Below, one piece after another: positions 1-64,000 of a DNA stretch of 64,000 bases (positions within the stretch are counted from its first letter, which is position 1; every line of letters starts with the position of its first letter). This stretch comes from Candidatus Omnitrophota bacterium. Its GTDB lineage: Bacteria > Omnitrophota > Gorgyraeia > Zapsychrales > Zapsychraceae. The stretch lies in the NCBI GenBank assembly GCA_020053475.1, contig JAGVNC010000028.1, forward strand, positions 551 to 64,550, given 5' to 3'. A program made the translations under genes and the position numbers. The notes beneath the pieces are model-generated. The model saw only the letters and a program-made list of their open reading frames with translations, made no database searches and had not been told where the DNA came from.

Positions 1-1835
1 ATATCCGCCGAGAGTTTGGCTTCATACTGAAGGACCGACTTGTATTGGTCAAGATAGGTGTCATTCCGGGACTTTAATTCCGTTTTATTTAAGACTCCCT
101 GTTTTTCAAATAGCTTAGCCACATTAGGATCATCATTAAGGGCCGCTAAGGCTTCGGGCGTGCTAACTAAATTAGGAAGGCCTCTTTTCTTGGCTTCTTT
201 GACCCATTCTTCGGTGTAGTTATCACCGTTAAAGATGACCCGTTTATGTTTTTTGATAATGTCTGAAAGCGTTTTTTGAACAGCTTTATTAAAATCTTTC
301 TTATCTTTTTTGGCTTGTTCAAGTTCGTCACAGATCTCATCGACGGCCTCAGCAACGATCGTATTTAATATAATGTTGGCACCCGCTAAACTCATCCCGG
401 ATCCGACGGCTCTAAACTCGAATTTGGATCCCGTAAAAGCGAACGGGGATGTTCTGTTACGATCCGAAGCGTGGCGAGGTAACGCCGGTAGCGAATCAAC
501 GCCGACTTCCAACGAACCGCCTTGTTTCGTGCTCTTCGCTCCGCCTTTTTCGATCTGTTGGATAATATCCATCAGCTGTTCGCCCAAATAAATGGAGATG
601 ATGGCGGGAGGCGCTTCATGCGATCCTAAACGATGATCATTGGCAGCCGAAGCGACAGAAGCTCTTAACACATGAGCATACGTGTCGACAGCTTTGATCA
701 CGGCACATAAAAAGATTAAAAATCTCTCATTTTCATGAGGATTGTCGCCGGGAGATAACCAGTTCTTGCCATCGGGACCGGTCATCGACCAGTTGCAATG
801 TTTTCCGGACCCATTAATCCCGGCAAACGGTTTTTCATGCAAGAGACAAGCGAGCCCGTGTTTTTCGGCCACTTTTTGCATCACTTCCATGCATAACATG
901 TTGTGATCAACGGCCAAGTTTTGATTTTCAAAAACCGGAGCGACTTCATACTGCGAAGGGGCGACTTCATTATGGCGCGTTGTCGTCGGAGAACCAAGCC
1001 TCCACATTTCGCGATCTAAGTCTTCCATAAACCCGATGATCCGCGTTTTAATGGCCCCAAAATAATGATCCGCCATTTGCTGATGCTTGGCTGGTTCCTT
1101 ACCGAACAATGTACGGCCGGTTTGGATCAGGTCGATTCTTTTATTGTAAAATTTACGATCAATTAAGAAATATTCTTGTTCTCCTCCCAATGTTGAATAA
1201 GCTTTGTTGGTGATTTTTAATCCCAACAACTTTGCCAACCGTTCCGCTTGGATGGCGAGAGCCTTGATGGATCGAAGGAGGGGTGTTTTCTTATCCAGCG
1301 CTTCTCCCTTCCAGCCGATGAAATACGTCGGGATACAAAGAGTGGCGCTTTTCACCCCTTCTTTAATAAACGCAGGGCTTGTGGGATCCCATCCGGTATA
1401 TCCTCGAGCTTCAAATGTCGGCCTTAATCCGCCGGAAGGAAAACTAGAGGCATCAGGTTCGCCCTGAATCAGCTCTTTGCCAGAAAAATCAAGGATACAG
1501 CTGCCTTCCCCGTCCGGCTTGACAAAAGAGTCATGTTTTTCAGCCGTAAGGCCGGTCAGCGGCTGGAACCAATGGGTAAAATGTGTTGCGCCCTTGTTCA
1601 GCGCCCAATTCTTCATCGCATCGGCAACTTCATCGGCAATGCTGGGATCCAGTTTCCCGCCATTCTTGATTGTTTCACTGATCGATTTATAGGCTTTTTC
1701 GGATAAATAATTACGCATCGTCTTCAAACTAAAAACGTTTTGACCGTAATATTCCGTTATCGAATTCGCACCTTCCATGCCCTTTTCTCCTTTGCTTGTT
1801 GTAAAATCAATTCCTTGCAATCTCGATGGATTCAT
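1..1835 (-). CDS. glnN: Glutamine synthetase type III (GlnN), N-terminal ~610 aa; 3' end of the gene lies off the window. Start ATG at 1833-1835 with RBS GGAGAAACG.
   Basis: Minus-strand translation from 1835 reads [95 protein letters not shown]..., which is typical of the GS type III N-terminus. It has no stop inside the window, so the ORF track omits it. Confidence 0.8.
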
Positions 1836-1880
1836 ACGTTTCTCCTTATCTTTTGAACCTTAACCTCCGGCGGGGGCCTG

Positions 1881-1922
1881 AAAAACAAAAATCCTCTTAA
1901 CATACACGACATGTCGAAGAGG
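1881..1922 (-). terminator. Leader intrinsic terminator (attenuator) in the glnN 5' UTR: stem CCUCUU...AAGAGG followed by AUUUUUGUUUUUC on the minus-strand RNA.
   Basis: Inverted repeat cctctt (1893-1898) / aagagg (1917-1922) with an A-tract at 1881-1891 on the plus strand, which is the U-tract on the minus RNA. It lies between the predicted promoter and the glnN ATG. Confidence 0.6.
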
Positions 1923-1934
1923 ACTTCAATGCCC
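1921..1934 (-). promoter_or_regulatory. ANTAR-type target hairpin GGGC-AUUGAA-GUCC (hexaloop with A1 and G4). Its 3' strand overlaps the downstream terminator stem by 2 nt.
   Basis: Minus RNA reads guagGGCAUUGAAGUCCucuuc. The same 14-nt module recurs at 4028-4041 and, with an AUCGAA loop, at 4127-4140. Confidence 0.6.
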
Positions 1935-1990
1935 TACATCTGATTTCGTTGAAATCTTAAAAGCGTCATCGCTTTTTAAAGAATGGTTGA

Positions 1991-2019
1991 AGTATACAAT
2001 TAGCGCCTTTTCTTGTCAA
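1991..2019 (-). promoter_or_regulatory. Sigma70-type promoter of glnN: -35 TTGACA (2014-2019), 17-nt spacer, -10 TATACT (1991-1996).
   Basis: Minus strand reads tttcTTGACAagaaaaggcgctaattgTATACTtcaacc, with a perfect -35 and a near-consensus -10. Confidence 0.6.
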
Positions 2020-2074
2020 GAAATTTTTCTGGAGACACCTAACAAATTTATGGCCATCAACCATTTGTTGATGA

Positions 2075-2117
2075 TTTTTTAGAGGACAGAGGCCGTGAAT
2101 CTCTGTCCTCTAAAAAA
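2075..2117. repeat. Perfect palindrome TTTTTTAGAGGACAGAG-N9-CTCTGTCCTCTAAAAAA (17-nt arms) between glnB and the glnN promoter. A second palindrome ATCAAC-cattt-GTTGAT sits at 2055-2071.
   Basis: Read directly from the sequence. The U-tract precedes and the A-tract follows the stem on both strands, so it is not a canonical terminator in either direction. Confidence 0.7.
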
Positions 2118-2128
2118 CTTTCTTGAAC

Positions 2129-2470
2129 TTACCCGATGGCTTCAGAACCTTCTTCGCCGGTGCGAATGCGGACACATCGCGACATGTCAAGAACGAAAAT
2201 CTTACCATCGCCGATGTTCCCCGTCCTAGCTCCACGAACAATGGCTTTGACGGTTGGCTCAACGAAGTCTTCGTTGACACCAATTTCCAAGCGAACTTTT
2301 CTCAACAGGTTTCCTGTTTCCTTGGCCCCACGGTAAAGCTCCGTGACCCCTTTTTGCTTTCCGTGCCCTAAAACAGGGCTGACGGTAATCAGGTTCACAT
2401 CCGCCTTATAAAGCTCTTTTTTAACATCCTCGAGCCTATGGGGTTGAATAATAGCGATCACTAACTTCAT
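2129..2470 (-). CDS. glnB: Nitrogen regulatory protein P-II (GlnB/GlnK family), 113 aa.
   Basis: MKLVIAIIQPHRLEDVKKEL...GVTELYRGAKETGN... The T-loop Tyr51 lies in the RGAKE context, and the gene is immediately downstream of amtB (the amtB-glnK arrangement). Confidence 0.9.
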   Translation of the reverse strand: MKLVIAIIQPHRLEDVKKELYKADVNLITVSPVLGHGKQKGVTELYRGAKETGNLLRKVRLEIGVNEDFVEPTVKAIVRGARTGNIGDGKIFVLDMSRCVRIRTGEEGSEAIG

Positions 2471-2527
2471 ATGTCCTCCTCCGATGTTTCCTAATGTTGA
2501 TTGTTGAAATCGGTGGTTTCTTAACGA

Positions 2528-3766
2528 TTAGTCTAGAACGGTATAAGCAACCTCGTGATGTTGGGTCAAGTCAAGGCCGATGGCTTCATCTTTATCAGCC
2601 ACTCGAAGGCCCATAACGACATCGACGACCTTGGCGATGATAAACGTCGCAACGAAGCAGTAAACAACCGTAATGCCGACAGCAATAAGCTGTTTAGCCA
2701 CTAGCCCAGCGTTGCCGTAAAATAACCCATCGGCTCCGGCGGGATTAATCGTTGTTGTGGCAAATAATCCGGTTGCAATGGCCCCCCAGGCTCCTCCAAT
2801 GCCATGGACGCCAAAGGCATCCAGAGAATCATCGTAGCCTAACTTAGGTTTCACCACACCTACCGCAATAAAGCAGAACACACTAACTAATAAACCAATC
2901 ACAATGGCGCCCATCACGTTGACAAAACCAGCGGCCGGAGTGATCGCAACCAATCCTGCGACAATGCCAGTAACGGTCCCGAACATCGTCGGAGAACCAT
3001 TAAACTTCCATTCCAACAGCGCCCAACTTAACCCCGCCGCAGCAGCAGCGGTATTGGTAACGACAAACGCGCTAACGGCAAGGCCATTGGCGGCCAAGGC
3101 ACTTCCGGCATTGAACCCAAACCAACCGAACCAAAGAAGCGCGGCGCCTAAGACCGTAAAGGGAAGATTGTGCAAGGGCATTGGTTTATTTTCATATCCT
3201 TTTCTTTTGCCTAAAACGATCGCCATGACCAAAGCAGCAATCCCAGCATTGATATGGACAACAGTTCCGCCGGCAAAATCCAAAGCTCCTAAATTACGGA
3301 TAAATCCGCCCACGGCCCAAACCATATGACAAATCGGGGCGTAAACAAACGTTGCCCACAAGACGATGAAGACCAAAAAGGCCGAGAACTTCATTCTTTC
3401 CGCAAAAGCCCCAATAATCAACGCAGGCGTGATGATGGCAAACATGGCCTGGAAGATCATGAAGGCCTGATGGGGAATCGTGGCTGAATAATCCGCATAA
3501 GGTTCTAAGCCGACACCGTTCAATCCCGCCCAGCTCAATCCTCCGATAAAAGAATTGCCCGGACCAAACGAAAGGCTATACCCAAAAAGCACCCACTGCA
3601 GGCTCAACACGCATAATACGGTGAAGCATTGCATCAAAACACCTAAAACATTTTTCCGTCTGACCATGCCTCCATAAAAAAAGGCCAATCCCGGCGTCAT
3701 CAACATGACCAGCGCTGTCGACGCGAGCACCCACGCTGTATCCCCGCTATTAATCACTGCTTCCAT
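2528..3766 (-). CDS. amtB: Ammonium transporter AmtB, 412 aa.
   Basis: Polytopic membrane protein with Amt-family motifs (FGFNAGSA, GAIAERM-like AFAERMKFSAF). A strong RBS AAGGAGGAGG precedes the ATG at 3764-3766. Confidence 0.9.
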   Translation of the reverse strand: MEAVINSGDTAWVLASTALVMLMTPGLAFFYGGMVRRKNVLGVLMQCFTVLCVLSLQWVLFGYSLSFGPGNSFIGGLSWAGLNGVGLEPYADYSATIPHQAFMIFQAMFAIITPALIIGAFAERMKFSAFLVFIVLWATFVYAPICHMVWAVGGFIRNLGALDFAGGTVVHINAGIAALVMAIVLGKRKGYENKPMPLHNLPFTVLGAALLWFGWFGFNAGSALAANGLAVSAFVVTNTAAAAAGLSWALLEWKFNGSPTMFGTVTGIVAGLVAITPAAGFVNVMGAIVIGLLVSVFCFIAVGVVKPKLGYDDSLDAFGVHGIGGAWGAIATGLFATTTINPAGADGLFYGNAGLVAKQLIAVGITVVYCFVATFIIAKVVDVVMGLRVADKDEAIGLDLTQHHEVAYTVLD

Positions 3767-3797
3767 TGGTTACCTCCTCCTTTTTATCCCTGTTCAT

Positions 3798-3929
3798 TTA
3801 TTGTTCGTTTTTGTTTTTCAACGATGAGACAAACCACTTAAAAACAGCATAAAAACAAACCGCATTCAACATTAAAAGAGAGAATAATAATGATGCTCCG
3901 ATTTTACCCATATGCCCGGCGATAAACAT
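3798..3929 (-). CDS. Small hydrophobic leader ORF (43 aa, one predicted TM helix) ending 31 nt upstream of amtB.
   Basis: Sequence MFIAGHMGKIGASLLFSLLMLNAVCFYAVFKWFVSSLKNKNEQ, with RBS GGAG 7 nt upstream of the ATG. It sits inside the long amtB leader. It is below the ORF-track length cutoff. Confidence 0.3.
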   Translation of the reverse strand: MFIAGHMGKIGASLLFSLLMLNAVCFYAVFKWFVSSLKNKNEQ

Positions 3930-3978
3930 GTTTGTTCTCCTATCGTTAAGTGACATTATCATCGCTTGCAGGGGGCTT

Positions 3979-4029
3979 TAAAAAAGAAAAGCCCTCTTTG
4001 AAAGCTACCCACAGCTTTACTCAAGAGGG
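3979..4029 (-). terminator. Intrinsic terminator/attenuator 1 in the amtB leader: extended stem CCCUCUU-gagu-AAAGCU...AGCUUU-ca-AAGAGGG followed by CUUUUCUUUUUU.
   Basis: Plus strand reads aaaaaagaaaagCCCTCTTtgAAAGCTacccacAGCTTTactcAAGAGGG. Confidence 0.6.
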
Positions 4030-4041
4030 ACTTCAATGCCC
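4028..4041 (-). promoter_or_regulatory. ANTAR-type hairpin GGGC-AUUGAA-GUCC overlapping terminator 1 by 2 nt.
   Basis: Plus strand ggacttcaatgccc, identical to the glnN leader copy at 1921-1934. Confidence 0.6.
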
Positions 4042-4085
4042 ATCTTCAAGGCCATTCTTTGTATCGTGATGTTATATCCCGACGA

Positions 4086-4128
4086 CAAATAAAAAATCCC
4101 AACACTTGATCCATTTCCATGCGTTGGG
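4086..4128 (-). terminator. Intrinsic terminator/attenuator 2 in the amtB leader: stem CCCAAC...GUUGGG followed by AUUUUUUAUUU.
   Basis: Plus strand aaataaaaaatCCCAACacttgatccatttccatgcGTTGGG, read directly. Confidence 0.5.
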
Positions 4129-4168
4129 ACTTCGATGTCCTTGCTTACTTGAAACCTTCTTTGGTTTC
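4127..4168 (-). promoter_or_regulatory. Canonical ANTAR dual-hairpin target. P1 is GAAACC-AAAGAA-GGUUUC (4151-4168), then a 10-nt linker, then P2 GGAC-AUCGAA-GUCC (4127-4140). P2 overlaps the 5' strand of terminator 2.
   Basis: Both hexaloops have A at position 1 and G at position 4 on the minus-strand RNA only. On the plus strand the loops would read UUCUUU and UUCGAU. Confidence 0.6.
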
Positions 4169-4198
4169 GTAAGACGGCTTTGTCTTTAGAACAGAAAG

Positions 4199-4227
4199 AG
4201 TATACTATCTAAAAAATTGGGTGTCAA
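4199..4227 (-). promoter_or_regulatory. Sigma70-type promoter of the amtB-glnB operon: -35 TTGACA (4222-4227), 17-nt spacer, -10 TATACT (4199-4204). This leaves a leader of about 420 nt.
   Basis: Minus strand reads ttttcTTGACAcccaattttttagatagTATACTctttc, the same architecture as the glnN promoter. Confidence 0.6.
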
Positions 4228-4251
4228 GAAAATTTTTAAAATATCCGTTTT

Positions 4252-5493
4252 TTATTTCTTTTGATGCTGAAGCTCATCCATCAGGATAATCGATTCGGAG
4301 ATATCTTTCATGGAACGGCAGGAATCCATGCTCTTTTTGTGAATCAATTTGTAGGCCGCTTCTTCCCCCAGATTGTTTAGCCGCATCAAAATCCCCTTGG
4401 CGCGTTCAACAATTTTACGCGTTTCTAAGGCTTCCTTCGCTTTAATGGCTTCTTCCATGAGTTTAGTGTTCTCAACGGCCACGGCCGCTTGGTTGGCGAC
4501 CATCTGCAAGATATTGATTTCGTCTTCGATAAAGGCATGGGGCGCCTTGGTATAAGTGCTAATAACCCCAATGGCCTTATTCTTCACGATCATGGGGACC
4601 GCCAACATGGATGTCAAATTTTCGCGCACCGCCAATTCACGAAATCGATATTCCTTTTCCTGGCGGACGTCATAAATCGAGATTGGTTTTCGTTCCCGAA
4701 TGACCTTGCCGCTAACACTGTCGTTGACTTTTAAATTAGGCTTCTTTTTATATTCTTCGCTTAAGCTCTGGGTGGCTTTAATGACTAATTCGTTGCCCTT
4801 TTCGTCCAACAACATAATCGAGCAAATCTTGGAATTGAGCATTTCCGCGGTCACAACGACAATCAGATTAAGAATTTCATCCAAATAATCCGGCGAGGTG
4901 ATGGATTGACTGACTTTGTTGAGACTATCAAATTGAAGGGCCTTTTTTTTCGTTTCTTCATAAAGATGGGCATGGGCGATGGTTCCGCTGATCTGCTTGG
5001 CAATCAGGGAAAGCAAGCTAATGCTGCTGGGGGTATAATCATGGGGCTTTTTGTGCTGGACGGTAACAACACCAATGGCGTTTTTTTTATACACAATCGG
5101 TACCGAAAGAAAGGCTTCGTAGCGATCTTCCGGCAGCACATCAATCTTTTTAAAACGTTTGTCACGATAAGCGCCTTTCTTGATAGCCACAAATTCATTT
5201 TCTTGGGCCACCCAACCCGTGATCCCTTCTCCCGCTTTGAGGATCACCTTGCCCAACTCTTTCTGGTGAGGGATTTTAGACGCCCGCAAAACAAGATTTT
5301 CTTTTTTCTCGTCGAAAAGATAAATAAACACCGAATCCGCCCGTGTCACTTCATTAACGACTTTGACAACTTCATTTAAAATAAAGTCCAAATTCAGCTC
5401 AGAATTGGTAATTTCCACGATCCGTCTTAACACCTTCAATTCTTCCGGCTGGCTGATGCTTAATTTTTTACTTTTTGTGTTTTCTCGGCCCAT
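4252..5493 (-). CDS. GAF-GAF-ANTAR RNA-binding response regulator (transcription antiterminator), about 413 aa. ATG at 5491-5493 with RBS AAGGGG. The ORF track begins 5 codons earlier at TTG 5508.
   Basis: The C-terminus ETRKIVERAKGILMRLNNLGEEAAYKLIHKKSMDSCRSMKDISESII matches the ANTAR consensus (ERAKGiLM, EeAY, smD). Two GAF-like domains lie upstream. Confidence 0.75.
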   Translation of the reverse strand: MGRENTKSKKLSISQPEELKVLRRIVEITNSELNLDFILNEVVKVVNEVTRADSVFIYLFDEKKENLVLRASKIPHQKELGKVILKAGEGITGWVAQENEFVAIKKGAYRDKRFKKIDVLPEDRYEAFLSVPIVYKKNAIGVVTVQHKKPHDYTPSSISLLSLIAKQISGTIAHAHLYEETKKKALQFDSLNKVSQSITSPDYLDEILNLIVVVTAEMLNSKICSIMLLDEKGNELVIKATQSLSEEYKKKPNLKVNDSVSGKVIRERKPISIYDVRQEKEYRFRELAVRENLTSMLAVPMIVKNKAIGVISTYTKAPHAFIEDEINILQMVANQAAVAVENTKLMEEAIKAKEALETRKIVERAKGILMRLNNLGEEAAYKLIHKKSMDSCRSMKDISESIILMDELQHQKK

Positions 5494-5502
5494 CAGTACC
5501 CC

Positions 5503-5531
5503 TTGCAATTCCTTGTCGACTATCCTATACT
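5503..5531 (+). promoter_or_regulatory. Promoter of the nqrM-like gene: -35 TTGCAA (5503-5508), 17-nt spacer, -10 TATACT (5526-5531). The ATG at 5538 is only 6 nt after the -10, so the mRNA is probably leaderless.
   Basis: Read directly from the plus strand. Confidence 0.4.
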
Positions 5532-5537
5532 AAGTTA

Positions 5538-5738
5538 ATGAATATCCTTCTCGCCATTGTCATCGTTGCCGGATGCTTTGCCTTCATGGGCATCGGCCTG
5601 CTGTTGGCCAAAAAATCCCTGAAAAGAGGCTGTTCCGTCGATCCTGATGCCTGCGCTTGCCGCAAAGAGGGCAAGGATCCCGCCTCTTGCGATCAAGAGA
5701 CAACAGCGAATTCCCCCAAAACAAATCCCTCAATCTAA
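5538..5738 (+). CDS. nqrM: Small membrane protein with a C-terminal 4-Cys motif, NqrM-like (DUF539, Na+-NQR maturation), 66 aa. The ORF-track start at 5475 would overlap the ANTAR regulator gene and was not used.
   Basis: MNILLAIVIVAGCFAFMGIGLLLAKKSLKRGCSVDPDACACRKEGKDPASCDQ... One TM helix plus four conserved Cys, adjacent to the nqr operon. Confidence 0.5.
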   Translation: MNILLAIVIVAGCFAFMGIGLLLAKKSLKRGCSVDPDACACRKEGKDPASCDQETTANSPKTNPSI

Positions 5739-5798
5739 TATTGGTCATTATACGTCCCTTTAAAAAGATTGCAAGAAATACATCGACGCAACGAGTCA

Positions 5799-5850
5799 AA
5801 AAAACAAACCCCGCTAGAGAACGAGTCTCGGGCGGGGTTCATTATTTTTC
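5799..5850. terminator. Bidirectional intrinsic terminator between the convergent nqrM and nqrF genes: A-tract, stem AACCCCGC...GCGGGGTT, then T-tract.
   Basis: Plus strand reads aaaaaaacaAACCCCGCtagagaacgagtctcgGGCGGGGTTcattattttt. Confidence 0.75.
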
Positions 5851-5860
5851 GAGAATCGGC

Positions 5861-7096
5861 TTAACCAAACGAGTCAAAGGCGATCATTTCTTGAGGCACG
5901 CCCAGGTCGCTCAACATTTTTTGGACGGCCGCGATCATCAGGGGCGGCCCGCACAAATAGTACTCAATCTCCTCCGGCTCTTCATGGTTCTTAAGGTATT
6001 GCTCATAAACGACTTGATGAATAAACCCTTGATACCCTGTCCAATTGTCTTCCGGTAATGGTTCGGAAAGAGCGACATTATATTTAAAATTGGGGAAATT
6101 CTTCTCAATATTCTCAAAATCTTCCGTATAAAACATTTCACGTTTTGAACGGGCCCCGTACCAATACGTCACTTTGCGGTCACGCGTTTTTAATGTATGA
6201 AACAGATGGAATAAATGGCTGCGCATCGGCGCCATCCCTGCCCCGCCGCCGATATAAATCATTTCGCGTTTCGTGTTTTTGATAAAGAATTCCCCGTAAG
6301 GGCCGCTGATCGTCGCTTGATCTCCTGGTTTTAAATAAAAGATATAAGACGAAGCCTTCCCGGGGGGAAGCGACATATCGCGCGGAGGAGGTGTCGCAAT
6401 GCGGACATTGAGCATGACAATGCCCGGCTCGGCGGGATGACTGGCCATCGAATACGCCCTGAAAATAGGCTCATCATTATGGGCCTTCAACGCCCAGAGA
6501 TTATATTTATCCCAATCGGGACGGAATTTTTCTTCGATTTGAAAATTTTGAAACAAAAGGTCTTTATATTCAGGGATGTCAATTTGAATATAGCCGCCGG
6601 CTTGAAAATTTAACGCTTGCCCGGCCGGAAGCTCTAAGACTAATTCTTTAATAAATGTCGCCACATTGCGGTTTGACCTCACCCTGCATTCATATTTTTT
6701 AATATGAAATATTTCATCGGGAATGCGGATTTTAAGATCATTTTTGACCTTCACTTGACAGGATAAACGGTAGTGTTGTTTCTGCATGGCCCGGTTGATA
6801 TGCCCTGTTTCCGTAGGCAAAATATTCCCGCCTCCCTCAAGAACTTGGCATTTGCACATCGCGCATGTCCCGCCACCGCCGCACGCGGAAGGGACAAATA
6901 TTTTATTTTCTGCCAACGTGGATAGAAGCGTTCTTCCGGCAGGAACAACAATCGGCTGAGGATCATCATTAATGAAAATCTTGCAGTCCCCCGCGGCCAC
7001 CACCTTCACCTTAATGAAAGCAATGATTGCGACTAAAAAAAGAATAATCGCCGTAAAGACAACGGTGCTAATGATGACATACTGGTAAAGTGGCAT
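5861..7096 (-). CDS. nqrF: Na+-translocating NADH:quinone oxidoreductase subunit F (2Fe-2S ferredoxin plus FAD/NAD-binding domains), 411 aa.
   Basis: N-terminal TM helix, the [12 protein letters not shown] 2Fe-2S motif and a ferredoxin-reductase-type domain. It is the last gene of the nqrA-F operon. Confidence 0.9.
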
Positions 7097-7114
7097 CCAA
7101 TAATCCTTGAGCGC

Positions 7115-7729
7115 TTATAATCGAATTCCGGCAAAACACATAAATCCCATCGACATTAACCCCGATAAAAGCATGGTAATGCCCAACCCTCTTAAAGGAG
7201 CGGGAATATTTGAGTACCAAAGTTTCTTGCGGATGGCCGCCATGGAAATAATGGCCAGGGCCCAACCGATGCCCCCGCCCAATCCAAACACGATGGATTC
7301 AAGCAAATTATAATTTCTCTGATCTAAAAATAACGCAGCCCCCAAGATGGCACAGTTGACGGCAATCAGTGGCAAGAAAATCCCTAAAGCGTTATACAGC
7401 GCCGGAGAAAATTTTTCCACCAGCATCTCGACGACCTGCGTCATGGCCGCAATCACGGCAATAAAAGAAATAAAAATAAGGAAACTTAAATCAACGTTCG
7501 GCAAGCCCGCCCATGTTAAGGCTCCTTTGGCCAAGAAAAAATGCTTAATCGCCCAGCACGCCGGTGTACAAATGAGCATAACGAAAATAACGGCAATGCC
7601 AAGCCCCGTGGCTGTTTCGATCTTTTTCGAGCAGGCGATATAAGAACAATTCCCTAAAAAAAACGCCAAAAGGATATTTTCAACGAATATGGCTTTAATG
7701 GCTAAATTCACATAATGAACGACGTCCAT
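7115..7729 (-). CDS. nqrE: Na+-NQR subunit E, about 204 aa. Start at ATG 7727-7729 with RBS GGAGGG.
   Basis: MDVVHYVNLAIKAIFVENILLAFFLGNCSYIA..., an NqrE/RnfA-family polytopic membrane protein. Confidence 0.85.
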   Translation of the reverse strand: MDVVHYVNLAIKAIFVENILLAFFLGNCSYIACSKKIETATGLGIAVIFVMLICTPACWAIKHFFLAKGALTWAGLPNVDLSFLIFISFIAVIAAMTQVVEMLVEKFSPALYNALGIFLPLIAVNCAILGAALFLDQRNYNLLESIVFGLGGGIGWALAIISMAAIRKKLWYSNIPAPLRGLGITMLLSGLMSMGFMCFAGIRL

Positions 7730-7739
7730 TTTATCCCTC

Positions 7740-8375
7740 CTAGGCGCTTTCAGCGTAACCGGAAATGGCCCGCTGAATCCACACAATAATGCCTAATAAG
7801 AAAAATGCTCCGGGGGCCAGTACCATCATGCCGTTATTGGCGTAACCGTGGGCATACATCCATTGAGGCACCACATGAAACCCTAACAGCGTTCCTGCCC
7901 CAAAAATTTCACGAATGATCCCAATCATCACAAGGATCGCGCTGTATCCCAACCCGTTGGCGAGCCCGTCCAAAAAGGATTTCCAGGGCGGATTACTCAT
8001 CGCAAAGGCTTCTAAGCGGCCCATCACGATACAATTGGTGATGATCAGCCCGACAAAAACGCTCAACTGCTTGCTGACATCGAACATATAAGCCCGCAGC
8101 ACTTGGTCAATCGAAATAACCACGGCAGACACAACCGTTAATTGAACAATGATCCGAATGCTCGACGGGATAAAATGACGCATTAAAGAAATAATAACGT
8201 TCGACATCGACGTTACGATTGTTAGCCCCAAAGACATAACAATCGCTGTTTTAAGTTGTGTCGTTACAGCCAAGGCTGAACAAATCCCTAGAATTTGAAA
8301 TGTTATAGGATTGGCATCCCATAATCCATCCTTAACAATTTTTTGATTCTTTTTTGATAATAACGCTTCGGGCAT
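7740..8375 (-). CDS. nqrD: Na+-NQR subunit D, about 211 aa. Start at ATG 8373-8375 with RBS GGAGGTG.
   Basis: MPEALLSKKNQKIVKDGLWDANPITFQILGICSALAVTT..., NqrD/RnfE family. Confidence 0.85.
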   Translation of the reverse strand: MPEALLSKKNQKIVKDGLWDANPITFQILGICSALAVTTQLKTAIVMSLGLTIVTSMSNVIISLMRHFIPSSIRIIVQLTVVSAVVISIDQVLRAYMFDVSKQLSVFVGLIITNCIVMGRLEAFAMSNPPWKSFLDGLANGLGYSAILVMIGIIREIFGAGTLLGFHVVPQWMYAHGYANNGMMVLAPGAFFLLGIIVWIQRAISGYAESA

Positions 8376-8412
8376 ATAACACCTCCATTTTAAAAAAGGC
8401 AATCATTCCGCC

Positions 8413-9150
8413 TTAACTGTTCTTTCTTATTTTACTAAAATACGGCTCATAAAGCTTAATATTCTTATCGAGCATGTCCGTCACGCCAGTTCCTGTAATC
8501 GTGGCGGCTGTAATCCCATCCACGTGATAGTTGAGTTCTTCGCCCTGAAACACATCTTTAGCTTTTCCTTTAACAACGACAATCGGCGTCACCTTATTTT
8601 CCTTGACAGAGAAGACCGTCTTGCCTTTAAAGTTGTTTTGAAACCATTCTTTTTCAATTTCGCCACCTAACCCCGGAGTCTCGCCGTGTTTATAAAAAGT
8701 AACCCCTCTTACCGTCGTTCCATCGACTTCAATCGCTAAATACCCATAAAGCACCGACCACAACCCTTGACCGACAATCGGATACGCATAAGCTAGCACT
8801 TTGCCGTCCTCTTGGTAGATATAGACAGGATGCAAATTCTTTTCACTCTCTTGAATATCCTTCGGCTTCTTGCCCTCAACAATGTTGCCATTCTCATCAA
8901 TAACAATTTCTTGGATTCTAGATTCATAAACCTTAAGGACATCTTCCGGCTTCATTTTCGGGCCCAGAGGCTCCGCAAGCTGAACAGCCTTAAGAATGTT
9001 TTTCTTGACATCAAGCTCCGCGTTCAATTCTTGCTTTGCCCGCAAGCCTTCGGAAACGCCGGAAAGGAGCACAGCGCTAACAACACAAATAATGGTTGCA
9101 AAGACAAATGTGTATGTCGTTTGATTCATTTTAGACATTTTTAACGGCAA
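8413..9150 (-). CDS. nqrC: Na+-NQR subunit C (FMN-binding), 245 aa.
   Basis: N-terminal TM helix and the covalent-FMN threonine motif DGITAATITGTGV. Confidence 0.85.
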   Translation of the reverse strand: MPLKMSKMNQTTYTFVFATIICVVSAVLLSGVSEGLRAKQELNAELDVKKNILKAVQLAEPLGPKMKPEDVLKVYESRIQEIVIDENGNIVEGKKPKDIQESEKNLHPVYIYQEDGKVLAYAYPIVGQGLWSVLYGYLAIEVDGTTVRGVTFYKHGETPGLGGEIEKEWFQNNFKGKTVFSVKENKVTPIVVVKGKAKDVFQGEELNYHVDGITAATITGTGVTDMLDKNIKLYEPYFSKIRKNS

Positions 9151-10306
9151 TCCTGGTTAATCTCTTTTTGACGTTGGCTTCAACTACATAATGATCGATC
9201 AACGGGGCAAAGGCGTTCATAAATAAAATCGCCAGCATCACTCCTTCGGGATATGCAGGATTGATCACCCGGATCAGGGTCGCCAAGACACCAACTAAAG
9301 CCCCATAAATCCATCGTCCTAAGTTTGTCGCCGCGCTCGATACAGGGTCAGTGGCCATAAACACGGCCCCAAAAGCAAATCCGCCCATCACCAAATGCCA
9401 ATGGGGAGGAAGGTTGAAAAAAGCTAAACGATCGGGGCCGCGCAGTAAGTAAAAAACAGTAGACATCGCTAACATTCCTAAAACACACCCCAATGTTGTG
9501 CGCCAACTGGCGACACGCGTGATCAACAAAAAGGCCAGCCCAATCAGACACGCTAAGGCGGAAGTCTCTCCAATCGAACCGGGAATAAACCCTAAAAATA
9601 GATTATGGAATGTAAACCCCGCGTGATTAAGGGCCTCGATGGCCGATGAACCTCGGGGAGCTTGAGCGGCAACCGCCAGCGGTGTCGCTAGCGTATAACC
9701 ATCAACAGCCACCCAAACCTTAGACCCCGAAATAGACGCGGGATACGCAAAGAAAACAAAGGCTCGGGCCGTCAACGCAGGATTGAACACATTCATCCCT
9801 GTCCCACCAAAAATCTCTTTGCCAAAAACAACGCCAAAAGAAATCCCCACCGCGGCCTGCCAAAGAGGGATGCTCGGCGGCAACGTTAACGCATATAATA
9901 TTCCTGTGACTAAAAACCCTTCATTGATTTCATGCTTACGCATGACGGCAAACAACACTTCCCAAACACCACCCGCCATATAAGAAACAAGAATAATAGG
10001 AAGAACTTTGAAAGCCCCCAGCTTCCAGCATTGGGCAGGATCAATCGGCAATCCTTTGGCTAATAAAATCTGATAGCCCGTATTGTAAACCGCCATCAGT
10101 GTCGCCGGGATTAAGGCGATCACAACAAAAATCATGACTCTCTTCATATCCACGTGATCGCGGACATGCGGCGCCTTAGGCGTCGTCTTCCCCGGCGTAA
10201 AAAGAAAAGTGTCCATGGCCTCATACAGTGGATAGAGTTTTTCCAATGGCCTCCCTTTTTCAAAAAGTTTTCCGGCTTGGTGCAATGTGTCTTGTAAAAA
10301 TTTCAT
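9131..10306 (-). CDS. nqrB: Na+-NQR subunit B, 391 aa.
   Basis: Polytopic NqrB/RnfD-family membrane protein placed between nqrA and nqrC. Confidence 0.85.
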   Translation of the reverse strand: MKFLQDTLHQAGKLFEKGRPLEKLYPLYEAMDTFLFTPGKTTPKAPHVRDHVDMKRVMIFVVIALIPATLMAVYNTGYQILLAKGLPIDPAQCWKLGAFKVLPIILVSYMAGGVWEVLFAVMRKHEINEGFLVTGILYALTLPPSIPLWQAAVGISFGVVFGKEIFGGTGMNVFNPALTARAFVFFAYPASISGSKVWVAVDGYTLATPLAVAAQAPRGSSAIEALNHAGFTFHNLFLGFIPGSIGETSALACLIGLAFLLITRVASWRTTLGCVLGMLAMSTVFYLLRGPDRLAFFNLPPHWHLVMGGFAFGAVFMATDPVSSAATNLGRWIYGALVGVLATLIRVINPAYPEGVMLAILFMNAFAPLIDHYVVEANVKKRLTRIAVKNV

Positions 10307-11667
10307 TAATGATTAACCGCTTCTTCTTTTTCGATTAAATTTAATCCTTTGCGAATAATCCCGCCCACGTCTGTTTTCGACGGGCAGGCAAAAGAGGCCA
10401 ACGCAAAATCTTCCTCATCACATTCCAAGATTCCTAATTTCTCCATCTCGTCAATATCACCAACCATCACTGCTTTAATCAAAAAATATGTAAAAATATC
10501 CAAGGGGACGTATTGATCATAAATATGATTAAGAACAATCGCCCGGTCGCTGCCGTGTTTATCCGTATCGACAGAAGCTTCGCCTGCCGGTAAGAATGAA
10601 GAAACAAATGCGCTGGAAAAAGTGACGGCGTTAAAGCCGGGCGCCAACCATCCCAGGAAATGGCGCTTTCCGCCTTCGGGAATCACCGTCATCTGGGAAT
10701 CATAAGGCCCAATAAATCCATTGAGCCCAACAATCCTTCCCGATAAAACACTGCCGGCAATACAACGCATGCCGGACAAATGATTCGTTCCTAAAAGATG
10801 GGAAATAGGGGCTCCAATGATTGTTTTTTTATAAACGCGTTCGGGGGCACCTTCCCCTGTAATGGCCACAATTCTCTCAGACAAAGAAACCCCATTAACA
10901 AAAAGATTACCGATTCTCACAACATCCTGCGCCTCGACATACCAAATAAGGTCGCCTTTATTCAAAGGATCCACACAATGGATATGCGTACTGACGTTCC
11001 CTGCCGGATGAGGCCCTGAAAACTGATGGATTTCCACATTGTTTGCCTTGGTCAACGCTTTGGACTTGGGATTAGGGCTTACACATAAATAAACCTTCCC
11101 GGGGGTGAGTCGAGTGAGAGCATCCAATCCGGCCTGGAACAGATCTTCTTTCCCATTCAGGACAAAGTCTATATCCGCAGCCAAAGGCTCTGTATTCATG
11201 GCATGAATAAAAATAGATTTAGGCGTTTGATTAGGATGGGCTATTTGGGAAAACGGCCGTTGACGAATTGTAGGCCACATGCCGGCACCGAGCAATTCTT
11301 CTGTAACCTTATCCCTTGCAAGGGTTTTCAATAAACTTGGGTTATAGCTAGGAAAAATCTCAAAATCCATCTTCCCATCTGTTTCAATCACAATATTAAG
11401 GAGGGCCCTTTTATCGCCGCGATTAATCGCCGCTACTTTACCACTGACCGGGGAAGATATTTTAATTTCGGGGATCCCTTTATCATGAAATAAAGGAGTG
11501 CCGGCTTTAACAGAATCTCCCTGCTTAACAAGAGGATGCGGCTTAAGGCCCCGCAAAAAGCCGATGTCCACCCCCACAAAAGCAGGCAAAGGGGATTCGA
11601 CAACATTAGGGGCTGCAGCTCCTTTTAGCTTAAGATCACGGCCTTTTTTAATCTGGTGAGTTATCAT
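10306..11667 (-). CDS. nqrA: Na+-NQR subunit A, 453 aa.
   Basis: Soluble NqrA-like protein and first gene of the operon. A candidate promoter TTGAAT-17-TATTAT lies upstream on the minus strand near 11755-11786. Confidence 0.8.
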   Translation of the reverse strand: MITHQIKKGRDLKLKGAAAPNVVESPLPAFVGVDIGFLRGLKPHPLVKQGDSVKAGTPLFHDKGIPEIKISSPVSGKVAAINRGDKRALLNIVIETDGKMDFEIFPSYNPSLLKTLARDKVTEELLGAGMWPTIRQRPFSQIAHPNQTPKSIFIHAMNTEPLAADIDFVLNGKEDLFQAGLDALTRLTPGKVYLCVSPNPKSKALTKANNVEIHQFSGPHPAGNVSTHIHCVDPLNKGDLIWYVEAQDVVRIGNLFVNGVSLSERIVAITGEGAPERVYKKTIIGAPISHLLGTNHLSGMRCIAGSVLSGRIVGLNGFIGPYDSQMTVIPEGGKRHFLGWLAPGFNAVTFSSAFVSSFLPAGEASVDTDKHGSDRAIVLNHIYDQYVPLDIFTYFLIKAVMVGDIDEMEKLGILECDEEDFALASFACPSKTDVGGIIRKGLNLIEKEEAVNH

Positions 11668-11811
11668 GAATAGAAAAATAAACGTCCGATCTCGATCGAT
11701 CAGGAAGGGCTAATCAGTCTATTGCGCAATGGCAAGAGAATACAAATAAAATCCTATAATAGTCTCATAAAATCAAGAATTCAATAAGAATTCTAAAATT
11801 TTTTTAAGTGT

Positions 11812-12978
11812 TTAACCCTCCTCCAAGATCATCGCTGAGGCTCCGCCCCCGCCATAACTAATCGCAGCTAGCCCGCGCTTGGTTTTTGAATACCTCATGG
11901 CGGTCATCAATGTCACTAAAACCCTGGCACCCGCCGCTCCCAACGGATGGCCCAACGCGATATCTCCCCCAAGAATATTCAATTTGTTCGAAGGGATGTT
12001 TAACCTTCTCTTTATATAAACCATCTGGGAACCAAAGGATTCCCCTATCTCAAAAAGGCCGATGTCTGATAATGTCAACCCACTTGACGCCACGCATCGG
12101 CGGATGACTTGAGCTGTGGACTCAAATGTTAATTTAGGATGGACGCCGATAGTTGTATAATGAATAATGCGAAATCCTTGTCGGGAATGACGGCTGTCAG
12201 ACGCCAACAAAACCGCCGCGGCCCCATCACAAGGCGTTGAAGAATTCCCCGCTGTCACCGTTCCCTTCTTTTGGAAAGAAGAAGGAATGTCCGCCAATTG
12301 TTTTAAACGAATATTTTCCCGCGGCCGATCATCTTGGACCACGCGCTTAAGTTTGGAAACATTGACAGGAATAATCTCTTGAGAAAGCAACCCCCTGGCC
12401 TGCGCCCGGACAACTTTTTGATGGCTCTCTAAAGCATACGCATCTTGGTCCTGTCGCGAAATCCGATATTTTTGCGCTAAGCCTTCGGCCAAATCTCCCA
12501 TCCATTTTTGCGATACCGAACAAAAAAGCCCATCGACCATCAGGCTGTCGGTGGTTTCAGCATGTTTACTGCCCTCGTCCTTACGATTGATCAAAAATGG
12601 CGCATGGGTCGCGCTTTCGCTGCCCCCGGCAATCATCATCCCTTGGTGATCCAACAAAGAAAGCGATTGGGCCGCTAAAATCACGGCTTGCATCCCCGCC
12701 CCGCAAACATTATTGACTGTATAGGCCGGCACGCTTGGCGAAAGCCCCGCTAACAAAGCCGCCTGCCGGGCGGGATTTTGCCCAATGCCGGCTTGAACAG
12801 TATTTCCTAAAATAATTTCTTTGATCTTCGACTGGCATTGATGGCGCTTCACCAGCCCCTTAATCACGTGAGCGGCCAATTGGACAGCGGAAAGGTCTTT
12901 AAACGCGCGAAAAGGACTGCTGATCGGTGTTCGAACACCGTCAATAATATAAACAGCGGGCAATTTTCTTTTTTTCAT
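11812..12978 (-). CDS. Acetyl-CoA C-acetyltransferase (thiolase family), 388 aa.
   Basis: Thiolase motifs NVCGAGMQAV, the C-terminal GGGGASAMILE and the active-site Cys context. Confidence 0.8.
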   Translation of the reverse strand: MKKRKLPAVYIIDGVRTPISSPFRAFKDLSAVQLAAHVIKGLVKRHQCQSKIKEIILGNTVQAGIGQNPARQAALLAGLSPSVPAYTVNNVCGAGMQAVILAAQSLSLLDHQGMMIAGGSESATHAPFLINRKDEGSKHAETTDSLMVDGLFCSVSQKWMGDLAEGLAQKYRISRQDQDAYALESHQKVVRAQARGLLSQEIIPVNVSKLKRVVQDDRPRENIRLKQLADIPSSFQKKGTVTAGNSSTPCDGAAAVLLASDSRHSRQGFRIIHYTTIGVHPKLTFESTAQVIRRCVASSGLTLSDIGLFEIGESFGSQMVYIKRRLNIPSNKLNILGGDIALGHPLGAAGARVLVTLMTAMRYSKTKRGLAAISYGGGGASAMILEEG

Positions 12979-12979
12979 A

Positions 12980-14104
12980 TTACTTTTTGTTAAAACTGTT
13001 CAAAATCGCGTCCACGTCCACGTATTTTTTGACTAACCGGGCCGCTTCTTCGATTTTATCCTGGTCTGTTTTTTGGATTTTACAAATCAAATTCTCGATT
13101 TTAGCGGCAACGGTGTATGTGTCGTTTTCCGTCACTAACACAGGCATATGGCTTCGCTTTAATAGTTCCACAATCTTAGGGCTTGGAATGAGGCTTCCTG
13201 TCAAGATAATGCCCGCAATGCGGACACCAAACTTTTTCCCCTTCCCCTCGTCCGCCAAATGAGAGGTAATGGCCGCCAAAATATTGTCGACACGATCCCC
13301 GGACGTTAACACAAGCGTTCCATCCCGCAGAGAATGGATCATGTTGTGCGGCTCCATGGCCGCAACAATCGTATTATTGACCCGTCGGGCTAAAGCTTCC
13401 TCTCCGCACAATAATTTCAAATCCAACCGTTCATAAATTTGATCGAGCGTTGGCGCACTGAGCATCGGCTGTACCGGAATGACGCCTAACAACGGAATTC
13501 CTTTGTTTGCCAATCCCTTGCCCAAAATTTTCTTAATTTTCGCGTATTTATCCAACAAGACTTTATTGACGATGACACCGGCAATCTCGACTTGCTTTAA
13601 ATCAAAGAGCGCTTTATTTAAAATGATTTCATCGATGCTTTTGCCGATCCCCCCTTCGCTGACGATGATCGCTTTGGATCCTAAAAGGCGGGCGACATCC
13701 GCGTTGGAAAAATCAATGACCGACCCCACGCCGGCGTGGCCTGTCCCCTCAACGATAATCGCATCTTTACCGGCGGTCAAACGCTGAAACGCCTGCTCGA
13801 TCAATCCTTGCAACTTATCCTTATGCGGATTGAGAATATACTGCTCGGTATACCCGCGGCCGATGGTGACCGGGCTCATGTCTTTAAGTTGTTGCTTGGT
13901 GCGAAACACCTCGCCCATCAGATAGGAGTCTTTGTCCACATCCATGTCCCCCACATGCACATACTGTTGGCCCACGGGCTTCATAAACGTCGTTTTCAGC
14001 CGTCTTTCTTTAAGGGCACGAAATAACCCCAAAGAAATCGTGGTTTTTCCGGCGTTTTGATGGATGGATGACAGAAAAATATTCTTAAAAACTTTTGTTT
14101 TCAT
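12980..14104 (-). CDS. Stand-alone phosphotransacetylase N-terminal-like protein (BioD-like P-loop plus DRTGG domain), 374 aa, with no Pta catalytic domain.
   Basis: N-terminal GKTT P-loop-like region (HQNAGKTTISLGLF) and a C-terminal DRTGG-like region. It is adjacent to sucCD. Confidence 0.5.
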   Translation of the reverse strand: MKTKVFKNIFLSSIHQNAGKTTISLGLFRALKERRLKTTFMKPVGQQYVHVGDMDVDKDSYLMGEVFRTKQQLKDMSPVTIGRGYTEQYILNPHKDKLQGLIEQAFQRLTAGKDAIIVEGTGHAGVGSVIDFSNADVARLLGSKAIIVSEGGIGKSIDEIILNKALFDLKQVEIAGVIVNKVLLDKYAKIKKILGKGLANKGIPLLGVIPVQPMLSAPTLDQIYERLDLKLLCGEEALARRVNNTIVAAMEPHNMIHSLRDGTLVLTSGDRVDNILAAITSHLADEGKGKKFGVRIAGIILTGSLIPSPKIVELLKRSHMPVLVTENDTYTVAAKIENLICKIQKTDQDKIEEAARLVKKYVDVDAILNSFNKK

Positions 14105-14164
14105 CGTGCTCGCAGGAAATTGAGGGATTCAATATGAATCTATTATAGTATTTTGGGGAAGGAA

Positions 14165-15040
14165 TTACTTAATTTTTTGTTTAAAGATGGCAGGCATTTC
14201 GTCAGGAACGTCCACGACCGTCACACCGGCGTCCTGAAGGATTTTACGTTTGGCTTCGGCAGTGGAATCCCCCGAAGAGATAATCGCTCCCGCGTGGCCC
14301 ATACGTTTCCCTGGGGGCGCGGTGCGGCCGGCGATAAATCCGACGACCGGTTTTCGTTTCACGACTTCTTTTTTAATAAATTCTGCAGCGATTTGTTCGT
14401 CTTGTCCGCCGATCTCTCCGACCATCACGATCCCTTTGGTTTCATCATCGCGAAGAAACATTTCCAAAACATCGATAAATCGTGTGCCGATAATCGGATC
14501 TCCCCCCAACCCTACACAACTGGATTGTCCGATATTCGCTAAAGAAAGATTGTAAACAACTTCGTAGGTCAATGTTCCGCTGCGTGACACAACACCAATA
14601 GGCCCAGGCTTATGAATATGTCCCGGCATAATGCCGACTTTGCTTTTTCCAGGGGAAATGACACCCGGACAGTTTGGCCCCACAAGACGGCACGGCTTGT
14701 TTTTCATCGCGCGGCGCACGTCAACCATATCTAACACAGGAAGCCCTTCAGTGATACAAATGATCAACGGAAGGCCGGCTTGAATATCTTCCAAAATCGC
14801 TGCTTTCGCAAACTTGGCCGGAACATAAATCACCGCCACATTAGCGCCTGTTCTTTCTTTCGCCTCGGCAACACTATTAAACACAAGGATGCCTTCAACC
14901 ATTTGGCCGCCTTTGCCCGGTGTCACCCCACCGACAACATTCGTCCCATAGGCCACCATCTGTTGAGTGTGGAAAGACCCGTCGTGCCCCGTAATTCCTT
15001 GGACAATCAGCTTTGTATTTTGGTCAACAAGAATGCTCAT
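14165..15040 (-). CDS. sucD: Succinate--CoA ligase (ADP-forming) alpha subunit, 291 aa.
   Basis: Classic SucD sequence including the phospho-histidine region GHAGAIISSG and the CoA-binding N-terminus. Confidence 0.9.
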   Translation of the reverse strand: MSILVDQNTKLIVQGITGHDGSFHTQQMVAYGTNVVGGVTPGKGGQMVEGILVFNSVAEAKERTGANVAVIYVPAKFAKAAILEDIQAGLPLIICITEGLPVLDMVDVRRAMKNKPCRLVGPNCPGVISPGKSKVGIMPGHIHKPGPIGVVSRSGTLTYEVVYNLSLANIGQSSCVGLGGDPIIGTRFIDVLEMFLRDDETKGIVMVGEIGGQDEQIAAEFIKKEVVKRKPVVGFIAGRTAPPGKRMGHAGAIISSGDSTAEAKRKILQDAGVTVVDVPDEMPAIFKQKIK

Positions 15041-16167
15041 TTAGACAATTCCACAACTTTATTGACCGCTTCACGCATGGTAGAGTAGGTGTTGATCTCG
15101 TTCTTAGCCAAAAGTTCTTTGGCTTCCTTTTCGTTGGTTCCTGTTAAACGCACCACAAGCGGGACAGGAATATTAATTTGTTCTCTCGCTGCCAGAATCC
15201 CTTTGGCAATATCGTCGCAGCGCGTAATCCCGCCAAAAATATTAATCAAAATCGCTTTCACCTGTTTATTACGTAAAATGATTTTTAATGCACTAAGGAC
15301 TTTCTCGGGATTCGAACTTCCCCCAACGTCTAAAAAATTGGCCGGCTGACCTCCGCTTAATTTAATAATATCCATGGTGGCCATGGCCAATCCCGCCCCA
15401 TTAACGATGCAGCCGACATTGCCTTCCAATTTCACAAAACTAAGATTGGATTGTTTCGCTTCTAATTCATCCGCGTCTTCGTATGTTAAATCGCGCATTT
15501 TTTCTAACGCTTCATGGCGGAATAAGGCATTGTCATCAAAATTTACTTTCGCGTCGGCCGCGAGCAAATGGCCCTCCCCCGTGACGACAAGAGGATTAAT
15601 TTCAGCGAGGGAACAATCGTTTTCAAAAAACACTTTAATCAGCCCCTGAAAAATTTTTGTCCCTTCCTGCTGGTGTTTACTGCCGGGGAAAATAGAGGAA
15701 ATAAATGCGGGCCATCGGGCAAGATCGATCGTGTTTTTGCCTCCCAGATAAAATTTCTTGATGGCCGCAGGATTCATTTTAGCAGTTTCTTCGATGTCGA
15801 CGCCCCCCTCGGCGCTGGCGATAAGGACAACATCATCACGGCCACTGTCAACGGTCACCGCAACATAAAATTCTTTTTTAATATCAATGGCTTTAACAAC
15901 GAGGATCTTTTCGACAGGATACCCTTTGATGGATAATTTTTTAAGCACGTTAAAAGCTTCCCCCAATTCCTCTTTCGTGGCAACCTTCTTAATGCCTCCA
16001 GCTTTCCCCCGGCCTCCCACCAACACCTGAGACTTCAACACAACGGGATAGCCTGTCTCTTGAGCGATTACGAGCGCTTCCTTAATTTCGGTGGCCACGC
16101 GACCGTTGACAACAGGGAGTCCCGCACTTTTAAATAACTCGACCGCCTGATATTCATGGATCTTCAT
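15037..16167 (-). CDS. sucC: Succinate--CoA ligase beta subunit (ATP-grasp), about 377 aa. Start MKIHEYQA at 16165-16167. The ORF track extends 18 codons further upstream.
   Basis: MKIHEYQAVELFKSAGLPVVNGRVA... is the canonical SucC N-terminus. Confidence 0.85.
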   Translation of the reverse strand: MKIHEYQAVELFKSAGLPVVNGRVATEIKEALVIAQETGYPVVLKSQVLVGGRGKAGGIKKVATKEELGEAFNVLKKLSIKGYPVEKILVVKAIDIKKEFYVAVTVDSGRDDVVLIASAEGGVDIEETAKMNPAAIKKFYLGGKNTIDLARWPAFISSIFPGSKHQQEGTKIFQGLIKVFFENDCSLAEINPLVVTGEGHLLAADAKVNFDDNALFRHEALEKMRDLTYEDADELEAKQSNLSFVKLEGNVGCIVNGAGLAMATMDIIKLSGGQPANFLDVGGSSNPEKVLSALKIILRNKQVKAILINIFGGITRCDDIAKGILAAREQINIPVPLVVRLTGTNEKEAKELLAKNEINTYSTMREAVNKVVELSK

Positions 16168-16238
16168 TCTTATCCTTTCCCTCGCCCCAAAGGATCGAGA
16201 GAATGCACCTATTTCGATCAATAAAATTCTAAAGCAAA

Positions 16239-16835
16239 TTATTGCACCGGTGATTCATTGTCAACAGAGCTATCCTGGACGCTTTTATTGTCCGGTAAAT
16301 ACTGGGAAAGTTGCATCAATGTTTCATACCCGATTTTCCCATCAACTTTAAGCGAATGGGCTTGTTGAAAATTTCGGATCGCTTCTTGGGTTTTGGGTCC
16401 CAATTTCCCGTCCGTTGATCCGGGGTTAAATCCTTGCTCTTGCAAAATATTCTGGACCAGCTCAACGTTCAATTGCCCATTCACCATCAATCCTGTTTGC
16501 TGAAAAGCTCCTAACTTCTCCCACGTGTTTCGGTCCACAAAACGTGTCACCTCTAACCCATGGTCCTTTTGAAAATCGGCGATCGCCCGACGCGTTCGGG
16601 GCCCTAAAACACCGTCAATTTCCCCCGAATGATAGCCATAGAATTGCAATAAATTCTGTATTTGTTCAACGGGAGGATTAGCCTCTAAGGGGTCACTTTC
16701 CCCAATCACCTCTTTTTCCTCAGCGCCTTCCTTATGCAATAATTGATAAAGTTTTTCGCAGCCGCCACTTGTGACGATCAGCCCGATTAAACTGAAGGCC
16801 AAGATCCATTTGCGACAAAAAATATCCCTCATCAC
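16239..16835 (-). CDS. Lipoprotein with two peptidoglycan-binding (PG_binding_1) repeats, 198 aa.
   Basis: Lipobox LIVTSGGC, and a twice-repeated motif YHSGEIDGVLGPRTRRAI / GFNPGSTDGKLGPKTQEAI. Confidence 0.6.
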   Translation of the reverse strand: MMRDIFCRKWILAFSLIGLIVTSGGCEKLYQLLHKEGAEEKEVIGESDPLEANPPVEQIQNLLQFYGYHSGEIDGVLGPRTRRAIADFQKDHGLEVTRFVDRNTWEKLGAFQQTGLMVNGQLNVELVQNILQEQGFNPGSTDGKLGPKTQEAIRNFQQAHSLKVDGKIGYETLMQLSQYLPDNKSVQDSSVDNESPVQ

Positions 16836-16901
16836 AAACTCCTTGTACGGTACTTATTATAGAATAAAAACGCTGATCGTCTAATCAATCTTCAGCAGAA
16901 A

Positions 16902-17321
16902 TTGATTGTCGCCTTAAAGGGCCTGTGGTATCGTGTGAATATGACGAAAAACCATAAAATGATCGCCGGTGCCATCATTCTTTTTTTAGCCCTTAATTTT
17001 GTCCTGCGTCCCTACTTATATCAGCGAAGTGCGGTCAAATTGGTCCTTCGGGTTCTCGATGCCTGGAACAATGGTGATTTAACAAACGCTTACCCTGCAT
17101 GGGAAGAACCTCAACAAGCTCCCCCTGTTTACAATTTAACATCGTATGAACTTTTGCAGAAAAATTTCTATCAAGACCAGGGAACGCGTCATGCTGAAAT
17201 TTTGACTGAGCTTCAATTTCCCAACGACAACATTACCCCATCAGGGGAATGGATTTTCCATCTTAAAGAAACCCGAGGTGGATGGAAAGTCGTCGATTTT
17301 TATCAACAAAAAAGCCCTTAA
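16902..17321 (+). CDS. Hypothetical membrane-anchored protein, 139 aa. The start is uncertain, with alternatives at 16941 or 16959.
   Basis: ORF with an N-terminal hydrophobic helix and no recognisable family. Confidence 0.35.
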   Translation: MIVALKGLWYRVNMTKNHKMIAGAIILFLALNFVLRPYLYQRSAVKLVLRVLDAWNNGDLTNAYPAWEEPQQAPPVYNLTSYELLQKNFYQDQGTRHAEILTELQFPNDNITPSGEWIFHLKETRGGWKVVDFYQQKSP

Positions 17322-17360
17322 TCAACGATTAAGGGCTGAAGAGCTTACCCTGCCCCCACT

Positions 17361-17555
17361 TTACCAAAGATGTTCCTGGACCCATGCATCGAATCTCTTA
17401 ATCCCCTCGGCGATCTCTCTGACAAGATTCCCTTGTTCGGAAGGTTCACCAGCATGTTCTTCTTGCGTCGCGTTAGTCACTGAAGCCTCGTTTTGCGTGT
17501 CGGTTGTCGCACATCCCTGGATACTTAAGATCATCATTAACCCCAACAATATCAT
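17361..17555 (-). CDS. Small lipoprotein, about 64 aa, starting at the internal Met with signal peptide MILLGLMMILSIQGC.
   Basis: Lipobox SIQGC and an RBS-like GAGAAAG upstream of the internal ATG. Confidence 0.35.
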   Translation of the reverse strand: MILLGLMMILSIQGCATTDTQNEASVTNATQEEHAGEPSEQGNLVREIAEGIKRFDAWVQEHLW

Positions 17556-17626
17556 CTTCTTTCTCACGTTTGCTCCTTTATGGTTCGACTTTCGCCCTGC
17601 CATCCTGATCTTATCAAAGGGCCCCT

Positions 17627-18898
17627 TTATCCAAATGCCTCGTTGAGGCGTTGGACGGTCTTCTCTTTTCCTAAAATGGAAATTGTGTCAAACAACCCGG
17701 GGCCCACTTCTTTTCCCGTTAGCGCAACTCGCACAGGATGAACCAAATCTGATGACTTTAGCCCTAACTCAGCGACGAGGTCACGGAATATTTTTTCCGT
17801 CGATGATGAATCAAACGGTTGAGTGTTTGCCAGCCGTTCACTCAGGAGCTTAAATTCTTTACGAAGATCGTGCGCCAGGTGTTTTTGGCGGATGTTTGCA
17901 TCGATGCGCAGGCTGTCTTCAAAAAGAAAATCTGTCCAGCCCCAAAAATCTTTGAGGGTCGTCATGCGCCCCTTATACAAATCCACGATGGTTCTTAGCC
18001 TCTGACCGTCGATCTGTTCCAATAAACATCCTTTTTCTTGAAGCCCTGGCTTCAACAGATTCACCAAATCATCCGTATTCATTTTTTTAAGATATTGACT
18101 GTTCAACCATTCTAATTTATCCATGGAGAAAATGGCGGCCGCCTTATTGACTTTCTTAATCGAAAATTTTTTGACGGCGCTATCTAAATCAACCACTTCT
18201 TGATTATTGCCCGGCGACCAGCCTAACAACATTAAATAATTGACCAAGGCTTGGGGAAGAAATCCTTCTTGACGATAATCGCTGACCGCAACCGCCCCTG
18301 TCCTTTTAGATAACCGCCCTTCCTCTCCCATGATTAAAGGCAAATGCGCAAATTTCGGCGGGTGAAACCCTAACGACTGATAAATGATGAGCTGCTTGGG
18401 CGTATTGGAGATATGGTCCTCTCCTCGAATGACACAGGAAATTTCCATTAACGCATCATCCACCACGCAAGCAAAACTATAGCTGGGAGAACCATCGGAT
18501 TTGATGAGGACCTGATCTTTAATTGTCGCAGTATCGAAGACGATTTCCCCGCGGATCAAATCATACAGCTTGATTTCTTGCTGCGGCATTCTTAAAATTA
18601 CCGCATCCCCTTCGGCAAAGGCTTTGTCTTCCTTAATCAATCGCTGGGCATATTCGCGGTAAATTCCAAAGCGTTCGCTTTGAAAATATAATTCGTCCCA
18701 TGTAAGCCCTAGCCATTTCATGCTATCGAGAATTTCGTCGACGAATTTTTGATCCGAGCGCTGACGGTCGGTGTCCTCAATGCGCAAAACGAATTTCCCG
18801 TTCTGCGCCTTGGCATACATCCAATTAAACAGGGCCGTTCGGGCACCGCCGATGTGTAAATACCCTGTAGGGCTGGGAGCGAATCTTACTTTAACCAT
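17627..18898 (-). CDS. gltX: Glutamate--tRNA ligase, 423 aa.
   Basis: N-terminus MVKVRFAPSPTGYLHIGGARTALFNW carries a class I HIGH-type motif; KLSKR-like LSKRTG is also present. Confidence 0.85.
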   Translation of the reverse strand: MVKVRFAPSPTGYLHIGGARTALFNWMYAKAQNGKFVLRIEDTDRQRSDQKFVDEILDSMKWLGLTWDELYFQSERFGIYREYAQRLIKEDKAFAEGDAVILRMPQQEIKLYDLIRGEIVFDTATIKDQVLIKSDGSPSYSFACVVDDALMEISCVIRGEDHISNTPKQLIIYQSLGFHPPKFAHLPLIMGEEGRLSKRTGAVAVSDYRQEGFLPQALVNYLMLLGWSPGNNQEVVDLDSAVKKFSIKKVNKAAAIFSMDKLEWLNSQYLKKMNTDDLVNLLKPGLQEKGCLLEQIDGQRLRTIVDLYKGRMTTLKDFWGWTDFLFEDSLRIDANIRQKHLAHDLRKEFKLLSERLANTQPFDSSSTEKIFRDLVAELGLKSSDLVHPVRVALTGKEVGPGLFDTISILGKEKTVQRLNEAFG

Positions 18899-18933
18899 AT
18901 TGGTTCATTGGAATTGAGGGTTCTGATGGGAAT

Positions 18934-19347
18934 TCAGGGTTTTGTTTTGCTGCCGATGGCCATTTTGCGCACAACGTCATTCAAGCGCTGCTGGTCTTTC
19001 TTCTCGACGCTTTCAAATTCAATCCCCAAATCATAACTTTGACCCTTTTGAGGAAATTCTTCCCGGTGCAAAACGTTCCACACAATCCGCCCTTTACAAC
19101 GGATGTGTTCTTGTAAATCCATTAAATCCAATTCCAGGTCAACCTCCGAGAATGTCTTAATATCTTTTTTCAAAATAAGACAAATTCCTCCGACGCCGAT
19201 GTTTTCTGTGTGCGCCAAAATAAATTCTTTTTTTGAGTCACCCTGATGGGCGAGAACCACCATGCACGGGTAATTTGCCCGTGGAAACTTTCTTCGATTA
19301 ATCCCATCCCAACGAGACATCCAGATCTCCTTTTTGATTGCGTTCAT
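18934..19347 (-). CDS. PilZ domain protein (candidate c-di-GMP receptor), 137 aa.
   Basis: RRKFPRANYP (RxxxR) and ENIGVGGICL (D/NxSxGG-like) PilZ signature motifs. Confidence 0.55.
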   Translation of the reverse strand: MNAIKKEIWMSRWDGINRRKFPRANYPCMVVLAHQGDSKKEFILAHTENIGVGGICLILKKDIKTFSEVDLELDLMDLQEHIRCKGRIVWNVLHREEFPQKGQSYDLGIEFESVEKKDQQRLNDVVRKMAIGSKTKP

Positions 19348-19431
19348 CCTCTGTCCTTGGGGAATGTTTTTTCATAGTATAACATACATCGAAAAAGAGA
19401 AAACAGGCATTCTTCATTTTCTTAAAATTTC

Positions 19432-20223
19432 TTATACGCACGCAAAAGGCCGTTGTAAACGCGTGACATTTGTCGCACGGCCGGAACGTTCGTCGATGGC
19501 GACGACAACGCCGCACAACCTTACATCTTTTTCAGCAACGCCAAACCGGACGGGCATGCTTGTCAAAAATCGCTTGATAATTTTCTCCTTATCTTGACCA
19601 ATCACTGAATCGTAAGGCCCCGTCATCCCCAAATCGGTGATATAGGCAGTCCCTCCAGGCAAAATTTTTTCATCCGCGGTCTGGATATGCGTATGCGTGC
19701 CGACGACCGCAGACACTTGACCATCGATAAAATGCCCCAGCGCGTTTTTCTCGCTGGTCGTTTCCGCATGCATGTCCACAATAATGATCGGCGTTTTTTT
19801 TCTAATCTCACCGACAATTCGCTTCAGTTCTTCAAAAGGGCATTTGACCGCGTGGCGCATAAAAACGCGGCCCAACACATTCACAACCCCAACGTTGATC
19901 CCCGCCGCCGTTGGTTTAATGCACCAGCCCTTGCCGGGAACTCCGTCAGGAAAATTGGCAGGGCGCAGGAGAAAGGGTTCGACCGCAAGGGGCACTTCCA
20001 AGTCTTTTTGGTCCCAAACATGGTCTCCCAGCGTAATGACATCACAGCCTGCTTTAAAAAACTGTTTGGCTAAAGAAGCGGTTAGTCCGGAACCTCCTGC
20101 AGCATTTTCGCCATTCACCACGACAAAATCGAGAGAAAATTCTTTTTTAAGATCATTCAACAGGCTTTCCACCGCCAAACGTCCCGGACTCCCGACAACA
20201 TCACCAATGCACAAGATATTCAT
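19432..20223 (-). CDS. ymdB: YmdB-family metallophosphoesterase (2',3'-cyclic-nucleotide phosphodiesterase), 263 aa.
   Basis: MNILCIGDVVGSPGR...VVNGENAAGG... It lies immediately downstream of rny, which is the conserved rny-ymdB synteny. Confidence 0.8.
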   Translation of the reverse strand: MNILCIGDVVGSPGRLAVESLLNDLKKEFSLDFVVVNGENAAGGSGLTASLAKQFFKAGCDVITLGDHVWDQKDLEVPLAVEPFLLRPANFPDGVPGKGWCIKPTAAGINVGVVNVLGRVFMRHAVKCPFEELKRIVGEIRKKTPIIIVDMHAETTSEKNALGHFIDGQVSAVVGTHTHIQTADEKILPGGTAYITDLGMTGPYDSVIGQDKEKIIKRFLTSMPVRFGVAEKDVRLCGVVVAIDERSGRATNVTRLQRPFACV

Positions 20224-21797
20224 TATTTGGCAAACTCCACCGCGCGTTTCTCGCGCAAGACAATCACTTTGATCTGTCCGGGATATTCCATCTCCTGCTC
20301 AATTTTCTGACGGATTTCTCGGGCCAAAACGATGGCTTCGTCATCATTAATTTTATCAGGATCGACAAGGATACGAATTTCCCGGCCGGCCTGAAGGGCA
20401 TAAGATTTCTGAATGCCTTTAAATGAATTCGCGATTCTCTCTAAATTTTCCAATCGCTTAACATACGTTTCTAATGTTTCCGCGCGAGCCCCGGGACGCG
20501 CCGCACTGATCGCATCCGCGGCGGCCACCAACGGGCCATAGACCGTCTTGGATTCGATTTCTTCATGGTGTGACTCAACGGCATTGGCCACCTCTTCACG
20601 CTCACCATATTTTCGCGCTAAATTACCGCCAACAATCGCATGCGTTCCTTCATCAGGATCTTGGCTGGCGACTTTGCCGATGTCGTGCAGCAAACCGGCG
20701 CGCATGGCAATCTTCACATCCAATCCTAATTGCGAGGCGATCGATCCCATCAGCATGGCGACTTCTTTAGTGTGCGCCAATCCATTTTGCCCATAGCTTG
20801 TCCGGAATTTCAATTTGCCGACGAATTTCAACAATTCGGGGTGCATTCCATGAATGTCTAAATCAAAAGCTGCTTTTTCGCCTTCCTCCCTAATAATATT
20901 TTCCAATTCTTTTTTGGCTTTCTCAACGACTTCTTCGATGCGGCCCGGATGGATGCGCCCGTCCGCAATCAGGCTTTCCAATGCAATGCGCGCGGTCTCG
21001 CGGCGGAACATATCGAATCCGGAAATCGTGACCGCCTCGGGGGTGTCATCGATAATAATATCGACACCGGCCGCGGCTTCTAACGCACGAATGTTCCGGC
21101 CTTCGCGGCCAATAATGCGGCCCTTCATTTCATCGCTGGGAAGAGGGACCACGGTCACTGTTGAGCCGGCCGTATGTTCAGAGGCGCATTTCTGAATTGC
21201 CGAGCTAATAATAAGACGCGCCTTCTTTTCTGCCGTTTCTTTAATTTCCTCTTCTGACGCACGGATCCGTGTCGCTTTTTCATGCAAAAGCTCTTCATCC
21301 AGGCGAGACAAAAGAAGCTTTTTAGCATCTTCCTCCGAAAGAGAAGCAATTTTTTGAAGCCGTGCCTTTTCTTCTTCCACAAGGCGAGCTAATTCTTGGG
21401 ACTGCTTGACCACGCCTTCTTCTTTTTCTTGCAAAACAGTCAGCCGTGCACTGATGTCCTTTTCTTTCTTTTCTAATAAATCGACGCGCTTTTCAATATT
21501 TTCTTCTTTAAGCAACAACCTCTTTTCGGTTTCGGTAATTTCATCACGGCGCTGCTTTGTTTCGCGTTCAAAATCTTGGCGCAATTTAATGGCCAAGTCT
21601 TTGCCTTGTAAGTCTAAATCTTTTTTCCCTATTTCCGCTTGTTTTGACGCGGATTCCAATAAACGGCGGGCCTTTTCTTCACTGTCCTTTAATTTTTTAC
21701 CGACAAAAAATCCTCGCAAAAAATAACCTGCCAAAATAAGGGCGATCGCCAAAAATGATAAGGAAAAACTTTGAGTATATGCATTTGCTTCTACCAT
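20223..21797 (-). CDS. rny: Ribonuclease Y (N-terminal TM helix, coiled coil, KH and HD domains), 524 aa.
   Basis: KH motif IIGREGRNIRALEAAAGVDII and HD motif LLHDIGKV. Confidence 0.9.
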   Translation of the reverse strand: MVEANAYTQSFSLSFLAIALILAGYFLRGFFVGKKLKDSEEKARRLLESASKQAEIGKKDLDLQGKDLAIKLRQDFERETKQRRDEITETEKRLLLKEENIEKRVDLLEKKEKDISARLTVLQEKEEGVVKQSQELARLVEEEKARLQKIASLSEEDAKKLLLSRLDEELLHEKATRIRASEEEIKETAEKKARLIISSAIQKCASEHTAGSTVTVVPLPSDEMKGRIIGREGRNIRALEAAAGVDIIIDDTPEAVTISGFDMFRRETARIALESLIADGRIHPGRIEEVVEKAKKELENIIREEGEKAAFDLDIHGMHPELLKFVGKLKFRTSYGQNGLAHTKEVAMLMGSIASQLGLDVKIAMRAGLLHDIGKVASQDPDEGTHAIVGGNLARKYGEREEVANAVESHHEEIESKTVYGPLVAAADAISAARPGARAETLETYVKRLENLERIANSFKGIQKSYALQAGREIRILVDPDKINDDEAIVLAREIRQKIEQEMEYPGQIKVIVLREKRAVEFAK

Positions 21798-21866
21798 GAG
21801 AATCTCCTCTCCAAAAGTAGACTGGTGCGCAACGATTAAAAAATAAATACTGATTTAGGAAAACGA

Positions 21867-22424
21867 TTAATTGACAAGAACATGAGTCACGGCGACATCA
21901 TGGTCCTGGCGGGGAAGTTGCTCAACGATTTGAAAATCAAAGGCGAGACCTACAGTTGGAACGCTTGAAGGTAATTTTTCTAGAAATCGGTCATAGTAAC
22001 CCGCGCCTCGGCCCAAACGGTGGTTTTCTTTATCAAAGGCAAGGGCAGGAACAATAACCATGTCAATTTCATCAAACGTTAGAGGGCTGGATCCCGGGGC
22101 TTTTGGCTGGACAATGCCATAAGGCCCTGGTTCCAAACGACCTTCTAAATTTTCCAATAAAGTAGGAATCAATGTTCGTTGTTGTTGAAACACTCTAGGC
22201 AACCCTATTTTCTTTCCCATTTGGAATACTTTTTTCATCATGGAAAACGTCTCGACTTCCCCGTCAAAAGATGCATAAAACAAGATTAAAGATGCTTGTT
22301 CGAATTCCCGCATCTTAAAAAGCTTATCTTGAATGATCAAGCTTTTTGTTAATCGCTCTTCCTCCTTCTGATTTCTTAAAAGCGTTACGAGCCTTTCTCT
22401 AAGGATTTGTTTTCTATGTTTCAC
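21867..22424 (-). CDS. ygfA: 5-formyltetrahydrofolate cyclo-ligase, 185 aa (GTG start).
   Basis: Motifs GRGAGYYDRFL and DMVIVPALAFD of the 5-FTHF cyclo-ligase family. Confidence 0.8.
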   Translation of the reverse strand: MKHRKQILRERLVTLLRNQKEEERLTKSLIIQDKLFKMREFEQASLILFYASFDGEVETFSMMKKVFQMGKKIGLPRVFQQQRTLIPTLLENLEGRLEPGPYGIVQPKAPGSSPLTFDEIDMVIVPALAFDKENHRLGRGAGYYDRFLEKLPSSVPTVGLAFDFQIVEQLPRQDHDVAVTHVLVN

Positions 22425-22554
22425 TGAAACACTTCATTGTTAATGATTGTGGGTTACACAATTGGGGGTATCTTAGCATTTTTTAAAAAATTAGACAACA
22501 ATAAATTTAGGGGTATAAATACTTGTAAATTAATGAGATAGGGTGGAGGGAATC

Positions 22555-22745
22555 ATAAAAATCCCCGCCTGTGCCGTCGGAGCAGATAAGTGGTGAACCA
22601 GTTCACCAAGTGGGAGCCTCTTTAAGCTGTCCAAGGACAGCCTAAAAGATAAGCGATTGGCGGCTTATAAAAGCCGGCAATATGTCCCTTAACAAAAGTA
22701 TTGGTTCTTTTAATCATGCCCCTAACGTACACTGCAGGGATTTAA
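22555..22745 (-). ncRNA. ssrS: Candidate 6S-like regulatory RNA of about 190 nt. It has its own extended -10 promoter and 5'/3' ends that form an irregular closing stem of at least 20 bp. It is upstream of the ygfA (MTHFS) gene.
   Basis: Promoter TGaTATAAT (22750-22758, inside the 3' end of pheT). The predicted 5' end AAAUCCCUGC pairs with GCGGGGAUUU at the 3' end, followed by UUUUAUG. Three perfect internal hairpins lie at 22588-22603, 22626-22641 and 22657-22676. The conserved ssrS-ygfA synteny comes from established knowledge. Confidence 0.4.
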
Positions 22746-22780
22746 TCGGATTATATCACGGCTGGGAAGGAAATCCAGTT

Positions 22781-24814
22781 TTATCTAATCATGGCGCTGC
22801 AATCACGGGCAAGCGTTTGCACAAGGCCTTCATGGGCCGTATTGACTTCTTGTTCCGTTAGCGTGCGCTCACTGGACTGATAAATGAACGAAATAACGAT
22901 CCCTCGGCGGTCAGGGGCAATCTTTTCTCCTAAATATTGCTCAACAAAACGCACTTTGGACAAGATGGGAATGTGTTGTCGGTGGATTACATTAAGCACG
23001 TCTTGATAAAAAATGCTTTTGGGCACCGCCAAACTGACATCGCGAACAATCGCCGGATATTCTGATAAAGAAGCAAAAGGCGGTGGGGATTGAACTGTTG
23101 AATAAACAGCTTCTAAATCCAATTCGGCATAAAATACGTGGGGCTGTTTAATACCAAATTGCTGCAAAATTGTTTGATTGATTTTACCCAAAAACCCAAT
23201 GTGTTTGTCGTCATCCCGGATAACAGCGCCTTGCCTTGGCTCAAAGATAGGGAGCTCTTGCGGCTCGACAACCCACTGAGGATGTTGAATCGACCCGACA
23301 GACTCGATGAAAGCCCCTTTAAGATCGTAAACATCAACCTCTTCGCCCCCTTGCGGTTTCCGCCAATCTTGAGTACGAGTCCCCGCCATGATCATGGCTA
23401 GCGTTTCTCGCTCCCCTTCTTTCATATAAATCTTTCCTGTCTCAAAAAATTTTAAATCCTTTTCCCCATGATTCATGTTCATCTGGACAATCTTTAACAG
23501 GCTGGGGAATAACGAAGGACGCATCATCTCTTGATCTTGCGAAAGAGGGTTGACAACTCTTAGGCTCGGCAAATGATCTAATTTTGCTTTTGTTAAATCG
23601 CTACGATGGATCATCGAATAACTAACCACCTCATCAAATCCTTGGGCTTGGCACTGGATTTTTAATTGATTTCTAAGCTGACGCCTAGGATCGGGAGCAA
23701 CGTTCGTGGCGCTGATGCAAGGAAGCCGGGACGGGACCTCTTCATACCCGATGATCCTGGCAACCTCTTCCATCAGGTCTTCTTGGCCCACCACATCCCG
23801 GCGAAAAGACGGAGGGCAAACATGCCAGACGCCTTTGTCTCCTTTGTCGACGACAAAATCCAGGCTGGTAAAAATACGTTGGCATTCGGCAGAAGTCAGT
23901 TGTACACCTAAAAAAGAGTTGATTGCTTCGCATGATACAGAAATAACGGGTTTCTCCATGTGTTTTTTCCCGACACGGACGTCCGCCGCTTGGACCAACA
24001 ATCCCCCGGCGTTCTTTAAAATCAACATAACGGCGCGTTCGGCGGTTGTCTTCACGCTGCCGGGGTCGACCCCGCGCTCAAATCGATACGACGAATCGCT
24101 GCTTAACCCTAATTTGCGTGAAGCTCGACGGATAAGAATAGGGTTGAAATACGCGCTTTCCAATAAAATATTTTTTGTTTGGGCTGTCACTTCCGTGCCC
24201 TTGCCCCCCATAATCCCGGCAATGGCCACAGCCTGTCTTGCATCAGCAATGACCAAAATTGACGGATCAAGCGTGCGTTCAACATTATCGATTGTAACGA
24301 TTGTCTCGCCGGCGTGCGCCCGGCGGACAATGATTTTCTGGCCGCTTAATTTATCATAATCAAAAGCGTGCAAAGGTTGCCCTGTTTCCATTAAACAAAA
24401 ATTCGCGATGTCCACAACGTTATTAATGGAGCGGACCCCAATGCTTTTTAATCGTTTTGTCATCCAGAGCGGTGTTTTATCCATATCCACGCCTTCGATC
24501 ACGCAGGCGATGTACTGCTGGCATCCTTCTTTATCCAGGATCGTGACAGGGAATTTTTTTGATGGCCACTTGATTTTCGACAGGGGCGGAAATTCTTTTT
24601 TCTTCCCTAAGATAGCCGCCGCTTCGCGCGCTATCCCTAATACGCTTAAACAATCGGCGCGATTAGGGGTGACTTCAATCTCGAAAATCATGTCGCCATC
24701 GACCGAGTAAATGCGCTCCACTTCCATGCCGGCCATGCTGAATTTATGCGCCAGTGTTTTGCCGGGGATTCCGACGGCAACGTAATCTTTTAGCCAATTG
24801 AGACTTATTTTCAT
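22781..24814 (-). CDS. pheT: Phenylalanine--tRNA ligase beta subunit, 677 aa (short form).
   Basis: B3/4, B5 and FDX-ACB-like regions. Immediately downstream of pheS. Confidence 0.85.
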   Translation of the reverse strand: MKISLNWLKDYVAVGIPGKTLAHKFSMAGMEVERIYSVDGDMIFEIEVTPNRADCLSVLGIAREAAAILGKKKEFPPLSKIKWPSKKFPVTILDKEGCQQYIACVIEGVDMDKTPLWMTKRLKSIGVRSINNVVDIANFCLMETGQPLHAFDYDKLSGQKIIVRRAHAGETIVTIDNVERTLDPSILVIADARQAVAIAGIMGGKGTEVTAQTKNILLESAYFNPILIRRASRKLGLSSDSSYRFERGVDPGSVKTTAERAVMLILKNAGGLLVQAADVRVGKKHMEKPVISVSCEAINSFLGVQLTSAECQRIFTSLDFVVDKGDKGVWHVCPPSFRRDVVGQEDLMEEVARIIGYEEVPSRLPCISATNVAPDPRRQLRNQLKIQCQAQGFDEVVSYSMIHRSDLTKAKLDHLPSLRVVNPLSQDQEMMRPSLFPSLLKIVQMNMNHGEKDLKFFETGKIYMKEGERETLAMIMAGTRTQDWRKPQGGEEVDVYDLKGAFIESVGSIQHPQWVVEPQELPIFEPRQGAVIRDDDKHIGFLGKINQTILQQFGIKQPHVFYAELDLEAVYSTVQSPPPFASLSEYPAIVRDVSLAVPKSIFYQDVLNVIHRQHIPILSKVRFVEQYLGEKIAPDRRGIVISFIYQSSERTLTEQEVNTAHEGLVQTLARDCSAMIR

Positions 24815-24820
24815 AAAAAA

Positions 24821-25831
24821 TTAAAATTGTTTTAAAAATCGCTGGTCGTTCTCAAAAAAAACACGGATATCCTGAATCCCGTAACGCAACATGGCAATCC
24901 GCTCGACTCCTAAGCCAAACGCCAACCCGGTGTATTTCCCCTCAGGGTATCCAACCGCTTTAAAAACGGCCGGATGCACCATGCCGCATCCCATAATCTC
25001 TAACCATTCTTTCTTGCCATGCTTCCACGAAATATCCACTTCGGCCGAAGGCTCGGTAAACGGAAAAAAATGCGGCCGAAAGCGCATTTGGATGTCCGGG
25101 CCAAAAAATCGTTGGCAGAATGTCGTTAACAGCCCCTTGAGATGGAAAAATTTGACATCGTCCGCAACTAACAACCCCTCGATTTGATGAAACATAAACG
25201 AATGACTGGCGTCGACGGCGTCCGGACGGTAGACCTTCCCCGGAATAATGACGGCCAGCGGCGGCTTGTGCGCCTTCATGATACGGACTTGGCCGGGAGA
25301 CGTATGGCTGCGCAGCAATAATTTTTTTGTTTTATCGCCGGGGTCGGCGACATCCAGATAAAACGTATCAAACCCGTCGCGGGAAGGATGATCGGCCGGG
25401 ATGTTTAACCCCTCAAAGTTGTTTTCTTCGCTTTCAATCTCCGGGCCCTCCATAACGGCAAACCCTAATTTCTCAAACAACCCACAAATTTCATCGATCG
25501 CCTGAGATAGAATGTGACGATGCCCGACGGGCCAACCAATCCCGGGCAATGTAACATCAAAAAATGGCGAAGAGGCGCTTTTTTTTGTTTGCTGGACCTC
25601 ATCTTTCTTGGCGTTAATCAATTGCGTTAAAAGATTTCTTAGCTCATTGACCTGCTTGCCGACAAGGGGCTTTTCTTCGGGCGAAAGACGGGGAAGGGAA
25701 TCAAAAATATCCGAGACTAAGCCTTTCTTGCCTAAATATTTAATCCGAAAGGCTTCGAGGGCCTGTAGATCGTGGACGCCTTCAATGTCCTGATGAACAC
25801 CTTGATGGATTTGAGCAAAATCCCAAGCCAT
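24821..25831 (-). CDS. pheS: Phenylalanine--tRNA ligase alpha subunit, about 336 aa, starting at the internal ATG 25829-25831 (RBS AAGGA). The ORF track starts at TTG 25861.
   Basis: Class II aaRS motifs. N-terminus MAWDFAQIHQGVHQDIEGVHDLQALEAFRIKYLGKKG. Confidence 0.85.
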   Translation of the reverse strand: MAWDFAQIHQGVHQDIEGVHDLQALEAFRIKYLGKKGLVSDIFDSLPRLSPEEKPLVGKQVNELRNLLTQLINAKKDEVQQTKKSASSPFFDVTLPGIGWPVGHRHILSQAIDEICGLFEKLGFAVMEGPEIESEENNFEGLNIPADHPSRDGFDTFYLDVADPGDKTKKLLLRSHTSPGQVRIMKAHKPPLAVIIPGKVYRPDAVDASHSFMFHQIEGLLVADDVKFFHLKGLLTTFCQRFFGPDIQMRFRPHFFPFTEPSAEVDISWKHGKKEWLEIMGCGMVHPAVFKAVGYPEGKYTGLAFGLGVERIAMLRYGIQDIRVFFENDQRFLKQF

Positions 25832-25863
25832 GTTGTTTGGTCCTTGTGCGAACGCTAACAAAT

Positions 25864-25884
25864 TGGGCCCTTGTTCACAGGGCC
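25864..25884 (-). promoter_or_regulatory. Hairpin GGGCCCU-N7-AGGGCCC in the rplT-pheS intergenic region, a possible attenuator or partial terminator.
   Basis: Perfect 7-bp inverted repeat read directly. It is followed on the minus RNA by AAUUUGUU. Confidence 0.35.
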
Positions 25885-25928
25885 CTCAATGCAAAATGAT
25901 CACTAGGAATATCCTGAACCCATCGCCT

Positions 25929-26318
25929 CTAATCTTTGGCTTTATCTGTCGCCTTGGCTTGTGCAGATGATGTGTCTTTGGATAGTTTAATCAGTTTTTT
26001 AAAAGCTGCGGGAGAATGGATTGCCATTTCCGACAAAACTTTGCGATCAATCGCTACTTGCGCGTCGATTAGTCCTTTGATAAAACGGCTGTAATTGAGC
26101 CCTTCTTCCCGACAAGCGGCGTTGATCCGAACGATCCACAACCTTCGGATCTCACGTTTTCTGACCTTACGGTCACGATATTGATAAGTTAACCCTTTGC
26201 GTAGGGAACGCAACGCCTGCGCATGTCGTTTACTACGCTGAGCGTATTGCCCCTTCGCTTGTTTCAGGACTCTCTTTTTGCGTCTTTTTGACGATGCTGC
26301 ATGCTTGACTCTAGCCAT
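25929..26318 (-). CDS. rplT: 50S ribosomal protein L20, 129 aa.
   Basis: Basic protein [23 protein letters not shown]... in the infC-rpmI-rplT cluster. Confidence 0.9.
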
Positions 26319-26508
26319 AAGGCAATAGCCTCCTTATTTTTTTCAAATCAGCCGACGAGACATAACTGCTGTGGCGCAGTCGGCGCTTGGCTTTGCGTGA
26401 TTTCTTACGCAAAATATGTCCTCGGCGGGCGCTTCGCTTCTTTAATTTTCCCGACTTGGTGCGCCGGAACCTTTTTGCAGCGGAACGATTCGTTTTTAAT
26501 TTCGGCAT
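26311..26508 (-). CDS. rpmI: 50S ribosomal protein L35, 65 aa.
   Basis: [24 protein letters not shown]..., typical L35. Confidence 0.9.
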
Positions 26509-26560
26509 AATGTAATTTCCTTTCCCATATCCAAGTTAATCCGGCACTTGGCAGATTGAC

Positions 26561-27091
26561 TCACGAACTTTTGGCCGCCTTTTCCGCCTGCGGAGCAAAG
26601 ACAACAGACATCACCCGGCCTTCTAAAAACGGAGATGATTCCGGCTGCCCATATTCTTTCAAGTCAACAATCGAACGCTCCACAATTTTTTGGCCGATAT
26701 CCCTGTACATTAATTCCCGCCCGCGGTAAAACATATTGATTTTAACTTTATCTTTTTTGTTCAAAAACCCGATCGCTTGCTTAATCTTGATTTGATAATC
26801 ATTCTCATCAATATGCGGCTTCATGCGGATTTGCTTTAAGTGGACAACCTTTTGATTGCGGCGCATTTTCCGTTCTTTTTTCTCCTGATCATATTTATAT
26901 TTGCTAAAATCCATGATGCGGCAAACCGGAGGCTTCGCCGTCGGAGAAATCTCGACAAGGTCCAACTCATGTTCTTTGGCCAATTCAATGGCCCGCTTGA
27001 TCATGACAACGCCCAGCTGTTCGGCCTCAGGGCCGATGACCCGTACCTCCGGGGATTTAATACGCTCATTGACACGAATAAATTTTTGGAT
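26561..27091 (-). CDS. infC: Translation initiation factor IF-3, about 177 aa, with a non-AUG start. AUC at 27089-27091 lies 6 nt after RBS AAGGAGGG; an in-frame AUU at 27077-27079 is the alternative. The ORF-track ATG at 27004 truncates the N-terminal domain.
   Basis: The in-frame upstream translation IQKFIRVNERIKSPEVRVIGPEAEQLGVVMIKRAIELAKE matches the IF3 N-domain. Unusual start codons in infC are known. Confidence 0.75.
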   Translation of the reverse strand: MQKFIRVNERIKSPEVRVIGPEAEQLGVVMIKRAIELAKEHELDLVEISPTAKPPVCRIMDFSKYKYDQEKKERKMRRNQKVVHLKQIRMKPHIDENDYQIKIKQAIGFLNKKDKVKINMFYRGRELMYRDIGQKIVERSIVDLKEYGQPESSPFLEGRVMSVVFAPQAEKAAKSS

Positions 27092-27105
27092 AGGATTCCC
27101 TCCTT

Positions 27106-28836
27106 TTAATTTTTGTCTTTAATTTTTTGCTGAATCATTGTTAAAAACTCGTTGAACAACATCCCGCCTTTTTCGCCTTCATGATAAGAACGAACAGCCA
27201 TTTTCTTCTCTTGTTTTTCTTTGTCCCCCACAACAAGAATGTAGGGAATCTTGCGGACCGTGGCTTCACGCACACGCTTGCCTAAACTTTCGTTTCTGTG
27301 GTCAATTATAGCGCGCACGCCATGGCTTTGTAAATTCTCTTTTAATTCTTCTGCATACCCATAATGATTTTCTCTGATGGGAATAATCGCCGCCTGAACC
27401 GGTGCCAACCAAACCGGGAATGCCCCGCCGTAATGCTCGATCAGCGTCCCCAAGAAACGCTCTAGGCTCCCTAAAATCGCCCGATGGATCATGATCGGGG
27501 AGCTTTCCCCTCCGGATTCGTTGATATACCCTAATTTAAACCGCTCCGGTAATGAAAAATCGCATTGGATCGTCGCACACTGCCATTGTCGCTTGATCGC
27601 ATCGCGCAATTTAATGTCAATTTTCGGGCCGTAAAAGGCGCCTTCCCCTTCGTTAATCTGATACGTTAATTTCTTTTCTTCCAATGCGGCTTGCAACGCG
27701 CGCGTGGCCGTTTCCCAATTTTTTAAACTTCCGATATATTTTTCCGGACGCGTACTTAATTCAATGTCTATGTCTTTGAACCCAAAATCATTCATCACCT
27801 CAAACACAAAATCAATAACGCCTTCGACTTCTGCCTTGACTTGATCCTCTCGGCAGAAAATGTGGGCGTCGTCCTGGGTAAATCCCCGGACACGTAAAAG
27901 CCCGTGCAAAACACCGGCCTTTTCTCGACGATAAACAGTTCCTAATTCAAAATAGCGGATCGGCAGGTCACGGTATGACCGCGTCTTGGAGCGATAAATC
28001 AGGATGTGCCCCGGACAATTCATCGGCTTGACCGCAAACTCTTCGTTATCGATTTTGAACAAATACATATTCTCGCGATAATGCTCAAGATGCCCGCTTT
28101 CTTCCCACAATTTATTCTTTAACAAGTGCGGAGTCATGACCAAGTCGTACCCGCGGGCCAAATGTTTTTCACGCACATAATCTTCGATGATCTTACGAAG
28201 CATGGCACCCGCCGGATGATAAAACACAACCCCTGCCCCGGCAGATTCGTGATAAAAATTGAAAAGGTCTAATTGCACGCCTAATTTACGGTGGTCGCGT
28301 TTTTGCGCTTCCTCTAACATCTTAAGATGTTCATCGAGTTCTTGTTGGCTAAAAAACGCGGTGCCATAAATCCGTTGTAATTTGGGCTTTGTTTCATCGC
28401 CGCGCCAATAAGAACCTGCCACTGACAGCAATTTGAATGCCTTGATCTGCCCTGCGTTATCGACGTGCGGCCCCTTGCAAAGATCAAACCATTCCTTGCC
28501 GGTATTAACAATAGATACTTCCTTGTCGGGGATGCCTTCGATCAGCTCAACTTTATAATTTTCCTTCATTGTCGCAAAGAGATTGATCGCTTCGGCGCGT
28601 GACAGGGACGACTGCGTAAATGCCGGCTTGCGCTCAATGATTTGGCGCATGGCCTTTTCAATCTTTTTCAAATCCTCGTCGGTAAATGGCTCGGCGCGCT
28701 CGAAATCATAATAAAATCCGTTATCGATGGCCGGGCCGATGGTCACCTTCACCTGTGGCCAAAGCTGTTGGACCGCCTGGGCCATCACGTGAGAGCAACT
28801 ATGGCGTAATTTGTCTAAATCTGTTTTATATTCCAT
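27106..28836 (-). CDS. thrS: Threonine--tRNA ligase, 576 aa. It begins at the editing (N2) domain and has no N-terminal TGS domain.
   Basis: HSCSHVMAQAV editing motif and class II catalytic motifs, upstream of infC. Confidence 0.9.
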   Translation of the reverse strand: MEYKTDLDKLRHSCSHVMAQAVQQLWPQVKVTIGPAIDNGFYYDFERAEPFTDEDLKKIEKAMRQIIERKPAFTQSSLSRAEAINLFATMKENYKVELIEGIPDKEVSIVNTGKEWFDLCKGPHVDNAGQIKAFKLLSVAGSYWRGDETKPKLQRIYGTAFFSQQELDEHLKMLEEAQKRDHRKLGVQLDLFNFYHESAGAGVVFYHPAGAMLRKIIEDYVREKHLARGYDLVMTPHLLKNKLWEESGHLEHYRENMYLFKIDNEEFAVKPMNCPGHILIYRSKTRSYRDLPIRYFELGTVYRREKAGVLHGLLRVRGFTQDDAHIFCREDQVKAEVEGVIDFVFEVMNDFGFKDIDIELSTRPEKYIGSLKNWETATRALQAALEEKKLTYQINEGEGAFYGPKIDIKLRDAIKRQWQCATIQCDFSLPERFKLGYINESGGESSPIMIHRAILGSLERFLGTLIEHYGGAFPVWLAPVQAAIIPIRENHYGYAEELKENLQSHGVRAIIDHRNESLGKRVREATVRKIPYILVVGDKEKQEKKMAVRSYHEGEKGGMLFNEFLTMIQQKIKDKN

Positions 28837-28850
28837 AAGTTTGTTGCTTG

Positions 28851-28913
28851 TCCCGTGGAAGGCTTCGCCTTCCCGGGATTTAATCCCCGAAATCGCCTTG
28901 CGATTTCAGGGGA
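28851..28913. repeat. Triple-hairpin repeat element, copy 1: GGAAGG-N5-CCTTCC, GGGATTTAATCCC, GAAATCGC-N4-GCGATTTC. It sits 15 nt upstream of the thrS start.
   Basis: Plus strand tcccgtggaaggcttcgccttcccgggatttaatccccgaaatcgccttgcgatttcagggga. Copies also occur at 29151-29213 (inverted) and 34147-34210. Confidence 0.7.
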
Positions 28914-28999
28914 TCGCTTGTCGCTTGTCGCTCGAGAGACGAGAAACCAGCAACTAGCGACAAAATCTGGTGGACCCGAGAGGAGAACCTCAAACCAAA

Positions 29000-29074
29000 T
29001 GGACCCGACAAGACTCGAACTTGTGACCTTTTCCATGTCAAGGAAACGCTCTAACCAAACTGAGCTACGGGTCC
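29000..29074 (-). tRNA. tRNA-Val (anticodon GAC).
   Basis: The reverse complement folds as a cloverleaf: acceptor GGACCCG/CGGGUCC, anticodon loop UUGACAU, T-loop UUCGAGU. Confidence 0.85.
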
Positions 29075-29150
29075 GGATTTAAATTCGAAATCCAAATCTC
29101 GAAATTCGAAACATCTGTTTCGTGCTTCCCCGGCCCGCGGCTTTTAGCCG

Positions 29151-29213
29151 TCCCCTGAAATCGCAGAGCGCTTTCGGGGATTAAATTCCAGAAAGGCTTT
29201 GCCTTTCATGGAA
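29151..29213. repeat. Triple-hairpin repeat element, copy 2, in inverted orientation, between tRNA-Val and tRNA-Leu.
   Basis: tcccctgaaatcgcagagcgctttcggggattaaattccagaaaggctttgcctttcatgga is about 85 percent identical to the reverse complement of copy 1. Confidence 0.65.
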
Positions 29214-29260
29214 CAAAGCGGCGGGGCGGGCGGATTTCGTATTGAGAATTTTTTTACACA

Positions 29261-29343
29261 TGGGCAAGGAGGGAGTCGAACCCTCACAGCCTTACGGCCA
29301 CAGGATTTTAAGTCCTGCGTGTATGCCATTCCACCACTTGCCC
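29261..29343 (-). tRNA. tRNA-Leu (anticodon UAA), class II with a long variable arm.
   Basis: Reverse complement GGGCAAGUGGUGGAAUGGCAUACACGCAGGACUUAAAAUCCUG...GGUUCGACUCCCUCCUUGCCCA, with anticodon loop CUUAAAA. Confidence 0.85.
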
Positions 29344-29449
29344 AGTAAAATCAGCGACCAGTGGTCAGTGCACAGTGATCAGAAAAGGAATATCGCGCAT
29401 GTTCGTATCTTTCTGGCCACTGACAACTGAACACTCTCCACTAAACTTA

Positions 29450-29521
29450 AGGCGCGAATCGGAATCGAACCGATGTATAGTGGTTTTGCAGACCACTGCC
29501 TTACCACTTGGCTATCGCGCC
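29450..29521 (-). tRNA. tRNA-Cys (anticodon GCA).
   Basis: Reverse complement GGCGCGAUAGCCAAGUGGUAAGGCAGUGGUCUGCAAAACCAC...GGUUCGAUUCCGAUUCGCGCCU, with discriminator U. Confidence 0.85.
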
Positions 29522-29536
29522 ACGTTCAAATATCAA

Positions 29537-30079
29537 TCACACAACTCTTGTGACGGCTTGGACAATATCTTCCACGTCGGCGATATGGCCATCATCGGTG
29601 ATGCCGCAAGCCAAATTCCCCTTCACCGGTTCAATAAATTTAATCCCGTATTTTTTAAGCTTAGCGCAATTGTCCTGCACAATCTTATTTTGATACATAT
29701 GGGTATTCATGGCAGGAGCAATCAGGATGGGTGCTTGAGTTCCCAAAAGAATGCATGTCAATAAATCATCGGCGATGCCGCAAGCAATTTTTCCGATAAT
29801 GTTGGCAGTGGCGGGCGCGATCAAAACACAATCGGCACTTTCGGCCAATCGAATGTGGGGCATTTGCCAGGCCGATGCCGCATCCCTCAAGGACGAACGA
29901 TAAACCTCTTCTCCGGCGAGACTTGATAATGTTAAAGGCGTAATAAAGTGTTCGGCCGATTCGCTCATGACCACAGAAACGTTATATCCTTTTTCCTGGA
30001 GTCGGCGCAAAATATCGGCAGCCTTATAAGCTGCGATGCTCCCCGTTACACCTAAAATAATCCGCTTATGTTTATTCAC
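29537..30079 (-). CDS. coaC: Phosphopantothenoylcysteine decarboxylase (CoaC flavoprotein domain only), 180 aa.
   Basis: N-terminus ILGVTGSIAAYKAADILRRL and the PAMNTHMY motif. No fused CoaB domain. Confidence 0.75.
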   Translation of the reverse strand: MNKHKRIILGVTGSIAAYKAADILRRLQEKGYNVSVVMSESAEHFITPLTLSSLAGEEVYRSSLRDAASAWQMPHIRLAESADCVLIAPATANIIGKIACGIADDLLTCILLGTQAPILIAPAMNTHMYQNKIVQDNCAKLKKYGIKFIEPVKGNLACGITDDGHIADVEDIVQAVTRVV

Positions 30080-30097
30080 GACGAACCATCTTTTGGG

Positions 30098-30343
30098 TTA
30101 TTTTTTCTTAGATTCTTTTGAAAGGGCTTCGGTTCGATCAGCGGCGGCTTGTTTGGTCATAACCTTGCCTTTGAGGATTTCTTCAAGGGCAATGGTTGTT
30201 GTTTTCTCGGACATAGACATTTCGACTAATTTCGGTTTTCCCTCAGCCAGTTCCTGCGCACGTAAAGCAGCCAATCGCACTAGTTTATAAACGCTCCACT
30301 CTGCCCTGGGTAACAAATTCTCGATGGGTTGTCTCATCGTCAT
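30098..30343 (-). CDS. rpoZ: DNA-directed RNA polymerase subunit omega, 81 aa.
   Basis: SVYKLVRLAALRAQELAEG matches the omega consensus. Downstream of gmk (gmk-rpoZ synteny). A candidate promoter TTGACA-17-TATATA lies in 30344-30501. Confidence 0.8.
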   Translation of the reverse strand: MTMRQPIENLLPRAEWSVYKLVRLAALRAQELAEGKPKLVEMSMSEKTTTIALEEILKGKVMTKQAAADRTEALSKESKKK

Positions 30344-30501
30344 AAATATTTCTCCTTTTAAAAACCAACGACTTAATAAAATATAGTTTTAGTATTATAT
30401 ATATCCAAGAAATAGGGACTATATATAGCATAAGCCTTTCGTCTTGTCAATCTTCCCATCAGGCGGGCCTGAAAAAGCGAGCTTGGCCCGGGAGTGGCTC
30501 C

Positions 30502-31074
30502 TTAGCGCTGGACGATCCTTAAGATGAGCTTCGCAAGTTGTTGATAACAGCTGGAAAAATTGTCATTCACAATCACATAGTCGTATTCGCGGGCTTGTTT
30601 CATTTCTTCGCTGGCCACTTTCATGCGCAGGGACAGGCTTTGGTTTGTTTCGGTGCCTCTTTGCTTTAAGCGTTCCTTCAAAATAGCCAGGGATGGAACT
30701 TTGACAAAAATAGTGATGGCATGCGGCAGTTTTCGGCGGACGACATTGGCCCCCTTGACATCGATTGTTAGCAAAACGTTTTTGCCTTCTTTTAATAAAT
30801 CCTTCACACCCTTTTGGGGCGTGCCGTAGTAGTTACCAAAAACTTTTTGCGATTCCAGAAAATGCCCCGACCGTTTTTTGAATAAAAAGGCCTTGGGGCT
30901 GATAAAAAAATAATCCCGGCCATGTTTTTCTCCAGCCCGTCGGGAACGTGTCGTGATCGACACACAGCGGATCAAACGCCCGGACAGTCTTTTACTCGCC
31001 AAGATTTTCTGATAAAGTGTCGTTTTCCCGGATCCGGAAGGCCCGGAAAGAATGATGATTTTCCCTCGACGCAT
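30502..31074 (-). CDS. gmk: Guanylate kinase, 190 aa.
   Basis: P-loop IIILSGPSGSGKTTL and guanylate kinase core. Confidence 0.9.
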   Translation of the reverse strand: MRRGKIIILSGPSGSGKTTLYQKILASKRLSGRLIRCVSITTRSRRAGEKHGRDYFFISPKAFLFKKRSGHFLESQKVFGNYYGTPQKGVKDLLKEGKNVLLTIDVKGANVVRRKLPHAITIFVKVPSLAILKERLKQRGTETNQSLSLRMKVASEEMKQAREYDYVIVNDNFSSCYQQLAKLILRIVQR

Positions 31075-31127
31075 GGATGGCGATGAACCCTTCTTCCTTG
31101 GAAGGCTAACAATGACGCATCGAGAAG

Positions 31128-31949
31128 TTACTCGACGTTTTGTGCCTGTTCGCGGATTTTTTCTACTTTTCCTTTCAGGGCAATCACCTGATTGGAAACA
31201 ATTTTATCTTGTAATTTGGACCCGATGGTGTTGGTTTCCCGCTGCATTTCTTGAGCAATAAAGTCAATTTTCTTGCCAATCGCCGCAGAACTTTTCAACA
31301 GAATCTTCATCTCTTCGACATAATGCCTGAGCCGCATCAACTCTTCGCTGACATCGTTACTTTTACGAAAAGAAACGATTTCATCATGCGTTAATATTTT
31401 TTGCTTCTCACGTAAAATATGGCCATAGCGCCCTTGAATTTTTTGGATCCGCTGTTGCATGCGCCGTAAAAGGACATTAATGTCCGCCGCCAAACTCTTG
31501 CCTTCCCGCAGGCGCATGCGTACCAAATCGTTCAAGGCTTGATCGATAGAACGACGGAACGCCGGCCATATCGCATCTGGGTCGATGAATGTTTCCTTGG
31601 CCTCAACAACACCCGGGAGCTTGACGACATCCGACAATGTTAGATCATTTTCAAACCCAAATTCACGCTCTAGTTGATGAATAAACTTTAAATGTTGACG
31701 GACAATATCTTTGTTTAACGATACAGCAATGGTGGGTTTTTCGATAATTTTAAAATTGACCGTAATGCGCCCCCGTTCGATGTGTTTTTGCAACAAGCTG
31801 CGCAAACGATCTTCGAATGCGGCGAATCCCCCGGGAAGATAAAATGTCACATCAAAATAGCGGTGATTCAATGTTTTGATTTCGACCAACGCCCTTAACT
31901 TTCCAACGGCCACTTCTTTGGTACCAAACCCTGTCATCCCCTTAATCAT
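31128..31949 (-). CDS. yicC: YicC-family protein (YicC_N plus DUF1732), about 273 aa. Start MIKGMTGFG at 31947-31949; it overlaps the ndk stop codon.
   Basis: The MTGFG N-terminal motif is typical of YicC. Confidence 0.7.
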   Translation of the reverse strand: MIKGMTGFGTKEVAVGKLRALVEIKTLNHRYFDVTFYLPGGFAAFEDRLRSLLQKHIERGRITVNFKIIEKPTIAVSLNKDIVRQHLKFIHQLEREFGFENDLTLSDVVKLPGVVEAKETFIDPDAIWPAFRRSIDQALNDLVRMRLREGKSLAADINVLLRRMQQRIQKIQGRYGHILREKQKILTHDEIVSFRKSNDVSEELMRLRHYVEEMKILLKSSAAIGKKIDFIAQEMQRETNTIGSKLQDKIVSNQVIALKGKVEKIREQAQNVE

Positions 31950-32434
31950 GAACGTCCCTTCGCTTTTGATTGTTGAATATGTTGAGAAAAGCCGCGCACT
32001 TCCGCCGGGGTAAACCATAAGCGTATTTCCCGTCGCGCCTCTTTCGCATTCGACGAAACATGGACAACATTTTCATAAACGCCTTTGGTCGTGATGCGCC
32101 CAAACGCCCCTCGAATGCTGCGCGGGTTGGCTTCCTCGGGGTTCGTGGCGCCGGCAATGGCCCGGCAGCGTTTGATGGCCTGGTCTCCATAATACACCAT
32201 CACCAAAACACTCCCAATCCCATTTAATTTTCCCGACAAATAATTAATAATCTCTTCGAAAAAAGGCTTGTTCCTTAATTGTTCATAATGCGCCGCGGCC
32301 AACGCCCGCGTAACTTTCGCCATCTTAATCCCGACGAGTCTTAAAAAAGGAGTGTCGTAACGATCCAAGACGGGGCCGATGAGCCCTCGCTGAATGCCGT
32401 CCGGCTTAATAATGACTAAGGCTGATTCGTTCAT
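31946..32434 (-). CDS. ndk: Nucleoside diphosphate kinase, 162 aa.
   Basis: LVIIKPDG... and NVVHVSS (the active-site His region), with a short C-terminal extension. Confidence 0.8.
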   Translation of the reverse strand: MNESALVIIKPDGIQRGLIGPVLDRYDTPFLRLVGIKMAKVTRALAAAHYEQLRNKPFFEEIINYLSGKLNGIGSVLVMVYYGDQAIKRCRAIAGATNPEEANPRSIRGAFGRITTKGVYENVVHVSSNAKEARREIRLWFTPAEVRGFSQHIQQSKAKGRS

Positions 32435-33288
32435 TTGTGCGAAATGGTTCTAACAATGCGATCCAGATCTTCTAGCGAATAATATTCGATCATGATTTTC
32501 CCGCGCTTCACTCCTCCGGCGATCGTCACCTTGGTCCCTAAAAGTTTTTGTAGCCCTTCTTGGAGAGTCGCGATCTGGGGGTGTTGTGCCATCGATCGTT
32601 TTTGTCGACGAGACTCTGGTTTTCCGGCGTTGACCAAGCGTTCCGTTTCACGCACGGACAATTGTTTTTTGACAATCAATTGATAAATCCTCTTCATCTC
32701 GGACGTTGAGTCCGCGGACAATAACGCCCGGGCGTGCCCGACGGAAACAACATCTCCGTAAAGGCTTTTCTTAATCTCTTCGGGTAAATTCAGCAAGCGC
32801 AGCATGTTGGTGATCGTCGAGCGGTCTTTCGCGACCGATTGGGCGACTTCGTCATGTGTGTAATGGAACTCCTCAATCAATTTTTTATAGGCTTCCGCCT
32901 CTTCCATCGGATTTAATTCCTGCCGCTGAATGTTTTCAATCAAGGCAATCACCAAGGCTTCCCTGTCAGTCACATCTTTGACAATGGCCGGTACTTGCGT
33001 TAACCCCAACGCGCGCGCTGCTTTTAATCGTCTTTCTCCGGCAATGATTTCATATCCCGTATCGGTGCGACGAACCAATATCGGCTGCAAAACACCTTTC
33101 TCTTTAATCGACGCTTTTAATTCATCGAGCTTGTTCCCATCATAATTTGTCCGCGGCTGAAGACGACTGTCTTTGATGAGTTCAACTTGTAAAAAATTCA
33201 CCCCATCTTCCTTTGAAGCCGTGGCCTTTTCGGGAATGAGCGCCGCTAATCCTTTTCCCAATGCTTTTGACATGATCACATCCTCCAA
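32431..33288 (-). CDS. parB: Chromosome partitioning protein ParB (Spo0J), 285 aa.
   Basis: ParB-box motif IIAGERRLKAARALG and an HTH. Confidence 0.9.
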   Translation of the reverse strand: MEDVIMSKALGKGLAALIPEKATASKEDGVNFLQVELIKDSRLQPRTNYDGNKLDELKASIKEKGVLQPILVRRTDTGYEIIAGERRLKAARALGLTQVPAIVKDVTDREALVIALIENIQRQELNPMEEAEAYKKLIEEFHYTHDEVAQSVAKDRSTITNMLRLLNLPEEIKKSLYGDVVSVGHARALLSADSTSEMKRIYQLIVKKQLSVRETERLVNAGKPESRRQKRSMAQHPQIATLQEGLQKLLGTKVTIAGGVKRGKIMIEYYSLEDLDRIVRTISHK

Positions 33289-33330
33289 GTGTTCAATAAT
33301 TGAACATTATTTAACATCCCCAATATTCAT

Positions 33331-34137
33331 TTAGGCCTCAGCCTTGACATTTCCCAACTTATTGGTATTAAATGATTTATATTCTTTTAAAAATTCGCGC
33401 GCGAGTTCATCATATTTCTTAGAGCCGATCGATGCTGGATCGTATTGATTAATCGGCTTCCCAAAGCTGGGCGCTTCACTTAATTTAACATTGCGAGGAA
33501 TAATCGCTTTGTAGACTTTATCTTTAAAATGATTTTTAATTTCATTAATCACTTCTTCGGTTAAGTTGGTACGAAAATCGGCCATCGTTAACAAAACGCC
33601 TTCGATGTGTAAATGAGGATTGAGGCTGTCTCGGATCAGACTAATTGTACTTAAAAGCTGTGATACCCCCTCTAGGGCGTAAAACTCACATTGGATGGGA
33701 ACAAGAATCGAATCGCACGCAACTAACGAATTCAAGGTTAAAAGGCCCAAAGATGGCGGCGAATCAATGAAGATGTAATCATATTGATCTTTGATTGAGT
33801 CCAAAGCTCTTTTGAGTCTTGTTTCGCGAGAAATGGCGCCGGCAAGTTCAATTTCGGCGCCGGTTAGATTGATATTACAAGGAAGGATTGAAAGGTTGGG
33901 ATAGGCGGTTTGAAGAATGACATCGGCGATTTGCGATCTATTAAGTAGAATCTCGTAAACAGAGGATCCTAATTCATTTTTGTTGACCCCAATCCCGCTA
34001 GTTGCATTCCCCTGCGGATCAGCATCGACAATAAGCACCTTTTTGCCTAATTCGGCTAAAGCTGCGGATAAATTAACCGTTGTTGTTGTCTTTCCTGTGC
34101 CGCCTTTTTGATTACAAATGCTTATAATCTTGCCCAT
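33331..34137 (-). CDS. parA: Chromosome partitioning ATPase ParA (Soj), 268 aa.
   Basis: Deviant Walker A motif CNQKGGTGKTTT. Confidence 0.9.
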   Translation of the reverse strand: MGKIISICNQKGGTGKTTTTVNLSAALAELGKKVLIVDADPQGNATSGIGVNKNELGSSVYEILLNRSQIADVILQTAYPNLSILPCNINLTGAEIELAGAISRETRLKRALDSIKDQYDYIFIDSPPSLGLLTLNSLVACDSILVPIQCEFYALEGVSQLLSTISLIRDSLNPHLHIEGVLLTMADFRTNLTEEVINEIKNHFKDKVYKAIIPRNVKLSEAPSFGKPINQYDPASIGSKKYDELAREFLKEYKSFNTNKLGNVKAEA

Positions 34138-34146
34138 AGTTTGAGA

Positions 34147-34210
34147 TCCCGTGGAAGGAAAAACCTTCCCGGGATTTTAAATCCCTGAAATCGCAAAGCG
34201 ATTTCAGAGG
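34147..34210. repeat. Triple-hairpin repeat element, copy 3, 10 nt upstream of the parA start.
   Basis: tcccgtggaaggaaaaaccttcccgggattttaaatccctgaaatcgcaaagcgatttcagagga. Confidence 0.7.
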
Positions 34211-34211
34211 A

Positions 34212-34227
34212 TGTTTCACGTGAAACG
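34212..34227. promoter_or_regulatory. parS centromere site TGTTTCACGTGAAACG.
   Basis: 15/16 match to the canonical parS palindrome, upstream of parAB. Confidence 0.85.
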
Positions 34228-34248
34228 TTCATTTATCCAAGATTGGCA

Positions 34249-34264
34249 TGTTTCACGTGAAACA
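34249..34264. promoter_or_regulatory. parS centromere site TGTTTCACGTGAAACA, a perfect consensus.
   Basis: Perfect match to the canonical 16-nt parS, 37 nt from the first site. Confidence 0.9.
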
Positions 34265-34302
34265 TTACCGATAATTCTATTTTCTATGAATTCAGAGAAA
34301 AA

Positions 34303-34509
34303 TCAAGAAAATTGTTGTTTTTCTTTAATGGAGACTTTTATTTTGGCGGGCTTGGCACCCTCCATCCCGAAAAGGCCCTTCTTTTCTTCGCAGACGATCT
34401 TGACGACAATATCATCCCGGGTGACATTAAGAAGCTTAACCGCTTTCTCAATGGCCTCTTCTACGTCACCCCCTTCAACCTCTATGCTTTTGGACACTTT
34501 TTTTCTCAT
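34303..34509 (-). CDS. Jag/KhpB N-terminal-domain-only protein, 68 aa, with no KH or R3H domains.
   Basis: MRKKVSKSIEVEGGDVEEAIEKAVKLLNVTRDDIVVKIVCEEKKGLFGMEGAKPAKIKVSI resembles the Jag_N domain. It occupies the jag position downstream of yidC. Confidence 0.5.
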   Translation of the reverse strand: MRKKVSKSIEVEGGDVEEAIEKAVKLLNVTRDDIVVKIVCEEKKGLFGMEGAKPAKIKVSIKEKQQFS

Positions 34510-36125
34510 GCGATAACCGGTTGATTCTTGTACATCCGATATTGGGTAATCGTGGAAAAAATATAAAACATCGTAAAATATAGCGTCAATCCGCTCGCAA
34601 ATTTATAGAAAATGAACCCCATCATAATAGGCATCATGATCATCATCATTTTTTGCTGAGAAACCTGGGCCGCATCAGTCATTACCATGTTTTTGCTGGA
34701 AATCTTCTGCTGATAGAACATAATAAAAGCCATTAAAAGCGGCAGCAAATTGAGCTCATTGCCTATAATAGGTAAACTGTGCGGAAAAACAAACAAGCGA
34801 TCAGGCTCAGATAAGTCTTTGATCCACAAGAACTTAGCATTTTTAAAGGCTACTGATCGCCATAAAACCTGATAAAGTCCAATAAAAATTGGCATTTGAA
34901 ATAGAAACGGAAGGCATCCTCCAAAAGGGTTGATTTTCTCTCTTTTGTAAATCTCCATCATCTCTTGATTCATTTTTTGGGGATTATTCTTATATTTTTC
35001 CTTTAAACTCGCGATTTTAGGCTGGATGCCCTGAATTTTCTTCATGGATAACATCCCGCGGATCGTCAACGGGTATGTCACCAAATAAATAAGGCTGCTA
35101 ATGAGAATAATGACGATTCCCCAATTGGGGATAAATTTATAGAAGGCATGCATCGCAGAATAAATGATCTTGGCAATCCCATCAAACAAGCCAAAACGGT
35201 AAAACATCTGGATTTTTTCAAATCCTTCTTTGTATTTGCGCAAAAGCCTGATCTCTTCGGGGCCCGTATAAATAAGGCTATCAAAAACAGCCGTCCCTGC
35301 GCTTTCAATATTCTCGTCGGGAGAATGAATCGACACCTTTAGGTGGTGTTCATCCAAGGCATTGATTTTGTAACCAAATGTCTCGTAGCGCGGCTTGATG
35401 ATTGTGCAGAAATATTTATTTCGAAAACCGACCCATTCAATCGCTTCATTGGCTTCTTTATTTTCCTTATCGGAAAATTTAAAAGCGTTGTTCTTCCTTA
35501 TAGTTGAATTTTTAGCGAAGACAACGTATTCATTGAGAGGTTTATCAGTATCCCGTGTTTTGGGATTGTTTTGATTGGACATATCCAATTCATAACCAAT
35601 TGTCGAGCCATTAATCAGTTTGGACATTTCTGACTTATTAATGATCTTGGTCTTTGTTTGGATTATAAATTCTCCTTGGACAATTTCATAAATTCTTTCT
35701 ATTTTAATATCACTTGATTCCCATTCATATTTGATAAAGTTTTCTCTTAACTCACTTGCATTATAAATATTTGAATCAAAGCTCAGCAAATAGTTAATGC
35801 TTGTTAAAGGAAAAGAGACCCGATATTCCTTTAAGCGAATATTTTTAATCGTCCCTCCAATATTAGAAAATTCAACGATCAGCTTGTCCGATTCCAAAGT
35901 ACTTATTTGTTCATTGTCTATTGGCTTAAGCACAACTGTATTTTGCTCAACCGGGAAAGAAGGAGGGCGAGAGGAAGGACTGGTCGCCGTTGAATCCGCA
36001 ACTTGTTTATTATCAACAACTTGTGTTGTTTCTTTTAGCGGGCGCCTAGGCGGAGGGAATAAAACAGACCACGCAAACAAAACAAGAAAAGATAAGACAA
36101 CGGGAATGATTAATCGTTTTTCCAT
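34506..36125 (-). CDS. yidC: Membrane protein insertase YidC, 539 aa.
   Basis: N-terminal TM helix, a periplasmic domain and the conserved C-terminal 5-TM YidC/Oxa1 core. Confidence 0.9.
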   Translation of the reverse strand: MEKRLIIPVVLSFLVLFAWSVLFPPPRRPLKETTQVVDNKQVADSTATSPSSRPPSFPVEQNTVVLKPIDNEQISTLESDKLIVEFSNIGGTIKNIRLKEYRVSFPLTSINYLLSFDSNIYNASELRENFIKYEWESSDIKIERIYEIVQGEFIIQTKTKIINKSEMSKLINGSTIGYELDMSNQNNPKTRDTDKPLNEYVVFAKNSTIRKNNAFKFSDKENKEANEAIEWVGFRNKYFCTIIKPRYETFGYKINALDEHHLKVSIHSPDENIESAGTAVFDSLIYTGPEEIRLLRKYKEGFEKIQMFYRFGLFDGIAKIIYSAMHAFYKFIPNWGIVIILISSLIYLVTYPLTIRGMLSMKKIQGIQPKIASLKEKYKNNPQKMNQEMMEIYKREKINPFGGCLPFLFQMPIFIGLYQVLWRSVAFKNAKFLWIKDLSEPDRLFVFPHSLPIIGNELNLLPLLMAFIMFYQQKISSKNMVMTDAAQVSQQKMMMIMMPIMMGFIFYKFASGLTLYFTMFYIFSTITQYRMYKNQPVIA

Positions 36126-36127
36126 AG

Positions 36128-36334
36128 TTAAACCGGATCGTAACCACCCTTAAAAAGGGGGTTGCATTTCAATATTCGCAAAAAGGCCTTCGTTAAGCCA
36201 CGGCCTAGGCCATATTTACTCACAGCATCGAGGGCGTATTGGGAGCAGGAAGGGGTAAATCGACAAGCTGGAGGGAACAGCTGGCGACTAACGCATTGAT
36301 ATCCTTTGACAAGCGCCCGAAAGATAACGGCCAT
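36128..36334 (-). CDS. yidD: Membrane protein insertion efficiency factor YidD, 68 aa.
   Basis: Cys-rich small protein [11 protein letters not shown] typical of YidD. Confidence 0.85.
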
Positions 36335-36361
36335 GGATTAGTTCTCCCGCTGATGCTTGGC

Positions 36362-36496
36362 TTAAGCGACTCGCTTGCGGCCCTTGGCGCGTCTTCGGTT
36401 CAACGTTTTTCGTCCGCTTTTACTGCGCATCCTCTTACGAAAACCGTGTCGTCTTTTTCCCTTAATATTTGTTCGCGCTTTTAAATGCTTTTTCAT
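36362..36496 (-). CDS. rpmH: 50S ribosomal protein L34, 44 aa. It is below the ORF-track length cutoff.
   Basis: Minus-strand translation MKKHLKARTNIKGKRRHGFRKRMRSKSGRKTLNRRRAKGRKRVA matches the L34 family. Confidence 0.85.
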   Translation of the reverse strand: MKKHLKARTNIKGKRRHGFRKRMRSKSGRKTLNRRRAKGRKRVA

Positions 36497-36991
36497 AGTT
36501 GGACAATTATAACATAGAGCTTTAGGGAGTCAAGGTCTTTCCTTTTTTAGAGGCTCAAAACGTTTGTAAATACAAATAGTTACGGCAATTTTGGAATCAT
36601 CATCCTTCCGACGAGAATCATGGTTGAGTGCCCTTCGGCGCGTTTTGGAAGAAAGAATCTGTCCTTCAATCACTTGCCATCCCGGGGCCGAGGAAAAATT
36701 AATTTGAAATAAAAATTTTCTTTGTTATAATAAAACAACTTTCTGGGATGATCATTCTTTTGTCGCGTAAAATATTGCAAACTTTCCGGATCAATAGAAA
36801 TTTTGCTGTCAACCAAAACATTTTGTGCGCCCTTAAGCGATTGTGAGTCTAAAAAGTTTTGGGCATCGGTTTTGTTTTAGGGTAATTCAGGCTATTCACC
36901 CCTGTGGATAACCTGTGAAAATCTTTTTTAAAAGACTGCAAGGCTATATTTATCAAATATTTACGCTATTAGAATATTTGCATTGCTTTGA
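36497..36991. other. oriC: Candidate oriC region upstream of dnaA. It has a perfect DnaA box TGTGGATAA at 36904-36912, degenerate boxes, and AT-rich stretches around 36695-36745.
   Basis: Consensus 9-mer, the rpmH-dnaA intergenic position, and the flip of gene-strand bias exactly here. Confidence 0.6.
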
Positions 36992-38344
36992 TTGAATGAG
37001 TTCATTATGAGTTTATCCAACGTTTGGAAAAAAGCCCAAGACATGATCAAAGAGAAGGTAGGGACAACCTCTTATGATACATGGTTCTCGACGCTGCAAG
37101 TGAAGGAACAATCCCCGCAAACTCTGGTGATCGAAACCCCGGATGAATTTTTTAAAAGTTGGATTGTCGAACATTATCAACCCTTTATTGATGAAACCAT
37201 CCATTCTTTGCACGAAGGCCCTATTAAGATTGAATATACGGTGAACACCGATTTAATCGAAAAAACCACTCAATCCCGCTTATCGAAATTTGAGCAAACA
37301 TTCGTTGAAGACAAATCGCCGAAAGCGGTATTAAATGCCCGCTTTACGTTTGAAAATTTTGTCATTGGGCCGTCTAATCGATTTGCGTGCGCCGCAGGAT
37401 TAGCCGTCGCCGAGGCCCCGGCCAAAGCATATAACCCTTTCTTTGTGTATGGCCAAGTTGGGTTAGGGAAAACCCATCTGATTCAAGCAATTACCCATAA
37501 AATCCGCCAGCTTAACCCCAGCGCAAAAATTTGTTATATTACCTCGGAGCGGTTCACGAACGAGCTGATTGAGGCGATTCGCCATCAATCCACGCCGAAC
37601 TTTCGGAAAAAATATCGGGAAATTGACGTTTTGCTCATTGATGACATTCATTTTATTGCCGGCAAAGAATCGACCCAGGAAGAATTCTTCCACACGTTTA
37701 ACGCGTTGCATGATAATCGAAAACAAATCATTATTACATCCGATCGGCCGCCCAAAGAAATCACCAACTTAGAAGAACGGCTGCGTTCACGCTTTGCCTG
37801 GGGACTGATTGCCGATGTTCAGCCTCCGGACTTTGAAACGCGCGTGGCAATCTTGCGTAAAAAAATCGAAAAAGAACCCATCCATGTTCCCGACGACGTT
37901 ATTTATTTTATTGCCGAACAGGTGCCCACCAATATTCGTGAACTAGAGGGGGCGTTGATTCGTGTGGCCGCTTATTCATTGTTGGAAGACAAGGTGATTT
38001 CGCTGGAGATGACCAAAGTCGTTCTCAAAGACATGGTGAAGGAGGCCACGAAAATTATTAGTATGGAGATGATCCAAAAATCCGTAGCCAACCATTACCA
38101 GATTTCATTGGCTGAGTTACGCGCCAAACGTCGAAATAAGAACATTGTTTTCCCCCGGCAAATGGCAATGTATTTAGCGCGCCAATTAACGAAAATGTCG
38201 TTACCGGAGATTGGGAACTCTTTTGGCGGGAAAGATCACACAACGGTCTTACATGCCTGTAAAAAGATTGAGCAAGAAATGTTGAAAAGTACCGACATTA
38301 AACACACGATCCTTGAGTTAACTTTAGTTATTAAGAACCCTTAG
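36992..38344 (+). CDS. dnaA: Chromosomal replication initiator DnaA, 450 aa. It may instead start at the Met at 37007.
   Basis: AAA+ Walker A GQVGLGKTHL and the C-terminal DnaA-box-binding domain. Confidence 0.95.
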   Translation: MNEFIMSLSNVWKKAQDMIKEKVGTTSYDTWFSTLQVKEQSPQTLVIETPDEFFKSWIVEHYQPFIDETIHSLHEGPIKIEYTVNTDLIEKTTQSRLSKFEQTFVEDKSPKAVLNARFTFENFVIGPSNRFACAAGLAVAEAPAKAYNPFFVYGQVGLGKTHLIQAITHKIRQLNPSAKICYITSERFTNELIEAIRHQSTPNFRKKYREIDVLLIDDIHFIAGKESTQEEFFHTFNALHDNRKQIIITSDRPPKEITNLEERLRSRFAWGLIADVQPPDFETRVAILRKKIEKEPIHVPDDVIYFIAEQVPTNIRELEGALIRVAAYSLLEDKVISLEMTKVVLKDMVKEATKIISMEMIQKSVANHYQISLAELRAKRRNKNIVFPRQMAMYLARQLTKMSLPEIGNSFGGKDHTTVLHACKKIEQEMLKSTDIKHTILELTLVIKNP

Positions 38345-38494
38345 TCTAGATATCCAAAGGCATTGAACAATTAAAAAGGTTGTAAGTTATTAGAAAAAAA
38401 TATTTTATATTTTTATTAGATTTATCCACAGGCCCTATTACTAAGGCTACTAATTGTTCTTATTAAAATATATAAGTAGGAGGTTGTTAATAAT
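38345..38494. other. AT-rich dnaA-dnaN intergenic region with a perfect DnaA box TTATCCACA at 38422-38430, a candidate DNA-unwinding element and second origin module.
   Basis: Read directly. The 150-nt segment is very AT-rich. Confidence 0.5.
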
Positions 38495-39583
38495 ATGAAA
38501 ATTAAGTGTTCTAAGGATGTTTTAATGCAGGGAGTTCAGGCTGTCCAAAACGTTGTTTCGCCAAAAATTACATTACCTATTCTCTCTAATATTCTTTTAG
38601 AAACAAAAAAGAATACATTGTATTTAACGGCGACCGACTTAGATATTGGGATCTCTTGTGAAATTCCTGTGGAAGTAATTCTGGATGGGGCGATTACGGT
38701 TCCCGCCAAGCGATTTAGCGATATTATTAAGGAGCTGCCTTCCGGAGATGTGGTGGTCCATGCGAAGAAAAATTATCAGGTGGATATTGAAGGCAATAAT
38801 TTTCGATTTAAATTAATCGGGATGCCTAAAGACGAGTTTCCTAAATTCCCCGAGTTTAAAGAAAAAGACATTATTTCTATTGAGCAAAAAACATTAAAGG
38901 AAATGTTGCGGTTAACAAGTTTTGCCGTATCCCACGAGGAATCACGCTATGTCCTCAATGGTGTTCTTTTAGAGGTAGCGGAAAATAAAATCCGCCTCGT
39001 GGCGACCGATGGGAGACGGTTGGCTAAAATTGAAAGAGTCCTTTCTCATCCAACATCCAAAGAGATCACGGTCATCATCCCCATTAAAGCCATTCAGGAA
39101 ATCAATCGTAATTTGAAAGACGAAGGCAATGTGATATTAAGTGTGGGGCTAAATCAAGTGTTGTTTGATGTTGGAGGGATTCTGATTGCCACGCGCATTA
39201 TTGAAGGGGAATTCCCTAATTATCAACAAGTCATCCCAAAATCGCAAGCGGAGAAAATCGTCATGAACCGCCAGGATTTTTTGTCATCGATCCGCCGGGC
39301 GAACCTATTGTCCACGCCGGATTTCCAGGCGGTTAAATTCGAAGTATTTAATAATAAAATGGTGATTTCCAAAACAACACCCGAGGTCGGGGAGTCGCGA
39401 GAAGAGATCCCCATCGAATACGGAGGCTCAGAGCTGGTGGTGGGGTTTAATCCGCATTTTATGATCGATGTGTTAAAAAATATCGAAGAAGAGCAAATTC
39501 ATTTGGAGCTATTGGGGACCGATAAGCCGGGCATCATCCGCCTCAAAGATTATTTATATCTGGCCTTGCCGATGCGTATTTAA
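38495..39583 (+). CDS. dnaN: DNA polymerase III beta sliding clamp, 362 aa.
   Basis: Three-domain beta-clamp sequence with RBS AGGAGG. Confidence 0.9.
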   Translation: MKIKCSKDVLMQGVQAVQNVVSPKITLPILSNILLETKKNTLYLTATDLDIGISCEIPVEVILDGAITVPAKRFSDIIKELPSGDVVVHAKKNYQVDIEGNNFRFKLIGMPKDEFPKFPEFKEKDIISIEQKTLKEMLRLTSFAVSHEESRYVLNGVLLEVAENKIRLVATDGRRLAKIERVLSHPTSKEITVIIPIKAIQEINRNLKDEGNVILSVGLNQVLFDVGGILIATRIIEGEFPNYQQVIPKSQAEKIVMNRQDFLSSIRRANLLSTPDFQAVKFEVFNNKMVISKTTPEVGESREEIPIEYGGSELVVGFNPHFMIDVLKNIEEEQIHLELLGTDKPGIIRLKDYLYLALPMRI

Positions 39584-39602
39584 CCTCAAATGTTGCATTG
39601 CA

Positions 39603-42463
<2,861 letters not shown>

Positions 42464-42580
42464 TGAAGCCCAGAGTTATGGAACGAGCAAAGCGAGTGAA
42501 CATAACTCTGTTGGCTGAATTAACCCCCAGCGTTTTGATTCGCATAGCGAATCAGCAGGGGGTCACTTAATGAAATATCG

Positions 42581-45031
42581 ATGCGTGATTTAACAGCCAA
42601 AGAAAAAATCATTCCTGTTTATATCGAAGAAGAAATGAAGAATTCCTATCTTTCTTATTCGATGAGTGTTATCGTCGGCCGCGCCCTCCCGGATGTGCGT
42701 GACGGCGTTAAGCCCGTGCATCGGCGCATTTTATATGCCATGAAGGAGTTGAACCTCGAGTACCCTAAAACATATAAAAAATGCGCCCGTATCGTCGGGG
42801 AAGTGTTGGGGAAATATCACCCTCACGGGGATGTGGCCGTGTACGATACGCTCGTTCGTCTCGTTCAGGACTTTTCGATGCGCTATCCATTGGTCGACGG
42901 GCAAGGAAACTTCGGGTCGATCGATGGGGACGCCGCCGCGGCCATGCGCTATACAGAGGCCCGGTTAGCGGCCATTTCTAGTGAAATGCTCGCCGATATC
43001 GATAAGGAAACCGTCAATTTTGTCCCCAATTTTGATTCGACGTTAGAAGAACCGAGCATTTTGCCGGCTGTTTTACCTAACCTTCTGGTCAATGGATCCA
43101 GCGGGATTGCCGTCGGGATGGCGACCAACATGCCGCCGCATAATTTAGGCGAAGTGGCGGACGCGATCGTTCAGTCCATCGACAATCCGGAAATGACGAT
43201 TAAAGATTTAAACAAAATCATCAAAGGCCCTGACTTTCCCACGGGCGGGATCATCTGTGGAAAAGAAGGGATCGTCGAGGCGTATACGACAGGGCGCGGG
43301 AAATTGACGGTGCGCGCGAAGGCGGCCATCGAGCGGCAGAAGGGCAATAAAGACAGCATCATCGTCACGGAAATTCCTTATCAAGTCAATAAGGCGAACT
43401 TGATTGAAGCCATCGCCGGGCTGGTCCAAGAGAAGAAGGTCGAGGGGATCACGGACATTCGCGACGAGTCCGACAAAGATGGGATCCGCGTGGTGATTGA
43501 ACTTCGCCGGGATGTTGAGGCCCAGATCATCCTTAATTATTTATATAAACACACTCAGCTGGAAATGACATTCGGCATCATTAATTTAGCTTTAGTCAAT
43601 AACAGCCCCAAGATCCTGAATCTTAAGCAACTCATTGAGCTTTATATTGATCATCGCCGGCTGGTGATCCGTCGGCGGACACAGTTTGATTTGGACCGTG
43701 CCCTCAAACGCGCCCACATTTTAGAAGGCTTGCGCATCGCGATTGATCATATCAACCAAATTATCAAAACGATCCGGAGCTCCAAGAGCGCGCCGCAAGC
43801 CAAAGTCGCGTTAATGAAAGAATTTGGCCTTTCCGAAATCCAAGCGCAAGCGATTCTGGAAATGCAACTCCAGCGATTGACAGGGTTGGAACGCGACAAA
43901 ATCGAAGAAGAATATCAACAGCTCCTGAAAGACATTGAGGAATTCCGCGCGATTTTAGCTTCCGAGAAACGAATTGAAGGGATTATCAAAGATGAATTGA
44001 CGGAAATCAAGAAGAAATATGCCGACGAGCGCCGGACGGAAATTGCCGGAAAAGCCGAAGAGATTGAAGTCGAGGACTTGATCGCCGAAGAAGATATGGC
44101 CATCACCATCAGCAACGCCGGGTATATCAAGCGTTTGGCGGTGAGCGCGTATCGCAAGCAAAAGCGCGGCGGGAAAGGCATCACGGCGATGGAAACCCGT
44201 GAAGAAGATTTTGTCACGCAGGTGTTTGTGGCGTCTTCCAAAGATTATTTGCTTGTTTTTTCAACCGAGGGGATTGTTCGTTGGCTGAAGGTTTACGAAA
44301 TCCCCGTCGCGTCGCGCACGTCCAAAGGAAAAAATATCGCCAGCCTTTTATCGATGGCGAACGACGAGCAAATCAGTTCGATTGTCGCTGTTAAAGAATT
44401 TTCAGACAACACATATATCGTCATGGCAACCTCTCAGGGCCTCGCGAAGAAAACAAAATTGTCCGCATTCAGTAATCCCCGGAAAGCCGGGATCGTTGGG
44501 ATCACCTTGGAAAAGAATGACCGCCTCATCGGGACCGCTCTTAGTAATGGCAAATATGATGTCTTTTTAGCGACGAAGGCTGGTAAATCATTGCGTTTTT
44601 CCGAGAAGAATATTCGGGACATGGGCCGTGGGGCCAAAGGCGTGCGTGGGATCAAGTTAGGCAAAGGCGATGAGGTCGTTAGCATGCAGGCTTTTTCTCC
44701 GGATATTGATAAAACGGGGAGCACGTTATTAGCTGTTACTTCATTAGGGTTTGCCAAACGTTCATCATTTAATGAATATCGGACACAATCGCGCGGCGGC
44801 AAAGGGATCATCAATGTGAAGGTCACGGAACGCAACGGCCATGTCGTCGGAGTGCTTTCGGTTATGCCTGATGATGAAGTCATGACAGTCACCAAACAAG
44901 GAATGATCGTGCGCTGTCCTCCCAGTGATGTCCGTCAAACCGGACGAAGCGCTGTCGGCGTGCGCTTGATTTCCCTCGACAAAGGCGATACGGTAAGCTC
45001 GGTGGCCAATGTTGTGGCCAAAGACGAATAA
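42581..45031 (+). CDS. gyrA: DNA gyrase subunit A, 816 aa.
   Basis: Active-site region [10 protein letters not shown] and a C-terminal beta-pinwheel. Confidence 0.95.
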
Positions 45032-45128
45032 CCTTCGGCGCCCGCAGGAATTTTCTTGACCTCGCCCCAATCTTTACTATAATAAACCATCTTGAGGAGC
45101 GAAGCGACGAAGGATCGGCCTGCTTTGT

Positions 45129-45392
45129 ATGGATAATGAAATTTGGCATGTTTACATTATAGAATGCAAAGATAGCAAACTCTATGTTGGGATTGCTAAG
45201 GATGTTGAAAAAAGAGTTTTATTGCATAACAAAGGGATAGCCTGTAGATTCACAAAATATCGGCATCCCGTAAAATTATTGTATCAAGAGCAATGCTTAA
45301 ATCATGCACTGGCAGCGCAAAGAGAATCCGAAATCAAAGGTTTTTCCAAGAAGAAGAAATTGCAATTGATTAACAAAGATCCTTCGGCCTAA
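45129..45392 (+). CDS. GIY-YIG nuclease superfamily protein (UPF0213/YhbQ-like), 87 aa.
   Basis: WHVYIIECKDSKLYVGIAKDVEKRVLLHNKG is the GIY-YIG core. A promoter TTGACC-16-TATAAT sits at 45053-45080. Confidence 0.65.
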   Translation: MDNEIWHVYIIECKDSKLYVGIAKDVEKRVLLHNKGIACRFTKYRHPVKLLYQEQCLNHALAAQRESEIKGFSKKKKLQLINKDPSA

Positions 45393-45428
45393 AATGGCCT
45401 CAGGATCGAATTTTACTTCGTAAAATTC

Positions 45429-45505
45429 GACCCCATCGTCTAGCCTGGTCAGGACACAAGCTTTTCAAGCTTGCAGCGCGGGTTCAAATCCCGCTGGGGT
45501 CGCCA
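45429..45505 (+). tRNA. tRNA-Glu (anticodon UUC) with encoded CCA.
   Basis: GACCCCAUCGUCUAGCCUGGUCAGGACACAAGCUUUUCAAGCUUGCAGCGCGGGUUCAAAUCCCGCUGGGGUCGCCA, with anticodon loop UUUUCAA. Confidence 0.85.
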
Positions 45506-45735
45506 AGCTGTCCCATAGAGAGGACCTCCCTTCGGACAAGCTCAGGAGCCGATGAGGAGGTTCTTTTGTTTGATGTGGGCAGGGGCAGGCAATACTCGAT
45601 TTTTAATTTTGGACAGTCGATGTAGGTCCGTTTGATAAAATTGCGGATAAAACTTTTCCTCTCCGGTATGGTTCCTTTCATAAGAGTTGCCCGAAGATCG
45701 GCAATGTATGGTTTAAGGCAAGAATCCTCAAACAT
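45484..45735 (-). pseudogene. 83-aa ORF overlapping the tRNA-Glu 3' end. It may be a recombinase remnant or a spurious ORF.
   Basis: It reads into the tRNA, has no recognisable catalytic motifs, and is positioned where an island integrase 3' end would be. Confidence 0.2.
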
Positions 45736-45899
45736 TCACCCTCCGAACATCTTATTTATTGCTTGCATTCCTCATCGGGAATAGGACATTTTTAGTGTCC
45801 GGTTGTCCGATTGCGAAAGTTGGCATGGACATAGAAAAAGCTGTTGACTCGCTGGATAGAATGAATTAAGATGGAAAAAATGGAATATCAAGAAAATCA

Positions 45900-46367
45900 A
45901 TGGATACCGCCATCCAAATAAAAGAGGCTTTCTCTCTGGTTCCAAATTTTTGGTTTTGGATTGTTGTTGGCCTCTTTACAGTCCTTATTCGCATAATTTT
46001 AACTCTCTTTAAAGCATTGGCGATCAACAATGGTGAAGTCGATGAGCCGGACTTAAAGGATGGAATCAAATGGAAAAACGCGGGGCTTAAAAAAATTTTC
46101 CTGTATTCCTTCTTTAGCAATGCAAAAGACATAAAGATTGACGACTACTGGTTGCCCGCAATAATAGGATATTCCGAATTAGCAATCTTCCCTCTTTTTA
46201 TGGCAAAAGGCTGGTTCCCGGCAATAGGTGCATGGATCGCTATTAAAACGGCGAGCTCATGGGGCGGGTGGCAAAAAACTCGTACTGCGTATAATCGTTT
46301 TCTGCTGGGAAATATTTTGTCACTCAGCGCCTCTTTTGTTATTTACAGTTTTTTTATCAAGGCATAG
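45900..46367 (+). CDS. Integral membrane protein (DUF2975-like), 155 aa, paired with the downstream XRE regulator.
   Basis: Four predicted TM segments. A membrane protein followed by a small HTH_XRE gene is a recurrent pairing. Promoter TTGACT-17-TAAGAT at 45818-45846. Confidence 0.5.
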   Translation: MDTAIQIKEAFSLVPNFWFWIVVGLFTVLIRIILTLFKALAINNGEVDEPDLKDGIKWKNAGLKKIFLYSFFSNAKDIKIDDYWLPAIIGYSELAIFPLFMAKGWFPAIGAWIAIKTASSWGGWQKTRTAYNRFLLGNILSLSASFVIYSFFIKA

Positions 46368-46384
46368 CGCAAGGGGTAAATCCT

Positions 46385-46573
46385 ATGGATGAATTTCTTA
46401 AACAATTAGAGCATTACCGTCTTGAAAACAAAATCACGCAGGAGGCGCTTGCGAAGGAACTGGACGTTGCCTTCTCGACCATCAGCCGGTGGCTTAACGG
46501 CAAGGTCAAGCCGAACAAGATTCAGGCGTATCATATCGAGAAATTTTTAAAGAGAAGCCAGGAGGCGAAATGA
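46385..46573 (+). CDS. XRE-family helix-turn-helix transcriptional regulator, 62 aa.
   Basis: ITQEALAKELDVAFSTISRWLNGKVKP matches the HTH_XRE motif. Confidence 0.75.
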   Translation: MDEFLKQLEHYRLENKITQEALAKELDVAFSTISRWLNGKVKPNKIQAYHIEKFLKRSQEAK

Positions 46574-47538
46574 GAAAATTATTAACCACTTTATTGTTCT
46601 TGATCTTTTGTGTGGGATGCGCAACGACTAATCCATTTTATCAATTTTATCAGGATCAAACAGGGGGCGCAGACATAACCACCGTTCCAACCGTTGTTCT
46701 TCCTTCTGGAGAGCCCAAGATTTATTCTGGCAGTAATGTTGACGCAGATGTTCAAAAAATGTTGGAAGAAGGCTTTTGGCTTTTAGGATATTCATCATTT
46801 AATGCGGGAAATGTTAATGAGAGACAGTTAATAGCGAAAGCCAAAGATGTTAAGGCGGAGGTTGTAGTTTTTTATTCGCAATATACGAATACGATTTCTG
46901 GTAGCGTTCCGTTAACCTTGCCAGATAACAAAACCATAACCACGAATACTTCAGGATCGGCTTATGGGTCAGGCAATGTCTATGGTTATGGAGGGTCTGC
47001 ATATTATTCGGGATCGGGCTCCTATTATGGCAATTCCAATACGACCGTCTATGGAACAAAAACAACCTATATCCCATATTCGCAAAATCGCTATGATTAT
47101 CTTGCAACGTATTGGATTAAGATGAAAAAGCCTATTTTAGGTGTATATGCAAATGACCTGCCTTCGGAAATACGTGAAAAAATAGGAAGCAATAAGGGCG
47201 TAATAATATCCGCCGTGGTTAGAAAATCTCCGGCATTTATGGCAGATATATTAAGGGGAGACATTATAAGAAAGGTGAATGATTTAGAAATTACTGATGC
47301 CATAACGTTTCACGAATCGCTTCCACAATTTGCGGATCAGATGGTGTCGATAGAAATATTAAGAGATGGCAAGAGCATTATAAAAGAAGTTAAGCTGAAT
47401 AATGCCGAAATTGGTTCTCAGCAAAATCCTATTTATGAGACGCAAATGACGAGCGAAGATTTAAAAACGCAAAATGATATTATTGCACAGGCTTGTAGCG
47501 ACGGGAGAATATCATTGGATGACCCAGCTTGTAAGTGA
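46570..47538 (+). CDS. Lipoprotein with a G/S/Y-rich low-complexity region and a C-terminal PDZ domain, 322 aa.
   Basis: Lipobox LIFCVGC, the repeat SGSAYGSGNVYGYGGSAYYSGSGSYYG, and the PDZ-like segment GVIISAVVRKSPAFMADILRGDIIRKVN. Confidence 0.5.
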   Translation: MRKLLTTLLFLIFCVGCATTNPFYQFYQDQTGGADITTVPTVVLPSGEPKIYSGSNVDADVQKMLEEGFWLLGYSSFNAGNVNERQLIAKAKDVKAEVVVFYSQYTNTISGSVPLTLPDNKTITTNTSGSAYGSGNVYGYGGSAYYSGSGSYYGNSNTTVYGTKTTYIPYSQNRYDYLATYWIKMKKPILGVYANDLPSEIREKIGSNKGVIISAVVRKSPAFMADILRGDIIRKVNDLEITDAITFHESLPQFADQMVSIEILRDGKSIIKEVKLNNAEIGSQQNPIYETQMTSEDLKTQNDIIAQACSDGRISLDDPACK

Positions 47539-47624
47539 CCGTTCCCCGTCTCATTTTTCTTCAATTAGCCCTTCTCGCCCCTCAAATAATCGGGTATGAT
47601 ATACTTAAACCAAAGAGGCGTAAT

Positions 47625-48074
47625 AATATGCAAAAAGATTATGTTTTATACACAATCGGTTATGAAGGCCGAGGTATCGACGAATTTGTTGATCGCTTGA
47701 AGGAATTTAAAGTCACCCGCCTTATTGATGTCCGTGAAATTCCCCTTTCTCGAAAAAAAGGATTCTCGAAAACGGCTTTAGGACAAAGATTAAACGAAGA
47801 AAATATTGAGTATGTCCATTATAAGGCGTTGGGAAGTCCGTCGGAAATAAGGCATAAATTACGAGCGGATTTGGATTATGATTATTTTTTTAAGGCTTTT
47901 TCAGATTATCTTGCCAGCAAAACGGATGTGATCGAAGAAGTTTATAATCGTTTATCCGATGGTGTAAATTGTTTGATGTGTTTTGAATTTAACCATGAAC
48001 AATGTCATCGCTCTTGTGTGGCTACCAAAATTAAGGAATATAACGGAAGTTATGTTTCGGTAGAGCATATTTGA
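47625..48074 (+). CDS. DUF488-family protein, about 149 aa. Start MQKDYV with RBS AGAGG.
   Basis: YTIGYEGR...EIPLSRKKGFSK...HYKALGSP motifs resemble DUF488. Confidence 0.5.
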   Translation, partial: NMQKDYVLYTIGYEGRGIDEFVDRLKEFKVTRLIDVREIPLSRKKGFSKTALGQRLNEENIEYVHYKALGSPSEIRHKLRADLDYDYFFKAFSDYLASKTDVIEEVYNRLSDGVNCLMCFEFNHEQCHRSCVATKIKEYNGSYVSVEHI

Positions 48075-48083
48075 AAATGAATA

Positions 48084-48863
48084 ATGCAATTTCAAACCAA
48101 AAAAATCCTCGTCACAGTCAAAGCCTACCCGAATCCCAGCAGTAAACACGTTGAAACTGTTTGTTGTGCAGGCATTGATTTAAGTACGAATCAATGGATA
48201 CGGCTATATCCCATTCCTTACAGGTTGTTAGAGGACGAAAAACAGTTTAAGAAATATAGCACTATAGAAGTCGCTTGTTTTAAGGCGACGGACGATCATC
48301 GTCCCGAGAGCTATAAAGTGGATGCCGACAGTATCAAGGTATTCCCGGGAGTCATCGACACAAAAGACAAATGGAAAAGACGCAAAGATATTGTCATGCC
48401 GACACTGGCAGAATCTATGTGTCAGGTTTGCAAGCTGGGAGAGGAAAAAAAGAAAACTCTGGCACTGATAAAACCGCTGGATATTGATTTTGAATGGCAG
48501 GAAGCCAAGATTGAGGAAGCGCCGGAAGAAAAGCAGGACAGCTATAAACAGCTTTCATTTACTCATACTGAAATTGAGCGCATCGAGAAAATCCCGTATG
48601 ACTTCTATTACACCTTCAAGTGTACGGAAAATAATTGCCCGGGACACAGGATGCTGATTATTGACTGGGAGATAAATCAGGCTTTTCGTAAATGGCGTTA
48701 TAAATACAAGCCGGAAGCGCTATTGTTAGAGAAGATCAAAGAAAGATGGCTTCAGTTAATGTGTTACAATAACACCGATCCGTATTTCTTTGTTGGCAAT
48801 GTGCATCGTTTCCCGAAGATTTTTATGGTGCTCGGGACATTTTATCCGCCTAAGGACAAATAA
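48084..48863 (+). CDS. Cys-rich hypothetical protein, 259 aa, with paired Cys motifs CC, CxxC and CxxxxC. It forms an operon with the DUF488 gene.
   Basis: MQFQTKKILVTVKAYPNPSSKHVETVCCAGIDL...CQVCKLGEE...CTENNCPGHRMLIIDWEINQAFRKWRYKYK. No family was recognised. Confidence 0.5.
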   Translation: MQFQTKKILVTVKAYPNPSSKHVETVCCAGIDLSTNQWIRLYPIPYRLLEDEKQFKKYSTIEVACFKATDDHRPESYKVDADSIKVFPGVIDTKDKWKRRKDIVMPTLAESMCQVCKLGEEKKKTLALIKPLDIDFEWQEAKIEEAPEEKQDSYKQLSFTHTEIERIEKIPYDFYYTFKCTENNCPGHRMLIIDWEINQAFRKWRYKYKPEALLLEKIKERWLQLMCYNNTDPYFFVGNVHRFPKIFMVLGTFYPPKDK

Positions 48864-48995
48864 GTTGCGTCAATGTGTTTAAAACGGTATCATGGCCCTG
48901 ATTGTGAAGGTTCGTTGTACTATACAGCTGGGGTCGCTTTTTCTTCCCGCAATAATTTTATCCTCTTTTGGCAAGTTGTACTATAATACCCCATC

Positions 48996-49976
48996 ATGGA
49001 CGTCATTTTTTATGAAGTTTTTGAAGAAGAAGAGGCAGCGTTAAAAAAAGCTTTACCATCCTCGATTAAAGCTAAATTTATTTCTCAAACAATCCAAGAA
49101 AGTAGCCCCGTCGGCGCACCCCCTTGTTCTCTGATCAGCGTTCGGACCCAATCGATCATTCCATCGGATTGGGCCTCGCCGGGTTCGCCGCTTAAAGGCA
49201 TTTTAAGCCGTTCGCAAGGCTACGATCATTTGGTCAGATACCGCCGAGAAACAGGATTTAAGGGCGCCCTGGGATATTTAGATCATTATTGCGATCGAGC
49301 CGTCGCGGAGCAGGCGCTTCTGATGATATTTGCACTTCTGCGAAAGTTTAACCAGCAGATCAATCAATTTAACGATTTCTCTCGCGACGGATTAACGGGC
49401 AGAGAAATTAATGGCCGGCGCTTATTAGTCGTTGGCGTTGGGCACATCGGCTATCAAATTGTCAATATGGCCAAGGGATTGCGCATGGATGTCAAAGGCG
49501 TTGATATCGATCCGCGATTCGGGGATGTGGAGTATGTGCCGCTCGAACAAGGCTTGGGCTGGGCGGACATTGTGGTCTGTGCGTTGCCTCTCACGGATCA
49601 AACAAAAGGATTGCTTAATTATGCGACGTTTGCGCGAGGGAAGAAAGGAGGCATTTTTATCAATATTTCCCGGGCGGAAATCGCCCCGATTGCCGACATC
49701 AAGCGCTTGTTAGAGGAATGTATTCTCGGTGGTGTCGGCATGGATGTTTATGAAGAAGAAAATTTGCTCGCCACGCGCTTACGTGGACGAAAAGAACACA
49801 AGGGCGCGTCTTCGCAGATCGTCTTATCTTTAAAAGACATGCCCAATGTTATTTTCACGCCGCACAATGCGTTTAACACCCAGGAAGCGTTAGAGCGCAA
49901 AGCGGCGTTAAGCGTTGAAGCAATGACAGCATTTTTTGATAAGGGAACATTCCCTAAAACCGTTCCTTCCGAATAA
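48996..49976 (+). CDS. D-isomer-specific 2-hydroxyacid dehydrogenase family protein, 326 aa.
   Basis: NAD-binding motif VGVGHIGYQIV and a catalytic His/Glu region near the C-terminus. Confidence 0.75.
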   Translation: MDVIFYEVFEEEEAALKKALPSSIKAKFISQTIQESSPVGAPPCSLISVRTQSIIPSDWASPGSPLKGILSRSQGYDHLVRYRRETGFKGALGYLDHYCDRAVAEQALLMIFALLRKFNQQINQFNDFSRDGLTGREINGRRLLVVGVGHIGYQIVNMAKGLRMDVKGVDIDPRFGDVEYVPLEQGLGWADIVVCALPLTDQTKGLLNYATFARGKKGGIFINISRAEIAPIADIKRLLEECILGGVGMDVYEEENLLATRLRGRKEHKGASSQIVLSLKDMPNVIFTPHNAFNTQEALERKAALSVEAMTAFFDKGTFPKTVPSE

Positions 49977-50040
49977 AGAAATTGATTTTTCCCGTTCGAG
50001 TGATTAGAATGAGTTTTTAACCTGCCTATAACCAAAGGAG

Positions 50041-50694
50041 TTGACGATGTTAAAAATTTACGGATCAGATTTATCCTCGCCATCCAATAAGGTTCGTTTC
50101 ACCGCTAACTATTTAGGAATTCCCTACGAGTATATCAAGATCAATTTGCGCGCCGGAGAACATCAAGCGCCGGAATTTTTAAAGATTAATCCCGCCGGGA
50201 AGATCCCCGCGATGGATGACGGCGGCTTTATCCTTTGGGAAAGCGGGGCGATCTGCAAGTATCTGGCCAACAAACAAAAGAGTGATCTTTATCCCGGCGA
50301 ATTCAAAGAACGCGCGATCGTCGATCAATGGCTGGATTTTTCGACGCTGCATGTGGGCATGGCGGTCAGCCGCGTTCTGTATAATCGCGTGTTCGCGGCG
50401 ATGAGGAAAGAAGAGGTGGACGAGCGATCCATCAAAGAGAACTTAAAATTTCTAGAAAGATTCTTTCCGGTTGTCGACCAGCAGCTTGGGAAAAACGCTT
50501 ACTTGACTGGGAACAAATGGACACTCGCCGACATCACGCTTCTTGCGGGATTGGATCCCATCGAAATCGCCCACATTGACATCTCTTCTTACAAAAATAT
50601 CGTTAAATGGCGCAACGGCCTTAAACAAAAAGATTTTTACACCAAATGTTATAAGGAATACGGCGAAGCATTAAAGCAAGCAGCTTCTCGATGA
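50041..50694 (+). CDS. Glutathione S-transferase family protein, 217 aa.
   Basis: N-terminal thioredoxin-like GST fold (IPAMDDGGFILWESGAICKYL). Confidence 0.75.
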   Translation: MTMLKIYGSDLSSPSNKVRFTANYLGIPYEYIKINLRAGEHQAPEFLKINPAGKIPAMDDGGFILWESGAICKYLANKQKSDLYPGEFKERAIVDQWLDFSTLHVGMAVSRVLYNRVFAAMRKEEVDERSIKENLKFLERFFPVVDQQLGKNAYLTGNKWTLADITLLAGLDPIEIAHIDISSYKNIVKWRNGLKQKDFYTKCYKEYGEALKQAASR

Positions 50695-51491
50695 AAGTCG
50701 CCGTTATTCAATTGAACGCCGGCAGCGATAAAGAAAAAAATGTCGAGCGCGCATGTTCTCTGGTTGAGAAAGCGGCCCGCCATCACGCTCAGTTTGTTCT
50801 CTTGCCCGAAGTGTTTGTGTTCCGCGGTATTCAGCCTCCCAAAACATTATGGCGGGACATCGCCGAACCGATTCCTGGCCCGACGATCAAGAGATTAGCA
50901 TCCTTCGCTAGAAAACACGCCATTTTTATTTTGGCCGGATCCATTTTTGAAAAATCTCCCATTCGGGGGAAAGTCTATAATACGTCCGTGTTCATTGACG
51001 ACAAGGGAAAGATTCCCGGACGGTATCGCAAAATGAACCTTTTTCATGCAGCCTTGGGCAAGAAAAAATTTGTCGAATCAAAAATTTTCTTGGCGGGGAA
51101 AAAAGAAACGATGGTTGTGTGCGACGGGTTTAATGTGGGTTTATCCATTTGTTATGATGTGCGATTCCCCGAACTGTACAGGACGTACGGCCGTCTCGGG
51201 GCGGACGTTTTATGCGTTCCGTCGGCATTTACATCCAAAACAGGACAAGCGCATTGGGAACCATTGGTCCGCGCCCGGGCGATCGAAAATTTGTGTTATG
51301 TGCTTGCTCCTAATCAAATCGGCAAAGATAATAGGGGAGTGAAGTGTTTTGGCCATAGCCTAATCGTGGATCCGTGGGGGCATGTGTTGGCGCGCGGCTC
51401 CGGCGGCAAAGAAGAAATTTTGTATGCGCATTTGGATAAAACAGCGATCACCCAGGCGCGGATGACGTTGCCATCAATCCGACGCAAATAA
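50691..51491 (+). CDS. Carbon-nitrogen hydrolase (nitrilase superfamily), 266 aa.
   Basis: Catalytic Glu (LLPEV), Lys (RYRKMNLF) and Cys (SICYDVRFPE) triad context. Confidence 0.8.
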   Translation: MKVAVIQLNAGSDKEKNVERACSLVEKAARHHAQFVLLPEVFVFRGIQPPKTLWRDIAEPIPGPTIKRLASFARKHAIFILAGSIFEKSPIRGKVYNTSVFIDDKGKIPGRYRKMNLFHAALGKKKFVESKIFLAGKKETMVVCDGFNVGLSICYDVRFPELYRTYGRLGADVLCVPSAFTSKTGQAHWEPLVRARAIENLCYVLAPNQIGKDNRGVKCFGHSLIVDPWGHVLARGSGGKEEILYAHLDKTAITQARMTLPSIRRK

Positions 51492-51514
51492 TGTTTTAGA
51501 GAGGGAGACTTGAT

Positions 51515-52510
51515 ATGCCAGAAAAAACTGTTCGTGTGGCGGTCACCGGGGCCGCGGGCCAAATCGGCTATGCGTTGTTGTTTCGCATCGCGTCGGGACA
51601 GATGTTTGGCCCGCAAACAGCCGTGCACTTGCAATTGCTTGAGTTAGAGGCCGCCCTTAATAGCCTCAAGGGGGTTGTCATGGAGCTGGAGGATTGCGCG
51701 TTTCCTTTATTAAAATCCATCACGCCAACATCGGATCCTAATTCCGCATTTAATGATGTGGACTGGGCGATTCTCGTCGGCAGCGTGCCGCGTAAAGCCG
51801 GCATGGAGCGAAACGATTTGTTAAAAATTAACGGAGGGATCTTTACGGTTCAGGGCAAGGCCCTCTCCCAGAACGCCAAGCCAACGTGCAAAGTCCTCGT
51901 CGTGGGAAACCCTTGTAACACGAATGCCTATATTGCGAAAAGTGTCGCTAAGAATATTCCGGCAACAAATTTTTTTGCGATGACGATGTTGGATCAAAAT
52001 CGAGCCGCCGCCCAGATCGCCCAAAAAGCCGGCGTCGATGTTGCCGGGGTGAAGAATGTCGCCATCTGGGGGAATCACTCGTCGACCCAATACCCTGATT
52101 GTGATCATGCCACCATCAATGGCAACCCGGTCGCGGACGTGATTAAAGATGAAGCTTGGCTTAAAACAACGTTTATCAGTGCCGTCCAACAACGCGGGGC
52201 AGACATTATTAAGGCGCGAGGGCTTTCTTCTGCGGCGTCGGCGGCCAATGCGGTCATTGATACGGTGAGAAACTTGATCACTCCAACCCCGGCTGGAGAA
52301 TATTTCTCGGTAGCTGTCAGCTCCGATGGAAGTTATGGCATTGACAAAGGGTTAATGTTCAGCTATCCCACTCGTTCTGATGGGAACAATTGGGAAATTG
52401 TCCAAGGAATTAAGCACCATCGCTTTGCTCAAGAGAAAATTGACGCCACGCATAAAGAACTTTTGGCCGAGCGTGAGGCTGTTGAAAATCTGATCAGCGC
52501 GTTTAAATAA
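51515..52510 (+). CDS. mdh: Malate dehydrogenase (NAD-dependent), 331 aa.
   Basis: [23 protein letters not shown]... is the N-terminus of LDH-like type 2 MDH. Confidence 0.85.
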
Positions 52511-52632
52511 TGGAGGAGGAGCAGTTTTTCATGTTTTAGTAAGAATTTTCTTAAAATAACTTGTTTTTTGAAGACCCGCCCATTATACTTATATTTGTAT
52601 CTAAATTTTGTAAATCATTAAAGGAGTCGGAA

Positions 52633-53598
52633 GTGTTAAAAAATAAAAGGGATATGACAAATATCCTGTTTTGCTTATTTTTACTTTTAGGCATTACAGG
52701 CTGCGATCAGATAAGACAAATGAAAGATTATTTTGTAAAACCGCACGAAAAGGCGGCAGAGCCTGTCGCTGTTCCTCAGGCTGTTCAACCTTCCGCAGGT
52801 GTTGTTGAGAAAAAAACCGAAGCGAAAATGGGCCCGGATACGTTGGCTAAGGTGGGCCAGTGGACCATGACCATTGGAGAATTTGAAGATCGTTTAAGCG
52901 CACTCAAAGAGGTGGCACCGGATTTCGACATTGGTAACCCGCAAAACAAAAAAGATATTTTAGAAGAGCTGATCCGCCAAGAACTTCTTGTTCAGGATGC
53001 TGAAAAATCGGGATTGGCATCGCAGAAAGATATTCAAGGCGCCATTGAGGAATTCCGCCGAACGTTGATTATCCGTCAACTGGCCCAACAGCTGACGGAA
53101 GGCGTCGAGGTTACTGATGAAGAAGCCAAAGATTTTTATGAGCGCAATCAACAAAGTATCGTCGAGCCGACGGATTGGCATTTACGCGAAATCGCATTTA
53201 GCGATCAGTTAAAAGCCAACGAAGTTTTAACGGAAATTTTAAAAGGAACGACCGATTTTGCGGAAATGGCCAAAACATATTCCACGAGCCCCTCGGCCCC
53301 TAACGGAGGCGATTTGGGATGGGTTCGTAATGTGGAAGAACTTCCTTTCCCCGAATTGGCCCAGCCATTGTTAACGTTGAAAGCCGGAGAAGTCAGCGGC
53401 GTGCTGAAGCATGAAGATAAATATTACATCGTTAAAGTGGAAGAAATTAAGGGTGGAGAAGCGATTCCTTTTGAAAAAGTGAAAGACCAGATTACGTCAA
53501 ATCAATTACTGCGCAAGCAGCAAGAAATCCTCATCAATTATATTAATAAGTTGCGCGAAGGTGTCTCTGTCGAAGTTAATGAAAGTTTGTTAAAATAA
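52633..53598 (+). CDS. PpiC-type peptidyl-prolyl isomerase (SurA/PrsA-like) lipoprotein, about 321 aa. GTG start with RBS AAGGAG. The ORF track starts 72 nt upstream.
   Basis: Lipobox LLGITGC and the PPIase domain GDLGWVRNVEELPFPELAQPL. Confidence 0.65.
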   Translation: MLKNKRDMTNILFCLFLLLGITGCDQIRQMKDYFVKPHEKAAEPVAVPQAVQPSAGVVEKKTEAKMGPDTLAKVGQWTMTIGEFEDRLSALKEVAPDFDIGNPQNKKDILEELIRQELLVQDAEKSGLASQKDIQGAIEEFRRTLIIRQLAQQLTEGVEVTDEEAKDFYERNQQSIVEPTDWHLREIAFSDQLKANEVLTEILKGTTDFAEMAKTYSTSPSAPNGGDLGWVRNVEELPFPELAQPLLTLKAGEVSGVLKHEDKYYIVKVEEIKGGEAIPFEKVKDQITSNQLLRKQQEILINYINKLREGVSVEVNESLLK

Positions 53599-53677
53599 TT
53601 TTTTATTTACCACGGCGCGTTTGTTAACGGATTTAATATAATGACGATCCTTAAATTTTAGGATCCGGAGGGAGTCT

Positions 53678-54505
53678 ATGAATTTAGAGAATAAAAAACA
53701 AATCGCGACATTGTTGTTAGCGGTGGCACTTGGATTAGCCGCGGCTGTATTTACCAGCGATTATGTGACAAAGAGCATTAATAAACAAACGACCGCGTTG
53801 GCCAAAAATTATGACAAAAAGACGGAAGAGATCAAGAAAGAACTGGCCCTGACACAGAAGGCGTTGGATCAGTTGGCCAAAAATCAAAAAGTCTTGGCCG
53901 ACAGGCCTGCCCAGGTTGCCGCGGGAGGGCCGGAAAGGCAAATGACACCAGCGGGTGTCCTCTCCGCGCGAACACCTCCGGGGAAAAGAGCATTGACCAT
54001 TAATGTCGACACCCTTTCCGCCGTTGGAGGATTATTAAATCCCGGAGACCGCGTCGATATTATCGCTGATTTACAAATTCCCGATTCCCGTGATCCCAAA
54101 GCGGAACCGGATAAAGTCACATCCGTCTTGTTTCAAGATGTCCTTGTCCTTGCCGTAGGAACGAATTTTCAGCCGGTGACAACGGCCGAAGGGTATGATG
54201 CGCGTGCAAAAGCACGTTCGTTACAGATCACCCTGGCCCTAGACCCGGAAGAGGCTTCTTTAATCACGTTTTCCCAGAAATATGGCAAAATGCAACTAAC
54301 GTTGCGCCCACCGTCGGATGAGGGCGTGCAAAATATGGAAGTGGCTTCCTGGGATTCATTGGCCGATTTTGTCTTGGAAAGGCAAGGAACGGAGCTGATT
54401 GTCCCTAGGTCAAAGGCAAGAATTCAAACAGATGATACAGGGAAAAAAGAAACCAAAGACACAGAAGCCTTTATTCAAATTTTTAAGGGAGGCAAAGAGC
54501 AATAA
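53678..54505 (+). CDS. cpaB: Flp pilus assembly protein CpaB/RcpC (SAF domain), 275 aa.
   Basis: N-terminal TM helix and the SAF-like LTINVDTLSAVGGLLNPGDRVDIIADL. Confidence 0.75.
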   Translation: MNLENKKQIATLLLAVALGLAAAVFTSDYVTKSINKQTTALAKNYDKKTEEIKKELALTQKALDQLAKNQKVLADRPAQVAAGGPERQMTPAGVLSARTPPGKRALTINVDTLSAVGGLLNPGDRVDIIADLQIPDSRDPKAEPDKVTSVLFQDVLVLAVGTNFQPVTTAEGYDARAKARSLQITLALDPEEASLITFSQKYGKMQLTLRPPSDEGVQNMEVASWDSLADFVLERQGTELIVPRSKARIQTDDTGKKETKDTEAFIQIFKGGKEQ

Positions 54506-54508
54506 TCG

Positions 54509-56332
54509 ATGGAAACTAAACGAGCGTTTAAAACATTGGCTTTACTGAAGATGAGCGTTGTGATGGGCGCATTTTTCCTTTTGGGTTTATCCGCACCGGC
54601 CCAGGCTCGCGTTGATGCCACAACGAACGAAGTCAACCTTCTTATCGGGGAATTAGAAACCATCGACGTTAAATCATTAACGCGCCTTTCGATTACGGAC
54701 CCCAAAGTGGTTGACATTGTTGAGGCCAAAGAAAGCGAGATTCTGATTATTGCCAAAGCCATCGGGCAAAGCGCTTTATTTGTTTGGGATGAAAACGGGA
54801 AACGCACTGTTCTCGTTAACGTGGCGGCCCAAAACTTAGGATTAATCTCGCAGCGGCTTGAAAAACTTTTTTCCTCGGTCCATATCGACAATGTTACCGT
54901 TGAAGTTAATGGGAAAGAGGGAAAAGTTGTCTTGACCGGTCAAATTTTCGAAGATAAAAAAGATCAGTTTGATCAGGTCATTGCCCCCTTCAATCGAGAC
55001 ATCATTAATCTCGTCAAGGTAGAAAAATCCGAAGATTTAATTGAGGTGGATATCCAGATTACGGAATTAACGACAACCTTGACGAAAGCCATCGGCATCG
55101 ACTGGGCATCTTCCAGCACGGGGCCCTCGATCTCTGGGTTGGGCGCCGGCGGCCTTTTGGCGCCAACATTTTCTGAAAATGTGCCCAGCGTTGATGGATC
55201 AGTGGAAGATCTTTTTAAGATTGGGAATTTTCAACGCACGTATCAGTTGATTGCCATGATTAACGCCTTATTAGAAGAAGGGAAGGCGCGGATCCTCTCT
55301 AAACCGAAGCTTGTTGTCGTCAGCGGAGAAGAAGCCAGTTTTAATGTCGGAGGAGAAATTCCGATCCGTACGACAACCACATCACAAGGTTCTACCCAAG
55401 AAAATGTGACATTTAAGAAATTTGGGATAGGGATGACGATTACGCCTACAATTAAAAAAGGGAAAATTGATTTATTGATGGAAGTTGAAGTTAGCGATAT
55501 TGATTCTGCCAACAAGGTCGGGGACAATGTGGCCTTTACGACACGCAATGCCCAAACAAGATTATATTTAGACAACGGCCAGCCCATCGTCATTGCAGGA
55601 TTGATAAAGAAGCGCGAGTCGGAATTGGTCAAAAAAGTTCCATTTTTAGGAGAAATTCCTATCATTGGGATTTTGTTTAGAAGCAAGTCGACTCCGTCAG
55701 CCAATGAAGACCAGGAACTAGTTATTTCTCTGACGCCGTTAATCCTCAATTCAGAATATAATTCTGCGATGATATCGAAAATTACTCCCCCATTGGAAGT
55801 AGCCGATGAGCCTCAAAAAGAACCAATGGACGATGATGATGTGGTTGCGGATGATGCTGATGATGCTGATGATGTGGATGCCGATGCGGATTTGGATGTG
55901 GATGAAACTGAAGAACCGTTGAGTTGGGATGACGAAACAATGCAAATGGATCCTAGTCCTGCGGTGGCGGCAAATGAAAGTCAATCTTCTACACAAATTA
56001 CTCCTGAAGAAAAATCTTCAGAGAATGATGGCTTTCCTGCGGGGATGAAAGATTATATTCAGGCGATTCAACAGCAGATTTCTAGCACGATCCAATATCC
56101 TCCCGAAGCGGAAGAATATGGTTGGGAGGGAACTGTCAGGCTAGGATTGCTCATCTTACACGACGGGACATTAGCGCTTGCTTCCATCAAGGAGTCCTCA
56201 GGGCATAAAATTTTTGACGAATACGCTCTTAATACGGCCAAAGAATTGGCCCCTTATTTAAGTTTCCCTCCTGAAACAGACCTGCAGGAATTAAATGTTA
56301 CGATTCCCATTGTGTATACCGTGGCCCGATAA
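54509..56332 (+). CDS. cpaC: Tad-type secretin (CpaC/RcpA family), 607 aa, with a polyacidic linker and a C-terminal TonB_C-like domain.
   Basis: Signal peptide and a secretin core (ARILSKPKLVVVSGEEASFNVGGEIPI...LTPLILNS). The acidic run DDDDVVADDADDADDVDADADLDVDETEE is followed by YPPEAEEYGWEGTVRLGLLILHDGTL...SSGHKIFDEYALNTAKE, which matches the TonB C-terminal consensus. Confidence 0.75.
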   Translation: METKRAFKTLALLKMSVVMGAFFLLGLSAPAQARVDATTNEVNLLIGELETIDVKSLTRLSITDPKVVDIVEAKESEILIIAKAIGQSALFVWDENGKRTVLVNVAAQNLGLISQRLEKLFSSVHIDNVTVEVNGKEGKVVLTGQIFEDKKDQFDQVIAPFNRDIINLVKVEKSEDLIEVDIQITELTTTLTKAIGIDWASSSTGPSISGLGAGGLLAPTFSENVPSVDGSVEDLFKIGNFQRTYQLIAMINALLEEGKARILSKPKLVVVSGEEASFNVGGEIPIRTTTTSQGSTQENVTFKKFGIGMTITPTIKKGKIDLLMEVEVSDIDSANKVGDNVAFTTRNAQTRLYLDNGQPIVIAGLIKKRESELVKKVPFLGEIPIIGILFRSKSTPSANEDQELVISLTPLILNSEYNSAMISKITPPLEVADEPQKEPMDDDDVVADDADDADDVDADADLDVDETEEPLSWDDETMQMDPSPAVAANESQSSTQITPEEKSSENDGFPAGMKDYIQAIQQQISSTIQYPPEAEEYGWEGTVRLGLLILHDGTLALASIKESSGHKIFDEYALNTAKELAPYLSFPPETDLQELNVTIPIVYTVAR

Positions 56333-56444
56333 TTCGGATAAATGGGAATTTTCCAATTAGGCAAAAATAAGAAATTATGTTATGATGAAAAACACAGTTT
56401 TTTATCTTTTAAGCCGAACCATTGAATAAGACATCAATCATCTG

Positions 56445-58607
56445 ATGCAGGCAAAAACGATAACAATTTTTAGCAATAAAGGCGGTGTCGGCAAAACATT
56501 TGTCACCGTCAATACCGGCACAGCCATGGCCGTGGCTAACCACAAAGTCTTGATTTTAGATTTTGACTTTCAGGCAGGTCAAGATATGGCGCGGATGTTG
56601 AACATCGCCCCCAAACATGCCTTGGTCGATATTTTCCCCGTCTTGGAATCTTCCGATGATCCGCAGTTGATCTACAAATACGTTTCCGTTCATTCCAGCG
56701 GCGTGCATTTTTTGCCAGCCGTAAAAAATACCCGGCAGATCGGGCATATCACGCCCGACAACATCAAGCCTTTCTTAAAGAAAATAGCCTCCGCTTATGA
56801 TTTTATTCTTATTGACGCGGGAAAATCTTTTAGTGAAACGTTGATAACGGTTTTGGATTATTCCAACCTGATCCTGTTGGTCGCGACGCCGGATATTTTG
56901 GCGGTTTATAACATTAAGTGGTGTTTAGACGTTTTGCAGAGCCTGCAGTTTCCTAACAAAATGGTTAAGCTCGTATTAAACCGTTCCGAAAGCCGCGGGA
57001 GCGTGGCTTGGCAAGAGGTCCGGTCAGCGTTGCCTTGTGAAATTCTGACTCATATCCCTTCCGACGGAAAAACAGTCGGGATGGCTTTAAACCGGGGAAT
57101 TCCTTGCGTGGTCGATGCGCCTAAAAGCCGTGTGGCTGAATCGTTCTTTCGCCTGGCTTCACTTTTCGAAAAAGATGATATGTTTGTTGCGGCGACGGAG
57201 GTTGAGAAACAAAGGACAACGGATGAATTTGCCAAACCCGGGGCTTTTTGGGAAAAATTCGGCATCACCCAAGCCATGGGAATGTCGTTGCCGGGGATTT
57301 CTTTTGCCACGGAAGAAGATGAGGTCATCGTGTTAAAAAGGAAAATTCACGAGAAGCTCGTCAAGCGGCTCAATTTAGACGGGATTACGCCCGAAGCGTT
57401 AAACGATCCGATTGCCGCCCAAGGGATCAAGAGAAATGCCGAAGAGGTCGTGGCCAATATGTTGACGGAAGAGGCGGGCGGGATGCTGGCCGCGCACGAG
57501 GAACGCGTTCGGCTGGTCAAGGATATTGTCAATGAAGCGTTAGGCCTCGGCCCGCTGGAAGATTTTTTGGCGGATCCGGACGTGACCGATATTATGGTCA
57601 ACAGCCGTGATCAGATTTATGTGGAAAAAAGCGGCAAACTTATTTTGACGAATAAAAAATTTATTTCTGATGAAAAAATGCGGTCCGTCATTGAGCGTAT
57701 CATTGCGCCCTTGGGCCGTCGCATCGATGAATCGACACCCATGGTGGATGCGCGCCTTCCTGACGGATCCCGGATCAATGCCATTATCCCCCCTTTGTCC
57801 TTAAATGGCCCGATGATTACCATTCGTAAATTCGGCCAGGAACGTTTGACCGCTGAAGATCTTCAGCACCGATTTCATTCGCTCAATCAAGCCATGCGCG
57901 ATTTTTTGCAAGCTTGTGTTTTAGGCAGAAAGAACATCATTGTTTCCGGTGGAACCGGCGCCGGGAAAACGACATTATTGAATGTCATTTCGGAATTTAT
58001 TCCAGACAACGAACGGTTGATTACCATTGAGGACGCCGCCGAATTGAAGCTGAAAAAAAGCCATTGGGCGAGATTAGAGTCGCGCCCGTCGAACATCGAG
58101 GGCCGCGGACAGGTCACGATCCGCGATTTGTTTATTAACAGTTTGCGGATGCGCCCGGACAGGATTGTCATCGGCGAATGCCGCGGGGCGGAGGTGTTGG
58201 ACATGCTTCAGGCCATGAACACGGGCCACGACGGATCATTAACAACGCTGCACGCCAACTCCACCAAGGACGTTTTAGTCCGGATGCATTCGATGATCCT
58301 GTTAAGCGGGATTGAATTGCCTGTGCGCGCCATCAATGAAATGGTGGCCTCGGCCATTGATATCATTGTCCATGTCGCTCGGTTTTCTGACGGAACCCGG
58401 AAAATAACGGGAATTTCTGAAGTGACGGGGCTCAGTAAAGATTTTCAGTGCGAGCTTGAGGACGTTTTTGTTTTCAAGCAAACAGGCCTCGACAGCGATG
58501 GCAAAATTTTGGGGAGTTATCAGCCGACAGGATATATTCCCATTTGCTATGAAGATTTCGCGACGCGCGGATTACCGATCGATCGAAGTATTTTCTTGAA
58601 GGCTTAA
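56445..58607 (+). CDS. Fused TadZ/CpaE-like ParA-family ATPase (N-terminal) and TadA/CpaF secretion ATPase (C-terminal), 720 aa.
   Basis: N-terminal deviant Walker A FSNKGGVGKTFVTVN. C-terminal GGTGAGKTTLLN plus T2SSE-family motifs (His box TLHANS). Confidence 0.75.
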   Translation: MQAKTITIFSNKGGVGKTFVTVNTGTAMAVANHKVLILDFDFQAGQDMARMLNIAPKHALVDIFPVLESSDDPQLIYKYVSVHSSGVHFLPAVKNTRQIGHITPDNIKPFLKKIASAYDFILIDAGKSFSETLITVLDYSNLILLVATPDILAVYNIKWCLDVLQSLQFPNKMVKLVLNRSESRGSVAWQEVRSALPCEILTHIPSDGKTVGMALNRGIPCVVDAPKSRVAESFFRLASLFEKDDMFVAATEVEKQRTTDEFAKPGAFWEKFGITQAMGMSLPGISFATEEDEVIVLKRKIHEKLVKRLNLDGITPEALNDPIAAQGIKRNAEEVVANMLTEEAGGMLAAHEERVRLVKDIVNEALGLGPLEDFLADPDVTDIMVNSRDQIYVEKSGKLILTNKKFISDEKMRSVIERIIAPLGRRIDESTPMVDARLPDGSRINAIIPPLSLNGPMITIRKFGQERLTAEDLQHRFHSLNQAMRDFLQACVLGRKNIIVSGGTGAGKTTLLNVISEFIPDNERLITIEDAAELKLKKSHWARLESRPSNIEGRGQVTIRDLFINSLRMRPDRIVIGECRGAEVLDMLQAMNTGHDGSLTTLHANSTKDVLVRMHSMILLSGIELPVRAINEMVASAIDIIVHVARFSDGTRKITGISEVTGLSKDFQCELEDVFVFKQTGLDSDGKILGSYQPTGYIPICYEDFATRGLPIDRSIFLKA

Positions 58608-58615
58608 CCCCATCA

Positions 58616-58960
58616 ATGCCGCAGATTTTTAATAAAACAAAGAATACACTCGTTGCTTCCCAGGCCAAAATGGCCCAAAATTTCCTTGCCCGCATGGTCG
58701 GCCTTCTCAACCGGTCTTCGTTGTCCCCCCAAGAAGCCCTGATTATTCCCCATTGCCAATCGATTCATATGTTCTTTATGCGTTTTCCCATTGATGTTAT
58801 TTTCGTGGATAGCGAAAATAAAGTTGTGCATCTTCTAAAGAATATCCGGCCTTTTCAGCTCAGTCCCATCATTTTTTCTTCCTTCTATGCCATCGAAATG
58901 GCTGTGGGCGGCATTGAAACGTCGCGCACAGCGGTTGGCGATTTCCTCTTGCTAGAATAA
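58616..58960 (+). CDS. DUF192 (COG1430) protein, 114 aa.
   Basis: IHMFFMRFPIDVIFVD is the characteristic DUF192 core. Confidence 0.55.
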   Translation: MPQIFNKTKNTLVASQAKMAQNFLARMVGLLNRSSLSPQEALIIPHCQSIHMFFMRFPIDVIFVDSENKVVHLLKNIRPFQLSPIIFSSFYAIEMAVGGIETSRTAVGDFLLLE

Positions 58961-59041
58961 TCCTTCGGTAAAGTGATCGATGGACATTAAAATTGTGCTA
59001 TACTGTATACGAAATGTCCAATCTGAAATAGTTAGGCTCCC

Positions 59042-60898
59042 ATGGGTGTTGTTTATAAACTAAAAGACGAAGTTCTTCAATTCATTATCCAGCAAAAAAA
59101 GGACATCCCTTCCTTGGGCGTGCGCCAATTGGCCGGCCTTGTCAGCACCAAATTCCACCTTCAAGTTTCGAAATCTTCCGTTAGCAATGTTTTAAAAGGC
59201 GCTCATTTAAGCAGCGGGGTGGGAAGAAGGGCCACGCAAGACCGGAAACAAAAAAAATTTAAAATCCCGACGCAGAAGAAGAAAGAGATTTCGGAGCACA
59301 TGCAAAAAATGGCCCTGGGCCGGGAGCCGGTGCTTTCCAAGGCCACGATCAGCGAAAAACCCGTTGAACACATGGCGCCCTCAGCTGAACCTGTCGAAGA
59401 GGTTCTGGCGAATGAGGATGAAAGCGAGATTTTGGAGAAAGAAATTCTTGTTGTCCCGCCAGTCCCGTCGGAGAAATCCCCAGGAATTGAAGCGGCCGAT
59501 CCCTTGAGGGAAGTTTCTTCTCTCCCGCCAACGCAATCTTCCAAAGATGTTTTTTATCAGCATGTTCGGGAGATTCAAGCGCGGCGCGTCGCGCAACAGG
59601 GGAAGCTTTATCAAGGGCTGGGATGTATTTTTCTAAAAGCCGCAGAATGGGAAGGGAATCAACACCCTTGGGATCAATTATTCGCTCAAGAATCAGGAGC
59701 GCTTTCGGATAATTTTTCGGGTACATTTTCCGCCCTCGCGATCGAAGCGTTTTTAACCAAAGAAGGGGCGAGCCGTAAGGACATGTTCAAAGAAGGAATT
59801 TTTGTCCTTAATGATTTAGACCCTGCAGCGCCACAGGCACAACATCGTTTTGATCAAATCGCCGGACTTGTCATCCCTGAGCCTGTTGTTTGGGAATACA
59901 CTGACCATCTTCAACAATTTTTTGCTCAAGCAGACCTGTTTCGTTGGGAATTAGAAGATGCAACGGAATTTTATACCGATCCAGGAGCGACTTTTTTAGA
60001 TGAGCAGGTTTCTTCGGGCGGGCTCGCCTTTCCTTTAAACAAGGCCTTGACGATTTTGTCCCGAGAGATCATTAGCAATAATCATCCGCTGATTTTATGC
60101 CAAGCCCCCGGCCAGCAGGCCATTGACGCGTGTTTCGATGATTTTTTAGGCGCGTTCGAAGGCCACTCGAATAAATCCATTGTTGCGCTCACCGTGCTCA
60201 ATGAGCACCAAGAAGAAGTCGCGATGTTTAACATCATTCCTCGTCGACGCCGAAATTTTATTTGCGGGCTGTGGCCGCACCTGAAGGAATTTAAAGAATT
60301 AACAAAGACCGTCAAGTGGGCCGCGAAACAACCCTTTTATGTTGAGCATGCGGATCGAATTGTCTATTCTGCCGCCACCCAAACAGATTATTTTGCGTCA
60401 CATTTATCGGAGAACCCCCGGCCCATGCGCTTGTTAACGCTTTGGAACGATGAACAAGCAGAGCCCTGCATGAGCATTCTGTGTAATGACATGGACATCG
60501 AGCCGCAAAAAATCCTGGATTTATATACAACGCGATGGCCTTATCTGGAAAGGCCTGCCTTGTTTAAAGAGGCTGGGGAGCCGCTACCTTTGATCCAAAA
60601 TGCGGATCAACATCATTCATTAGAATCGTTGGCGGGAAAATTTGGGGACATCCTCCACCAATACTGTTTAAGAAAGTTCTTTCCTTCATATCGGCGCTTA
60701 CCTTCGGCATCCTTAATTGAAAATATTTATGAAATGCCGGGATATGTGATCAAAACCCCTCAATCTTATCAAATTTTGTTAAAAACAAAGGGGAATGCGG
60801 AAAATCGCTTAGAAGAGCTTAAGGATGCTGTTCAGCGGCTAAATGAACACGGCATTGAGACAGGGGACGGGAAGAAGGTTTCAATCCTTATAATATAA
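59042..60898 (+). CDS. Large hypothetical protein, 618 aa. It has an N-terminal HTH-like segment, a Pro/Glu/Lys-rich linker and a C-terminal region containing the motif YTTRWPYLERP. An upstream TGcTATACT extended -10 lies inside the palindrome GGACATT-N24-AATGTCC.
   Basis: Read directly. No confident family was assigned. Confidence 0.45.
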   Translation: MGVVYKLKDEVLQFIIQQKKDIPSLGVRQLAGLVSTKFHLQVSKSSVSNVLKGAHLSSGVGRRATQDRKQKKFKIPTQKKKEISEHMQKMALGREPVLSKATISEKPVEHMAPSAEPVEEVLANEDESEILEKEILVVPPVPSEKSPGIEAADPLREVSSLPPTQSSKDVFYQHVREIQARRVAQQGKLYQGLGCIFLKAAEWEGNQHPWDQLFAQESGALSDNFSGTFSALAIEAFLTKEGASRKDMFKEGIFVLNDLDPAAPQAQHRFDQIAGLVIPEPVVWEYTDHLQQFFAQADLFRWELEDATEFYTDPGATFLDEQVSSGGLAFPLNKALTILSREIISNNHPLILCQAPGQQAIDACFDDFLGAFEGHSNKSIVALTVLNEHQEEVAMFNIIPRRRRNFICGLWPHLKEFKELTKTVKWAAKQPFYVEHADRIVYSAATQTDYFASHLSENPRPMRLLTLWNDEQAEPCMSILCNDMDIEPQKILDLYTTRWPYLERPALFKEAGEPLPLIQNADQHHSLESLAGKFGDILHQYCLRKFFPSYRRLPSASLIENIYEMPGYVIKTPQSYQILLKTKGNAENRLEELKDAVQRLNEHGIETGDGKKVSILII

Positions 60899-60923
60899 AT
60901 AGATAGTATTTATTAAACCATGC

Positions 60924-60953
60924 TTGACACTAAATAAAAAAATATGTTATACT
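60924..60953 (+). promoter_or_regulatory. Promoter of the Flp pilin gene array: -35 TTGACA (60924-60929), 18-nt spacer, -10 TATACT (60948-60953). It is followed by a structured leader of about 300 nt.
   Basis: Read directly. Confidence 0.55.
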
Positions 60954-61256
60954 CCTTCTATATCATAAGCCACGGGAAAGTTAGTAAAGAAAGAGGCAAT
61001 CTAGGACATTTGTAAATGTCTGAAACATCAATGGATATGATAAGCCTCCACGATTCCTGTGGGGGTTTTTGTTTGTAGGCCGTTCAACAATTTTTAAAAT
61101 GCTTATTACACCGCAAGGTGTCTTAATCCTTGATGGAACTACTTAAGTCAGGGAGGCAAAGCCCTAACAAGGTTTTACTATAGAGGCCCTTAAGGCTTCA
61201 TCCTCATTGTTTGAGGAGGGGTAACAATCATCTGTTCAACACATAAGGACAAGGCG

Positions 61257-61427
61257 ATGAAAGGCTTTTTAAGAATAATGGACCATTTAGACCGCAAAGG
61301 TCAAAACTTGATCGAATATGCCTTCGTCGCCTCTATCGTGATCGCTGCTGTTTTTGTCATGAGTACTTATGTGTTTCGTTCTGTCCAATCCACGCAACAG
61401 ATGATTCAAAAAGAAGCAATCAAGTAA
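61257..61427 (+). CDS. flp: Flp-family prepilin, 56 aa (leader MKGFLRIMDHLDRKG, then QNLIEY).
   Basis: G/XXXXEY processing motif followed by a 20-aa hydrophobic segment. Confidence 0.75.
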   Translation: MKGFLRIMDHLDRKGQNLIEYAFVASIVIAAVFVMSTYVFRSVQSTQQMIQKEAIK

Positions 61428-61511
61428 ACCCTTTAAAGAAATTCTTTAAACGGGGGACTCTTTGTCGTTAGAGCATCAACAAAAGAGAGAATATCTTCAA
61501 GGAGGAATCTA

Positions 61512-61742
61512 ATGTTAAGACGTAACATAAAAACGCCCGCGCTAAAGAAAAAGAAGGGGCAATCGACGCTGGAATATATCATCCTTGTAGCTGGCGTCAT
61601 TGCTGTGTTGATTGTTTTCTTGGCGCCCGGCGGTATTTTCCAGACATCGTTTAATTCGATCCTGTCATCTGGGACGCAAGGCGGAGTGCAGCTGGCGAAC
61701 GCGTTAAAGCTTTCGCACGGGGGCAACGCCGATGCATTTTAA
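61512..61742 (+). CDS. Flp-type prepilin paralog, 76 aa.
   Basis: KKKKG-QSTLEY motif plus a hydrophobic segment. RBS AAGGAGG. Confidence 0.7.
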   Translation: MLRRNIKTPALKKKKGQSTLEYIILVAGVIAVLIVFLAPGGIFQTSFNSILSSGTQGGVQLANALKLSHGGNADAF

Positions 61743-61762
61743 CATTGTGGAGGGAAAAACAA

Positions 61763-62122
61763 ATGTTTAGAAAATTGTTAAAAAATAAAAAAGCGCAAAA
61801 TACCCTCGAGTATGCGATCCTGATCTCTTTGGTCGTCGCGGGGATTGTTGCCATGCAAACGTATGCCCAACGAGCCTTGCAAGCGAGAGTTCGTGACGCG
61901 AGCTCGTATTTGGCGAATCAAACCGGAGCCTTAGGGAATACGCTTCAGTATGAACCTTATTATCTAAGTACCAACTACGCAATCGAGCGGGACGAATCAG
62001 AAACCCAAATACTGGATAACGTCACAACCTTACAACAGGTGAATTCTACTCGTAAACGAGCTGCGGGTGGGTTCCAGAGTTCTGATTACAGTACGGCATT
62101 CGGTATTGTCAATGGCATCTAA
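61763..62122 (+). CDS. Flp-type prepilin paralog with an extended C-terminal domain, about 119 aa. ATG start after RBS GGAGGG. The ORF track starts at TTG 61745.
   Basis: KNKKA-QNTLEY motif. The C-terminal region is paralogous to the 62656 gene (shared YEPYY). Confidence 0.65.
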   Translation: MFRKLLKNKKAQNTLEYAILISLVVAGIVAMQTYAQRALQARVRDASSYLANQTGALGNTLQYEPYYLSTNYAIERDESETQILDNVTTLQQVNSTRKRAAGGFQSSDYSTAFGIVNGI

Positions 62123-62188
62123 GGAAAAGCAAGCCAAGCAGCTTGTTTTCCTAACATTGAGCCATTTTAAATTGAGGAGGATCATTCA

Positions 62189-62518
62189 ATGTTGAGGCTT
62201 TTGAATAAACGAAGAAAAAAAGGGCAAAGTACGCTGGAATATGCCATTCTGATTATTATCATCCTCGGTGCGCTGATGTCCATCCAGATATATATCAAAC
62301 GCGGGATTCAAGGAAGACTGAAAAGCGCGACAGATGATATCGGGGACCAGTTCTCTCCGGGGAATACCAATGTAGTGAAAATTATGCACACCGTCAGTAA
62401 TTCTGTCGATACGTTTGCGTTCGGTAAATCCAAATCCACATTAACAGGTAAGGGGGAAATAACGACCGAACAAATGAATTCTGACATCATGATTGTTAAT
62501 CAGGAATTCTGGCAATAA
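62189..62518 (+). CDS. Flp-type prepilin paralog with an extended C-terminal domain, 109 aa.
   Basis: RRKKG-QSTLEY motif. Paralogous to the 63437 gene (shared YIKRGIQGRLK...GDQFSP). RBS GAGGAGG. Confidence 0.7.
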   Translation: MLRLLNKRRKKGQSTLEYAILIIIILGALMSIQIYIKRGIQGRLKSATDDIGDQFSPGNTNVVKIMHTVSNSVDTFAFGKSKSTLTGKGEITTEQMNSDIMIVNQEFWQ

Positions 62519-62655
62519 GCCCGGCTTTTGATGACAAGATATGGCTTGCTTGGGAGAGAGGTTCTTTTCGGGCAGGCCATATTTTTTTAGCGGGCTCGCA
62601 TTCGCAAGAACGTTAGAACGTTATCATGAGAATGCGGGTTTAATCTTTCTTCATT

Positions 62656-63036
62656 ATGTTAAAGCTTCTAACAAATAGACGCGCTCAGGCTATGATGGGC
62701 GAATATGTCCTTGTTTTTGTGATTGTTTTAAGCGTCATGGGGGCGATGACGGTTTATTTCAAACGCGCCATCCAGGCCCGCATGTACGACGCCCGTAACG
62801 CAATGGTCGGGACCGTCTATGAACGGACGAACGAGATCAATTATGTGGGGGAAATCGGGGTCGCGTACGAGCCTTATTACACCAACACCACGTCATCTGT
62901 GCAGAGGACATCAGAATCAGAAACAAGGTTGAAGCCTGGGCTGACGACGGGGATTTTTAGTAAAACAATTAACGAAACGACAGCTGTTCAGACAGAAAGC
63001 ACGACCGCTCCGCCTAAAGATGTGGACTTGTTTTAA
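62656..63036 (+). CDS. Flp-type prepilin-like paralog, 126 aa, with the variant motif RRAQAMMGEY.
   Basis: Hydrophobic segment after the GEY motif, and a Thr/Ser-rich C-terminus. Confidence 0.55.
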   Translation: MLKLLTNRRAQAMMGEYVLVFVIVLSVMGAMTVYFKRAIQARMYDARNAMVGTVYERTNEINYVGEIGVAYEPYYTNTTSSVQRTSESETRLKPGLTTGIFSKTINETTAVQTESTTAPPKDVDLF

Positions 63037-63037
63037 T

Positions 63038-63391
63038 ATGTTGAGAAAAAGATCATTTCGCCATCAGAGGAAGACACAAAACGCCCAATCCATGCTTGAA
63101 TATGTCATTGTCATTGGCGTTATCGTCACGGTTCTGTTCACGATGAACCCTTTGCTGAAGCGCAGCATCCAAGGGCTTATTAAATTCGTCGCGGACCAAG
63201 TTGGTAATCAAGAGAACGCGGAACAAGATTTCGATGAGATGGGGCATTTACAATCTCAACATGTCAAAACGCAGGCGGACATTCATCGGACAGAAATTGA
63301 TTTTTTGCGCGTGATGAATTATATTTCCGATGAAGTGGTTGTTTCGGAAAGTAACACGCAGATTAATGCGGGATTTACTCAGACCGATTAA
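63038..63391 (+). CDS. Flp-type prepilin-like paralog, about 117 aa, with motif KTQNAQSMLEY. The start is uncertain; an alternative ATG lies at 63020.
   Basis: Motif plus a hydrophobic segment. Confidence 0.5.
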   Translation: MLRKRSFRHQRKTQNAQSMLEYVIVIGVIVTVLFTMNPLLKRSIQGLIKFVADQVGNQENAEQDFDEMGHLQSQHVKTQADIHRTEIDFLRVMNYISDEVVVSESNTQINAGFTQTD

Positions 63392-63436
63392 ATGGTTAAA
63401 ATTTGCTGTGGCATGGATGATAGGGAGACTTAGCAT

Positions 63437-63758
63437 GAAACTGATTGGCCGCAAAAAACGAAGAGGGCAAAGCGTCATCGAATACGTCATTCTGATCACT
63501 ATCTTATTGGGTGCTTTCTTGGCCATTGGAACTTATTTTAAGCGCGGCGTTCAGGGGCGCTGGAAAGAGGCTGTCGACGGATTCGGTGATCAATACGATC
63601 CCCGCGCTGCCGACACGAACATTAAACACAGCATTTTGTCAAATACCAATACGACGATTTTGGCGATGAATAGTGTCGGCGGCTTCTGGACATCGCGCAC
63701 TGATGAATCAAAAACGACTGAAAAAAGGACGGGATATATGTCGTCGGGAGCGTATTGA
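63437..63758 (+). CDS. Flp-type prepilin paralog, about 107 aa. Start MKLIGRKKRRG-QSVIEY with RBS GGGAG.
   Basis: G/XXXXEY motif. Paralogous to the 62189 gene. Confidence 0.65.
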
Positions 63759-63880
63759 TTGAGGTTACAGAAGGTTACGAGAGGGTACGGGATGTTTCGT
63801 AAAGCCATCAGCCCTCACGCAACTTCATGTAACATTACGCAACCTTCCGCAACATCATGTACCCCGCGTAACGTTTAAAT

Positions 63881-64000
63881 ATGTCTTTTTTTAAACAACA
63901 TAAGTTCGCTTCTACCCGCGCCCAAACCGCCATCGAATTGGCGATTTTTGGCGCCATTTTAATCTTTGTGGTCGGTCTTATTGTGAATTCAGCCATGAAC
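63881..64000 (+). CDS. TadE/Flp-like prepilin, 5' partial; the gene continues past the window end.
   Basis: MSFFKQHKFASTRAQTAIELAIFGAILIFVVGLIV, a TadE-like N-terminal motif. Confidence 0.5.
   Translation, partial: MSFFKQHKFASTRAQTAIELAIFGAILIFVVGLIVNSAMN

Follow-up and report, generated by a model that had tools for sequence, protein, structure and literature searches.

A predicted GAF-GAF-ANTAR antitermination switch for nitrogen assimilation genes in Candidatus Omnitrophota

How are the ammonium transporter, PII and glutamine synthetase genes of a Candidatus Omnitrophota bacterium controlled, and what part is played by the putative RNA-binding protein encoded beside them? The cells of this uncultured phylum are mostly ultra-small, and we found no description of their gene regulation in the literature searched. 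The window analyzed here is a stretch of 64,000 nt (GCA_020053475.1, contig JAGVNC010000028.1, positions 551 to 64,550, forward strand); coordinates are window positions, and all features lie on the minus strand except for one bidirectional terminator. We consider it probable that the locus encodes a one-component ANTAR-type antitermination switch for nitrogen assimilation, in which the leaders terminate transcription by default and a ligand-gated GAF-GAF-ANTAR protein relieves this termination.

The first-pass annotation had assigned two GAF domains and an ANTAR domain to the 413-aa product of the gene at 4252..5493, and profile searches bear this out. A Pfam search of the translation (5493..4252) returned GAF_2 (1.2e-37, over two stretches), as well as GAF and GAF_3, together with an ANTAR match (PF03861, 7.6e-19) that scored 67.7 bits (curated cut-off 27.3) and covered positions 3-54 of the 54 in the profile. 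The protein is thus laid out as GAF-A (approximately aa 18-177), GAF-B (approximately aa 186-355), a long helix and ANTAR (aa 357-408). An AF2 monomer model (mean pLDDT 79) consists of a tandem GAF resembling CyaB2 and PDEs, then a long helix, then a helical bundle; helices span residues 155-197 and 323-373, and in this monomer model the second runs continuously ahead of the ANTAR helical bundle. As the annotation had also stated, tandem GAF domains take the place of a receiver domain as the sensor: the two GAF domains span the entire N-terminal 355 aa, and Pfam and family profiles gave no Response_reg match. The nearest PDB relatives of the regulator are 3ci6, 3e0y, 6wsh, 1s8n and 4akk. Two known classes were ruled out for this protein, namely the two-component receiver-ANTAR class (GnfR, EutV, NasT, PdtaR), as there is no receiver domain, and the NasR-type NIT-ANTAR class, as the Pfam search gave no NIT domain match and NasR (4akk) aligns over the ANTAR region alone.

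Alignment with EutV pairs its RNA-contact residues R142, K143, K147, K149, E160, Y164 and M172 with R359, K360, R364, K366, E377, Y381 and M389 of the regulator, and these residues are invariant across 23 family members, save that position 381 is Y or H. Judged by this alignment, the residues predicted to contact the flipped G4 of the hexaloop are conserved in the regulator. The alpha7-alpha8 loop of the ANTAR domain is unlike that of EutV (MDSCRS in the regulator, MNKRAR in EutV).

Pfam also identifies all three genes of the neighboring units, amtB-glnB and glnN, as first named. The ammonium transporter gene amtB (2528..3766; Ammonium_transp 2.2e-129, TIGR00836 7e-143) shares a unit with a glnB/glnK-type PII gene (2129..2470; P-II 6.5e-26), and this unit is closed by the predicted bidirectional terminator at 2075..2117, an 18-bp stem with T-runs on either side. 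The type III glutamine synthetase gene glnN (1..1835; GSIII_N 1.9e-77, Gln-synt_C and Gln-synt_C-ter) is cut by the window edge. The two best sites of a promoter scan are the TTGACA-17-TATACT sequences previously noted, each with an 11/12 consensus match, at 4199..4227 for amtB-glnB and at 1991..2019 for glnN. From the positions of these predicted, sigma-70-like promoters, the leaders would measure approximately 425 nt (amtB) and 150 nt (glnN), in keeping with the long leaders described before. Between the attenuators and amtB, the ORF list contains a small ORF of 43 aa (3798..3929) with one hydrophobic helix and the RBS AGGAGA; analogous small ORFs occupy the equivalent position in many relatives.

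The two leaders hold three modules, each composed of a GGRC-ANNGNN-GUCC hexaloop hairpin (P2), with A at loop position 1 and G at position 4 (A1/G4), whose 3' arm is common to a predicted intrinsic terminator. When the leaders were folded, the GUCC arm of P2 formed the first four bases of the terminator 5' arm in all three modules, in agreement with the overlap claimed at the outset. Exactly three copies of the 14-nt motif GGRCATYGAAGTCC exist in the 64 kb (4140-4127, 4041-4028 and 1934-1921), all of them on the minus strand and inside the amtB and glnN leaders. Antitermination modules had been proposed for both leaders and are present in each; the amtB leader, however, has two in tandem, not one. 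In module 1, P2 (GGAC-AUCGAA-GUCC, 4127..4140; -4.0 kcal/mol alone) opens terminator T1 (4087..4130; stem 4130-4097, U-run 4096-4087; -15.9 kcal/mol, MFE fold). It is preceded, across a linker of 10 nt, by a recruitment-type hexaloop hairpin, P1 (GAAACC-AAAGAA-GGUUUC, 4151..4168), found in both the MFE and centroid folds, and sequence reading and the hairpin scan revealed a further A1/G4 hexaloop hairpin, H0 (AAGAC-AAAGCC-GUCUU, 4171..4186). In module 2, P2 (GGGC-AUUGAA-GUCC, 4028..4041) opens terminator T2 (3980..4031; stem 4031-3991, U-run UUUUCUUUUUU at 3990-3980; -16.9 kcal/mol, terminator scan). Module 3, in the glnN leader, pairs P2 (AGGGC-AUUGAA-GUCCU, 1920..1935; -5.0 kcal/mol) with terminator T3 (1881..1924; stem 1924-1892, U-run UUUUUGUUUUU at 1891-1881; -12 to -14 kcal/mol, MFE and centroid folds). 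Upstream A1/G4 partners are confined in the amtB leader to module 1; sequence reading and the hairpin scan gave no canonical A1/G4 partner for modules 2 and 3, and neither of the two upstream hairpins in the glnN leader has an A1/G4 hexaloop. The dual-hairpin architecture suggested earlier thus holds for the first amtB module, and the second amtB and glnN modules are single-hairpin. Overall, the P2 hairpins are weak (-3.4 to -5.0 kcal/mol) and the overlapping terminators strong (-12 to -17 kcal/mol), and the folding models predict that hairpin and terminator are mutually exclusive in each module.

A covariance model, R1, was trained on 93 hairpins taken from relatives, the window itself being left out. 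Across the 64 kb window, R1 ranked module 3 first (25.5 bits, E 5.8e-4), module 2 second (24.8 bits, E 8.5e-4) and module 1 fifth (16 bits, E 0.12), after two matches on the glnB terminator. When R1 was run on 80 Omnitrophota loci, 73/73 matches at E<=0.05 fell on the strand of the regulator. The P2 covariation score exceeded that of shuffles in 486/500 trials, with a hairpin set that had been selected for pairing; since the stem is almost invariant in sequence, covariation gives the pairing no independent support. In the hairpin scan the A1/G4 signature was 2-4 times commoner than six control loop patterns, and upstream partner hairpins, whose stems are quite different, carried A1/G4 in 27/74 cases compared with approximately 6% expected.

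Sixty-nine of these 80 loci had enough downstream sequence to be informative, and in 60 of them a nitrogen-assimilation gene follows the regulator on the same strand (amtB in 45, GSIII in 10, nirB in 4 and PII in 1). An overlapping A1/G4 hexaloop hairpin was present at 81/146 leader terminators (55%) versus 34/930 other terminator-like hairpins (3.7%; Fisher 1e-53), and the hairpins are thus kept in relatives, as had been anticipated. The whole regulator-leader arrangement is conserved across Omnitrophota. Under the predicted switch, PII stands together with amtB both here and in the majority of relatives; relatives add nirB-type nitrite reductase and type I GS (glnA) to the targets. Among 107 modules of relatives with the A1/G4 hexaloop, a second such hexaloop lay upstream in 25, at the terminator apex in 24 and was absent in 62; some modules lie so near the -10 box (within approximately 25 nt) that there is no room for a partner hairpin. 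The modules depart from the textbook ANTAR case in that most have a single canonical hairpin and about one-fifth have an apex A1/G4 hexaloop. Leaders of GSIII genes in relatives contained a strict module in only 15/42 cases.

Taken together, these features suggest the following mechanism. RNA polymerase would initiate constitutively at the two sigma-70-type promoters and, by default, would stop at the leader terminators, of which amtB-glnB has a tandem pair and glnN a single one. Under nitrogen limitation, the GAF-GAF-ANTAR protein would become active and its ANTAR domain would bind the nascent GGRC-ANNGNN-GUCC hairpin. The bound hairpin would withhold the GUCC arm needed at the base of the terminator, so that the terminator could not be completed, and read-through into amtB-glnB and glnN would follow. 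We infer that the regulator at 4252-5493, and no other protein, binds these hairpins. What counts against the switch is that modules 2 and 3 have no canonical partner hairpin, on which EutV and NasR depend for full affinity, that strict modules occur in so few GSIII leaders of relatives, that covariation does not back the P2 pairing and that about half of the distant neighborhoods described below place no nitrogen gene beside the homologue.

The GAF domains point to the signal. The best family match of GAF-B is the NifA N-terminal GAF (TIGR01817, 5e-29, profile positions 2-178), and the NifA GAF is a sensor of nitrogen status via 2-oxoglutarate or PII. GAF-A most closely matches 3ci6, the GAF of Acinetobacter PtsP (EI-Ntr), at 2.8e-28 as a fragment and 1.4e-27 within the full-length protein (35% identity, TM 0.89); it also matches PRK11061 (NCBIfam) at 5e-39 over profile positions 2-161, a domain-level match that lies far under the full-length cut-off. 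The EI-Ntr GAF has been documented to bind glutamine (PMC4848567). We infer from these homologies that the activity of the regulator would be gated by a nitrogen-status signal received via the tandem GAF, the activating state being most plausibly low glutamine and/or high 2-oxoglutarate. The homologies lend indirect support to the suggestion in the first-pass annotation that a metabolite or PII is sensed. PtsP and NifA GAFs sense nitrogen status in their native proteins, where they serve phosphotransferase and sigma-54 activator outputs, whereas those of the regulator are likened to them by homology alone and would serve an RNA-binding antiterminator.

The co-regulated PII may be an alternative or extra input. 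In the strongest alternative, which we regard as possible though much less probable than our main reading, antitermination stands as described, but PII would dock on one of the GAF domains as its own 2-oxoglutarate/ATP state dictates and would so close a feedback loop. The resemblance of GAF-B to the NifA domain fits such docking, as PII (GlnB) is established to act on NifA through its GAF domain in Azospirillum, Herbaspirillum and Rhodospirillum, and so does the predicted co-transcription of PII with amtB. On the other hand, GAF-A resembles the GAF of PtsP, a domain that binds glutamine directly; moreover, several loci have the regulator with GSIII or nirB as its target but no neighboring PII gene.

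It is also conceivable, but improbable, that the attenuators are real and are worked by another factor encoded elsewhere in the genome, such as a GnfR/EutV-type receiver-ANTAR or another RNA-binding protein, while the GAF-GAF-ANTAR protein has other targets. Our view of this genome is limited to 64 kb, and crosstalk could arise because ANTAR proteins have one RNA motif in common. Homologues of the regulator, with 41-50% identity to it, are present in Nitrospirota, in Elusimicrobia and in further phyla, the family being seen in Latescibacteria, Nitrospinota and Syntrophus-like bacteria as well, and some are not linked to nitrogen genes: in ten distant neighborhoods inspected, amtB, PII, GS or GOGAT lay near the regulator in about half, and in the remainder nitrogen genes were not adjacent. 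Against another factor, the adjacency in these phyla recurs despite rearranged gene order, the same-strand linkage holds in 60/69 informative Omnitrophota loci, and the only ANTAR gene in the window is that at 4252-5493. A motif-first metagenome scan returned chance matches in the main, but all five contigs with the motif, nitrogen genes and enough flank carry the regulator within 4 kb upstream (5/5). That the hairpins act independently of any protein, as constitutive attenuators, insulators or riboswitch-like elements with a coincidental likeness to ANTAR targets, is the least likely reading of all: the P2 stem lacks covariation support and AT-rich leaders commonly hold intrinsic terminators, but a 14-nt hairpin is below the size of any known metabolite aptamer, positions 1700-4300 gave no relevant Rfam 15 match at the gathering threshold or even at E<=5 (glutamine riboswitch included), and neither the loop statistics given above, for P2 and for partners with unlike stems, nor the extreme strand and position specificity of the hairpins would be expected.

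We therefore retain the antitermination switch worked by the GAF-GAF-ANTAR protein. More tentatively, and with somewhat less than even confidence, we propose that it is one of a large cross-phylum family of one-component nitrogen-status antiterminators, in which a PtsP-type GAF (glutamine) and a NifA-type GAF (2-oxoglutarate or PII) gate ANTAR directly, which may be the main nitrogen regulator where none has been characterized, and which would use a minimal single-hexaloop attenuator and an undescribed nested apex variant. GAF-ANTAR is among the commonest ANTAR architectures; to our knowledge, however, characterized ANTAR cases all depend on a receiver that is phosphorylated, on a pseudo-receiver working with a partner protein, or on a NIT or LOV domain. 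We found no characterized GAF-ANTAR protein in the literature, accounts of 2020 and 2025 included. Our analysis ties a GAF-GAF-ANTAR subfamily to an RNA motif, to a regulon (amtB-glnB and glnN, with glnA and nirB in relatives) and, through the homology of its GAF domains to the best-known pair of nitrogen-sensing GAFs, to a plausible ligand class. The result is a model of how nitrogen genes are regulated in Omnitrophota that can be put to a direct test and that may hold as well for Nitrospira and further lineages of environmental importance.

Control of nitrogen genes by ANTAR antitermination is well established, and the new element is the tandem GAF sensor. Predicted ANTAR sites precede PII, amt and GS genes (Ramesh 2012, PMC3369931). 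GnfR of Geobacter antiterminates nifH, and terminator-like signals also occur upstream of nifEN, nifX, glnK and amtB (PMC2995071); as here, an ANTAR protein was proposed to act on leader terminators of nitrogen genes. The Geobacter sulfurreducens GnfK/GnfR RNA element, GGC-AANGGC-GCC, overlaps terminators (Ueki & Lovley 2010, PMC2995071) and has a stem and A1/G4 hexaloop design in common with the GGGC-ANNGNN-GUCC of the window. However, GnfR is a phosphorylated receiver-ANTAR protein with a cognate kinase beneath a sigma-54 cascade, whereas our regulator has a tandem GAF and sigma-70-like promoters. EutV/EutW of Enterococcus faecalis resembles the present system in its ANTAR fold, in the residues that stack on or coordinate the flipped G4, in a strand common to antitermination hairpin and terminator and in having several attenuators per operon. 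It differs in its signal, which is phosphorylation for EutV and is predicted to come through the GAF module here, and in its RNA: EutV requires two hexaloops with a tightly constrained linker, whereas most Omnitrophota modules have one canonical hexaloop and, unlike EutV, about one-fifth place a second at the terminator apex. A single hexaloop has been described as the minimal ANTAR binding unit (Walshe 2022, PMC8934654), and these natural single-hexaloop and apex-hexaloop modules bear on whether one hexaloop suffices for ANTAR proteins or a recruitment hairpin is required as well. NasR of Klebsiella oxytoca (NIT-ANTAR) and PAL (PAS-LOV-ANTAR) are likewise one-component proteins, whose RNA binding is gated by a domain that senses a ligand or light, and NasR controls a nitrogen-assimilation operon by antitermination. 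The sensors differ, being NIT (nitrate/nitrite) in NasR, LOV in PAL and GAF in our regulator; NasR reports substrate availability, whereas the Omnitrophota protein is proposed to report cellular nitrogen status.

The regulator gene, amtB, the PII gene and the glutamine synthetase gene all lie on the minus strand of the window. The regulator gene (5493..4252, minus strand) encodes a 413-aa protein in which Pfam identified two GAF domains (GAF_2, 1.2e-37) and a full-length ANTAR domain (7.6e-19), bearing out the GAF-GAF-ANTAR architecture proposed in the first-pass annotation; no second ANTAR gene was found in the 64-kb window. The best sigma-70-like site of the region, TTGACA-17-TATACT (4227-4199, minus strand), lies 40 nt past the regulator gene. 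It is followed by a leader of about 425 nt, counted from this predicted promoter to amtB, by amtB itself (3766..2528, minus strand) and by the PII gene (2470..2129, minus strand). After the PII gene comes a bidirectional terminator (2075-2117) with an 18-bp stem and T/A runs on either side. An identical promoter-like TTGACA-17-TATACT (2019-1991, minus strand) precedes the glnN leader, which extends about 150 nt from the predicted promoter to the gene start; Pfam assigns the gene, which starts at 1835 on the minus strand and runs off the window, to type III glutamine synthetase. Pfam, the promoter scan and the sequence thus agreed with the coordinates and descriptions of genes, promoters and leaders proposed earlier.

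The 14-mer GGRCAUYGAAGUCC occurs exactly three times in the 64 kb, always in the two leaders and on the transcribed strand: at 4140-4127 (module 1) and 4041-4028 (module 2) in the amtB-glnB leader, and at 1934-1921 (module 3) in the glnN leader, all on the minus strand. Each copy forms a putative antitermination hairpin, P2, with a stem of 4-5 bp and a hexaloop whose first base is A and whose fourth is G (A1/G4). RNA folding showed that in all three modules the 3' arm of P2, GUCC, supplies the opening bases of a long terminator stem, and a U-run comes directly after that stem. Since the P2 hairpins alone are weak (-3.4 to -5.0 kcal/mol) and the competing terminators strong (-12 to -17 kcal/mol) when the three modules are folded, the default should be termination, with a factor needed to hold the hairpin. 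Module 1 has two further A1/G4 hexaloop hairpins upstream (4186-4171 and 4168-4151, minus strand), the nearer one 10 nt from P2, as in the classical dual-hairpin arrangement; no canonical partner hairpin was found for modules 2 and 3 in the window leaders. The overlap of ANTAR-type hexaloops with terminators that the first-pass annotation had described for both leaders therefore stands in all three modules, and its dual-hairpin layout in module 1 but not in modules 2 and 3. Rfam, searched at gathering threshold and at E<=5, placed no curated family over these leaders.

We compared 80 Omnitrophota loci from species-representative genomes, each encoding a regulator 68-75% identical to that of the window. 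Downstream sequence reached at least 2.5 kb in 69 of the loci, and in 60 of these 69 a nitrogen-assimilation gene lies downstream of the regulator on the same strand (amtB in 45, GSIII in 10, nirB in 4 and PII in 1). In a scan that located terminators first and asked about overlaps only afterwards, an overlapping A1/G4 hexaloop hairpin was present in 81 of 146 amtB- or GSIII-leader terminators but in just 34 of 930 terminator-like hairpins outside these leaders (odds ratio 33, p = 1e-53). A covariance model, R1, was built from 93 P2 hairpins of relatives with the window left out; at full sensitivity, its top two matches in the window were module 3 (25.5 bits) and module 2 (24.8 bits), both at E < 1e-3, and module 1 scored 16 bits. 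All 73 R1 matches at E <= 0.05 in the 80 loci lie on the regulator's strand. At least one strict module occurs in 40 of 51 amtB leaders, 16 of which have two to four in tandem, and in only 15 of 42 GSIII leaders; in relatives, modules also precede genes for NirB-type nitrite reductase and type I glutamine synthetase. Scanning metagenome contigs for the motif first, with 16 bases fixed, gave 120 matches, about 113 of them due to chance (without terminator and without nitrogen genes) and about 7 informative. The bidirectional terminator at the end of glnB (2072-2120) also gave a weak R1 match, of 17 bits with a 12-nt insertion; its stem opens with GGAC and closes with GUCC, and the match is probably a coincidence.

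The P2 stem is near-invariant in relatives (G-C, G-C, then G.U, A-U or G-C, then C-G; arms GGGC or GGAC and GUCC). As it is kept as a sequence, covariation statistics are weak, and because the hairpin set was also preselected for pairing, we set covariation aside as support for the stem. A1/G4 loops are 2-4 times commoner than six control loop patterns. Of 107 modules, 26 are preceded by an A1/G4 hairpin whose stem has 5 bp or more, against 2.7 expected from shuffles, and 27 of 74 upstream hexaloop hairpins are A1/G4 versus about 6% expected; across the 107 modules, the stems of these partners differ widely from one another. The structural case for P2 rests on the loop signature, the stem-diverse A1/G4 partners and the invariable overlap with a terminator.

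When the 107 distinct modules were classified, 25 had an upstream partner hairpin and 62 had none; 22 start within 25 nt of a -10 box, too close to it for an upstream partner to fit in the transcript. A strict dual-hairpin criterion was dropped for this reason. In addition, the terminator apex is itself an A1/G4 hexaloop in 22.8% of regulated versus 2.1% of control terminators (p = 3e-15). Such a nested apex hexaloop fits both the terminator and the antiterminator folds. It could help to keep the protein bound while the terminator base is blocked or, in tandem arrays, could instead serve as the recruitment hairpin of the next module.

The ANTAR region of the regulator aligns without gaps to EutV, Rv1626 and NasR. 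Those EutV residues that coordinate the flipped G4 or stack on it, together with the methionine plug, correspond to R359, K360, R364, K366, E377, Y381 and M389. In 23 relatives none of these positions varies apart from Y381, where either Y or H is found. In the AlphaFold model (mean pLDDT 79), a long helix links the two GAF domains and a second one (323-373) runs into the helical ANTAR bundle; taken as a whole, the model is similar to the tandem GAF modules found in CyaB2 and PDE2/5/6. The second GAF domain, GAF-B, finds its nearest match in the NifA N-terminal GAF (TIGR01817, profile positions 2-178, 5e-29); the NifA GAF senses 2-oxoglutarate or PII. GAF-A is closest to the PtsP/EI-Ntr GAF (3ci6; 2.8e-28 as a fragment, 1.4e-27 with the full-length protein, 35% identity, TM 0.89; NCBIfam PRK11061, profile positions 2-161, 5e-39), and the EI-Ntr GAF binds glutamine (PMC4848567). 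These relationships make a nitrogen-status input plausible, and control by phosphorylation is unlikely because the regulator has no receiver domain.

We propose that transcription would start constitutively and stop by default at terminators T1 and T2 ahead of amtB-glnB and at T3 ahead of glnN. Under nitrogen limitation, the GAF module would put the ANTAR dimer into an RNA-binding state, the most plausible signal being low glutamine, high 2-oxoglutarate or both, perhaps together with PII. The regulator would then grip each nascent GGRC-ANNGNN-GUCC hairpin, making the captured GUCC arm unavailable to the terminator base and letting the polymerase read through. Two serial attenuators before amtB-glnB would sharpen the response, and PII, itself encoded in the regulated operon, could give feedback. 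Antitermination by this protein is in our judgement likely; we infer the ligand and the sign of the response, and any particular ligand scheme is tentative.

Full-length homologues with 41-50% identity are annotated as coming from Nitrospirota (including Nitrospira and Candidatus Manganitrophaceae), Elusimicrobia, Latescibacteria, Nitrospinota, Syntrophus and others; a representative-library search returned mostly giant multi-GAF proteins and served just to pick homologues of about 400 aa. In a small sample of ten distant neighbourhoods, read partly by eye, about half show linkage to nitrogen genes, in differing arrangements. The regulator is divergent from an amtB-PII fusion and GSIII in L204, with two adjacent AAAGGC hexaloops ahead of a terminator; the gene order is amtB-PII-glnA-nadE-regulator in L205 and regulator-nadE-amtB-PII-glnD in L208, a Nitrospira MAG. 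In L211, amtB-PII lies beyond the regulator, with two AGAC-AUUGAA-GUCU hairpins, and in L209, an Elusimicrobia contig, the regulator adjoins a glutamate-synthase cluster and has a nested module upstream of itself. In the other five neighbourhoods the regulator is not adjacent to nitrogen genes. R1 found no matches at the distant loci because the stems differ (AGAC/GUCU, GGAGAC/GUCUCC and others), and their hairpins were located by eye and with a generic scan instead. In two distant lineages (L206 1-7230 and the Nitrospira MAG, L208 1-7338), the regulator lies a few genes downstream of rpoN-hpf(-rapZ), the usual home of PTS-Ntr genes, a linkage that is intriguing given the PtsP-like GAF-A. A gene for glutamine-dependent NAD synthetase (CN_hydrolase + NAD_synthase) adjoins the regulator or GS gene in three unrelated lineages (L060 6129, L205 5231-8851, L208 7500-9275) and may belong to the same regulon. 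Some records with near-identical regulator genes bear the name 'Nanoarchaeota archaeon' (L034, a contig of 1.9 kb) or 'uncultured Planctomycetales' (L005, L006, L011 and many more, many of them TPA assemblies); these labels are probably binning or taxonomy-assignment artefacts for Omnitrophota DNA.

In many Omnitrophota, the stretch from the last attenuator to amtB contains a short ORF (about 30-45 aa) that has a good RBS and encodes a single hydrophobic helix (for example L035 13077, L052 8855, L016 6681, L031 8457, L042 8500, L003 8348, L065 8800 and L068 8500), often with a C-terminal motif like AQxALAxGLFWAxKxHLV. The window copy, MFIAGHMGKIGASLLFSLLMLNAVCFYAVFKWFVSSLKNKNEQ (3798-3929, minus strand), was recognized by position, RBS and hydrophobic helix; homology was set aside, as it has no significant sequence similarity to the relatives' ORFs and shares position and character alone. 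This ORF may encode either a leader peptide or a small membrane protein that partners AmtB. Another ORF, of 66 aa, lies between the NqrF-like gene and the regulator (KRGCSVDPDACACRKEGKDPASCD; 5538-5738, plus strand) and has one transmembrane helix and a Cys-rich tail. It is conserved in at least 21 of the 80 loci, with 42-64% identity and mostly in divergent orientation to the regulator. It has no Pfam match; we take it to resemble the Na+-NQR maturation factor NqrM, an identity that would fit the adjacent nqr-like operon. The T-loop of the window PII protein (2129-2470, minus strand) reads GAKETGNLL, against GAEY(51)MVDFL in E. coli GlnB, with Y51 the classical uridylylation tyrosine. The window protein thus seems to lack that tyrosine, and this would be consistent with nitrogen signalling that bypasses GlnD in this organism. 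Rfam also matched a 6S RNA (22558-22743, minus strand; 46.5 against a gathering score of 46.4 bits), tRNAs (29000-29521, minus strand) and a further tRNA (45429-45502, plus strand).

The observation itself is confirmed, and its interpretation as ANTAR-type antitermination is supported. For several bacteria, Ramesh et al. predicted that ANTAR sites precede PII, amt and GS genes, and they noted that PAS- or GAF-ANTAR proteins had no characterised member (PMC3369931); neither GAF nor these phyla come up in their supplement. Papers since then, and a review from 2025, still name GAF-ANTAR only as an architecture, our searches on GAF-ANTAR, ANTAR with amtB and Omnitrophota with ANTAR returned nothing relevant, and we found no description of the nested apex-hexaloop layout in the literature. 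The single-hairpin modules agree with the EutV-RNA structure, from which the minimal ANTAR site was redefined as a single hexaloop (PMC8934654), but NasR has only weak affinity for one hairpin on its own (PMC7496416). Among characterised systems, Geobacter GnfK/GnfR comes closest: it antiterminates nifH, its motif is GGC-AANGGC-GCC, and terminator-like signals have also been described ahead of nifEN, nifX, glnK and amtB (PMC2995071). GnfK/GnfR is a phosphorelay (PMC2995071), whereas the regulator described here has no receiver domain. The kind of system is thus already known; what is new is the sensor class, the predominance of single hairpins and the apex-hexaloop layout.

Follow-up and report, generated by a model that had tools for sequence, protein, structure and literature searches.

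The stretch of DNA analyzed here (the window) spans 64,000 nucleotides from a Candidatus Omnitrophota bacterium and carries the genes that concern this study on its minus strand. One of them codes for a 413-aa protein with a GAF-GAF-ANTAR architecture (4252..5493), the presumed antiterminator, and lies directly upstream of the leader of amtB. The ammonium transporter gene amtB (2528..3766; PF00909, E=2e-129) is presumed to be regulated through this leader and to be co-transcribed with a P-II protein gene, glnB/glnK (2129..2470; PF00543, E=6.5e-26). The gene for a type III glutamine synthetase, glnN (1..1835; GSIII_N, E=1.9e-77), is also presumed to be regulated and is cut at the window edge. 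Predicted sigma-70 promoters (TTGACA-17-TATACT, 11/12 consensus) precede both leaders on the minus strand, at 4199..4227 for amtB, upstream of all leader hairpins, and at 1991..2019 for glnN. A 43-aa hydrophobic ORF (3801..3929, minus strand), uncertain as a gene, sits between the last amtB leader terminator and amtB and had no match in a Pfam search. Small ORFs resembling it come after hairpin and terminator units in other loci.

The leaders contain three copies of a 14-nt motif, GGRCAUYGAAGUCC, first reported in an earlier note on this DNA and borne out by a search of the 64 kb. On the minus strand, GGGCATTGAAGTCC matched twice (1934-1921 and 4041-4028) and GGACATCGAAGTCC once (4140-4127). 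These three matches, each within a leader, were the total for the 64 kb, also with one mismatch tolerated. Shuffled sequence is expected to yield 0.09 matches, and none of 100 shuffles reached three. Each copy folds into a stem of 4–5 bp with the hexaloop AUUGAA or AUCGAA that the note describes. Two of these putative antiterminator hairpins lie in the amtB leader (H1, copy 1, GGAC-AUCGAA-GUCC, 4127..4140, -4.0 kcal/mol; H2, copy 2, GGGC-AUUGAA-GUCC, 4028..4041, -3.4 kcal/mol) and one in the glnN leader (H3, copy 3, AGGGC-AUUGAA-GUCCU, 1920..1935, -5.0 kcal/mol). H2 and H3 are the same over 14 nt and both match the consensus of the phylum; the sequences flanking the three copies are unrelated to one another. 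A search of Rfam with positions 1800-4300 returned no match at the gathering threshold, nothing meaningful at E<=10 and no riboswitch family such as the glutamine riboswitch glnA RNA.

In all three copies, an intrinsic terminator uses the 3′ half of the hairpin in its own 5′ half, and the two folds are mutually exclusive. The terminators, each ending in a U-tract, have much lower folding energies (-16.7 to -19.6 kcal/mol) than the hairpins (-3.4 to -5.0 kcal/mol). T1 (4087..4134, stem ~4133-4094, -18.6 kcal/mol) has AAGUCC in common with H1; T2 (3976..4036, -19.6 kcal/mol) overlaps H2 and carries an apex hairpin, AAAGCU-GUGGGU-AGCUUU (4018-4001); and T3 (1876..1930, stem ~1930-1888, -16.7 kcal/mol) has GAAGUCCU in common with H3. 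An overlap of exactly 2 nt had been proposed. The overlap stands, and the 2 nt correspond to its G-C core alone: in the minimum free energy (MFE) folds, copies 1 and 3 have a terminator helix in which the entire GUCC pairs with GGAU and one or two A's of the loop pair with U's, and the helix of copy 2 pairs CC contiguously and GAAG across one U mismatch.

Both leaders contain further hairpins that could act as partners of H1–H3. The amtB leader has a hexaloop hairpin (P1, GAAACC-AAAGAA-GGUUUC, 4151..4168) that is separated from H1 by a linker of 10 nt, exactly as previously noted. Three others had been overlooked. P0 (AAGAC-AAAGCC-GUCUU, 4171..4186), which lies upstream of P1 and was identified by sequence reading and MFE folding, starts 12 nt past the -10 box and fits the positional rule that holds for A..G.. 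hairpins downstream of promoters. The T2 apex loop (GUGGGU, 4012-4007) is a hexaloop of class G..G... The third, AAAAGC-GAUGAC-GCUUUU (1959..1976; MFE fold and hexaloop scan), is the 5′-proximal hairpin of the glnN leader and a candidate distal P1. It starts 14 nt past the -10 box and 23 nt upstream of H3, and it belongs to class G..G.. only if its inner G-C pair is open. Between it and H3 lies the triloop hairpin GAUUUC-AAC-GAAAUC (1942..1956), present as previously described, though 7 nt rather than 8 nt before GGGC. An A at loop position 1 and a G at position 4 (A1/G4) are found in H1 (AUCGAA), H2 and H3 (AUUGAA), P1 (AAAGAA) and P0 (AAAGCC). They also occur in a weak P1 candidate of 3 bp, AAG-AAUGGC-CUU (4048..4059, 6 nt before H2), which is not significant alone, its chance frequency being ~0.16 by our own estimate.

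The ANTAR domain of the GAF-GAF-ANTAR protein (residues 352-403; PF03861, E=5.7e-19, 68.1 bits versus a cut-off of 27.3) aligns to those of EutV (6wsh), Rv1626 and NasR. In an ungapped alignment with 6wsh, the RNA-contacting residues R142, K143, K149, E160, Y164 and M172 of EutV correspond to R359, K360, K366, E377, Y381 and M389. Of these, R359, K360, K366, E377 and M389 do not vary among 27 orthologues, and position 381 is either Y or H. The roles of the EutV residues in reading G4 of the hexaloop have been described (PMC8934654), and in the Omnitrophota domain the Tyr that stacks on G4, the Met plug and the contacts by Arg, Lys and Glu are retained. Three residues that contact the RNA backbone in EutV are replaced (R168H, R175C and R177S). 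Pfam identified two GAF domains and no Response_reg domain in the protein. This places it outside the response-regulator subfamily of EutV, GnfR and PdtaR, though we propose that it works alike.

The same arrangement recurs across the phylum. We surveyed 80 orthologous Omnitrophota loci carrying the ANTAR gene; since the genomes are related to one another, the counts cannot be taken as independent events. An initial loose detector produced numerous false positives within coding sequence, and stricter criteria were adopted. Because imperfect terminators and loops of 7 nt escape the strict detector, the unit counts are lower bounds. The 80 loci contain 121 strict hairpin and terminator units, every one on the strand of the ANTAR gene, which is syntenic with hairpin leaders in most of the loci. 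The unit loop consensus is A-N-U/A-G-A-A, with the stems GGGC/GUCC, GGAC/GUCC and GGGC/GCCC, and at loop position 1, A occurs in 84% and G in 15% of 124 phylum units. The unit definition selects a GGRC/GYCC stem and perfect terminators, and G at loop position 4 is built into it and is no independent result. Independent evidence comes from the loop classes: among terminators overlapped by an upstream hexaloop hairpin, a set whose control ‘terminators’ include false positives, 125 hairpins were of class A..G.. and 48 of class G..G.., versus 12–20 in each of the other 14 classes.

Nitrogen genes follow the units. The gene downstream is AmtB in 39 cases, GlnN in 22, NirB-like in 4 and NifH in 1. 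At least one unit lies upstream of 41 of 52 amtB genes, and 2–3 units are in tandem in 27 of 92 arrays. A regulon of gdhA, glnA, nif and urea genes had been suggested. The guess holds in part, with units preceding amtB, glnN, nirB-like and nifH genes in relatives; gdhA and urea genes were not seen in the available flanks of the 80 loci. A metagenome scan with AGGGCANNGAAGTCCTCTT gave, among the 121 matches listed, 8 real units and 113 matches without a terminator; the matches listed fall mainly in coding sequence of unrelated and often high-GC organisms. Away from a terminator, the motif is not diagnostic.

The adjacent ANTAR gene, the A1/G4 loops, the competition with terminators and the 121 units on the ANTAR-gene strand support the earlier interpretation of the hairpins as ANTAR targets. 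The three hairpins are very probably the antiterminator elements of ANTAR-type transcription attenuators. Transcription would start from the two predicted sigma-70 promoters and, by default, the nascent leader would fold into a strong intrinsic terminator that stops RNA polymerase, with two terminators in series ahead of amtB-glnB and one ahead of glnN. The active GAF-GAF-ANTAR protein would bind the hexaloop of the weak hairpin through A1 and G4 and stabilize GGRC-AUYGAA-GUCC. The stabilized hairpin would in turn withhold GUCC from the base of the terminator by the U-tract, allowing read-through into the nitrogen-assimilation genes. We infer protein binding and read-through at H1–H3, and the nature of the target genes suggests that the switch turns on under nitrogen limitation. 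The tandem attenuators of amtB may multiply the off state. As partner hexaloops, copy 1 could use P0 and P1 upstream, copy 2 the terminator apex and copy 3 the distal 5′ hairpin alone. Counting against attenuation is a weak promoter-like site downstream of T2 (3982-3955, 9/12 consensus), which could bypass both amtB attenuators.

The mechanism and the theme of the regulon are known (Ramesh 2012; Geobacter GnfR); the phylum and the type of sensor are new, and the RNA architecture is a variant. The eut leaders controlled by EutV/EutW in Enterococcus faecalis, the canonical dual-hexaloop case, also have A1/G4 hexaloops and an antiterminator 3′ arm that overlaps the terminator 5′ arm (PMC3369931, PMC8934654), and the 10-nt linker of copy 1 falls inside the eut range (5–12 nt). 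Unlike EutV, which senses through a phosphorylated receiver domain, the Omnitrophota protein has GAF-GAF as the sensor, its targets are nitrogen-assimilation genes and two attenuators can stand directly in tandem. GnfK/GnfR in Geobacter sulfurreducens, with an ANTAR antiterminator for nitrogen genes, shares the logic and has a near-identical regulon. GnfR binds a conserved 14-nt element overlapping the terminators of nifH, glnK and amtB (PMC2995071), and this element, CAGGCAANGGCGCC, reads as GGC-AANGGC-GCC with an A..G.. hexaloop. However, GnfR belongs to the response regulators and is activated by a kinase, its promoters are RpoN-dependent rather than sigma-70-like (as predicted here), its stem is GGC/GCC rather than GGRC/GUCC, and the phylum is also different. 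NasR/nasF and NasT/NalA share the ANTAR domain, the A1/G4 hexaloops and the leader terminator (PMC7496416, PMC10783516), as well as the nirB-type nitrite reductase gene targeted in some Omnitrophota loci, but differ in their sensors (NIT or NasS/REC), in the nitrate signal and in having a single attenuator with two hexaloops.

ANTAR motifs are also known to precede P-II, ammonium transporter and glutamine synthase genes (PMC3369931), and the targets predicted with covariance models further include nitrite reductase and nitrogenase genes (PMC3369931). As in the Omnitrophota, the regulons predicted in this way in Desulfotomaculum acetoxidans and Pelobacter carbinolicus have several ANTAR RNAs per transcription unit (PMC3369931). 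That search used a dual-hairpin model, which would miss units without P1, and its coverage did not extend to the Omnitrophota. Dual-hairpin covariance models would miss most sites of the kind described here, and ANTAR regulons may thus be under-counted.

The main departure from the known systems is the partner hexaloop. In vivo, EutV requires P1 and a linker of 5–12 nt, and 20 additional nt kill antitermination (PMC3369931, PMC8934654). In contrast, a canonical upstream P1 hexaloop is found in 33 of the 124 phylum units (about 27%) and is lacking in the other 91. An R..G.. hexaloop instead occupies the terminator apex in about 32% of the units (a 13-fold enrichment), and the rest have neither partner. 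In MFE folding, A1-U6 or G1-C6 pairs form in silico and apex hexaloops are under-counted; we therefore classified apex loops by testing directly for a stem and hexaloop, in the same way for the controls. A special spacing of 13–16 nt between the H loop and the apex loop was considered and rejected: the medians were 14.5 nt with an R..G.. apex and 15 nt without (p=0.24), as the terminators are all similar in size, and the variance alone differed. At least 23 units, typically in glnN leaders, start 11–16 nt past a near-consensus -10 box, which leaves no space for P1. The earlier note had found no obvious hexaloop P1 for copies 2 and 3. A stable one was indeed not found within 16 nt of H2 or H3, yet the apex hexaloop of copy 2 and the distal hexaloop-capable hairpin of copy 3 mean that neither copy is necessarily partnerless. 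The evidence fits the note's proposal of ANTAR targets that may be single-hairpin or degenerate variants; units without P1 are frequent and conserved in the phylum and thus do not reflect local degeneracy. It is conceivable, at a little below an even chance, that ANTAR antitermination in the Omnitrophota routinely proceeds without an upstream recruitment hairpin, the partner, if any, being at the apex of the terminator that is blocked. With similar reserve, we suggest that in such leaders the antiterminator hexaloop would be the first structure of the transcript, ~5–9 nt from the predicted start.

One alternative is that copy 1 (P1 and H1) alone responds to the ANTAR protein and that copies 2 and 3 are decayed sites before terminators that are constitutive or otherwise regulated. 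The strict need of EutV for P1 and for a given linker length (PMC3369931, PMC8934654) favors this view, as does the lack of a stable hexaloop P1 within 16 nt of H2 and H3. Yet H2 and H3 share all 14 nt and agree with the phylum consensus, and the 91 P1-less units across 80 genomes are matched by 8 independent metagenome examples among the matches listed. The units that start 11–16 nt past a -10 box indicate that the form without P1 is conserved rather than decayed. Furthermore, mutation of one hexaloop in NasT/NalA reduces antitermination without abolishing it (PMC10783516). Decay of copies 2 and 3 is therefore unlikely.

We consider it very improbable that another factor (a different RNA-binding protein or a switch that works through a small molecule or RNA alone) reads the hairpins next to a coincidental ANTAR neighbor. 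ANTAR binding is a prediction here and the element falls outside all Rfam families, which would suit such a factor, but the A1/G4 hexaloop is the defining signature of ANTAR targets, the synteny of the ANTAR gene extends to most of the 80 loci, a 14-nt hairpin is too small for a ligand pocket and riboswitch families gave no match in 1800-4300. Least probable of all, and hardly credible, is a 14-mer with no regulatory role, arising by chance, by duplication of a leader or as a side effect of terminator stems that resemble each other (GUCCUCUU...AAGAGGAU). The 3′ arm and its flank, GUCCUCUU, do belong to the terminator and are themselves conserved, and the 19-nt motif has chance occurrences in the coding sequence of unrelated organisms. 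However, the 5′ arm and the loop are outside the terminator and yet conserved, loops are selectively of class A..G.. or G..G.., the three copies have unrelated flanks, and no shuffle reproduced their number.

The attenuator reading assigns a concrete mechanism for regulating nitrogen assimilation, with its regulator, RNA sites and regulon, to the Omnitrophota, an uncultivated and poorly understood phylum. If recruitment hairpins are indeed dispensable in this group, the architecture would be inverted or based on a single hexaloop, and neither the P1-then-P2 order of EutV nor its obligatory recruitment hairpin would be general. Such leaders would also offer a minimal system of natural origin in which to study why ANTAR dimers need two sites. 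The 2022 structure of EutV with RNA redefined the minimal binding site as a single hexaloop and left the need of two hairpins for antitermination unexplained; the same study predicted sites with a single hexaloop only where the timing of the polymerase is not limiting (PMC8934654). Natural terminator-coupled units that have one upstream hexaloop, or a second one at the terminator apex, number in the dozens here and are templates for testing the EutV model.

GAF-ANTAR proteins have been described as uncharacterized (PMC3369931), and the genes presumably controlled here suggest a likely physiological role for this widespread class, with glutamine or 2-oxoglutarate sensed via a PtsP-like GAF domain as the ligand hypothesis. 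The best structural-sequence match of GAF1, the N-terminal one, is the GAF domain of PtsP/EI-Ntr (3ci6, E=1.4e-27), a domain that binds glutamine in EI-Ntr (PMC4848567). By this analogy, drawn from only ~30% GAF identity, the chances are about even that the signal is glutamine and/or 2-oxoglutarate. The output is a PEP-dependent kinase in PtsP/EI-Ntr (3ci6, 3trc) and an RNA-binding ANTAR domain here. Both GAF domains of the protein are ~30% identical to the GAF domain of Omnitrophota PtsP. In some Omnitrophota loci, ptsP adjoins the ANTAR gene.

On the minus strand of the window, an nqrF-like gene is followed by a gene (5493..4252) for a 413-aa GAF-GAF-ANTAR protein with a C-terminal ANTAR domain (E=5.7e-19), a predicted promoter (TTGACA-17-TATACT, 4227-4199) and leader 1. 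From 5' to 3', this leader contains P0, P1, H1, T1, H2 and T2, where H denotes a candidate antiterminator hairpin (GGRC-AUYGAA-GUCC), T the terminator overlapping it, P1 the canonical upstream hexaloop hairpin and P0 a further hexaloop hairpin 5' of P1. Next come a 43-aa ORF, amtB (3766..2528) and a P-II gene (2470..2129). Between the P-II gene and a second predicted promoter (TTGACA-17-TATACT, 2019-1991) is a bidirectional terminator. This promoter precedes a leader with H3 and T3 and then glnN, the gene for a type III glutamine synthetase (1835.., also minus strand). This order therefore places the hairpins 3' of the predicted transcription starts, 5' of nitrogen-assimilation genes and beside an ANTAR regulator. 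They would lie within the transcript rather than 5' of its start, both predicted promoters being upstream of them. An Rfam search of both leaders returned no matching family. A weak promoter-like site (TTTAAA-16-GATAAT, 9/12; 3955-3982, minus strand) 3' of T2 could provide ANTAR-independent basal expression of amtB. The 43-aa ORF between T2 and amtB (MFIAGHMGKIGASLLFSLLMLNAVCFYAVFKWFVSSLKNKNEQ; 3801-3929, minus strand) is hydrophobic and has no Pfam match; in four other Omnitrophota loci (L035, L051, L054 and L187), small membrane ORFs like it come first behind ANTAR-type attenuators.

The motif search and folds bore out the claim that three copies of the hexaloop hairpin each run into a terminator. 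The minus strand carries GGACAUCGAAGUCC at 4140-4127 and GGGCAUUGAAGUCC at 4041-4028 and 1934-1921, and these are the sole matches in the 64-kb window with one mismatch tolerated. Dinucleotide shuffles averaged 0.09 matches and never reached three. Each copy forms a 4-5 bp stem with the hexaloop AUUGAA or AUCGAA (-3.4 to -5.0 kcal/mol) and is followed directly by a terminator hairpin (-16.7 to -19.6 kcal/mol) and a U-tract. The overlap had been put at exactly 2 nt, which describes the G-C core only; the minimum free energy folds pair more of the hairpin with the terminator. In copies 1 and 3 the terminator helix takes the whole 3' arm (GUCC:GGAU) plus one or two loop A's, and in copy 2 it contains CC, plus GAAG across a mismatch. 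Judged from sequence, the coupling of hairpin and terminator is real. Both leaders contain additional elements: P0, a third hexaloop hairpin in leader 1 (AAGAC-AAAGCC-GUCUU, 4186-4171), a hexaloop-capable hairpin at the 5' start of the glnN leader (AAAAGC-GAUGAC-GCUUUU, 1976-1959) and the apical hexaloop of terminator 2 (GUGGGU), all on the minus strand. The triloop hairpin of the glnN leader lies 7 nt before the GGGC, not 8 nt as previously described.

These structures are consistent with the hairpin-versus-terminator switch that is the standard logic of ANTAR systems (Ramesh et al., 2012; PMC3369931). The terminator would be the default fold because the hexaloop hairpin alone is 12-16 kcal/mol weaker. 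By holding the hexaloop hairpin, an active ANTAR dimer would withhold GUCC from the GGAU at the terminator's base, beside the U-tract. Two attenuators in series 5' of amtB would square the termination probability. The direction of control is probably on under nitrogen limitation, and the partner hexaloops have a putative role.

Alignment of the ANTAR domain with those of EutV (6wsh), Rv1626 and NasR needs no gaps. Based on the roles assigned to RNA-contact residues in the EutV-RNA structure (Walshe et al., 2022; PMC8934654), the residues that read G4 and position the loop are retained in the Omnitrophota domain. EutV R142, K143, K149, E160 and M172 correspond to R359, K360, K366, E377 and M389, which are invariant in 27 orthologues, and the counterpart of Y164, Y381, is Y or H across orthologues. 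Three backbone contacts are altered relative to EutV (R168H, R175C and R177S). The first GAF domain best resembles that of PtsP/EI-Ntr (3ci6, E=1.4e-27), and both GAF domains are ~30% identical to the GAF of one Omnitrophota PtsP. Furthermore, ptsP lies directly 3' of the ANTAR gene in locus L014 (8231-10492, plus strand; 754 aa, GAF and PEP-utilizer domains) and immediately downstream of it in L001, L012 and L013. This neighborhood and the GAF likeness suggest a nitrogen signal common to PtsP and the ANTAR protein. Because EI-Ntr's GAF domain binds glutamine (PMC4848567), we infer by analogy that the signal may be glutamine and/or 2-oxoglutarate.

The closest homologues of the ANTAR protein all come from Candidatus Omnitrophota (69-76% identity), and we compared 80 orthologous loci from species-level genomes. 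Most have a consensus promoter, hexaloop hairpins and between one and three successive terminators 3' of the ANTAR gene. Considering all terminator-like structures in the 80 loci, the commonest overlapping upstream hexaloop hairpins were A..G.. (125) and G..G.. (48), that is, with A or G at loop position 1 and G at position 4; the other 14 loop classes numbered 12-20 each. A strict definition of the hairpin-terminator unit (G[G/A]C stem, R..G.. loop with either purine at position 1, perfect terminator, 6 bp or longer) yielded 124 units; the 121 found outside the window are without exception on the strand of the ANTAR gene. Their consensus is (A)GGRC-A-N-(U/A)-G-A-(A)-GUCC(U)CUU, with GGGC/GUCC (70), GGAC/GUCC (33), GGGC/GCCC (8) and a few other stems. 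The units form 92 arrays, 27 of which have two or three units, and the first gene behind them is most often amtB (39) or glnN (22), more rarely a NirB-type nitrite reductase (4), nifH (1), a DUF2934 gene (5) or a porin-like gene (4); small membrane ORFs come first behind the remainder. At least one strict unit lies upstream of 41 of 52 amtB and 20 of 43 glnN genes, which are lower bounds because terminators with imperfections and loops of 7 nt escape the detector. Scanning metagenomes with the 19-nt consensus gave mostly noise, but at least eight matches had a terminator; these are promoter-proximal hairpins, most with an R..G.. apex loop, upstream of amtB, glnN or porin-like genes.

Canonical P1 hairpins (R..G.., within 16 nt upstream) accompany only 33 of the 124 units, while 40 have an R..G.. 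hexaloop at the terminator apex and 57 have neither. Apex hexaloops occur in units beyond chance: A..G.. loops cap 21% of unit terminators versus 1.9% of 1497 control terminators (odds ratio 13, p=4e-16) and G..G.. loops 12% versus 1.5% (p=2e-8), with no enrichment of the other 14 apex classes (odds ratio 0.9). The 13-16 nt between the H loop and the apex loop is unremarkable, since all these terminators are similar in size. An apex hexaloop fits both folds, and a second protein contact there may impede closure of the lower part of the terminator stem. Spacing between the -10 box and the hairpin has a bimodal distribution, at 29-70 nt for the majority of P1-class units, whereas 23 units of the apex and partnerless classes begin 11-16 nt past a near-consensus -10 box, thus ~5-9 nt into the predicted transcript, with no room for an upstream hairpin. 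Among 171 strong sigma-70-like promoters in the window and L001-L080 (81 sequences), A..G.. hexaloop hairpins favor 12-16 nt past the -10 box (90, versus 28 G..G.. and at most 15 of any other class), indicating that a large share of the strongest promoters there drive ANTAR-type leaders. P0 (12 nt) and the 5' hairpin of the glnN leader (14 nt) obey this rule.

Leader position, the ANTAR neighbor and the conserved units thus argue that the proposed reading as ANTAR targets is essentially correct. Both the mechanism and the nitrogen theme are already known. Ramesh et al. (2012; PMC3369931) defined the dual-hexaloop motif, noted that GAF-ANTAR proteins were uncharacterised and, for several phyla, predicted sites 5' of the genes for P-II, ammonium transporter, nitrite reductase, nitrogenase and glutamine synthase. 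The closest functional analogue is GnfR of Geobacter, whose conserved 14-nt binding element (CAGGCAANGGCGCC) overlaps the terminators of nifH, glnK and amtB (Ueki and Lovley, 2010; PMC2995071). What is new, on the predicted architectures, is the phylum, the PtsP-like GAF-GAF sensor and the frequent lack of P1 or presence of an apex hexaloop. Our literature search found nothing on ANTAR in Omnitrophota, and a 2025 review describes no characterised GAF-ANTAR system and no single-hexaloop attenuators. The minimal binding unit has since been revised to one hexaloop, with P1 proposed to serve recruitment and P2 antitermination, and single-hexaloop sites are expected solely in settings where the timing of polymerase imposes no limit (Walshe et al., 2022; PMC8934654). 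Mutating one hexaloop in the NasT/NalA system lowers antitermination without abolishing it (PMC10783516). The regulation is of an expected kind, yet these leaders provide a naturally occurring system in which to examine the two-hairpin requirement of ANTAR proteins.

We also identified 7-nt loops in some antiterminator hairpins (leaders of L003, L027, L031, L051, L064 and L072) that retain A1 and G4, such as GGGC-AAAGAUA-GUCC and GGGC-ACUGAUG-GUCC. In the 124 units, conservation of the hairpin's 3' flank (positions +1 to +9 after the loop) exceeds what pairing requires (GUCC-U-C-U-U-U, 50-60% at each position), and the terminator's 3' arm resembles a Shine-Dalgarno sequence (AAGAGGA/AAAGGGGA). 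The 71-aa DUF2934 proteins (L026 6005-6217, L034, L035, L051 and L056) and porin-like proteins of 255-270 aa with a signal peptide, a conserved YSKYxWRGF motif and no Pfam match (L050 8503-9291, L058, L062, L065 and L128) probably belong to the nitrogen regulon as uncharacterised members, since their genes recur in first place behind ANTAR-type attenuators. In the window, a 66-aa Cys-rich ORF with a single TM segment (5538-5738, plus strand) is convergent with the ANTAR gene and lies just 3' of the nqrF-like gene (5861-7096, minus strand; Fer2/FAD/NAD domains), the last of what looks like an nqr operon; the ORF might encode an NqrM-like maturation factor. The window also contains a 6S RNA match (RF00013; 22558-22743, minus strand; 46.5 bits versus a gathering score of 46.4) and tRNA genes at 29000-29521 (minus strand) and 45429-45502 (plus strand).

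Follow-up and report, generated by a model that had tools for sequence, protein, structure and literature searches.

A very likely 6S (SsrS) RNA gene with an extra hairpin, located 3' of pheT in a Candidatus Omnitrophota bacterium

The minus strand of the window, as we call the whole 64-kb stretch of Candidatus Omnitrophota DNA analysed here, very probably encodes a 6S (SsrS) RNA at positions 22558-22743. 6S RNA is a small RNA that mimics an open promoter and holds back the bacterial RNA polymerase. The gene described here is an ordinary member of this well-known family in a little-studied phylum, plus one extra hairpin of 30 bases. The original prediction had placed a candidate 6S-like RNA in the span 22555-22745, and this candidate is borne out by a match to the Rfam 6S family (RF00013), by a match to a covariance model derived from relatives, and by a comparative alignment in which the RNA is conserved, base changes compensate one another and the central bubble keeps a constant size. 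The flagged span does contain the RNA, but its best boundaries are 22558-22743 on the minus strand. What is new is the 30-nt insertion in the window RNA and the finding that 6S is anchored at pheT rather than at ygfA in the Omnitrophota. The locus is laid out as follows:

22781..24814, minus strand: pheT (Pfam B3_4, B5, tRNA_synthFbeta and FDX-ACB)
22750..22758, minus strand: extended -10 element of the promoter, TGATATAAT, whose end lies 6 nt before RNA position 1
22558..22743, minus strand: very probable 6S (SsrS) RNA gene, 186 nt (Rfam RF00013 and lineage model R1)
22655..22684, minus strand: 30-nt insertion, absent in 9/9 relatives and found once in the window
22557..22561, minus strand: U-run after the closing stem, read directly
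21867..22424, minus strand: 5-formyltetrahydrofolate cyclo-ligase gene (ygfA/fau; PF01812, E = 4.6e-43), 133 nt past the RNA

Family membership and the window-specific insertion

When the 64-kb window is searched with Infernal, RF00013 matches over its full length (model positions 1-187), on the strand and at the coordinates that had been predicted, and the score of 46.5 bits lies just above the gathering score of 46.4. The margin is 0.1 bit only, and the local end of the Rfam alignment skips the apical domain; both RNA ends and the bubble match well, and the upper-case consensus blocks of the family are matched by the window RNA in the cmscan alignment. At gathering thresholds the whole window yields this one 6S/SsrS match and four tRNAs (the tRNA genes comprise a cluster of three at 29000-29521 on the minus strand and one at 45429-45502 on the plus strand). 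A low-stringency Rfam scan of 22300-22900 (E up to 10) returned, besides 6S, sub-threshold noise and no riboswitch or leader family; a twister-P3 hit at 18.6 bits, below its gathering score of 39.9, was discarded as noise.

Ten related loci (L001-L010) were collected by PheT homology, drawing on genome contigs, metagenome contigs and homologous proteins. One of them, the metagenomic L002, ends 109 nt past pheT without a 6S 5' block and was left out as uninformative. The nine informative relatives, whose PheT is 47-52% identical to that of the window, all carry an RF00013 match above threshold on the pheT strand, with scores from 48.1 to 75.8 bits (L001 64.0, L003 75.8, L004 48.1, L005 57.6, L006 50.5, L007 62.4, L008 56.1, L009 55.2, L010 54.7). 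A covariance model built from these nine relatives only, with an Rfam-type structure and with the window left out (R1), finds a single sense match in the 64 kb, at 22558-22743 on the minus strand, which scores 104.7 bits (E about 2e-24) compared with 27.8 bits on the opposite strand at the same site. Thus, both the 6S identity and the strand are fixed. A coding reading of the region was rejected, since no ORF is conserved across the ten RNAs: the longest ORFs begin at differing columns and share no common peptide.

Among the ten sequences (the window and the nine relatives), the window RNA has the lowest score with RF00013 as well as with R1, and it is the window-specific insertion that makes the one borderline and the other low. 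The window RNA measures 186 nt, compared with 146-159 nt in the relatives, a difference for which the single 30-nt insertion accounts. The core of the insertion is a 26-nt stem-loop at 22656-22681 (AUUG-C-CGGCUU-UUAU-AAGCCG-C-CAAU), whose stem has ten base pairs with a C/C mismatch and encloses a perfect 6-bp hairpin. It is placed between GGG-A and the apical stem and gives the upstream arm a three-way junction. The minimum free energy (MFE) fold and the consensus-constrained fold both contain it, and it leaves the flanking helices intact. The hairpin most probably protrudes from the upstream arm and leaves the arm itself undisturbed. A second copy of the inserted hairpin is absent from the 64-kb window, and hence it is not a dispersed repeat. 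The 109 nt past pheT in the truncated locus (L002:2253-2361) contain a hairpin, CCACGGCTTTTTAAGCCGTGG, that resembles the inserted one, CCGGCTTTTATAAGCCG, a likeness that may be due to chance.

Could the insertion mark a decayed or diverged 6S copy, in which a hairpin at the base of the upstream arm hinders polymerase binding while a canonical second 6S RNA is encoded elsewhere? Bacillus has two 6S RNAs, 6S-1 and 6S-2, and a degenerate copy would be in keeping with the low scores, with the absence of the insertion from every relative and with the 64 kb as the portion of the genome covered. We nevertheless deem this very unlikely, because every block that is invariant among the relatives is intact in the window RNA, the extended -10 promoter is perfect, the insertion is self-contained and leaves both flanking helices whole, and the gene occupies the orthologous pheT slot, which is the site of the only copy detected in each relative. 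A 6S gene with one additional hairpin remains the reading that we prefer.

Fold, covariation and transcription

The elements of the predicted fold, in RNA order from the 5' end except for the alternative hairpin, which is given last, are:

22725..22743, minus strand: 5' strand of the closing stem (RNA 1-19), pairing with 22559-22577
22703..22707, minus strand: GAACC (RNA 37-41), pairing with GGUUC at 22595-22599 and aligned with Rfam 'GAgCC'
22689..22702, minus strand: 5' (putative template) side of the bubble, AAUACUUUUGUUAA, 14 nt in 10/10 sequences
22686..22688, minus strand: GGG (RNA 56-58), pairing with CCC at 22612-22614 in a short helix at the upstream bubble edge
22616..22654, minus strand: RNA 90-128, the apical (upstream) stem-loop, which contains a perfect hairpin at 22624-22643
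22600..22614, minus strand: CCC (22612-22614) and the 3' (putative non-template) side of the bubble, ACUUGGUGAACU, 12 nt, with the invariant CCCAC block
22559..22577, minus strand: 3' strand of the closing stem (RNA 167-185), with the ACGGCA and GCGGGG blocks
22591..22608, minus strand: alternative hairpin UGGUGAA-CUGG-UUCACCA, which forms with RNA 31-44 masked

The RNA begins with AAAUCCCUGCAGUGUACG at 22743 on the minus strand and carries CGGCACAGGCGGGGAUUUUUAUG at about 22554-22576, about 170 nt past its start, both as originally read. The irregular end-to-end helix of more than 20 bp that had been proposed between them amounts to 24 pairs in the consensus-constrained fold, arranged in four blocks of 10+4+4+6 with small bulges between: A1-C10 with G176-U185, G12-U15 with G170-C173, C17-U20 with G166-G169 and G22-A27 with U160-C165. 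The first block indeed comprises ten contiguous pairs, although one of them is a U.G wobble, and the second block, put forward as GUGU/ACAC, exists as four pairs but truly reads GUGU/GCAC, again with one U.G wobble. Three perfect interior hairpins were found where expected, at 22656-22681, 22624-22643 and 22591-22608. The whole adopts a rod-like order in which the closing stem is followed by the GAACC:GGUUC helix, a bubble of 14 + 12 nt, the GGG:CCC helix and the apical stem. The folding energy (MFE -75.8 kcal/mol) compares with -48.7 +/- 4.2 for shuffled sequences (z = -6.4), of which 0/200 are as stable. Imposing the consensus costs 0.7 kcal/mol (-74.7 vs -75.4 for the MFE), and in the unconstrained MFE fold the central bubble collapses into two strand-local hairpins.

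Covariation was assessed over the ten sequences. In an alignment fitted to the model, which leans toward the structure, 91.5% of cells form standard pairs, a share that drops to 42-56% once the partners are shifted by 1-3 columns; both sides have changed in 17 of 43 pairs, and 0/500 shuffles reach the observed values. An unfitted alignment (MAFFT followed by RNAalifold) has compensatory changes in 16 of 38 predicted pairs, and these lie in the closing stem and the apical stem. Over the ten sequences, helix 1 is 92.9% paired with four pairs changed on both sides, the ACGGCA block of the closing stem being invariant and the GCGGGG block highly conserved (its second base is U in two relatives). 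In the apical stem, which RNAalifold predicts from the unfitted alignment as well, helices 4-6 are 87-100% paired and nine of 14 pairs have changed on both sides. Both the closing stem and the apical stem draw support from these patterns. The GAACC:GGUUC and GGG:CCC helices are nearly invariant (two of three pairs are fully so in the latter), so that covariation speaks neither for nor against them; on the plain alignment RNAalifold does not predict these two bubble-flanking helices and proposes CC:GG within the 5' strand instead. Our placement of both follows from homology to the Rfam consensus.

The claimed extended -10 element was recovered exactly, at 22758..22750 on the minus strand, while the window has a weak -35 that overlaps the pheT 3' end. 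TGnTATAAT is a rare motif, with four occurrences in the window when both strands are counted. Eight occurrences are present in the ten fetched loci, and six of these sit 7-17 nt upstream of the 6S 5' end; the remaining two (L009:1927-1935 and L010:1955-1963) are found a short way ahead of pheS, where they probably represent the pheST promoter. An exact extended -10 precedes 6S in seven of ten loci, the window included, and L009 has the near-match TGTTATCAT in the same place. No TGnTATAAT lies ahead of 6S in L003 or L007. In L007 (5043-5045) 6S starts 1 nt past the pheT stop with no promoter motif, and the 78-nt pheT-6S gap of L003 (5032-5109) holds a 14-bp inverted repeat, GTCATCAGACATCA...TGATGTCTGATGAC. 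These two arrangements suggest, at the level of sequence, that 6S may be processed from a pheST transcript in some lineages. Since the terminator scan of the window found no terminator between pheT and the RNA, read-through from pheST into 6S is also possible in the window. At the other end, the U-run said to follow the helix is present at 22557-22561 and is the probable 3' end, generated by termination or trimming; it escaped the terminator scan, the closing stem being long-range. About half of the relatives likewise have a U-run after the stem, and in L003 a separate intrinsic terminator lies 4 nt downstream instead. The conserved extended -10 element, the U-run and the terminator of the L003 orthologue lend indirect support to a discrete transcript of about 150-200 nt.

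It is extremely unlikely that the region holds no RNA gene at all but a pheT terminator and REP-like or palindromic intergenic hairpins, with the RF00013 match as a false positive. Three perfect hairpins, a U-run and a score a mere 0.1 bit above the gathering score are what such a region might offer. However, the scan called no terminator-like site, the inserted hairpin is unique in the window, and a conserved promoter points into the element. The comparative data weigh in the same direction, with 104.7 bits at this site from a model of the relatives only, RF00013 matches of 48-76 bits at the same place in all nine informative relatives, and compensatory changes in the long-range stems. On these grounds we exclude such a scenario and retain the 6S RNA gene.

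Gene neighbourhood in the Omnitrophota

The spacer between the pheT stop codon (TAA, 22783-22781) and the GTG start of the cyclo-ligase gene (22424) is 356 nt, exactly as predicted. This GTG lies in the loop of a 7-bp hairpin (GUGUUUC-AGU-GAAACAU, window 22415-22431, minus strand), and the 133-nt spacer past 6S is AT-rich with a weak TGcTAAGAT extended -10-like motif. The window PheT is 100% identical to one database protein and at most 52% identical to the others, of which the named ones are from Candidatus Omnitrophota/Omnitrophica. It has 677 aa and no tRNA_bind (B2) domain by Pfam; the best 120 PheT homologues have 660-691 aa with the same four-domain make-up and are from Omnitrophota where named. 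A PheT of reduced length therefore looks typical of the phylum.

The linkage of 6S RNA to ygfA is well known (PMC9130861) and had been a mainstay of the original prediction. It is present in the window, but across the phylum pheT, and not ygfA, is the stable neighbour: 6S lies 1-78 nt past the pheT stop in 10/10 loci, whereas ygfA comes directly after 6S only in the window, L003 and L010. In the other seven (L001, L004-L009) the slot directly after 6S is taken by a gene for an mgsA/rarA-type AAA+ ATPase (MgsA_C domain), which is absent from this slot in the window, L003 and L010. The mgsA-type gene stands between 6S and ygfA in L001, L004 and L006-L009, and in L005 it is followed by other genes, with no ygfA within the 3 kb fetched. 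Past ygfA, the window encodes rny (RNase Y) and ymdB (19432-21797, minus strand), and the order pheS-pheT-6S-(mgsA)-ygfA-rny-ymdB recurs in relatives.

There is a negligible chance that the element acts in cis, as a leader or regulatory 5' UTR for the 5-FTHF cyclo-ligase gene downstream, instead of being an independent RNA. Its position would allow this, since it lies on the same strand, 133 nt upstream of ygfA, with no canonical terminator called between. However, the mgsA-type gene intervenes in six relatives, and in L005 it follows the RNA with no ygfA in the 3 kb fetched; in L003 the RNA and ygfA are separated by an intrinsic terminator; a search at E up to 10 brought up no riboswitch or leader family; and the full length of the element is matched by a family of trans-acting RNAs.

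The 6S RNA of Aquifex aeolicus is listed at pheT in an ncRNA table (PMC4227106), and hence the pheT-6S neighbourhood is not unique to the Omnitrophota. This RNA belongs to a distant phylum, its release has been proposed to involve a 'central bulge collapse' helix, and it is likened to the window RNA here by locus listing alone. In the literature searched, we found no earlier report of a 6S RNA in Omnitrophota.

Compared with one another, the other Omnitrophota 6S RNAs (L001, L003-L010) and the window RNA share the slot 3' of pheT, the closing stem sequence, the bubble size and TGnTATAAT. The relatives differ in being 146-159 nt long and unbranched, in mostly having mgsA before ygfA and, in L007 and L003, in having no promoter motif. 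E. coli SsrS and B. subtilis 6S-1 (RF00013) belong to the same length class and have the same rod with a large central bubble. The blocks CCCUGC..GUGU.CG, GA.CC, GGG, CCCAC, GGUUC, ACGGCA and GCGGGG are common to the family and the window RNA, as are the potential for a 3'-strand hairpin once the GA.CC helix is opened and the 5-formyl-THF cyclo-ligase gene as a neighbour (PMC9130861); the 30-nt extra hairpin and the resulting three-way junction in the upstream arm set the window RNA apart from the RF00013 consensus. Another structured RNA that binds RNA polymerase and has a shape related to 6S is Ms1 of Actinobacteria (PMC9130861). It differs in that it binds core polymerase and not the holoenzyme and is restricted to Actinobacteria, and nothing in the window RNA, which matches 6S over its full length, suggests that it is an Ms1.

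Central bubble, predicted release and significance

The central bubble is found in 10/10 sequences, its 5' side measuring 14 nt and its 3' side 12-14 nt. Its helix on the closing-stem side has GAACC as 5' strand, which is nearly invariant in the ten sequences. In E. coli, pRNA synthesis begins at U44 of 6S RNA, and in the Rfam consensus alignment G37-U44 of the window RNA (GAACCAAU) stands opposite G37-U44 of E. coli (GAGCCGAU). From this alignment only, we predict that pRNA synthesis starts at U44 (22700) and that the pRNA reads 5'-AUUGGUUCUUUUAAUC..., with GAACC as the first part of its template. Taking U44 as +1, the bubble extends from -11 to +3, like that of a real open complex, the closing stem corresponds to the downstream duplex, with its 5' strand inferred, by analogy with E. 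coli, to mimic downstream DNA, and the insertion falls at about -15/-16.

The alternative hairpin at 22591..22608 draws the UUC of the GGUUC strand into its stem, with the two G's staying in the loop, and structure modelling predicts that it represents the rearranged state after pRNA synthesis. A hairpin of the 3' bubble strand is predicted in 10/10 sequences, at 1.3 to 7 shuffle SD below the shuffle means, and it engages the GGUUC strand in nine of the ten. The hairpin sequences differ in L001, L004 and L005; the exception is L008, in which the hairpin pairs CCCACG with GGGG just upstream of GGUUC. Such a hairpin is in line with the release mechanism described for 6S-1 of B. subtilis and 6S of E. 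coli, of which PMC4227106 gives a summary.

Drawing on these two systems, we propose that the RNA would be transcribed from its own promoter, starting at about 22743 and ending at the U-run past the closing stem, and that, as a mimic of an open promoter, it would occupy the channel in which the housekeeping sigma-70 holoenzyme of RNA polymerase binds DNA, so sequestering the holoenzyme when growth slows. Upon a rise in NTPs, polymerase would copy the 5' side of the bubble from about U44, giving a pRNA that would unzip GAACC:GGUUC and allow the 3' strand to snap into the UGGUGAA/UUCACCA hairpin, after which the complex of RNA and polymerase would fall apart.

It is possible, though unlikely, that the inserted hairpin at about -15/-16 is an innovation with a function of its own and not a bulge that is tolerated, a scenario to which we relate the partial processing of 6S from the pheST transcript. 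If the insertion is functional, this would be a branched 6S RNA whose third arm alters the contact of the upstream arm with sigma regions 3 and 4 or else brings in a further factor. Likewise, if the adjacency of pheT and 6S, terminator-less and in some relatives promoter-less, means processing from pheST, the supply of 6S would be tied to the expression of the translation apparatus. Our understanding of 6S RNA itself is unchanged by these results. They do allow a 6S gene to be annotated with confidence in a lineage of uncultured Omnitrophota. For the phylum, in which the general Rfam model works near its threshold, they provide a seed alignment of ten sequences with its model, and pheT, rather than ygfA, as the stable anchor for locating 6S. 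The branched variant offers a natural experiment on the changes that are tolerated in the upstream arm of 6S RNA.

Follow-up and report, generated by a model that had tools for sequence, protein, structure and literature searches.

Within the 64-kb stretch of Candidatus Omnitrophota DNA analyzed here (the window), three copies of one palindromic repeat lie beside thrS, a pair of tRNA genes and parA, all of them 2 to 8 kb from the GC-skew switch and dnaA. Both thrS and parA are encoded on the minus strand, and copies 1 and 3 are antisense to them. The thrS ATG (at 28836) is 14 nt from copy 1 and the parA ATG (at 34137) is 9 nt from copy 3, which is directly adjoined by the proximal parS site. 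Copy 2 lies between tRNA-Leu (29260-29344) and tRNA-Val (29000-29074), with its core in the sense orientation with respect to the tRNA operon. The original prediction had placed two repeats close upstream of start codons, one of them between parS and the parA ATG, and a third among tRNA genes, and this is where we found them, with copy 3 ending at 34211. The features are as follows.

28851..28913, plus strand: copy 1, 63-nt core (covariance model, 85.9 bits)
28914..28957, plus strand: right-hand extension of copy 1, starting TCGCTTGTCGCTTGTCGCTCGAGAGACGAG, common to a related metagenome copy
29124..29238, minus strand: long form of copy 2, core plus GC-rich outer stem, CCCGCCCCGCCGCTTTG ... 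CGGCTAAAAGCCGCGGGCCGGG
29151..29213, minus strand (inverted): copy 2, core (covariance model, 79.4 bits)
34147..34211, plus strand: copy 3, core (covariance model, 67.2 bits)
34212..34227 (1 mismatch) and 34249..34264 (perfect), strand not given: parS sites, for context only

A double hairpin with strong covariation

Copies 1 and 3 are 83 to 84% identical, and copy 1 is 80% complementary to copy 2 across 71 nt. A covariance model built on 84 related copies recovered the three copies with E-values between 5e-20 and 3e-15 and gave no other match above 15 bits in the rest of the 64-kb window; a weak model match at 39565-39613 was an unrelated hairpin after dnaN. Three copies in 5.4 kb of 64 kb amount to a marginal cluster (∼2%, our own estimate), and this 5.4-kb region is unusually rich in non-coding spacers.

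The unit consists of two bulged hairpins, A and B, of 12 to 13 bp each, joined by a linker of 5 to 7 nt, TTWAA (UUWAAU in RNA). In copy 1, hairpin A reads TCCCG-T-GGAAGGC/GCCTTCC-CGGGA, the linker TTTAA and hairpin B TCCCC-GAAATCGC/GCGATTTC-A-GGGGA. Each hairpin has a conserved base, TCCCN...NGGGA, the feet being TCCCG/CGGGA and TCCCY/RGGGA; after five pairs comes a single bulged A or T, and the upper stem is free to covary. With its bulge on the opposite side, one hairpin is inverted with respect to the other. The core is roughly dyad-symmetric, with four CCCNTGAAA-like half-sites, and the bulge bases of its two halves were symmetric in 54 cases versus asymmetric in 25. It is also polar, the forward strand scoring 20 to 30 bits above the reverse in the model, although the reverse strand still reaches 38 to 65 bits.

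The original prediction had read three consecutive hairpins into each copy. The three short palindromes do exist, but minimum-free-energy folds and covariation give a double hairpin, in which the middle palindrome, GGGATTTAATCCC, shares its arms with the bases of hairpins A and B and is a competing pairing. Copies that discriminate between the two folds (copy 2, L023 and the L017b/L059/L089 type) break the central palindrome and keep the long stems. Pairing of the 5' arm of A with the 3' arm of B was rejected as well, since the upper stems covary within each hairpin and not across.

The copies fold more stably than shuffled sequence (z of −5.4 to −9.2; 0 of 200 shuffles were as stable). As DNA, copy 1 folds at −26.4 kcal/mol (z of −7.6), and the long form of copy 2, which forms a three-way junction, folds at −32.7 kcal/mol with its outer stem; the base of hairpin A in copy 2 carries two compensatory changes (UUCCA/UGGAA). 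The predicted RNA hairpins range from −30 to −43 kcal/mol, and no T-run (U-tract) of the kind expected of an intrinsic terminator was seen behind either hairpin.

Across 84 distinct copies, 98.6% of cells were paired and double changes occurred at 14 of 25 pairs, with 200 double-change cells versus ∼12 one-sided (G-U) cells. The observed covariation values were reached by none of 500 shuffles. With 23 upper-stem variants of hairpin A and 17 of hairpin B, both hairpins covary strongly, nearly always through Watson-Crick changes. This scarcity of G-U pairs is easier to reconcile with a constraint acting on both strands of DNA than with one acting on a single strand of RNA.

Distribution, long forms and insertion sites

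The whole unit, and not only its short palindromes, recurs beyond the window in many Omnitrophota genomes at unrelated loci, as the original prediction required. A genome scan with one strict pattern found it at 19 loci of Omnitrophota-type metagenome-assembled genomes (MAGs), with at most 5 loci per MAG, and a scan leaving hairpin B free found ∼100 further loci on metagenome contigs. Judging from extra copies in the fetched flanks, the copy number is probably in the tens per genome. The core is kept across genomes of 37 to 56% GC; so broad a span is unusual in a selfish repeat and might point to a host function. The element was absent from the viral contigs, phage records and plasmid records in the collections searched. 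No Rfam 15 family matched any of the copies at its gathering threshold, nor at E ≤ 10 over 28700-34500, and the searchable literature held nothing relevant on Omnitrophota palindromic or RNA motifs or on the sequence words. The family is apparently undescribed and, it appears, specific to Candidatus Omnitrophota.

Copies are mostly intergenic and were found 9 to 37 nt before start codons and inside operons. Both orientations occur, with a weak bias between co-directional genes (26 sense versus 14 antisense); about one third of classified copies, including two of the three in the window, are antisense to the surrounding genes, and convergent-gene sites account for only 2 of 46 classified. The neighbors are varied housekeeping genes (128 Pfam families in the 150 nearest ORFs). 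Tandem or inverted clusters were seen at L085, L073, L014 and L017, and larger inverted pairs of cores at L017, L059, L061 and L089.

In many lineages, an outer stem or terminal inverted repeat particular to the lineage surrounds the core, and units then measure 100 to 170 nt; in one, a 12-nt terminal inverted repeat, TGTCATTGCGAG...CTCGCAATGACA, bounds a unit of ∼170 nt. The termini vary by lineage, and the internal core is the conserved part. Within a single metagenome or MAG, near-identical long forms stand at loci that are not orthologous. The inserted unit of copy 1 is ∼110 nt, since its extension recurs in L121, to which positions 28847-28957 align by blastn over 111 nt at 85.6% identity. 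Likewise, the long form of copy 2 matches L026, a non-orthologous locus, over 108 nt at 89.8% identity. Alignment of the boundaries in two multi-copy lineages and in the MAG long form showed no target duplication, and no parent insertion sequence (IS) with shared termini was seen.

Comparison of equivalent sites revealed insertion polymorphism. Three relatives (L138, L139 and L140) have the same gene order and lack all three copies, the copy 3 insertion included; in relatives, a single parS stands 8 to 10 nt before the parA ATG. An exact-sequence look-up of the window's ParA gave no match, but homology led to a closer relative, the conspecific contig L136. It has a ParA 99% identical and flanks ∼100% identical to those of the window and yet lacks copy 1, while copy 2 is present; the thrS spacer of the window differs throughout from that of L136. 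Conversely, L027 has copies on either side of tRNA-Glu, where the window has none. In addition, a pgeF/YfiH-like gene (L080/L015) contains an in-frame long form of ∼102 nt, exactly at an alignment gap to PDB 6t0y; the L080 ORF keeps its frame through a 34-aa element-encoded insert, and homology to 6t0y resumes beyond. A cobQ-like gene may hold a second in-frame case, close to its 3' end.

The repeat is multi-copy and occurs at unrelated loci, and its presence at orthologous sites varies even among near-identical strains. It encodes no gene and tolerates both orientations and an in-frame position within a gene. Its nearness to the thrS and parA starts and to parS reflects lineage-specific insertion accidents rather than conserved features, and the family, a known type of "junk or helper" element in genomes, does not serve as a specific regulator of either thrS or parA. 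Conserved placement upstream of thrS was rejected, as the element lies downstream of thrS in L058 and L130 and precedes serS in L046. An association with tRNA genes was rejected as well, a tRNA lying within ∼350 nt at only ∼4 of 60 metagenome loci.

Likeness to known repeats and alternative explanations

The original prediction had offered a REP/MITE-like element or a structured RNA motif, and occurrence at unrelated loci together with absence from equivalent sites in relatives bears out the former. We regard the family as an Omnitrophota-specific palindromic DNA repeat, dispersed and non-autonomous, of the same kind as REP/BIME/REPIN and RPE elements, with a probability of roughly 0.6. Like the REPs and BIMEs of enterobacteria and the REPINs of Pseudomonas, which are mobilized by RAYT (Y1/HUH), it is built of short imperfect palindromes whose stems contain a bulge or mismatch, comes in inverted pairs and multiple copies (probably tens per genome), is mostly extragenic in or between operons and is sometimes clustered. 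It is likewise non-coding, with no target duplication, long vertical maintenance and compensatory changes preserving the hairpins. Both the stem-loop and the inverted doublet typical of REPs were found here, the former as two 12- to 13-bp stem-loops with one bulge each and the latter as a core that is an inverted pair of similar hairpins. Unlike in those families, the two hairpins consistently differ, making the unit polar, lie 5 to 7 nt apart and are often enclosed by an outer stem; there is no sequence similarity, and a GTAG-type tetranucleotide is absent from the 5' foot of the hairpins.

The Rickettsia palindromic elements (RPE, ∼100 to 150 nt), for which we know of no transposase, are similarly palindromic and found both between genes and in frame within protein-coding genes, whose reading frame stays intact, but they belong to another phylum and are unrelated in sequence, and here the in-frame position is documented in one case. 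Correia/NEMIS, ERIC, RUP/BOX and other bacterial MITE-like repeats share the small size, the dispersal, the non-autonomous nature and the inverted-repeat character. Such repeats are often cotranscribed with their neighbors, where they may provide signals or change how the mRNA is processed. They are defined by conserved termini (Correia and RUP also by target duplications), whereas the Omnitrophota repeat has variable termini and a conserved double hairpin. The subterminal hairpins of IS200/IS605 and of their gene-less derivatives, the PATEs, are also two imperfect hairpins with an extrahelical base. IS200/IS605 hairpins are recognized as folded single-stranded DNA, and no target duplication is left. 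In IS200/IS605, one and the same strand is read at the left and at the right hairpin, in contrast to the mutually inverted hairpins of the Omnitrophota repeat.

The distribution suggests that the repeat spreads as DNA and is probably mobile. Its hairpin bases and bulges would probably be recognized by a trans-acting enzyme on folded single-stranded DNA. An HUH/Y1 transposase (RAYT or IS200-like) appears the most likely type, given that elements of this type insert without duplicating the target and stay with their host over long periods. RAYT-family genes were present on three element-bearing contigs (NCBIfam NF047646; 84.4, 80.6 and 72 bits), each 3 to 6 kb from the nearest copy, and those at L046 and L051 have on both sides inverted repeats of their own that differ from the element. 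No further RAYT turned up in an HMM search covering 0.9 Mb next to ∼100 copies, and the arrangement of a RAYT gene flanked by its REPs, another point of difference from the REP families, was not seen on these contigs. No protein family or transposase recurred among the nearest ORFs; the largest neighbor clusters, ABC ATPases and class II aminoacyl-tRNA synthetases, are explained by abundance or synteny. A small GIY-YIG ORF was rejected as mobilizer (three occurrences only, two of them at orthologous positions), and no tnpA or tnpB was seen adjacent to copies. Spreading as DNA, the repeat could still affect RNA: in a transcribed spacer, as at thrS and parA, a copy would place two very stable RNA hairpins (−39 to −43 kcal/mol for the pair) in the 5' leader, and mRNA processing or stability, or the initiation of translation, may change as a by-product, as with the REPs of Escherichia coli.

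The partner might also be of a different kind. The core may be the recognition module of a candidate trans-acting protein conserved throughout Omnitrophota, either a new hairpin-DNA mobilizer unrelated to RAYT or a host factor that has domesticated the repeat, for example, in RNA processing or in chromosome organization near origins and parS; we consider this rather improbable.

A classical MITE, that is, an internally deleted derivative of a DDE-type IS moved through its terminal inverted repeats by a full-length IS elsewhere, is unlikely. The lineage with the 12-nt terminal inverted repeat and ∼170-nt unit would suit it, as would the intergenic, non-coding nature, the insertion polymorphism and a size within 100 to 250 nt. 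However, variable termini around a conserved, covarying core are the reverse of what a transposase reading terminal repeats would lead one to expect, and neither a target-site duplication at the aligned boundaries nor a transposase recurring beside the copies was visible.

We give still less weight to a structured RNA, be it a cis-acting leader, a processing or stabilizer element or a small RNA family, whose two hairpins would be recognized by an RNase or RNA-binding protein conserved in Omnitrophota and whose dispersal would be secondary. The very strong covariation of both helices, the conserved unpaired linker and bulges, the polarity, the weak sense excess and the very stable predicted RNA hairpins are all consistent with such an RNA, as is the position of two window copies in 5' leaders and of one in a tRNA operon spacer. 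The near absence of G-U pairs, the occurrence of both orientations with one third of copies antisense, and the copy in frame within a coding sequence argue against it. So do the equivalent leaders without copies in relatives and in a near-identical strain, the lack of a U-tract and the empty Rfam search.

Least probable of all is a host-maintained DNA site, cruciform-prone or dyad-symmetric, for a nucleoid, topology or segregation protein and perhaps enriched at origins: the dyad symmetry with its half-sites, the tendency of the bulge bases to match, the position near dnaA and parS and the conservation of the core across the phylum would accord with it, but a duplex-binding site needs no self-complementary spacer and yet the upper stems covary, the loci of other genomes are scattered among unrelated genes with no tie to origins, syntenic origin regions of relatives lack any copy, and the cluster in the window is only marginal and in a spacer-rich region.

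Significance for Omnitrophota genomes

Omnitrophota are uncultured, mostly ultra-small bacteria known from metagenomes only, and to our knowledge no repeat family has apparently been described for them. A covariance model of this phylum-specific repeat accounts for contig breaks and for spurious small ORFs in MAGs, flags strain-level insertion polymorphisms and warns annotators that hairpins before thrS or parA are not regulators; it also offers a starting point in the search for the mobilizing enzyme. With the in-frame copy in an enzyme gene, a phenomenon first described in Rickettsia extends to another phylum. No new mechanism is opened unless the partner protein proves to be new. If a partner protein conserved throughout Omnitrophota did exist, the family would be more than another REP look-alike.

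Anatomy of the double-hairpin core

All three copies of the 63-nt repeat that the original prediction placed in the window were confirmed in the sequence at their coordinates. The minus strand carries all genes in the part of the window that holds them. The copies and their neighbors are as follows:

27106-28836, minus strand, thrS
28851-28913, plus strand, copy 1, 14 nt upstream of the thrS ATG
29151-29213, reverse orientation, copy 2, between tRNA-Leu (29260-29344) and tRNA-Val (29000-29074)
33331-34137, minus strand, parA
34147-34211, plus strand, copy 3, 9 nt upstream of the parA ATG
34212-34227, proximal parS (one mismatch), directly adjoining copy 3
34249-34264, distal parS (perfect match)

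Each unit had been described as three consecutive hairpins. The palindromes are present, but our data show two extended hairpins rather than three, built from the following parts:

Hairpin A: TCCCG, one bulged base, a variable stem of 7 to 10 bp with a loop of 3 to 7 nt, then CGGGA
Linker: TTWAA, between hairpins A and B
Hairpin B: TCCCY, a variable stem of 7 to 9 bp, one bulged A or T, then RGGGA

Because the same G/C runs form the feet of hairpins A and B, the central GGGATTTAATCCC palindrome represents a competing pairing. Minimum free energy folding gave the two-hairpin structure in 3/3 window copies, both as DNA (−20.8 to −26.4 kcal/mol) and as minus-strand RNA (−30.4 to −42.6 kcal/mol), with z-scores of −5.4 to −9.2. 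The sequences that discriminate between the two pairings, namely, copy 2 (UUCCA/UGGAA), L023, and the L017b/L059/L089 type, preserve the long stems at the expense of the central palindrome. Since hairpin B on the opposite strand resembles hairpin A, the unit is roughly dyad-symmetric; it is still polar, as the forward strand outscores the reverse by 20 to 30 bits everywhere. When its flanks are included, copy 2 forms a three-way junction, which a GC-rich outer stem closes.

Covariation was computed on 84 distinct copies and 25 pairs, with 500 shuffles as the control. Standard pairs occupied 98.6% of pair cells, and both-sided changes were found at 14 of the 25 pairs (200 cells). The observed values were reached by 0/500 shuffles. 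When partners were slid by 1 to 3 columns, the paired fraction fell to 19 to 63% and the covariation score fell from 0.29 to 0.03 to 0.09. The copies differed in their upper stems, with 23 variants in hairpin A and 17 in hairpin B, and the covariation lay within each hairpin, not between them. One-sided (G-U type) changes occurred in only ∼12 cells. Such a scarcity would be expected if the constraint acted on both strands of the DNA or on hairpins of single-stranded DNA, and it is unusual for an RNA read from one strand.

A covariance model built from 84 related sequences and run over the 64-kb window scored the three copies at 85.9, 79.4, and 67.2 bits and revealed no further copy. The next-best match (14.7 bits) was an unrelated hairpin after dnaN. 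The window also contains the replication origin region (36000-39700), with a GC skew sign change at ∼36 to 37 kb and perfect DnaA boxes at 36903-36911, 38422-38430, and 39668-39676. To the left of the skew change lie minus-strand genes (yidC, jag, parA, parB, and onward), and to the right of it lie the plus-strand genes dnaA (36992-38344), dnaN (38495-39583), gyrB, and gyrA.

Distribution and long forms of the family

We scanned one genome per species (185,579 species) with a pattern anchored on hairpin B and obtained 28 stretches. The whole unit was present in 19, all from metagenome-assembled genomes (MAGs) labeled Candidatus Omnitrophota or “uncultured Planctomycetales/Planctomycetia”; the remaining nine were chance or unrelated matches. 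At least one Planctomycete-labeled MAG (locus L027) is an Omnitrophota relative, because it is syntenic with the window. The ParA of the window is 99% identical to that of the Candidatus Omnitrophota MAG GCA_030648475.1. Metagenome contigs were scanned with a second pattern, fixed at the hairpin A foot and the center but free at hairpin B; of the 107 stretches obtained, ∼100 were true. None of the collections and publications that could be searched describes the family: viral contigs, phage records, and plasmid records gave no matches, Rfam gave none at gathering thresholds or at an E value of ≤10, and no description was found in searchable publications, including the main Omnitrophota genomics paper, in which RNAs were annotated by Rfam only.

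Within one MAG or metagenome, the sequence common to the copies reaches past the core. A form of ∼100 nt has the outer stem CCCCACCGCTTTGCTTCG...CAAAGCGAAGCAGTGGGG, and one of ∼170 nt, bounded by TGTCATTGCGAG...CTCGCAATGACA, was present on 12 or more contigs from a single sample. Flanking genes differ between the loci of a 110- to 140-nt form with a long AT-rich outer stem, as they do between those of a ∼250-nt composite of two inverted cores. Tandem clusters were found at three loci (L085, L073, and L014). It is unlikely that these are classical MITEs, since it is the interior that is conserved and the termini that vary, and no target-site duplication was visible at the boundaries of the long forms.

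Two copies have a small unrelated palindrome nested inside them (CGTCCACAGGACG / GTCCTGTGGAC plus a GC hairpin), in L029 (∼1635-1720) and L129 (4073-4163), at differing internal sites, which suggests another small mobile hairpin. Locus L023 begins with a perfect 92-nt tandem duplication (1-184) and carries 203-nt direct repeats (2036-2238 and 4887-5089; 90% identical), each with an element copy, that bracket an STT3-like oligosaccharyltransferase gene. Omnitrophota loci also hold a second small palindromic family (TGCCTGCCTGCCGGCAGGCAGG-like), sometimes near the double-hairpin element:

L043, 2645
L071, 12582 and 13068
L136, 5670
L010, 5610

Heptamer-like short runs (GCTTGTC, GTCACCA, TCGTATC, and CAGTNAC types), often as inverted pairs, fill many intergenic spacers:

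Window, 28914-28932 and 29350-29385
L027, 790-856 and 3345-3414
L017, 3442-3517 and 5661-5735

Insertion sites and their conservation

The element is surrounded by housekeeping genes of unrelated kinds; 128 Pfam families were matched by the 150 small open reading frames (ORFs) nearest to it, and no transposase recurred among them. Proximity to tRNA genes was not above the expectation from intergenic space. Codirectional genes flanked 40 of the 46 classifiable sites (26 in sense and 14 in antisense orientation); convergent genes flanked 2 and divergent genes 4.

One copy lies within a coding gene. A pgeF/YfiH-like gene (Pfam Cu-oxidase_4, 1.7e-58) in L080, whose locus is that of L015, contains a ∼102-nt long form at 7278-7380. 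The frame stays open across this copy, which encodes HPHRFASSRERRSLSGIKSPKSLCDFRGQSEAVGV as a 34-amino-acid insert, and homology to the YlmD structure 6t0y ends at residue 173 and restarts at 222, exactly around the insert. Such in-frame genic insertion is what Rickettsia palindromic elements became known for. L005 and L038 offer a possible second case, a copy close to the 3′ end of a cobQ-like ORF whose frame also runs on through the element.

Are the positions next to thrS, parA, and parS conserved? Three relatives share the gene order of the window (rpmH-yidC-jag-parA-parB-...-tRNA-Cys/Leu/Val-thrS-infC), with ParA 76 to 79% identical, and none of the three carries any copy. Their jag-parA spacer is 33 to 74 nt, versus 165 nt in the window, and holds one parS, 8 to 10 nt before the parA ATG; the window lineage has two, 21 nt apart. 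In the conspecific contig L136, copies 2 and 3 are present and copy 1 is absent. From tRNA-Val to the thrS ATG, L136 and the window are wholly different, with virtually identical flanks: L136 5545-5750 (versus window 28837-28999) carries other palindromes, CCTGCCTGCCGGTAGGCAGG among them, and its thrS ATG is preceded at five bases by a Shine-Dalgarno-like AGAGGAGA; the window allele has neither. In L027, syntenic over gyrB-gyrA-tRNA-Glu, copies flank tRNA-Glu on both sides, whereas the window has none there. Given these differences in presence and absence, the positions at thrS, parA, and parS are recent, lineage-specific accidents, not conserved regulatory architecture.

Some smaller features were noted at these loci. 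Between gyrA and tRNA-Glu, the window carries a small ORF of the GIY-YIG type (45133-45392, plus strand), preceded by GAGGAGCGAAGCGACGAAGGATC, and L027 has the same ORF in the same place (∼252-520, minus strand). A 6S RNA match in the window (22558-22743, minus strand) barely passed the gathering score, with 46.5 bits against 46.4; the syntenic metagenome loci L064 and L116 have an element copy at about the corresponding position.

A strand-specific structured RNA would fit the polarity of the element and its weak bias toward the sense orientation. We consider this improbable, however, because some copies are antisense, G-U pairs are almost absent, one copy is in frame within a gene, Rfam has no match, and the same leaders in relatives lack the element. 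A host DNA-binding or cruciform site linked to the origin is very improbable, as only the local clustering near oriC and parS in the window suggests it and the origin regions of relatives are empty of the element.

Candidate enzymes and relation to known repeats

From the hairpin and bulge architecture, the inverted doublet, and the phylum-wide conservation, together with the lack of target duplications and of an encoded gene, we infer that a trans-acting enzyme would recognize the element as folded single-stranded DNA. A HUH/Y1 transposase, of the RAYT (REP-associated tyrosine transposase) or IS200 type, would be the obvious candidate. Three element-bearing contigs carry RAYT-family ORFs (NCBIfam NF047646, cutoff 80 bits; scores of 84.4, 80.6, and 72 bits):

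L046, 2313-2822
L051, 1166-1720
L094, 166-850

These lie 3 to 6 kb from the nearest element copy. The L046 and L051 genes each have inverted repeats of their own on either side (GGAAACAGTTTCC-type in L051), which bear no relation to the element. An HMM built from the RAYT-family ORFs found no others in 0.9 Mb. The contigs therefore do not show the arrangement that defines REP-RAYT systems.

The element is a real, well-defined repeat family of a kind already known, that of the REP/BIME/REPIN and RPE-like palindromic repeats. It is set apart by its polar double-hairpin core, conserved across the phylum, by modular outer stems, and by one insertion in frame within a gene. The family would matter more if its partner protein proves to be new.
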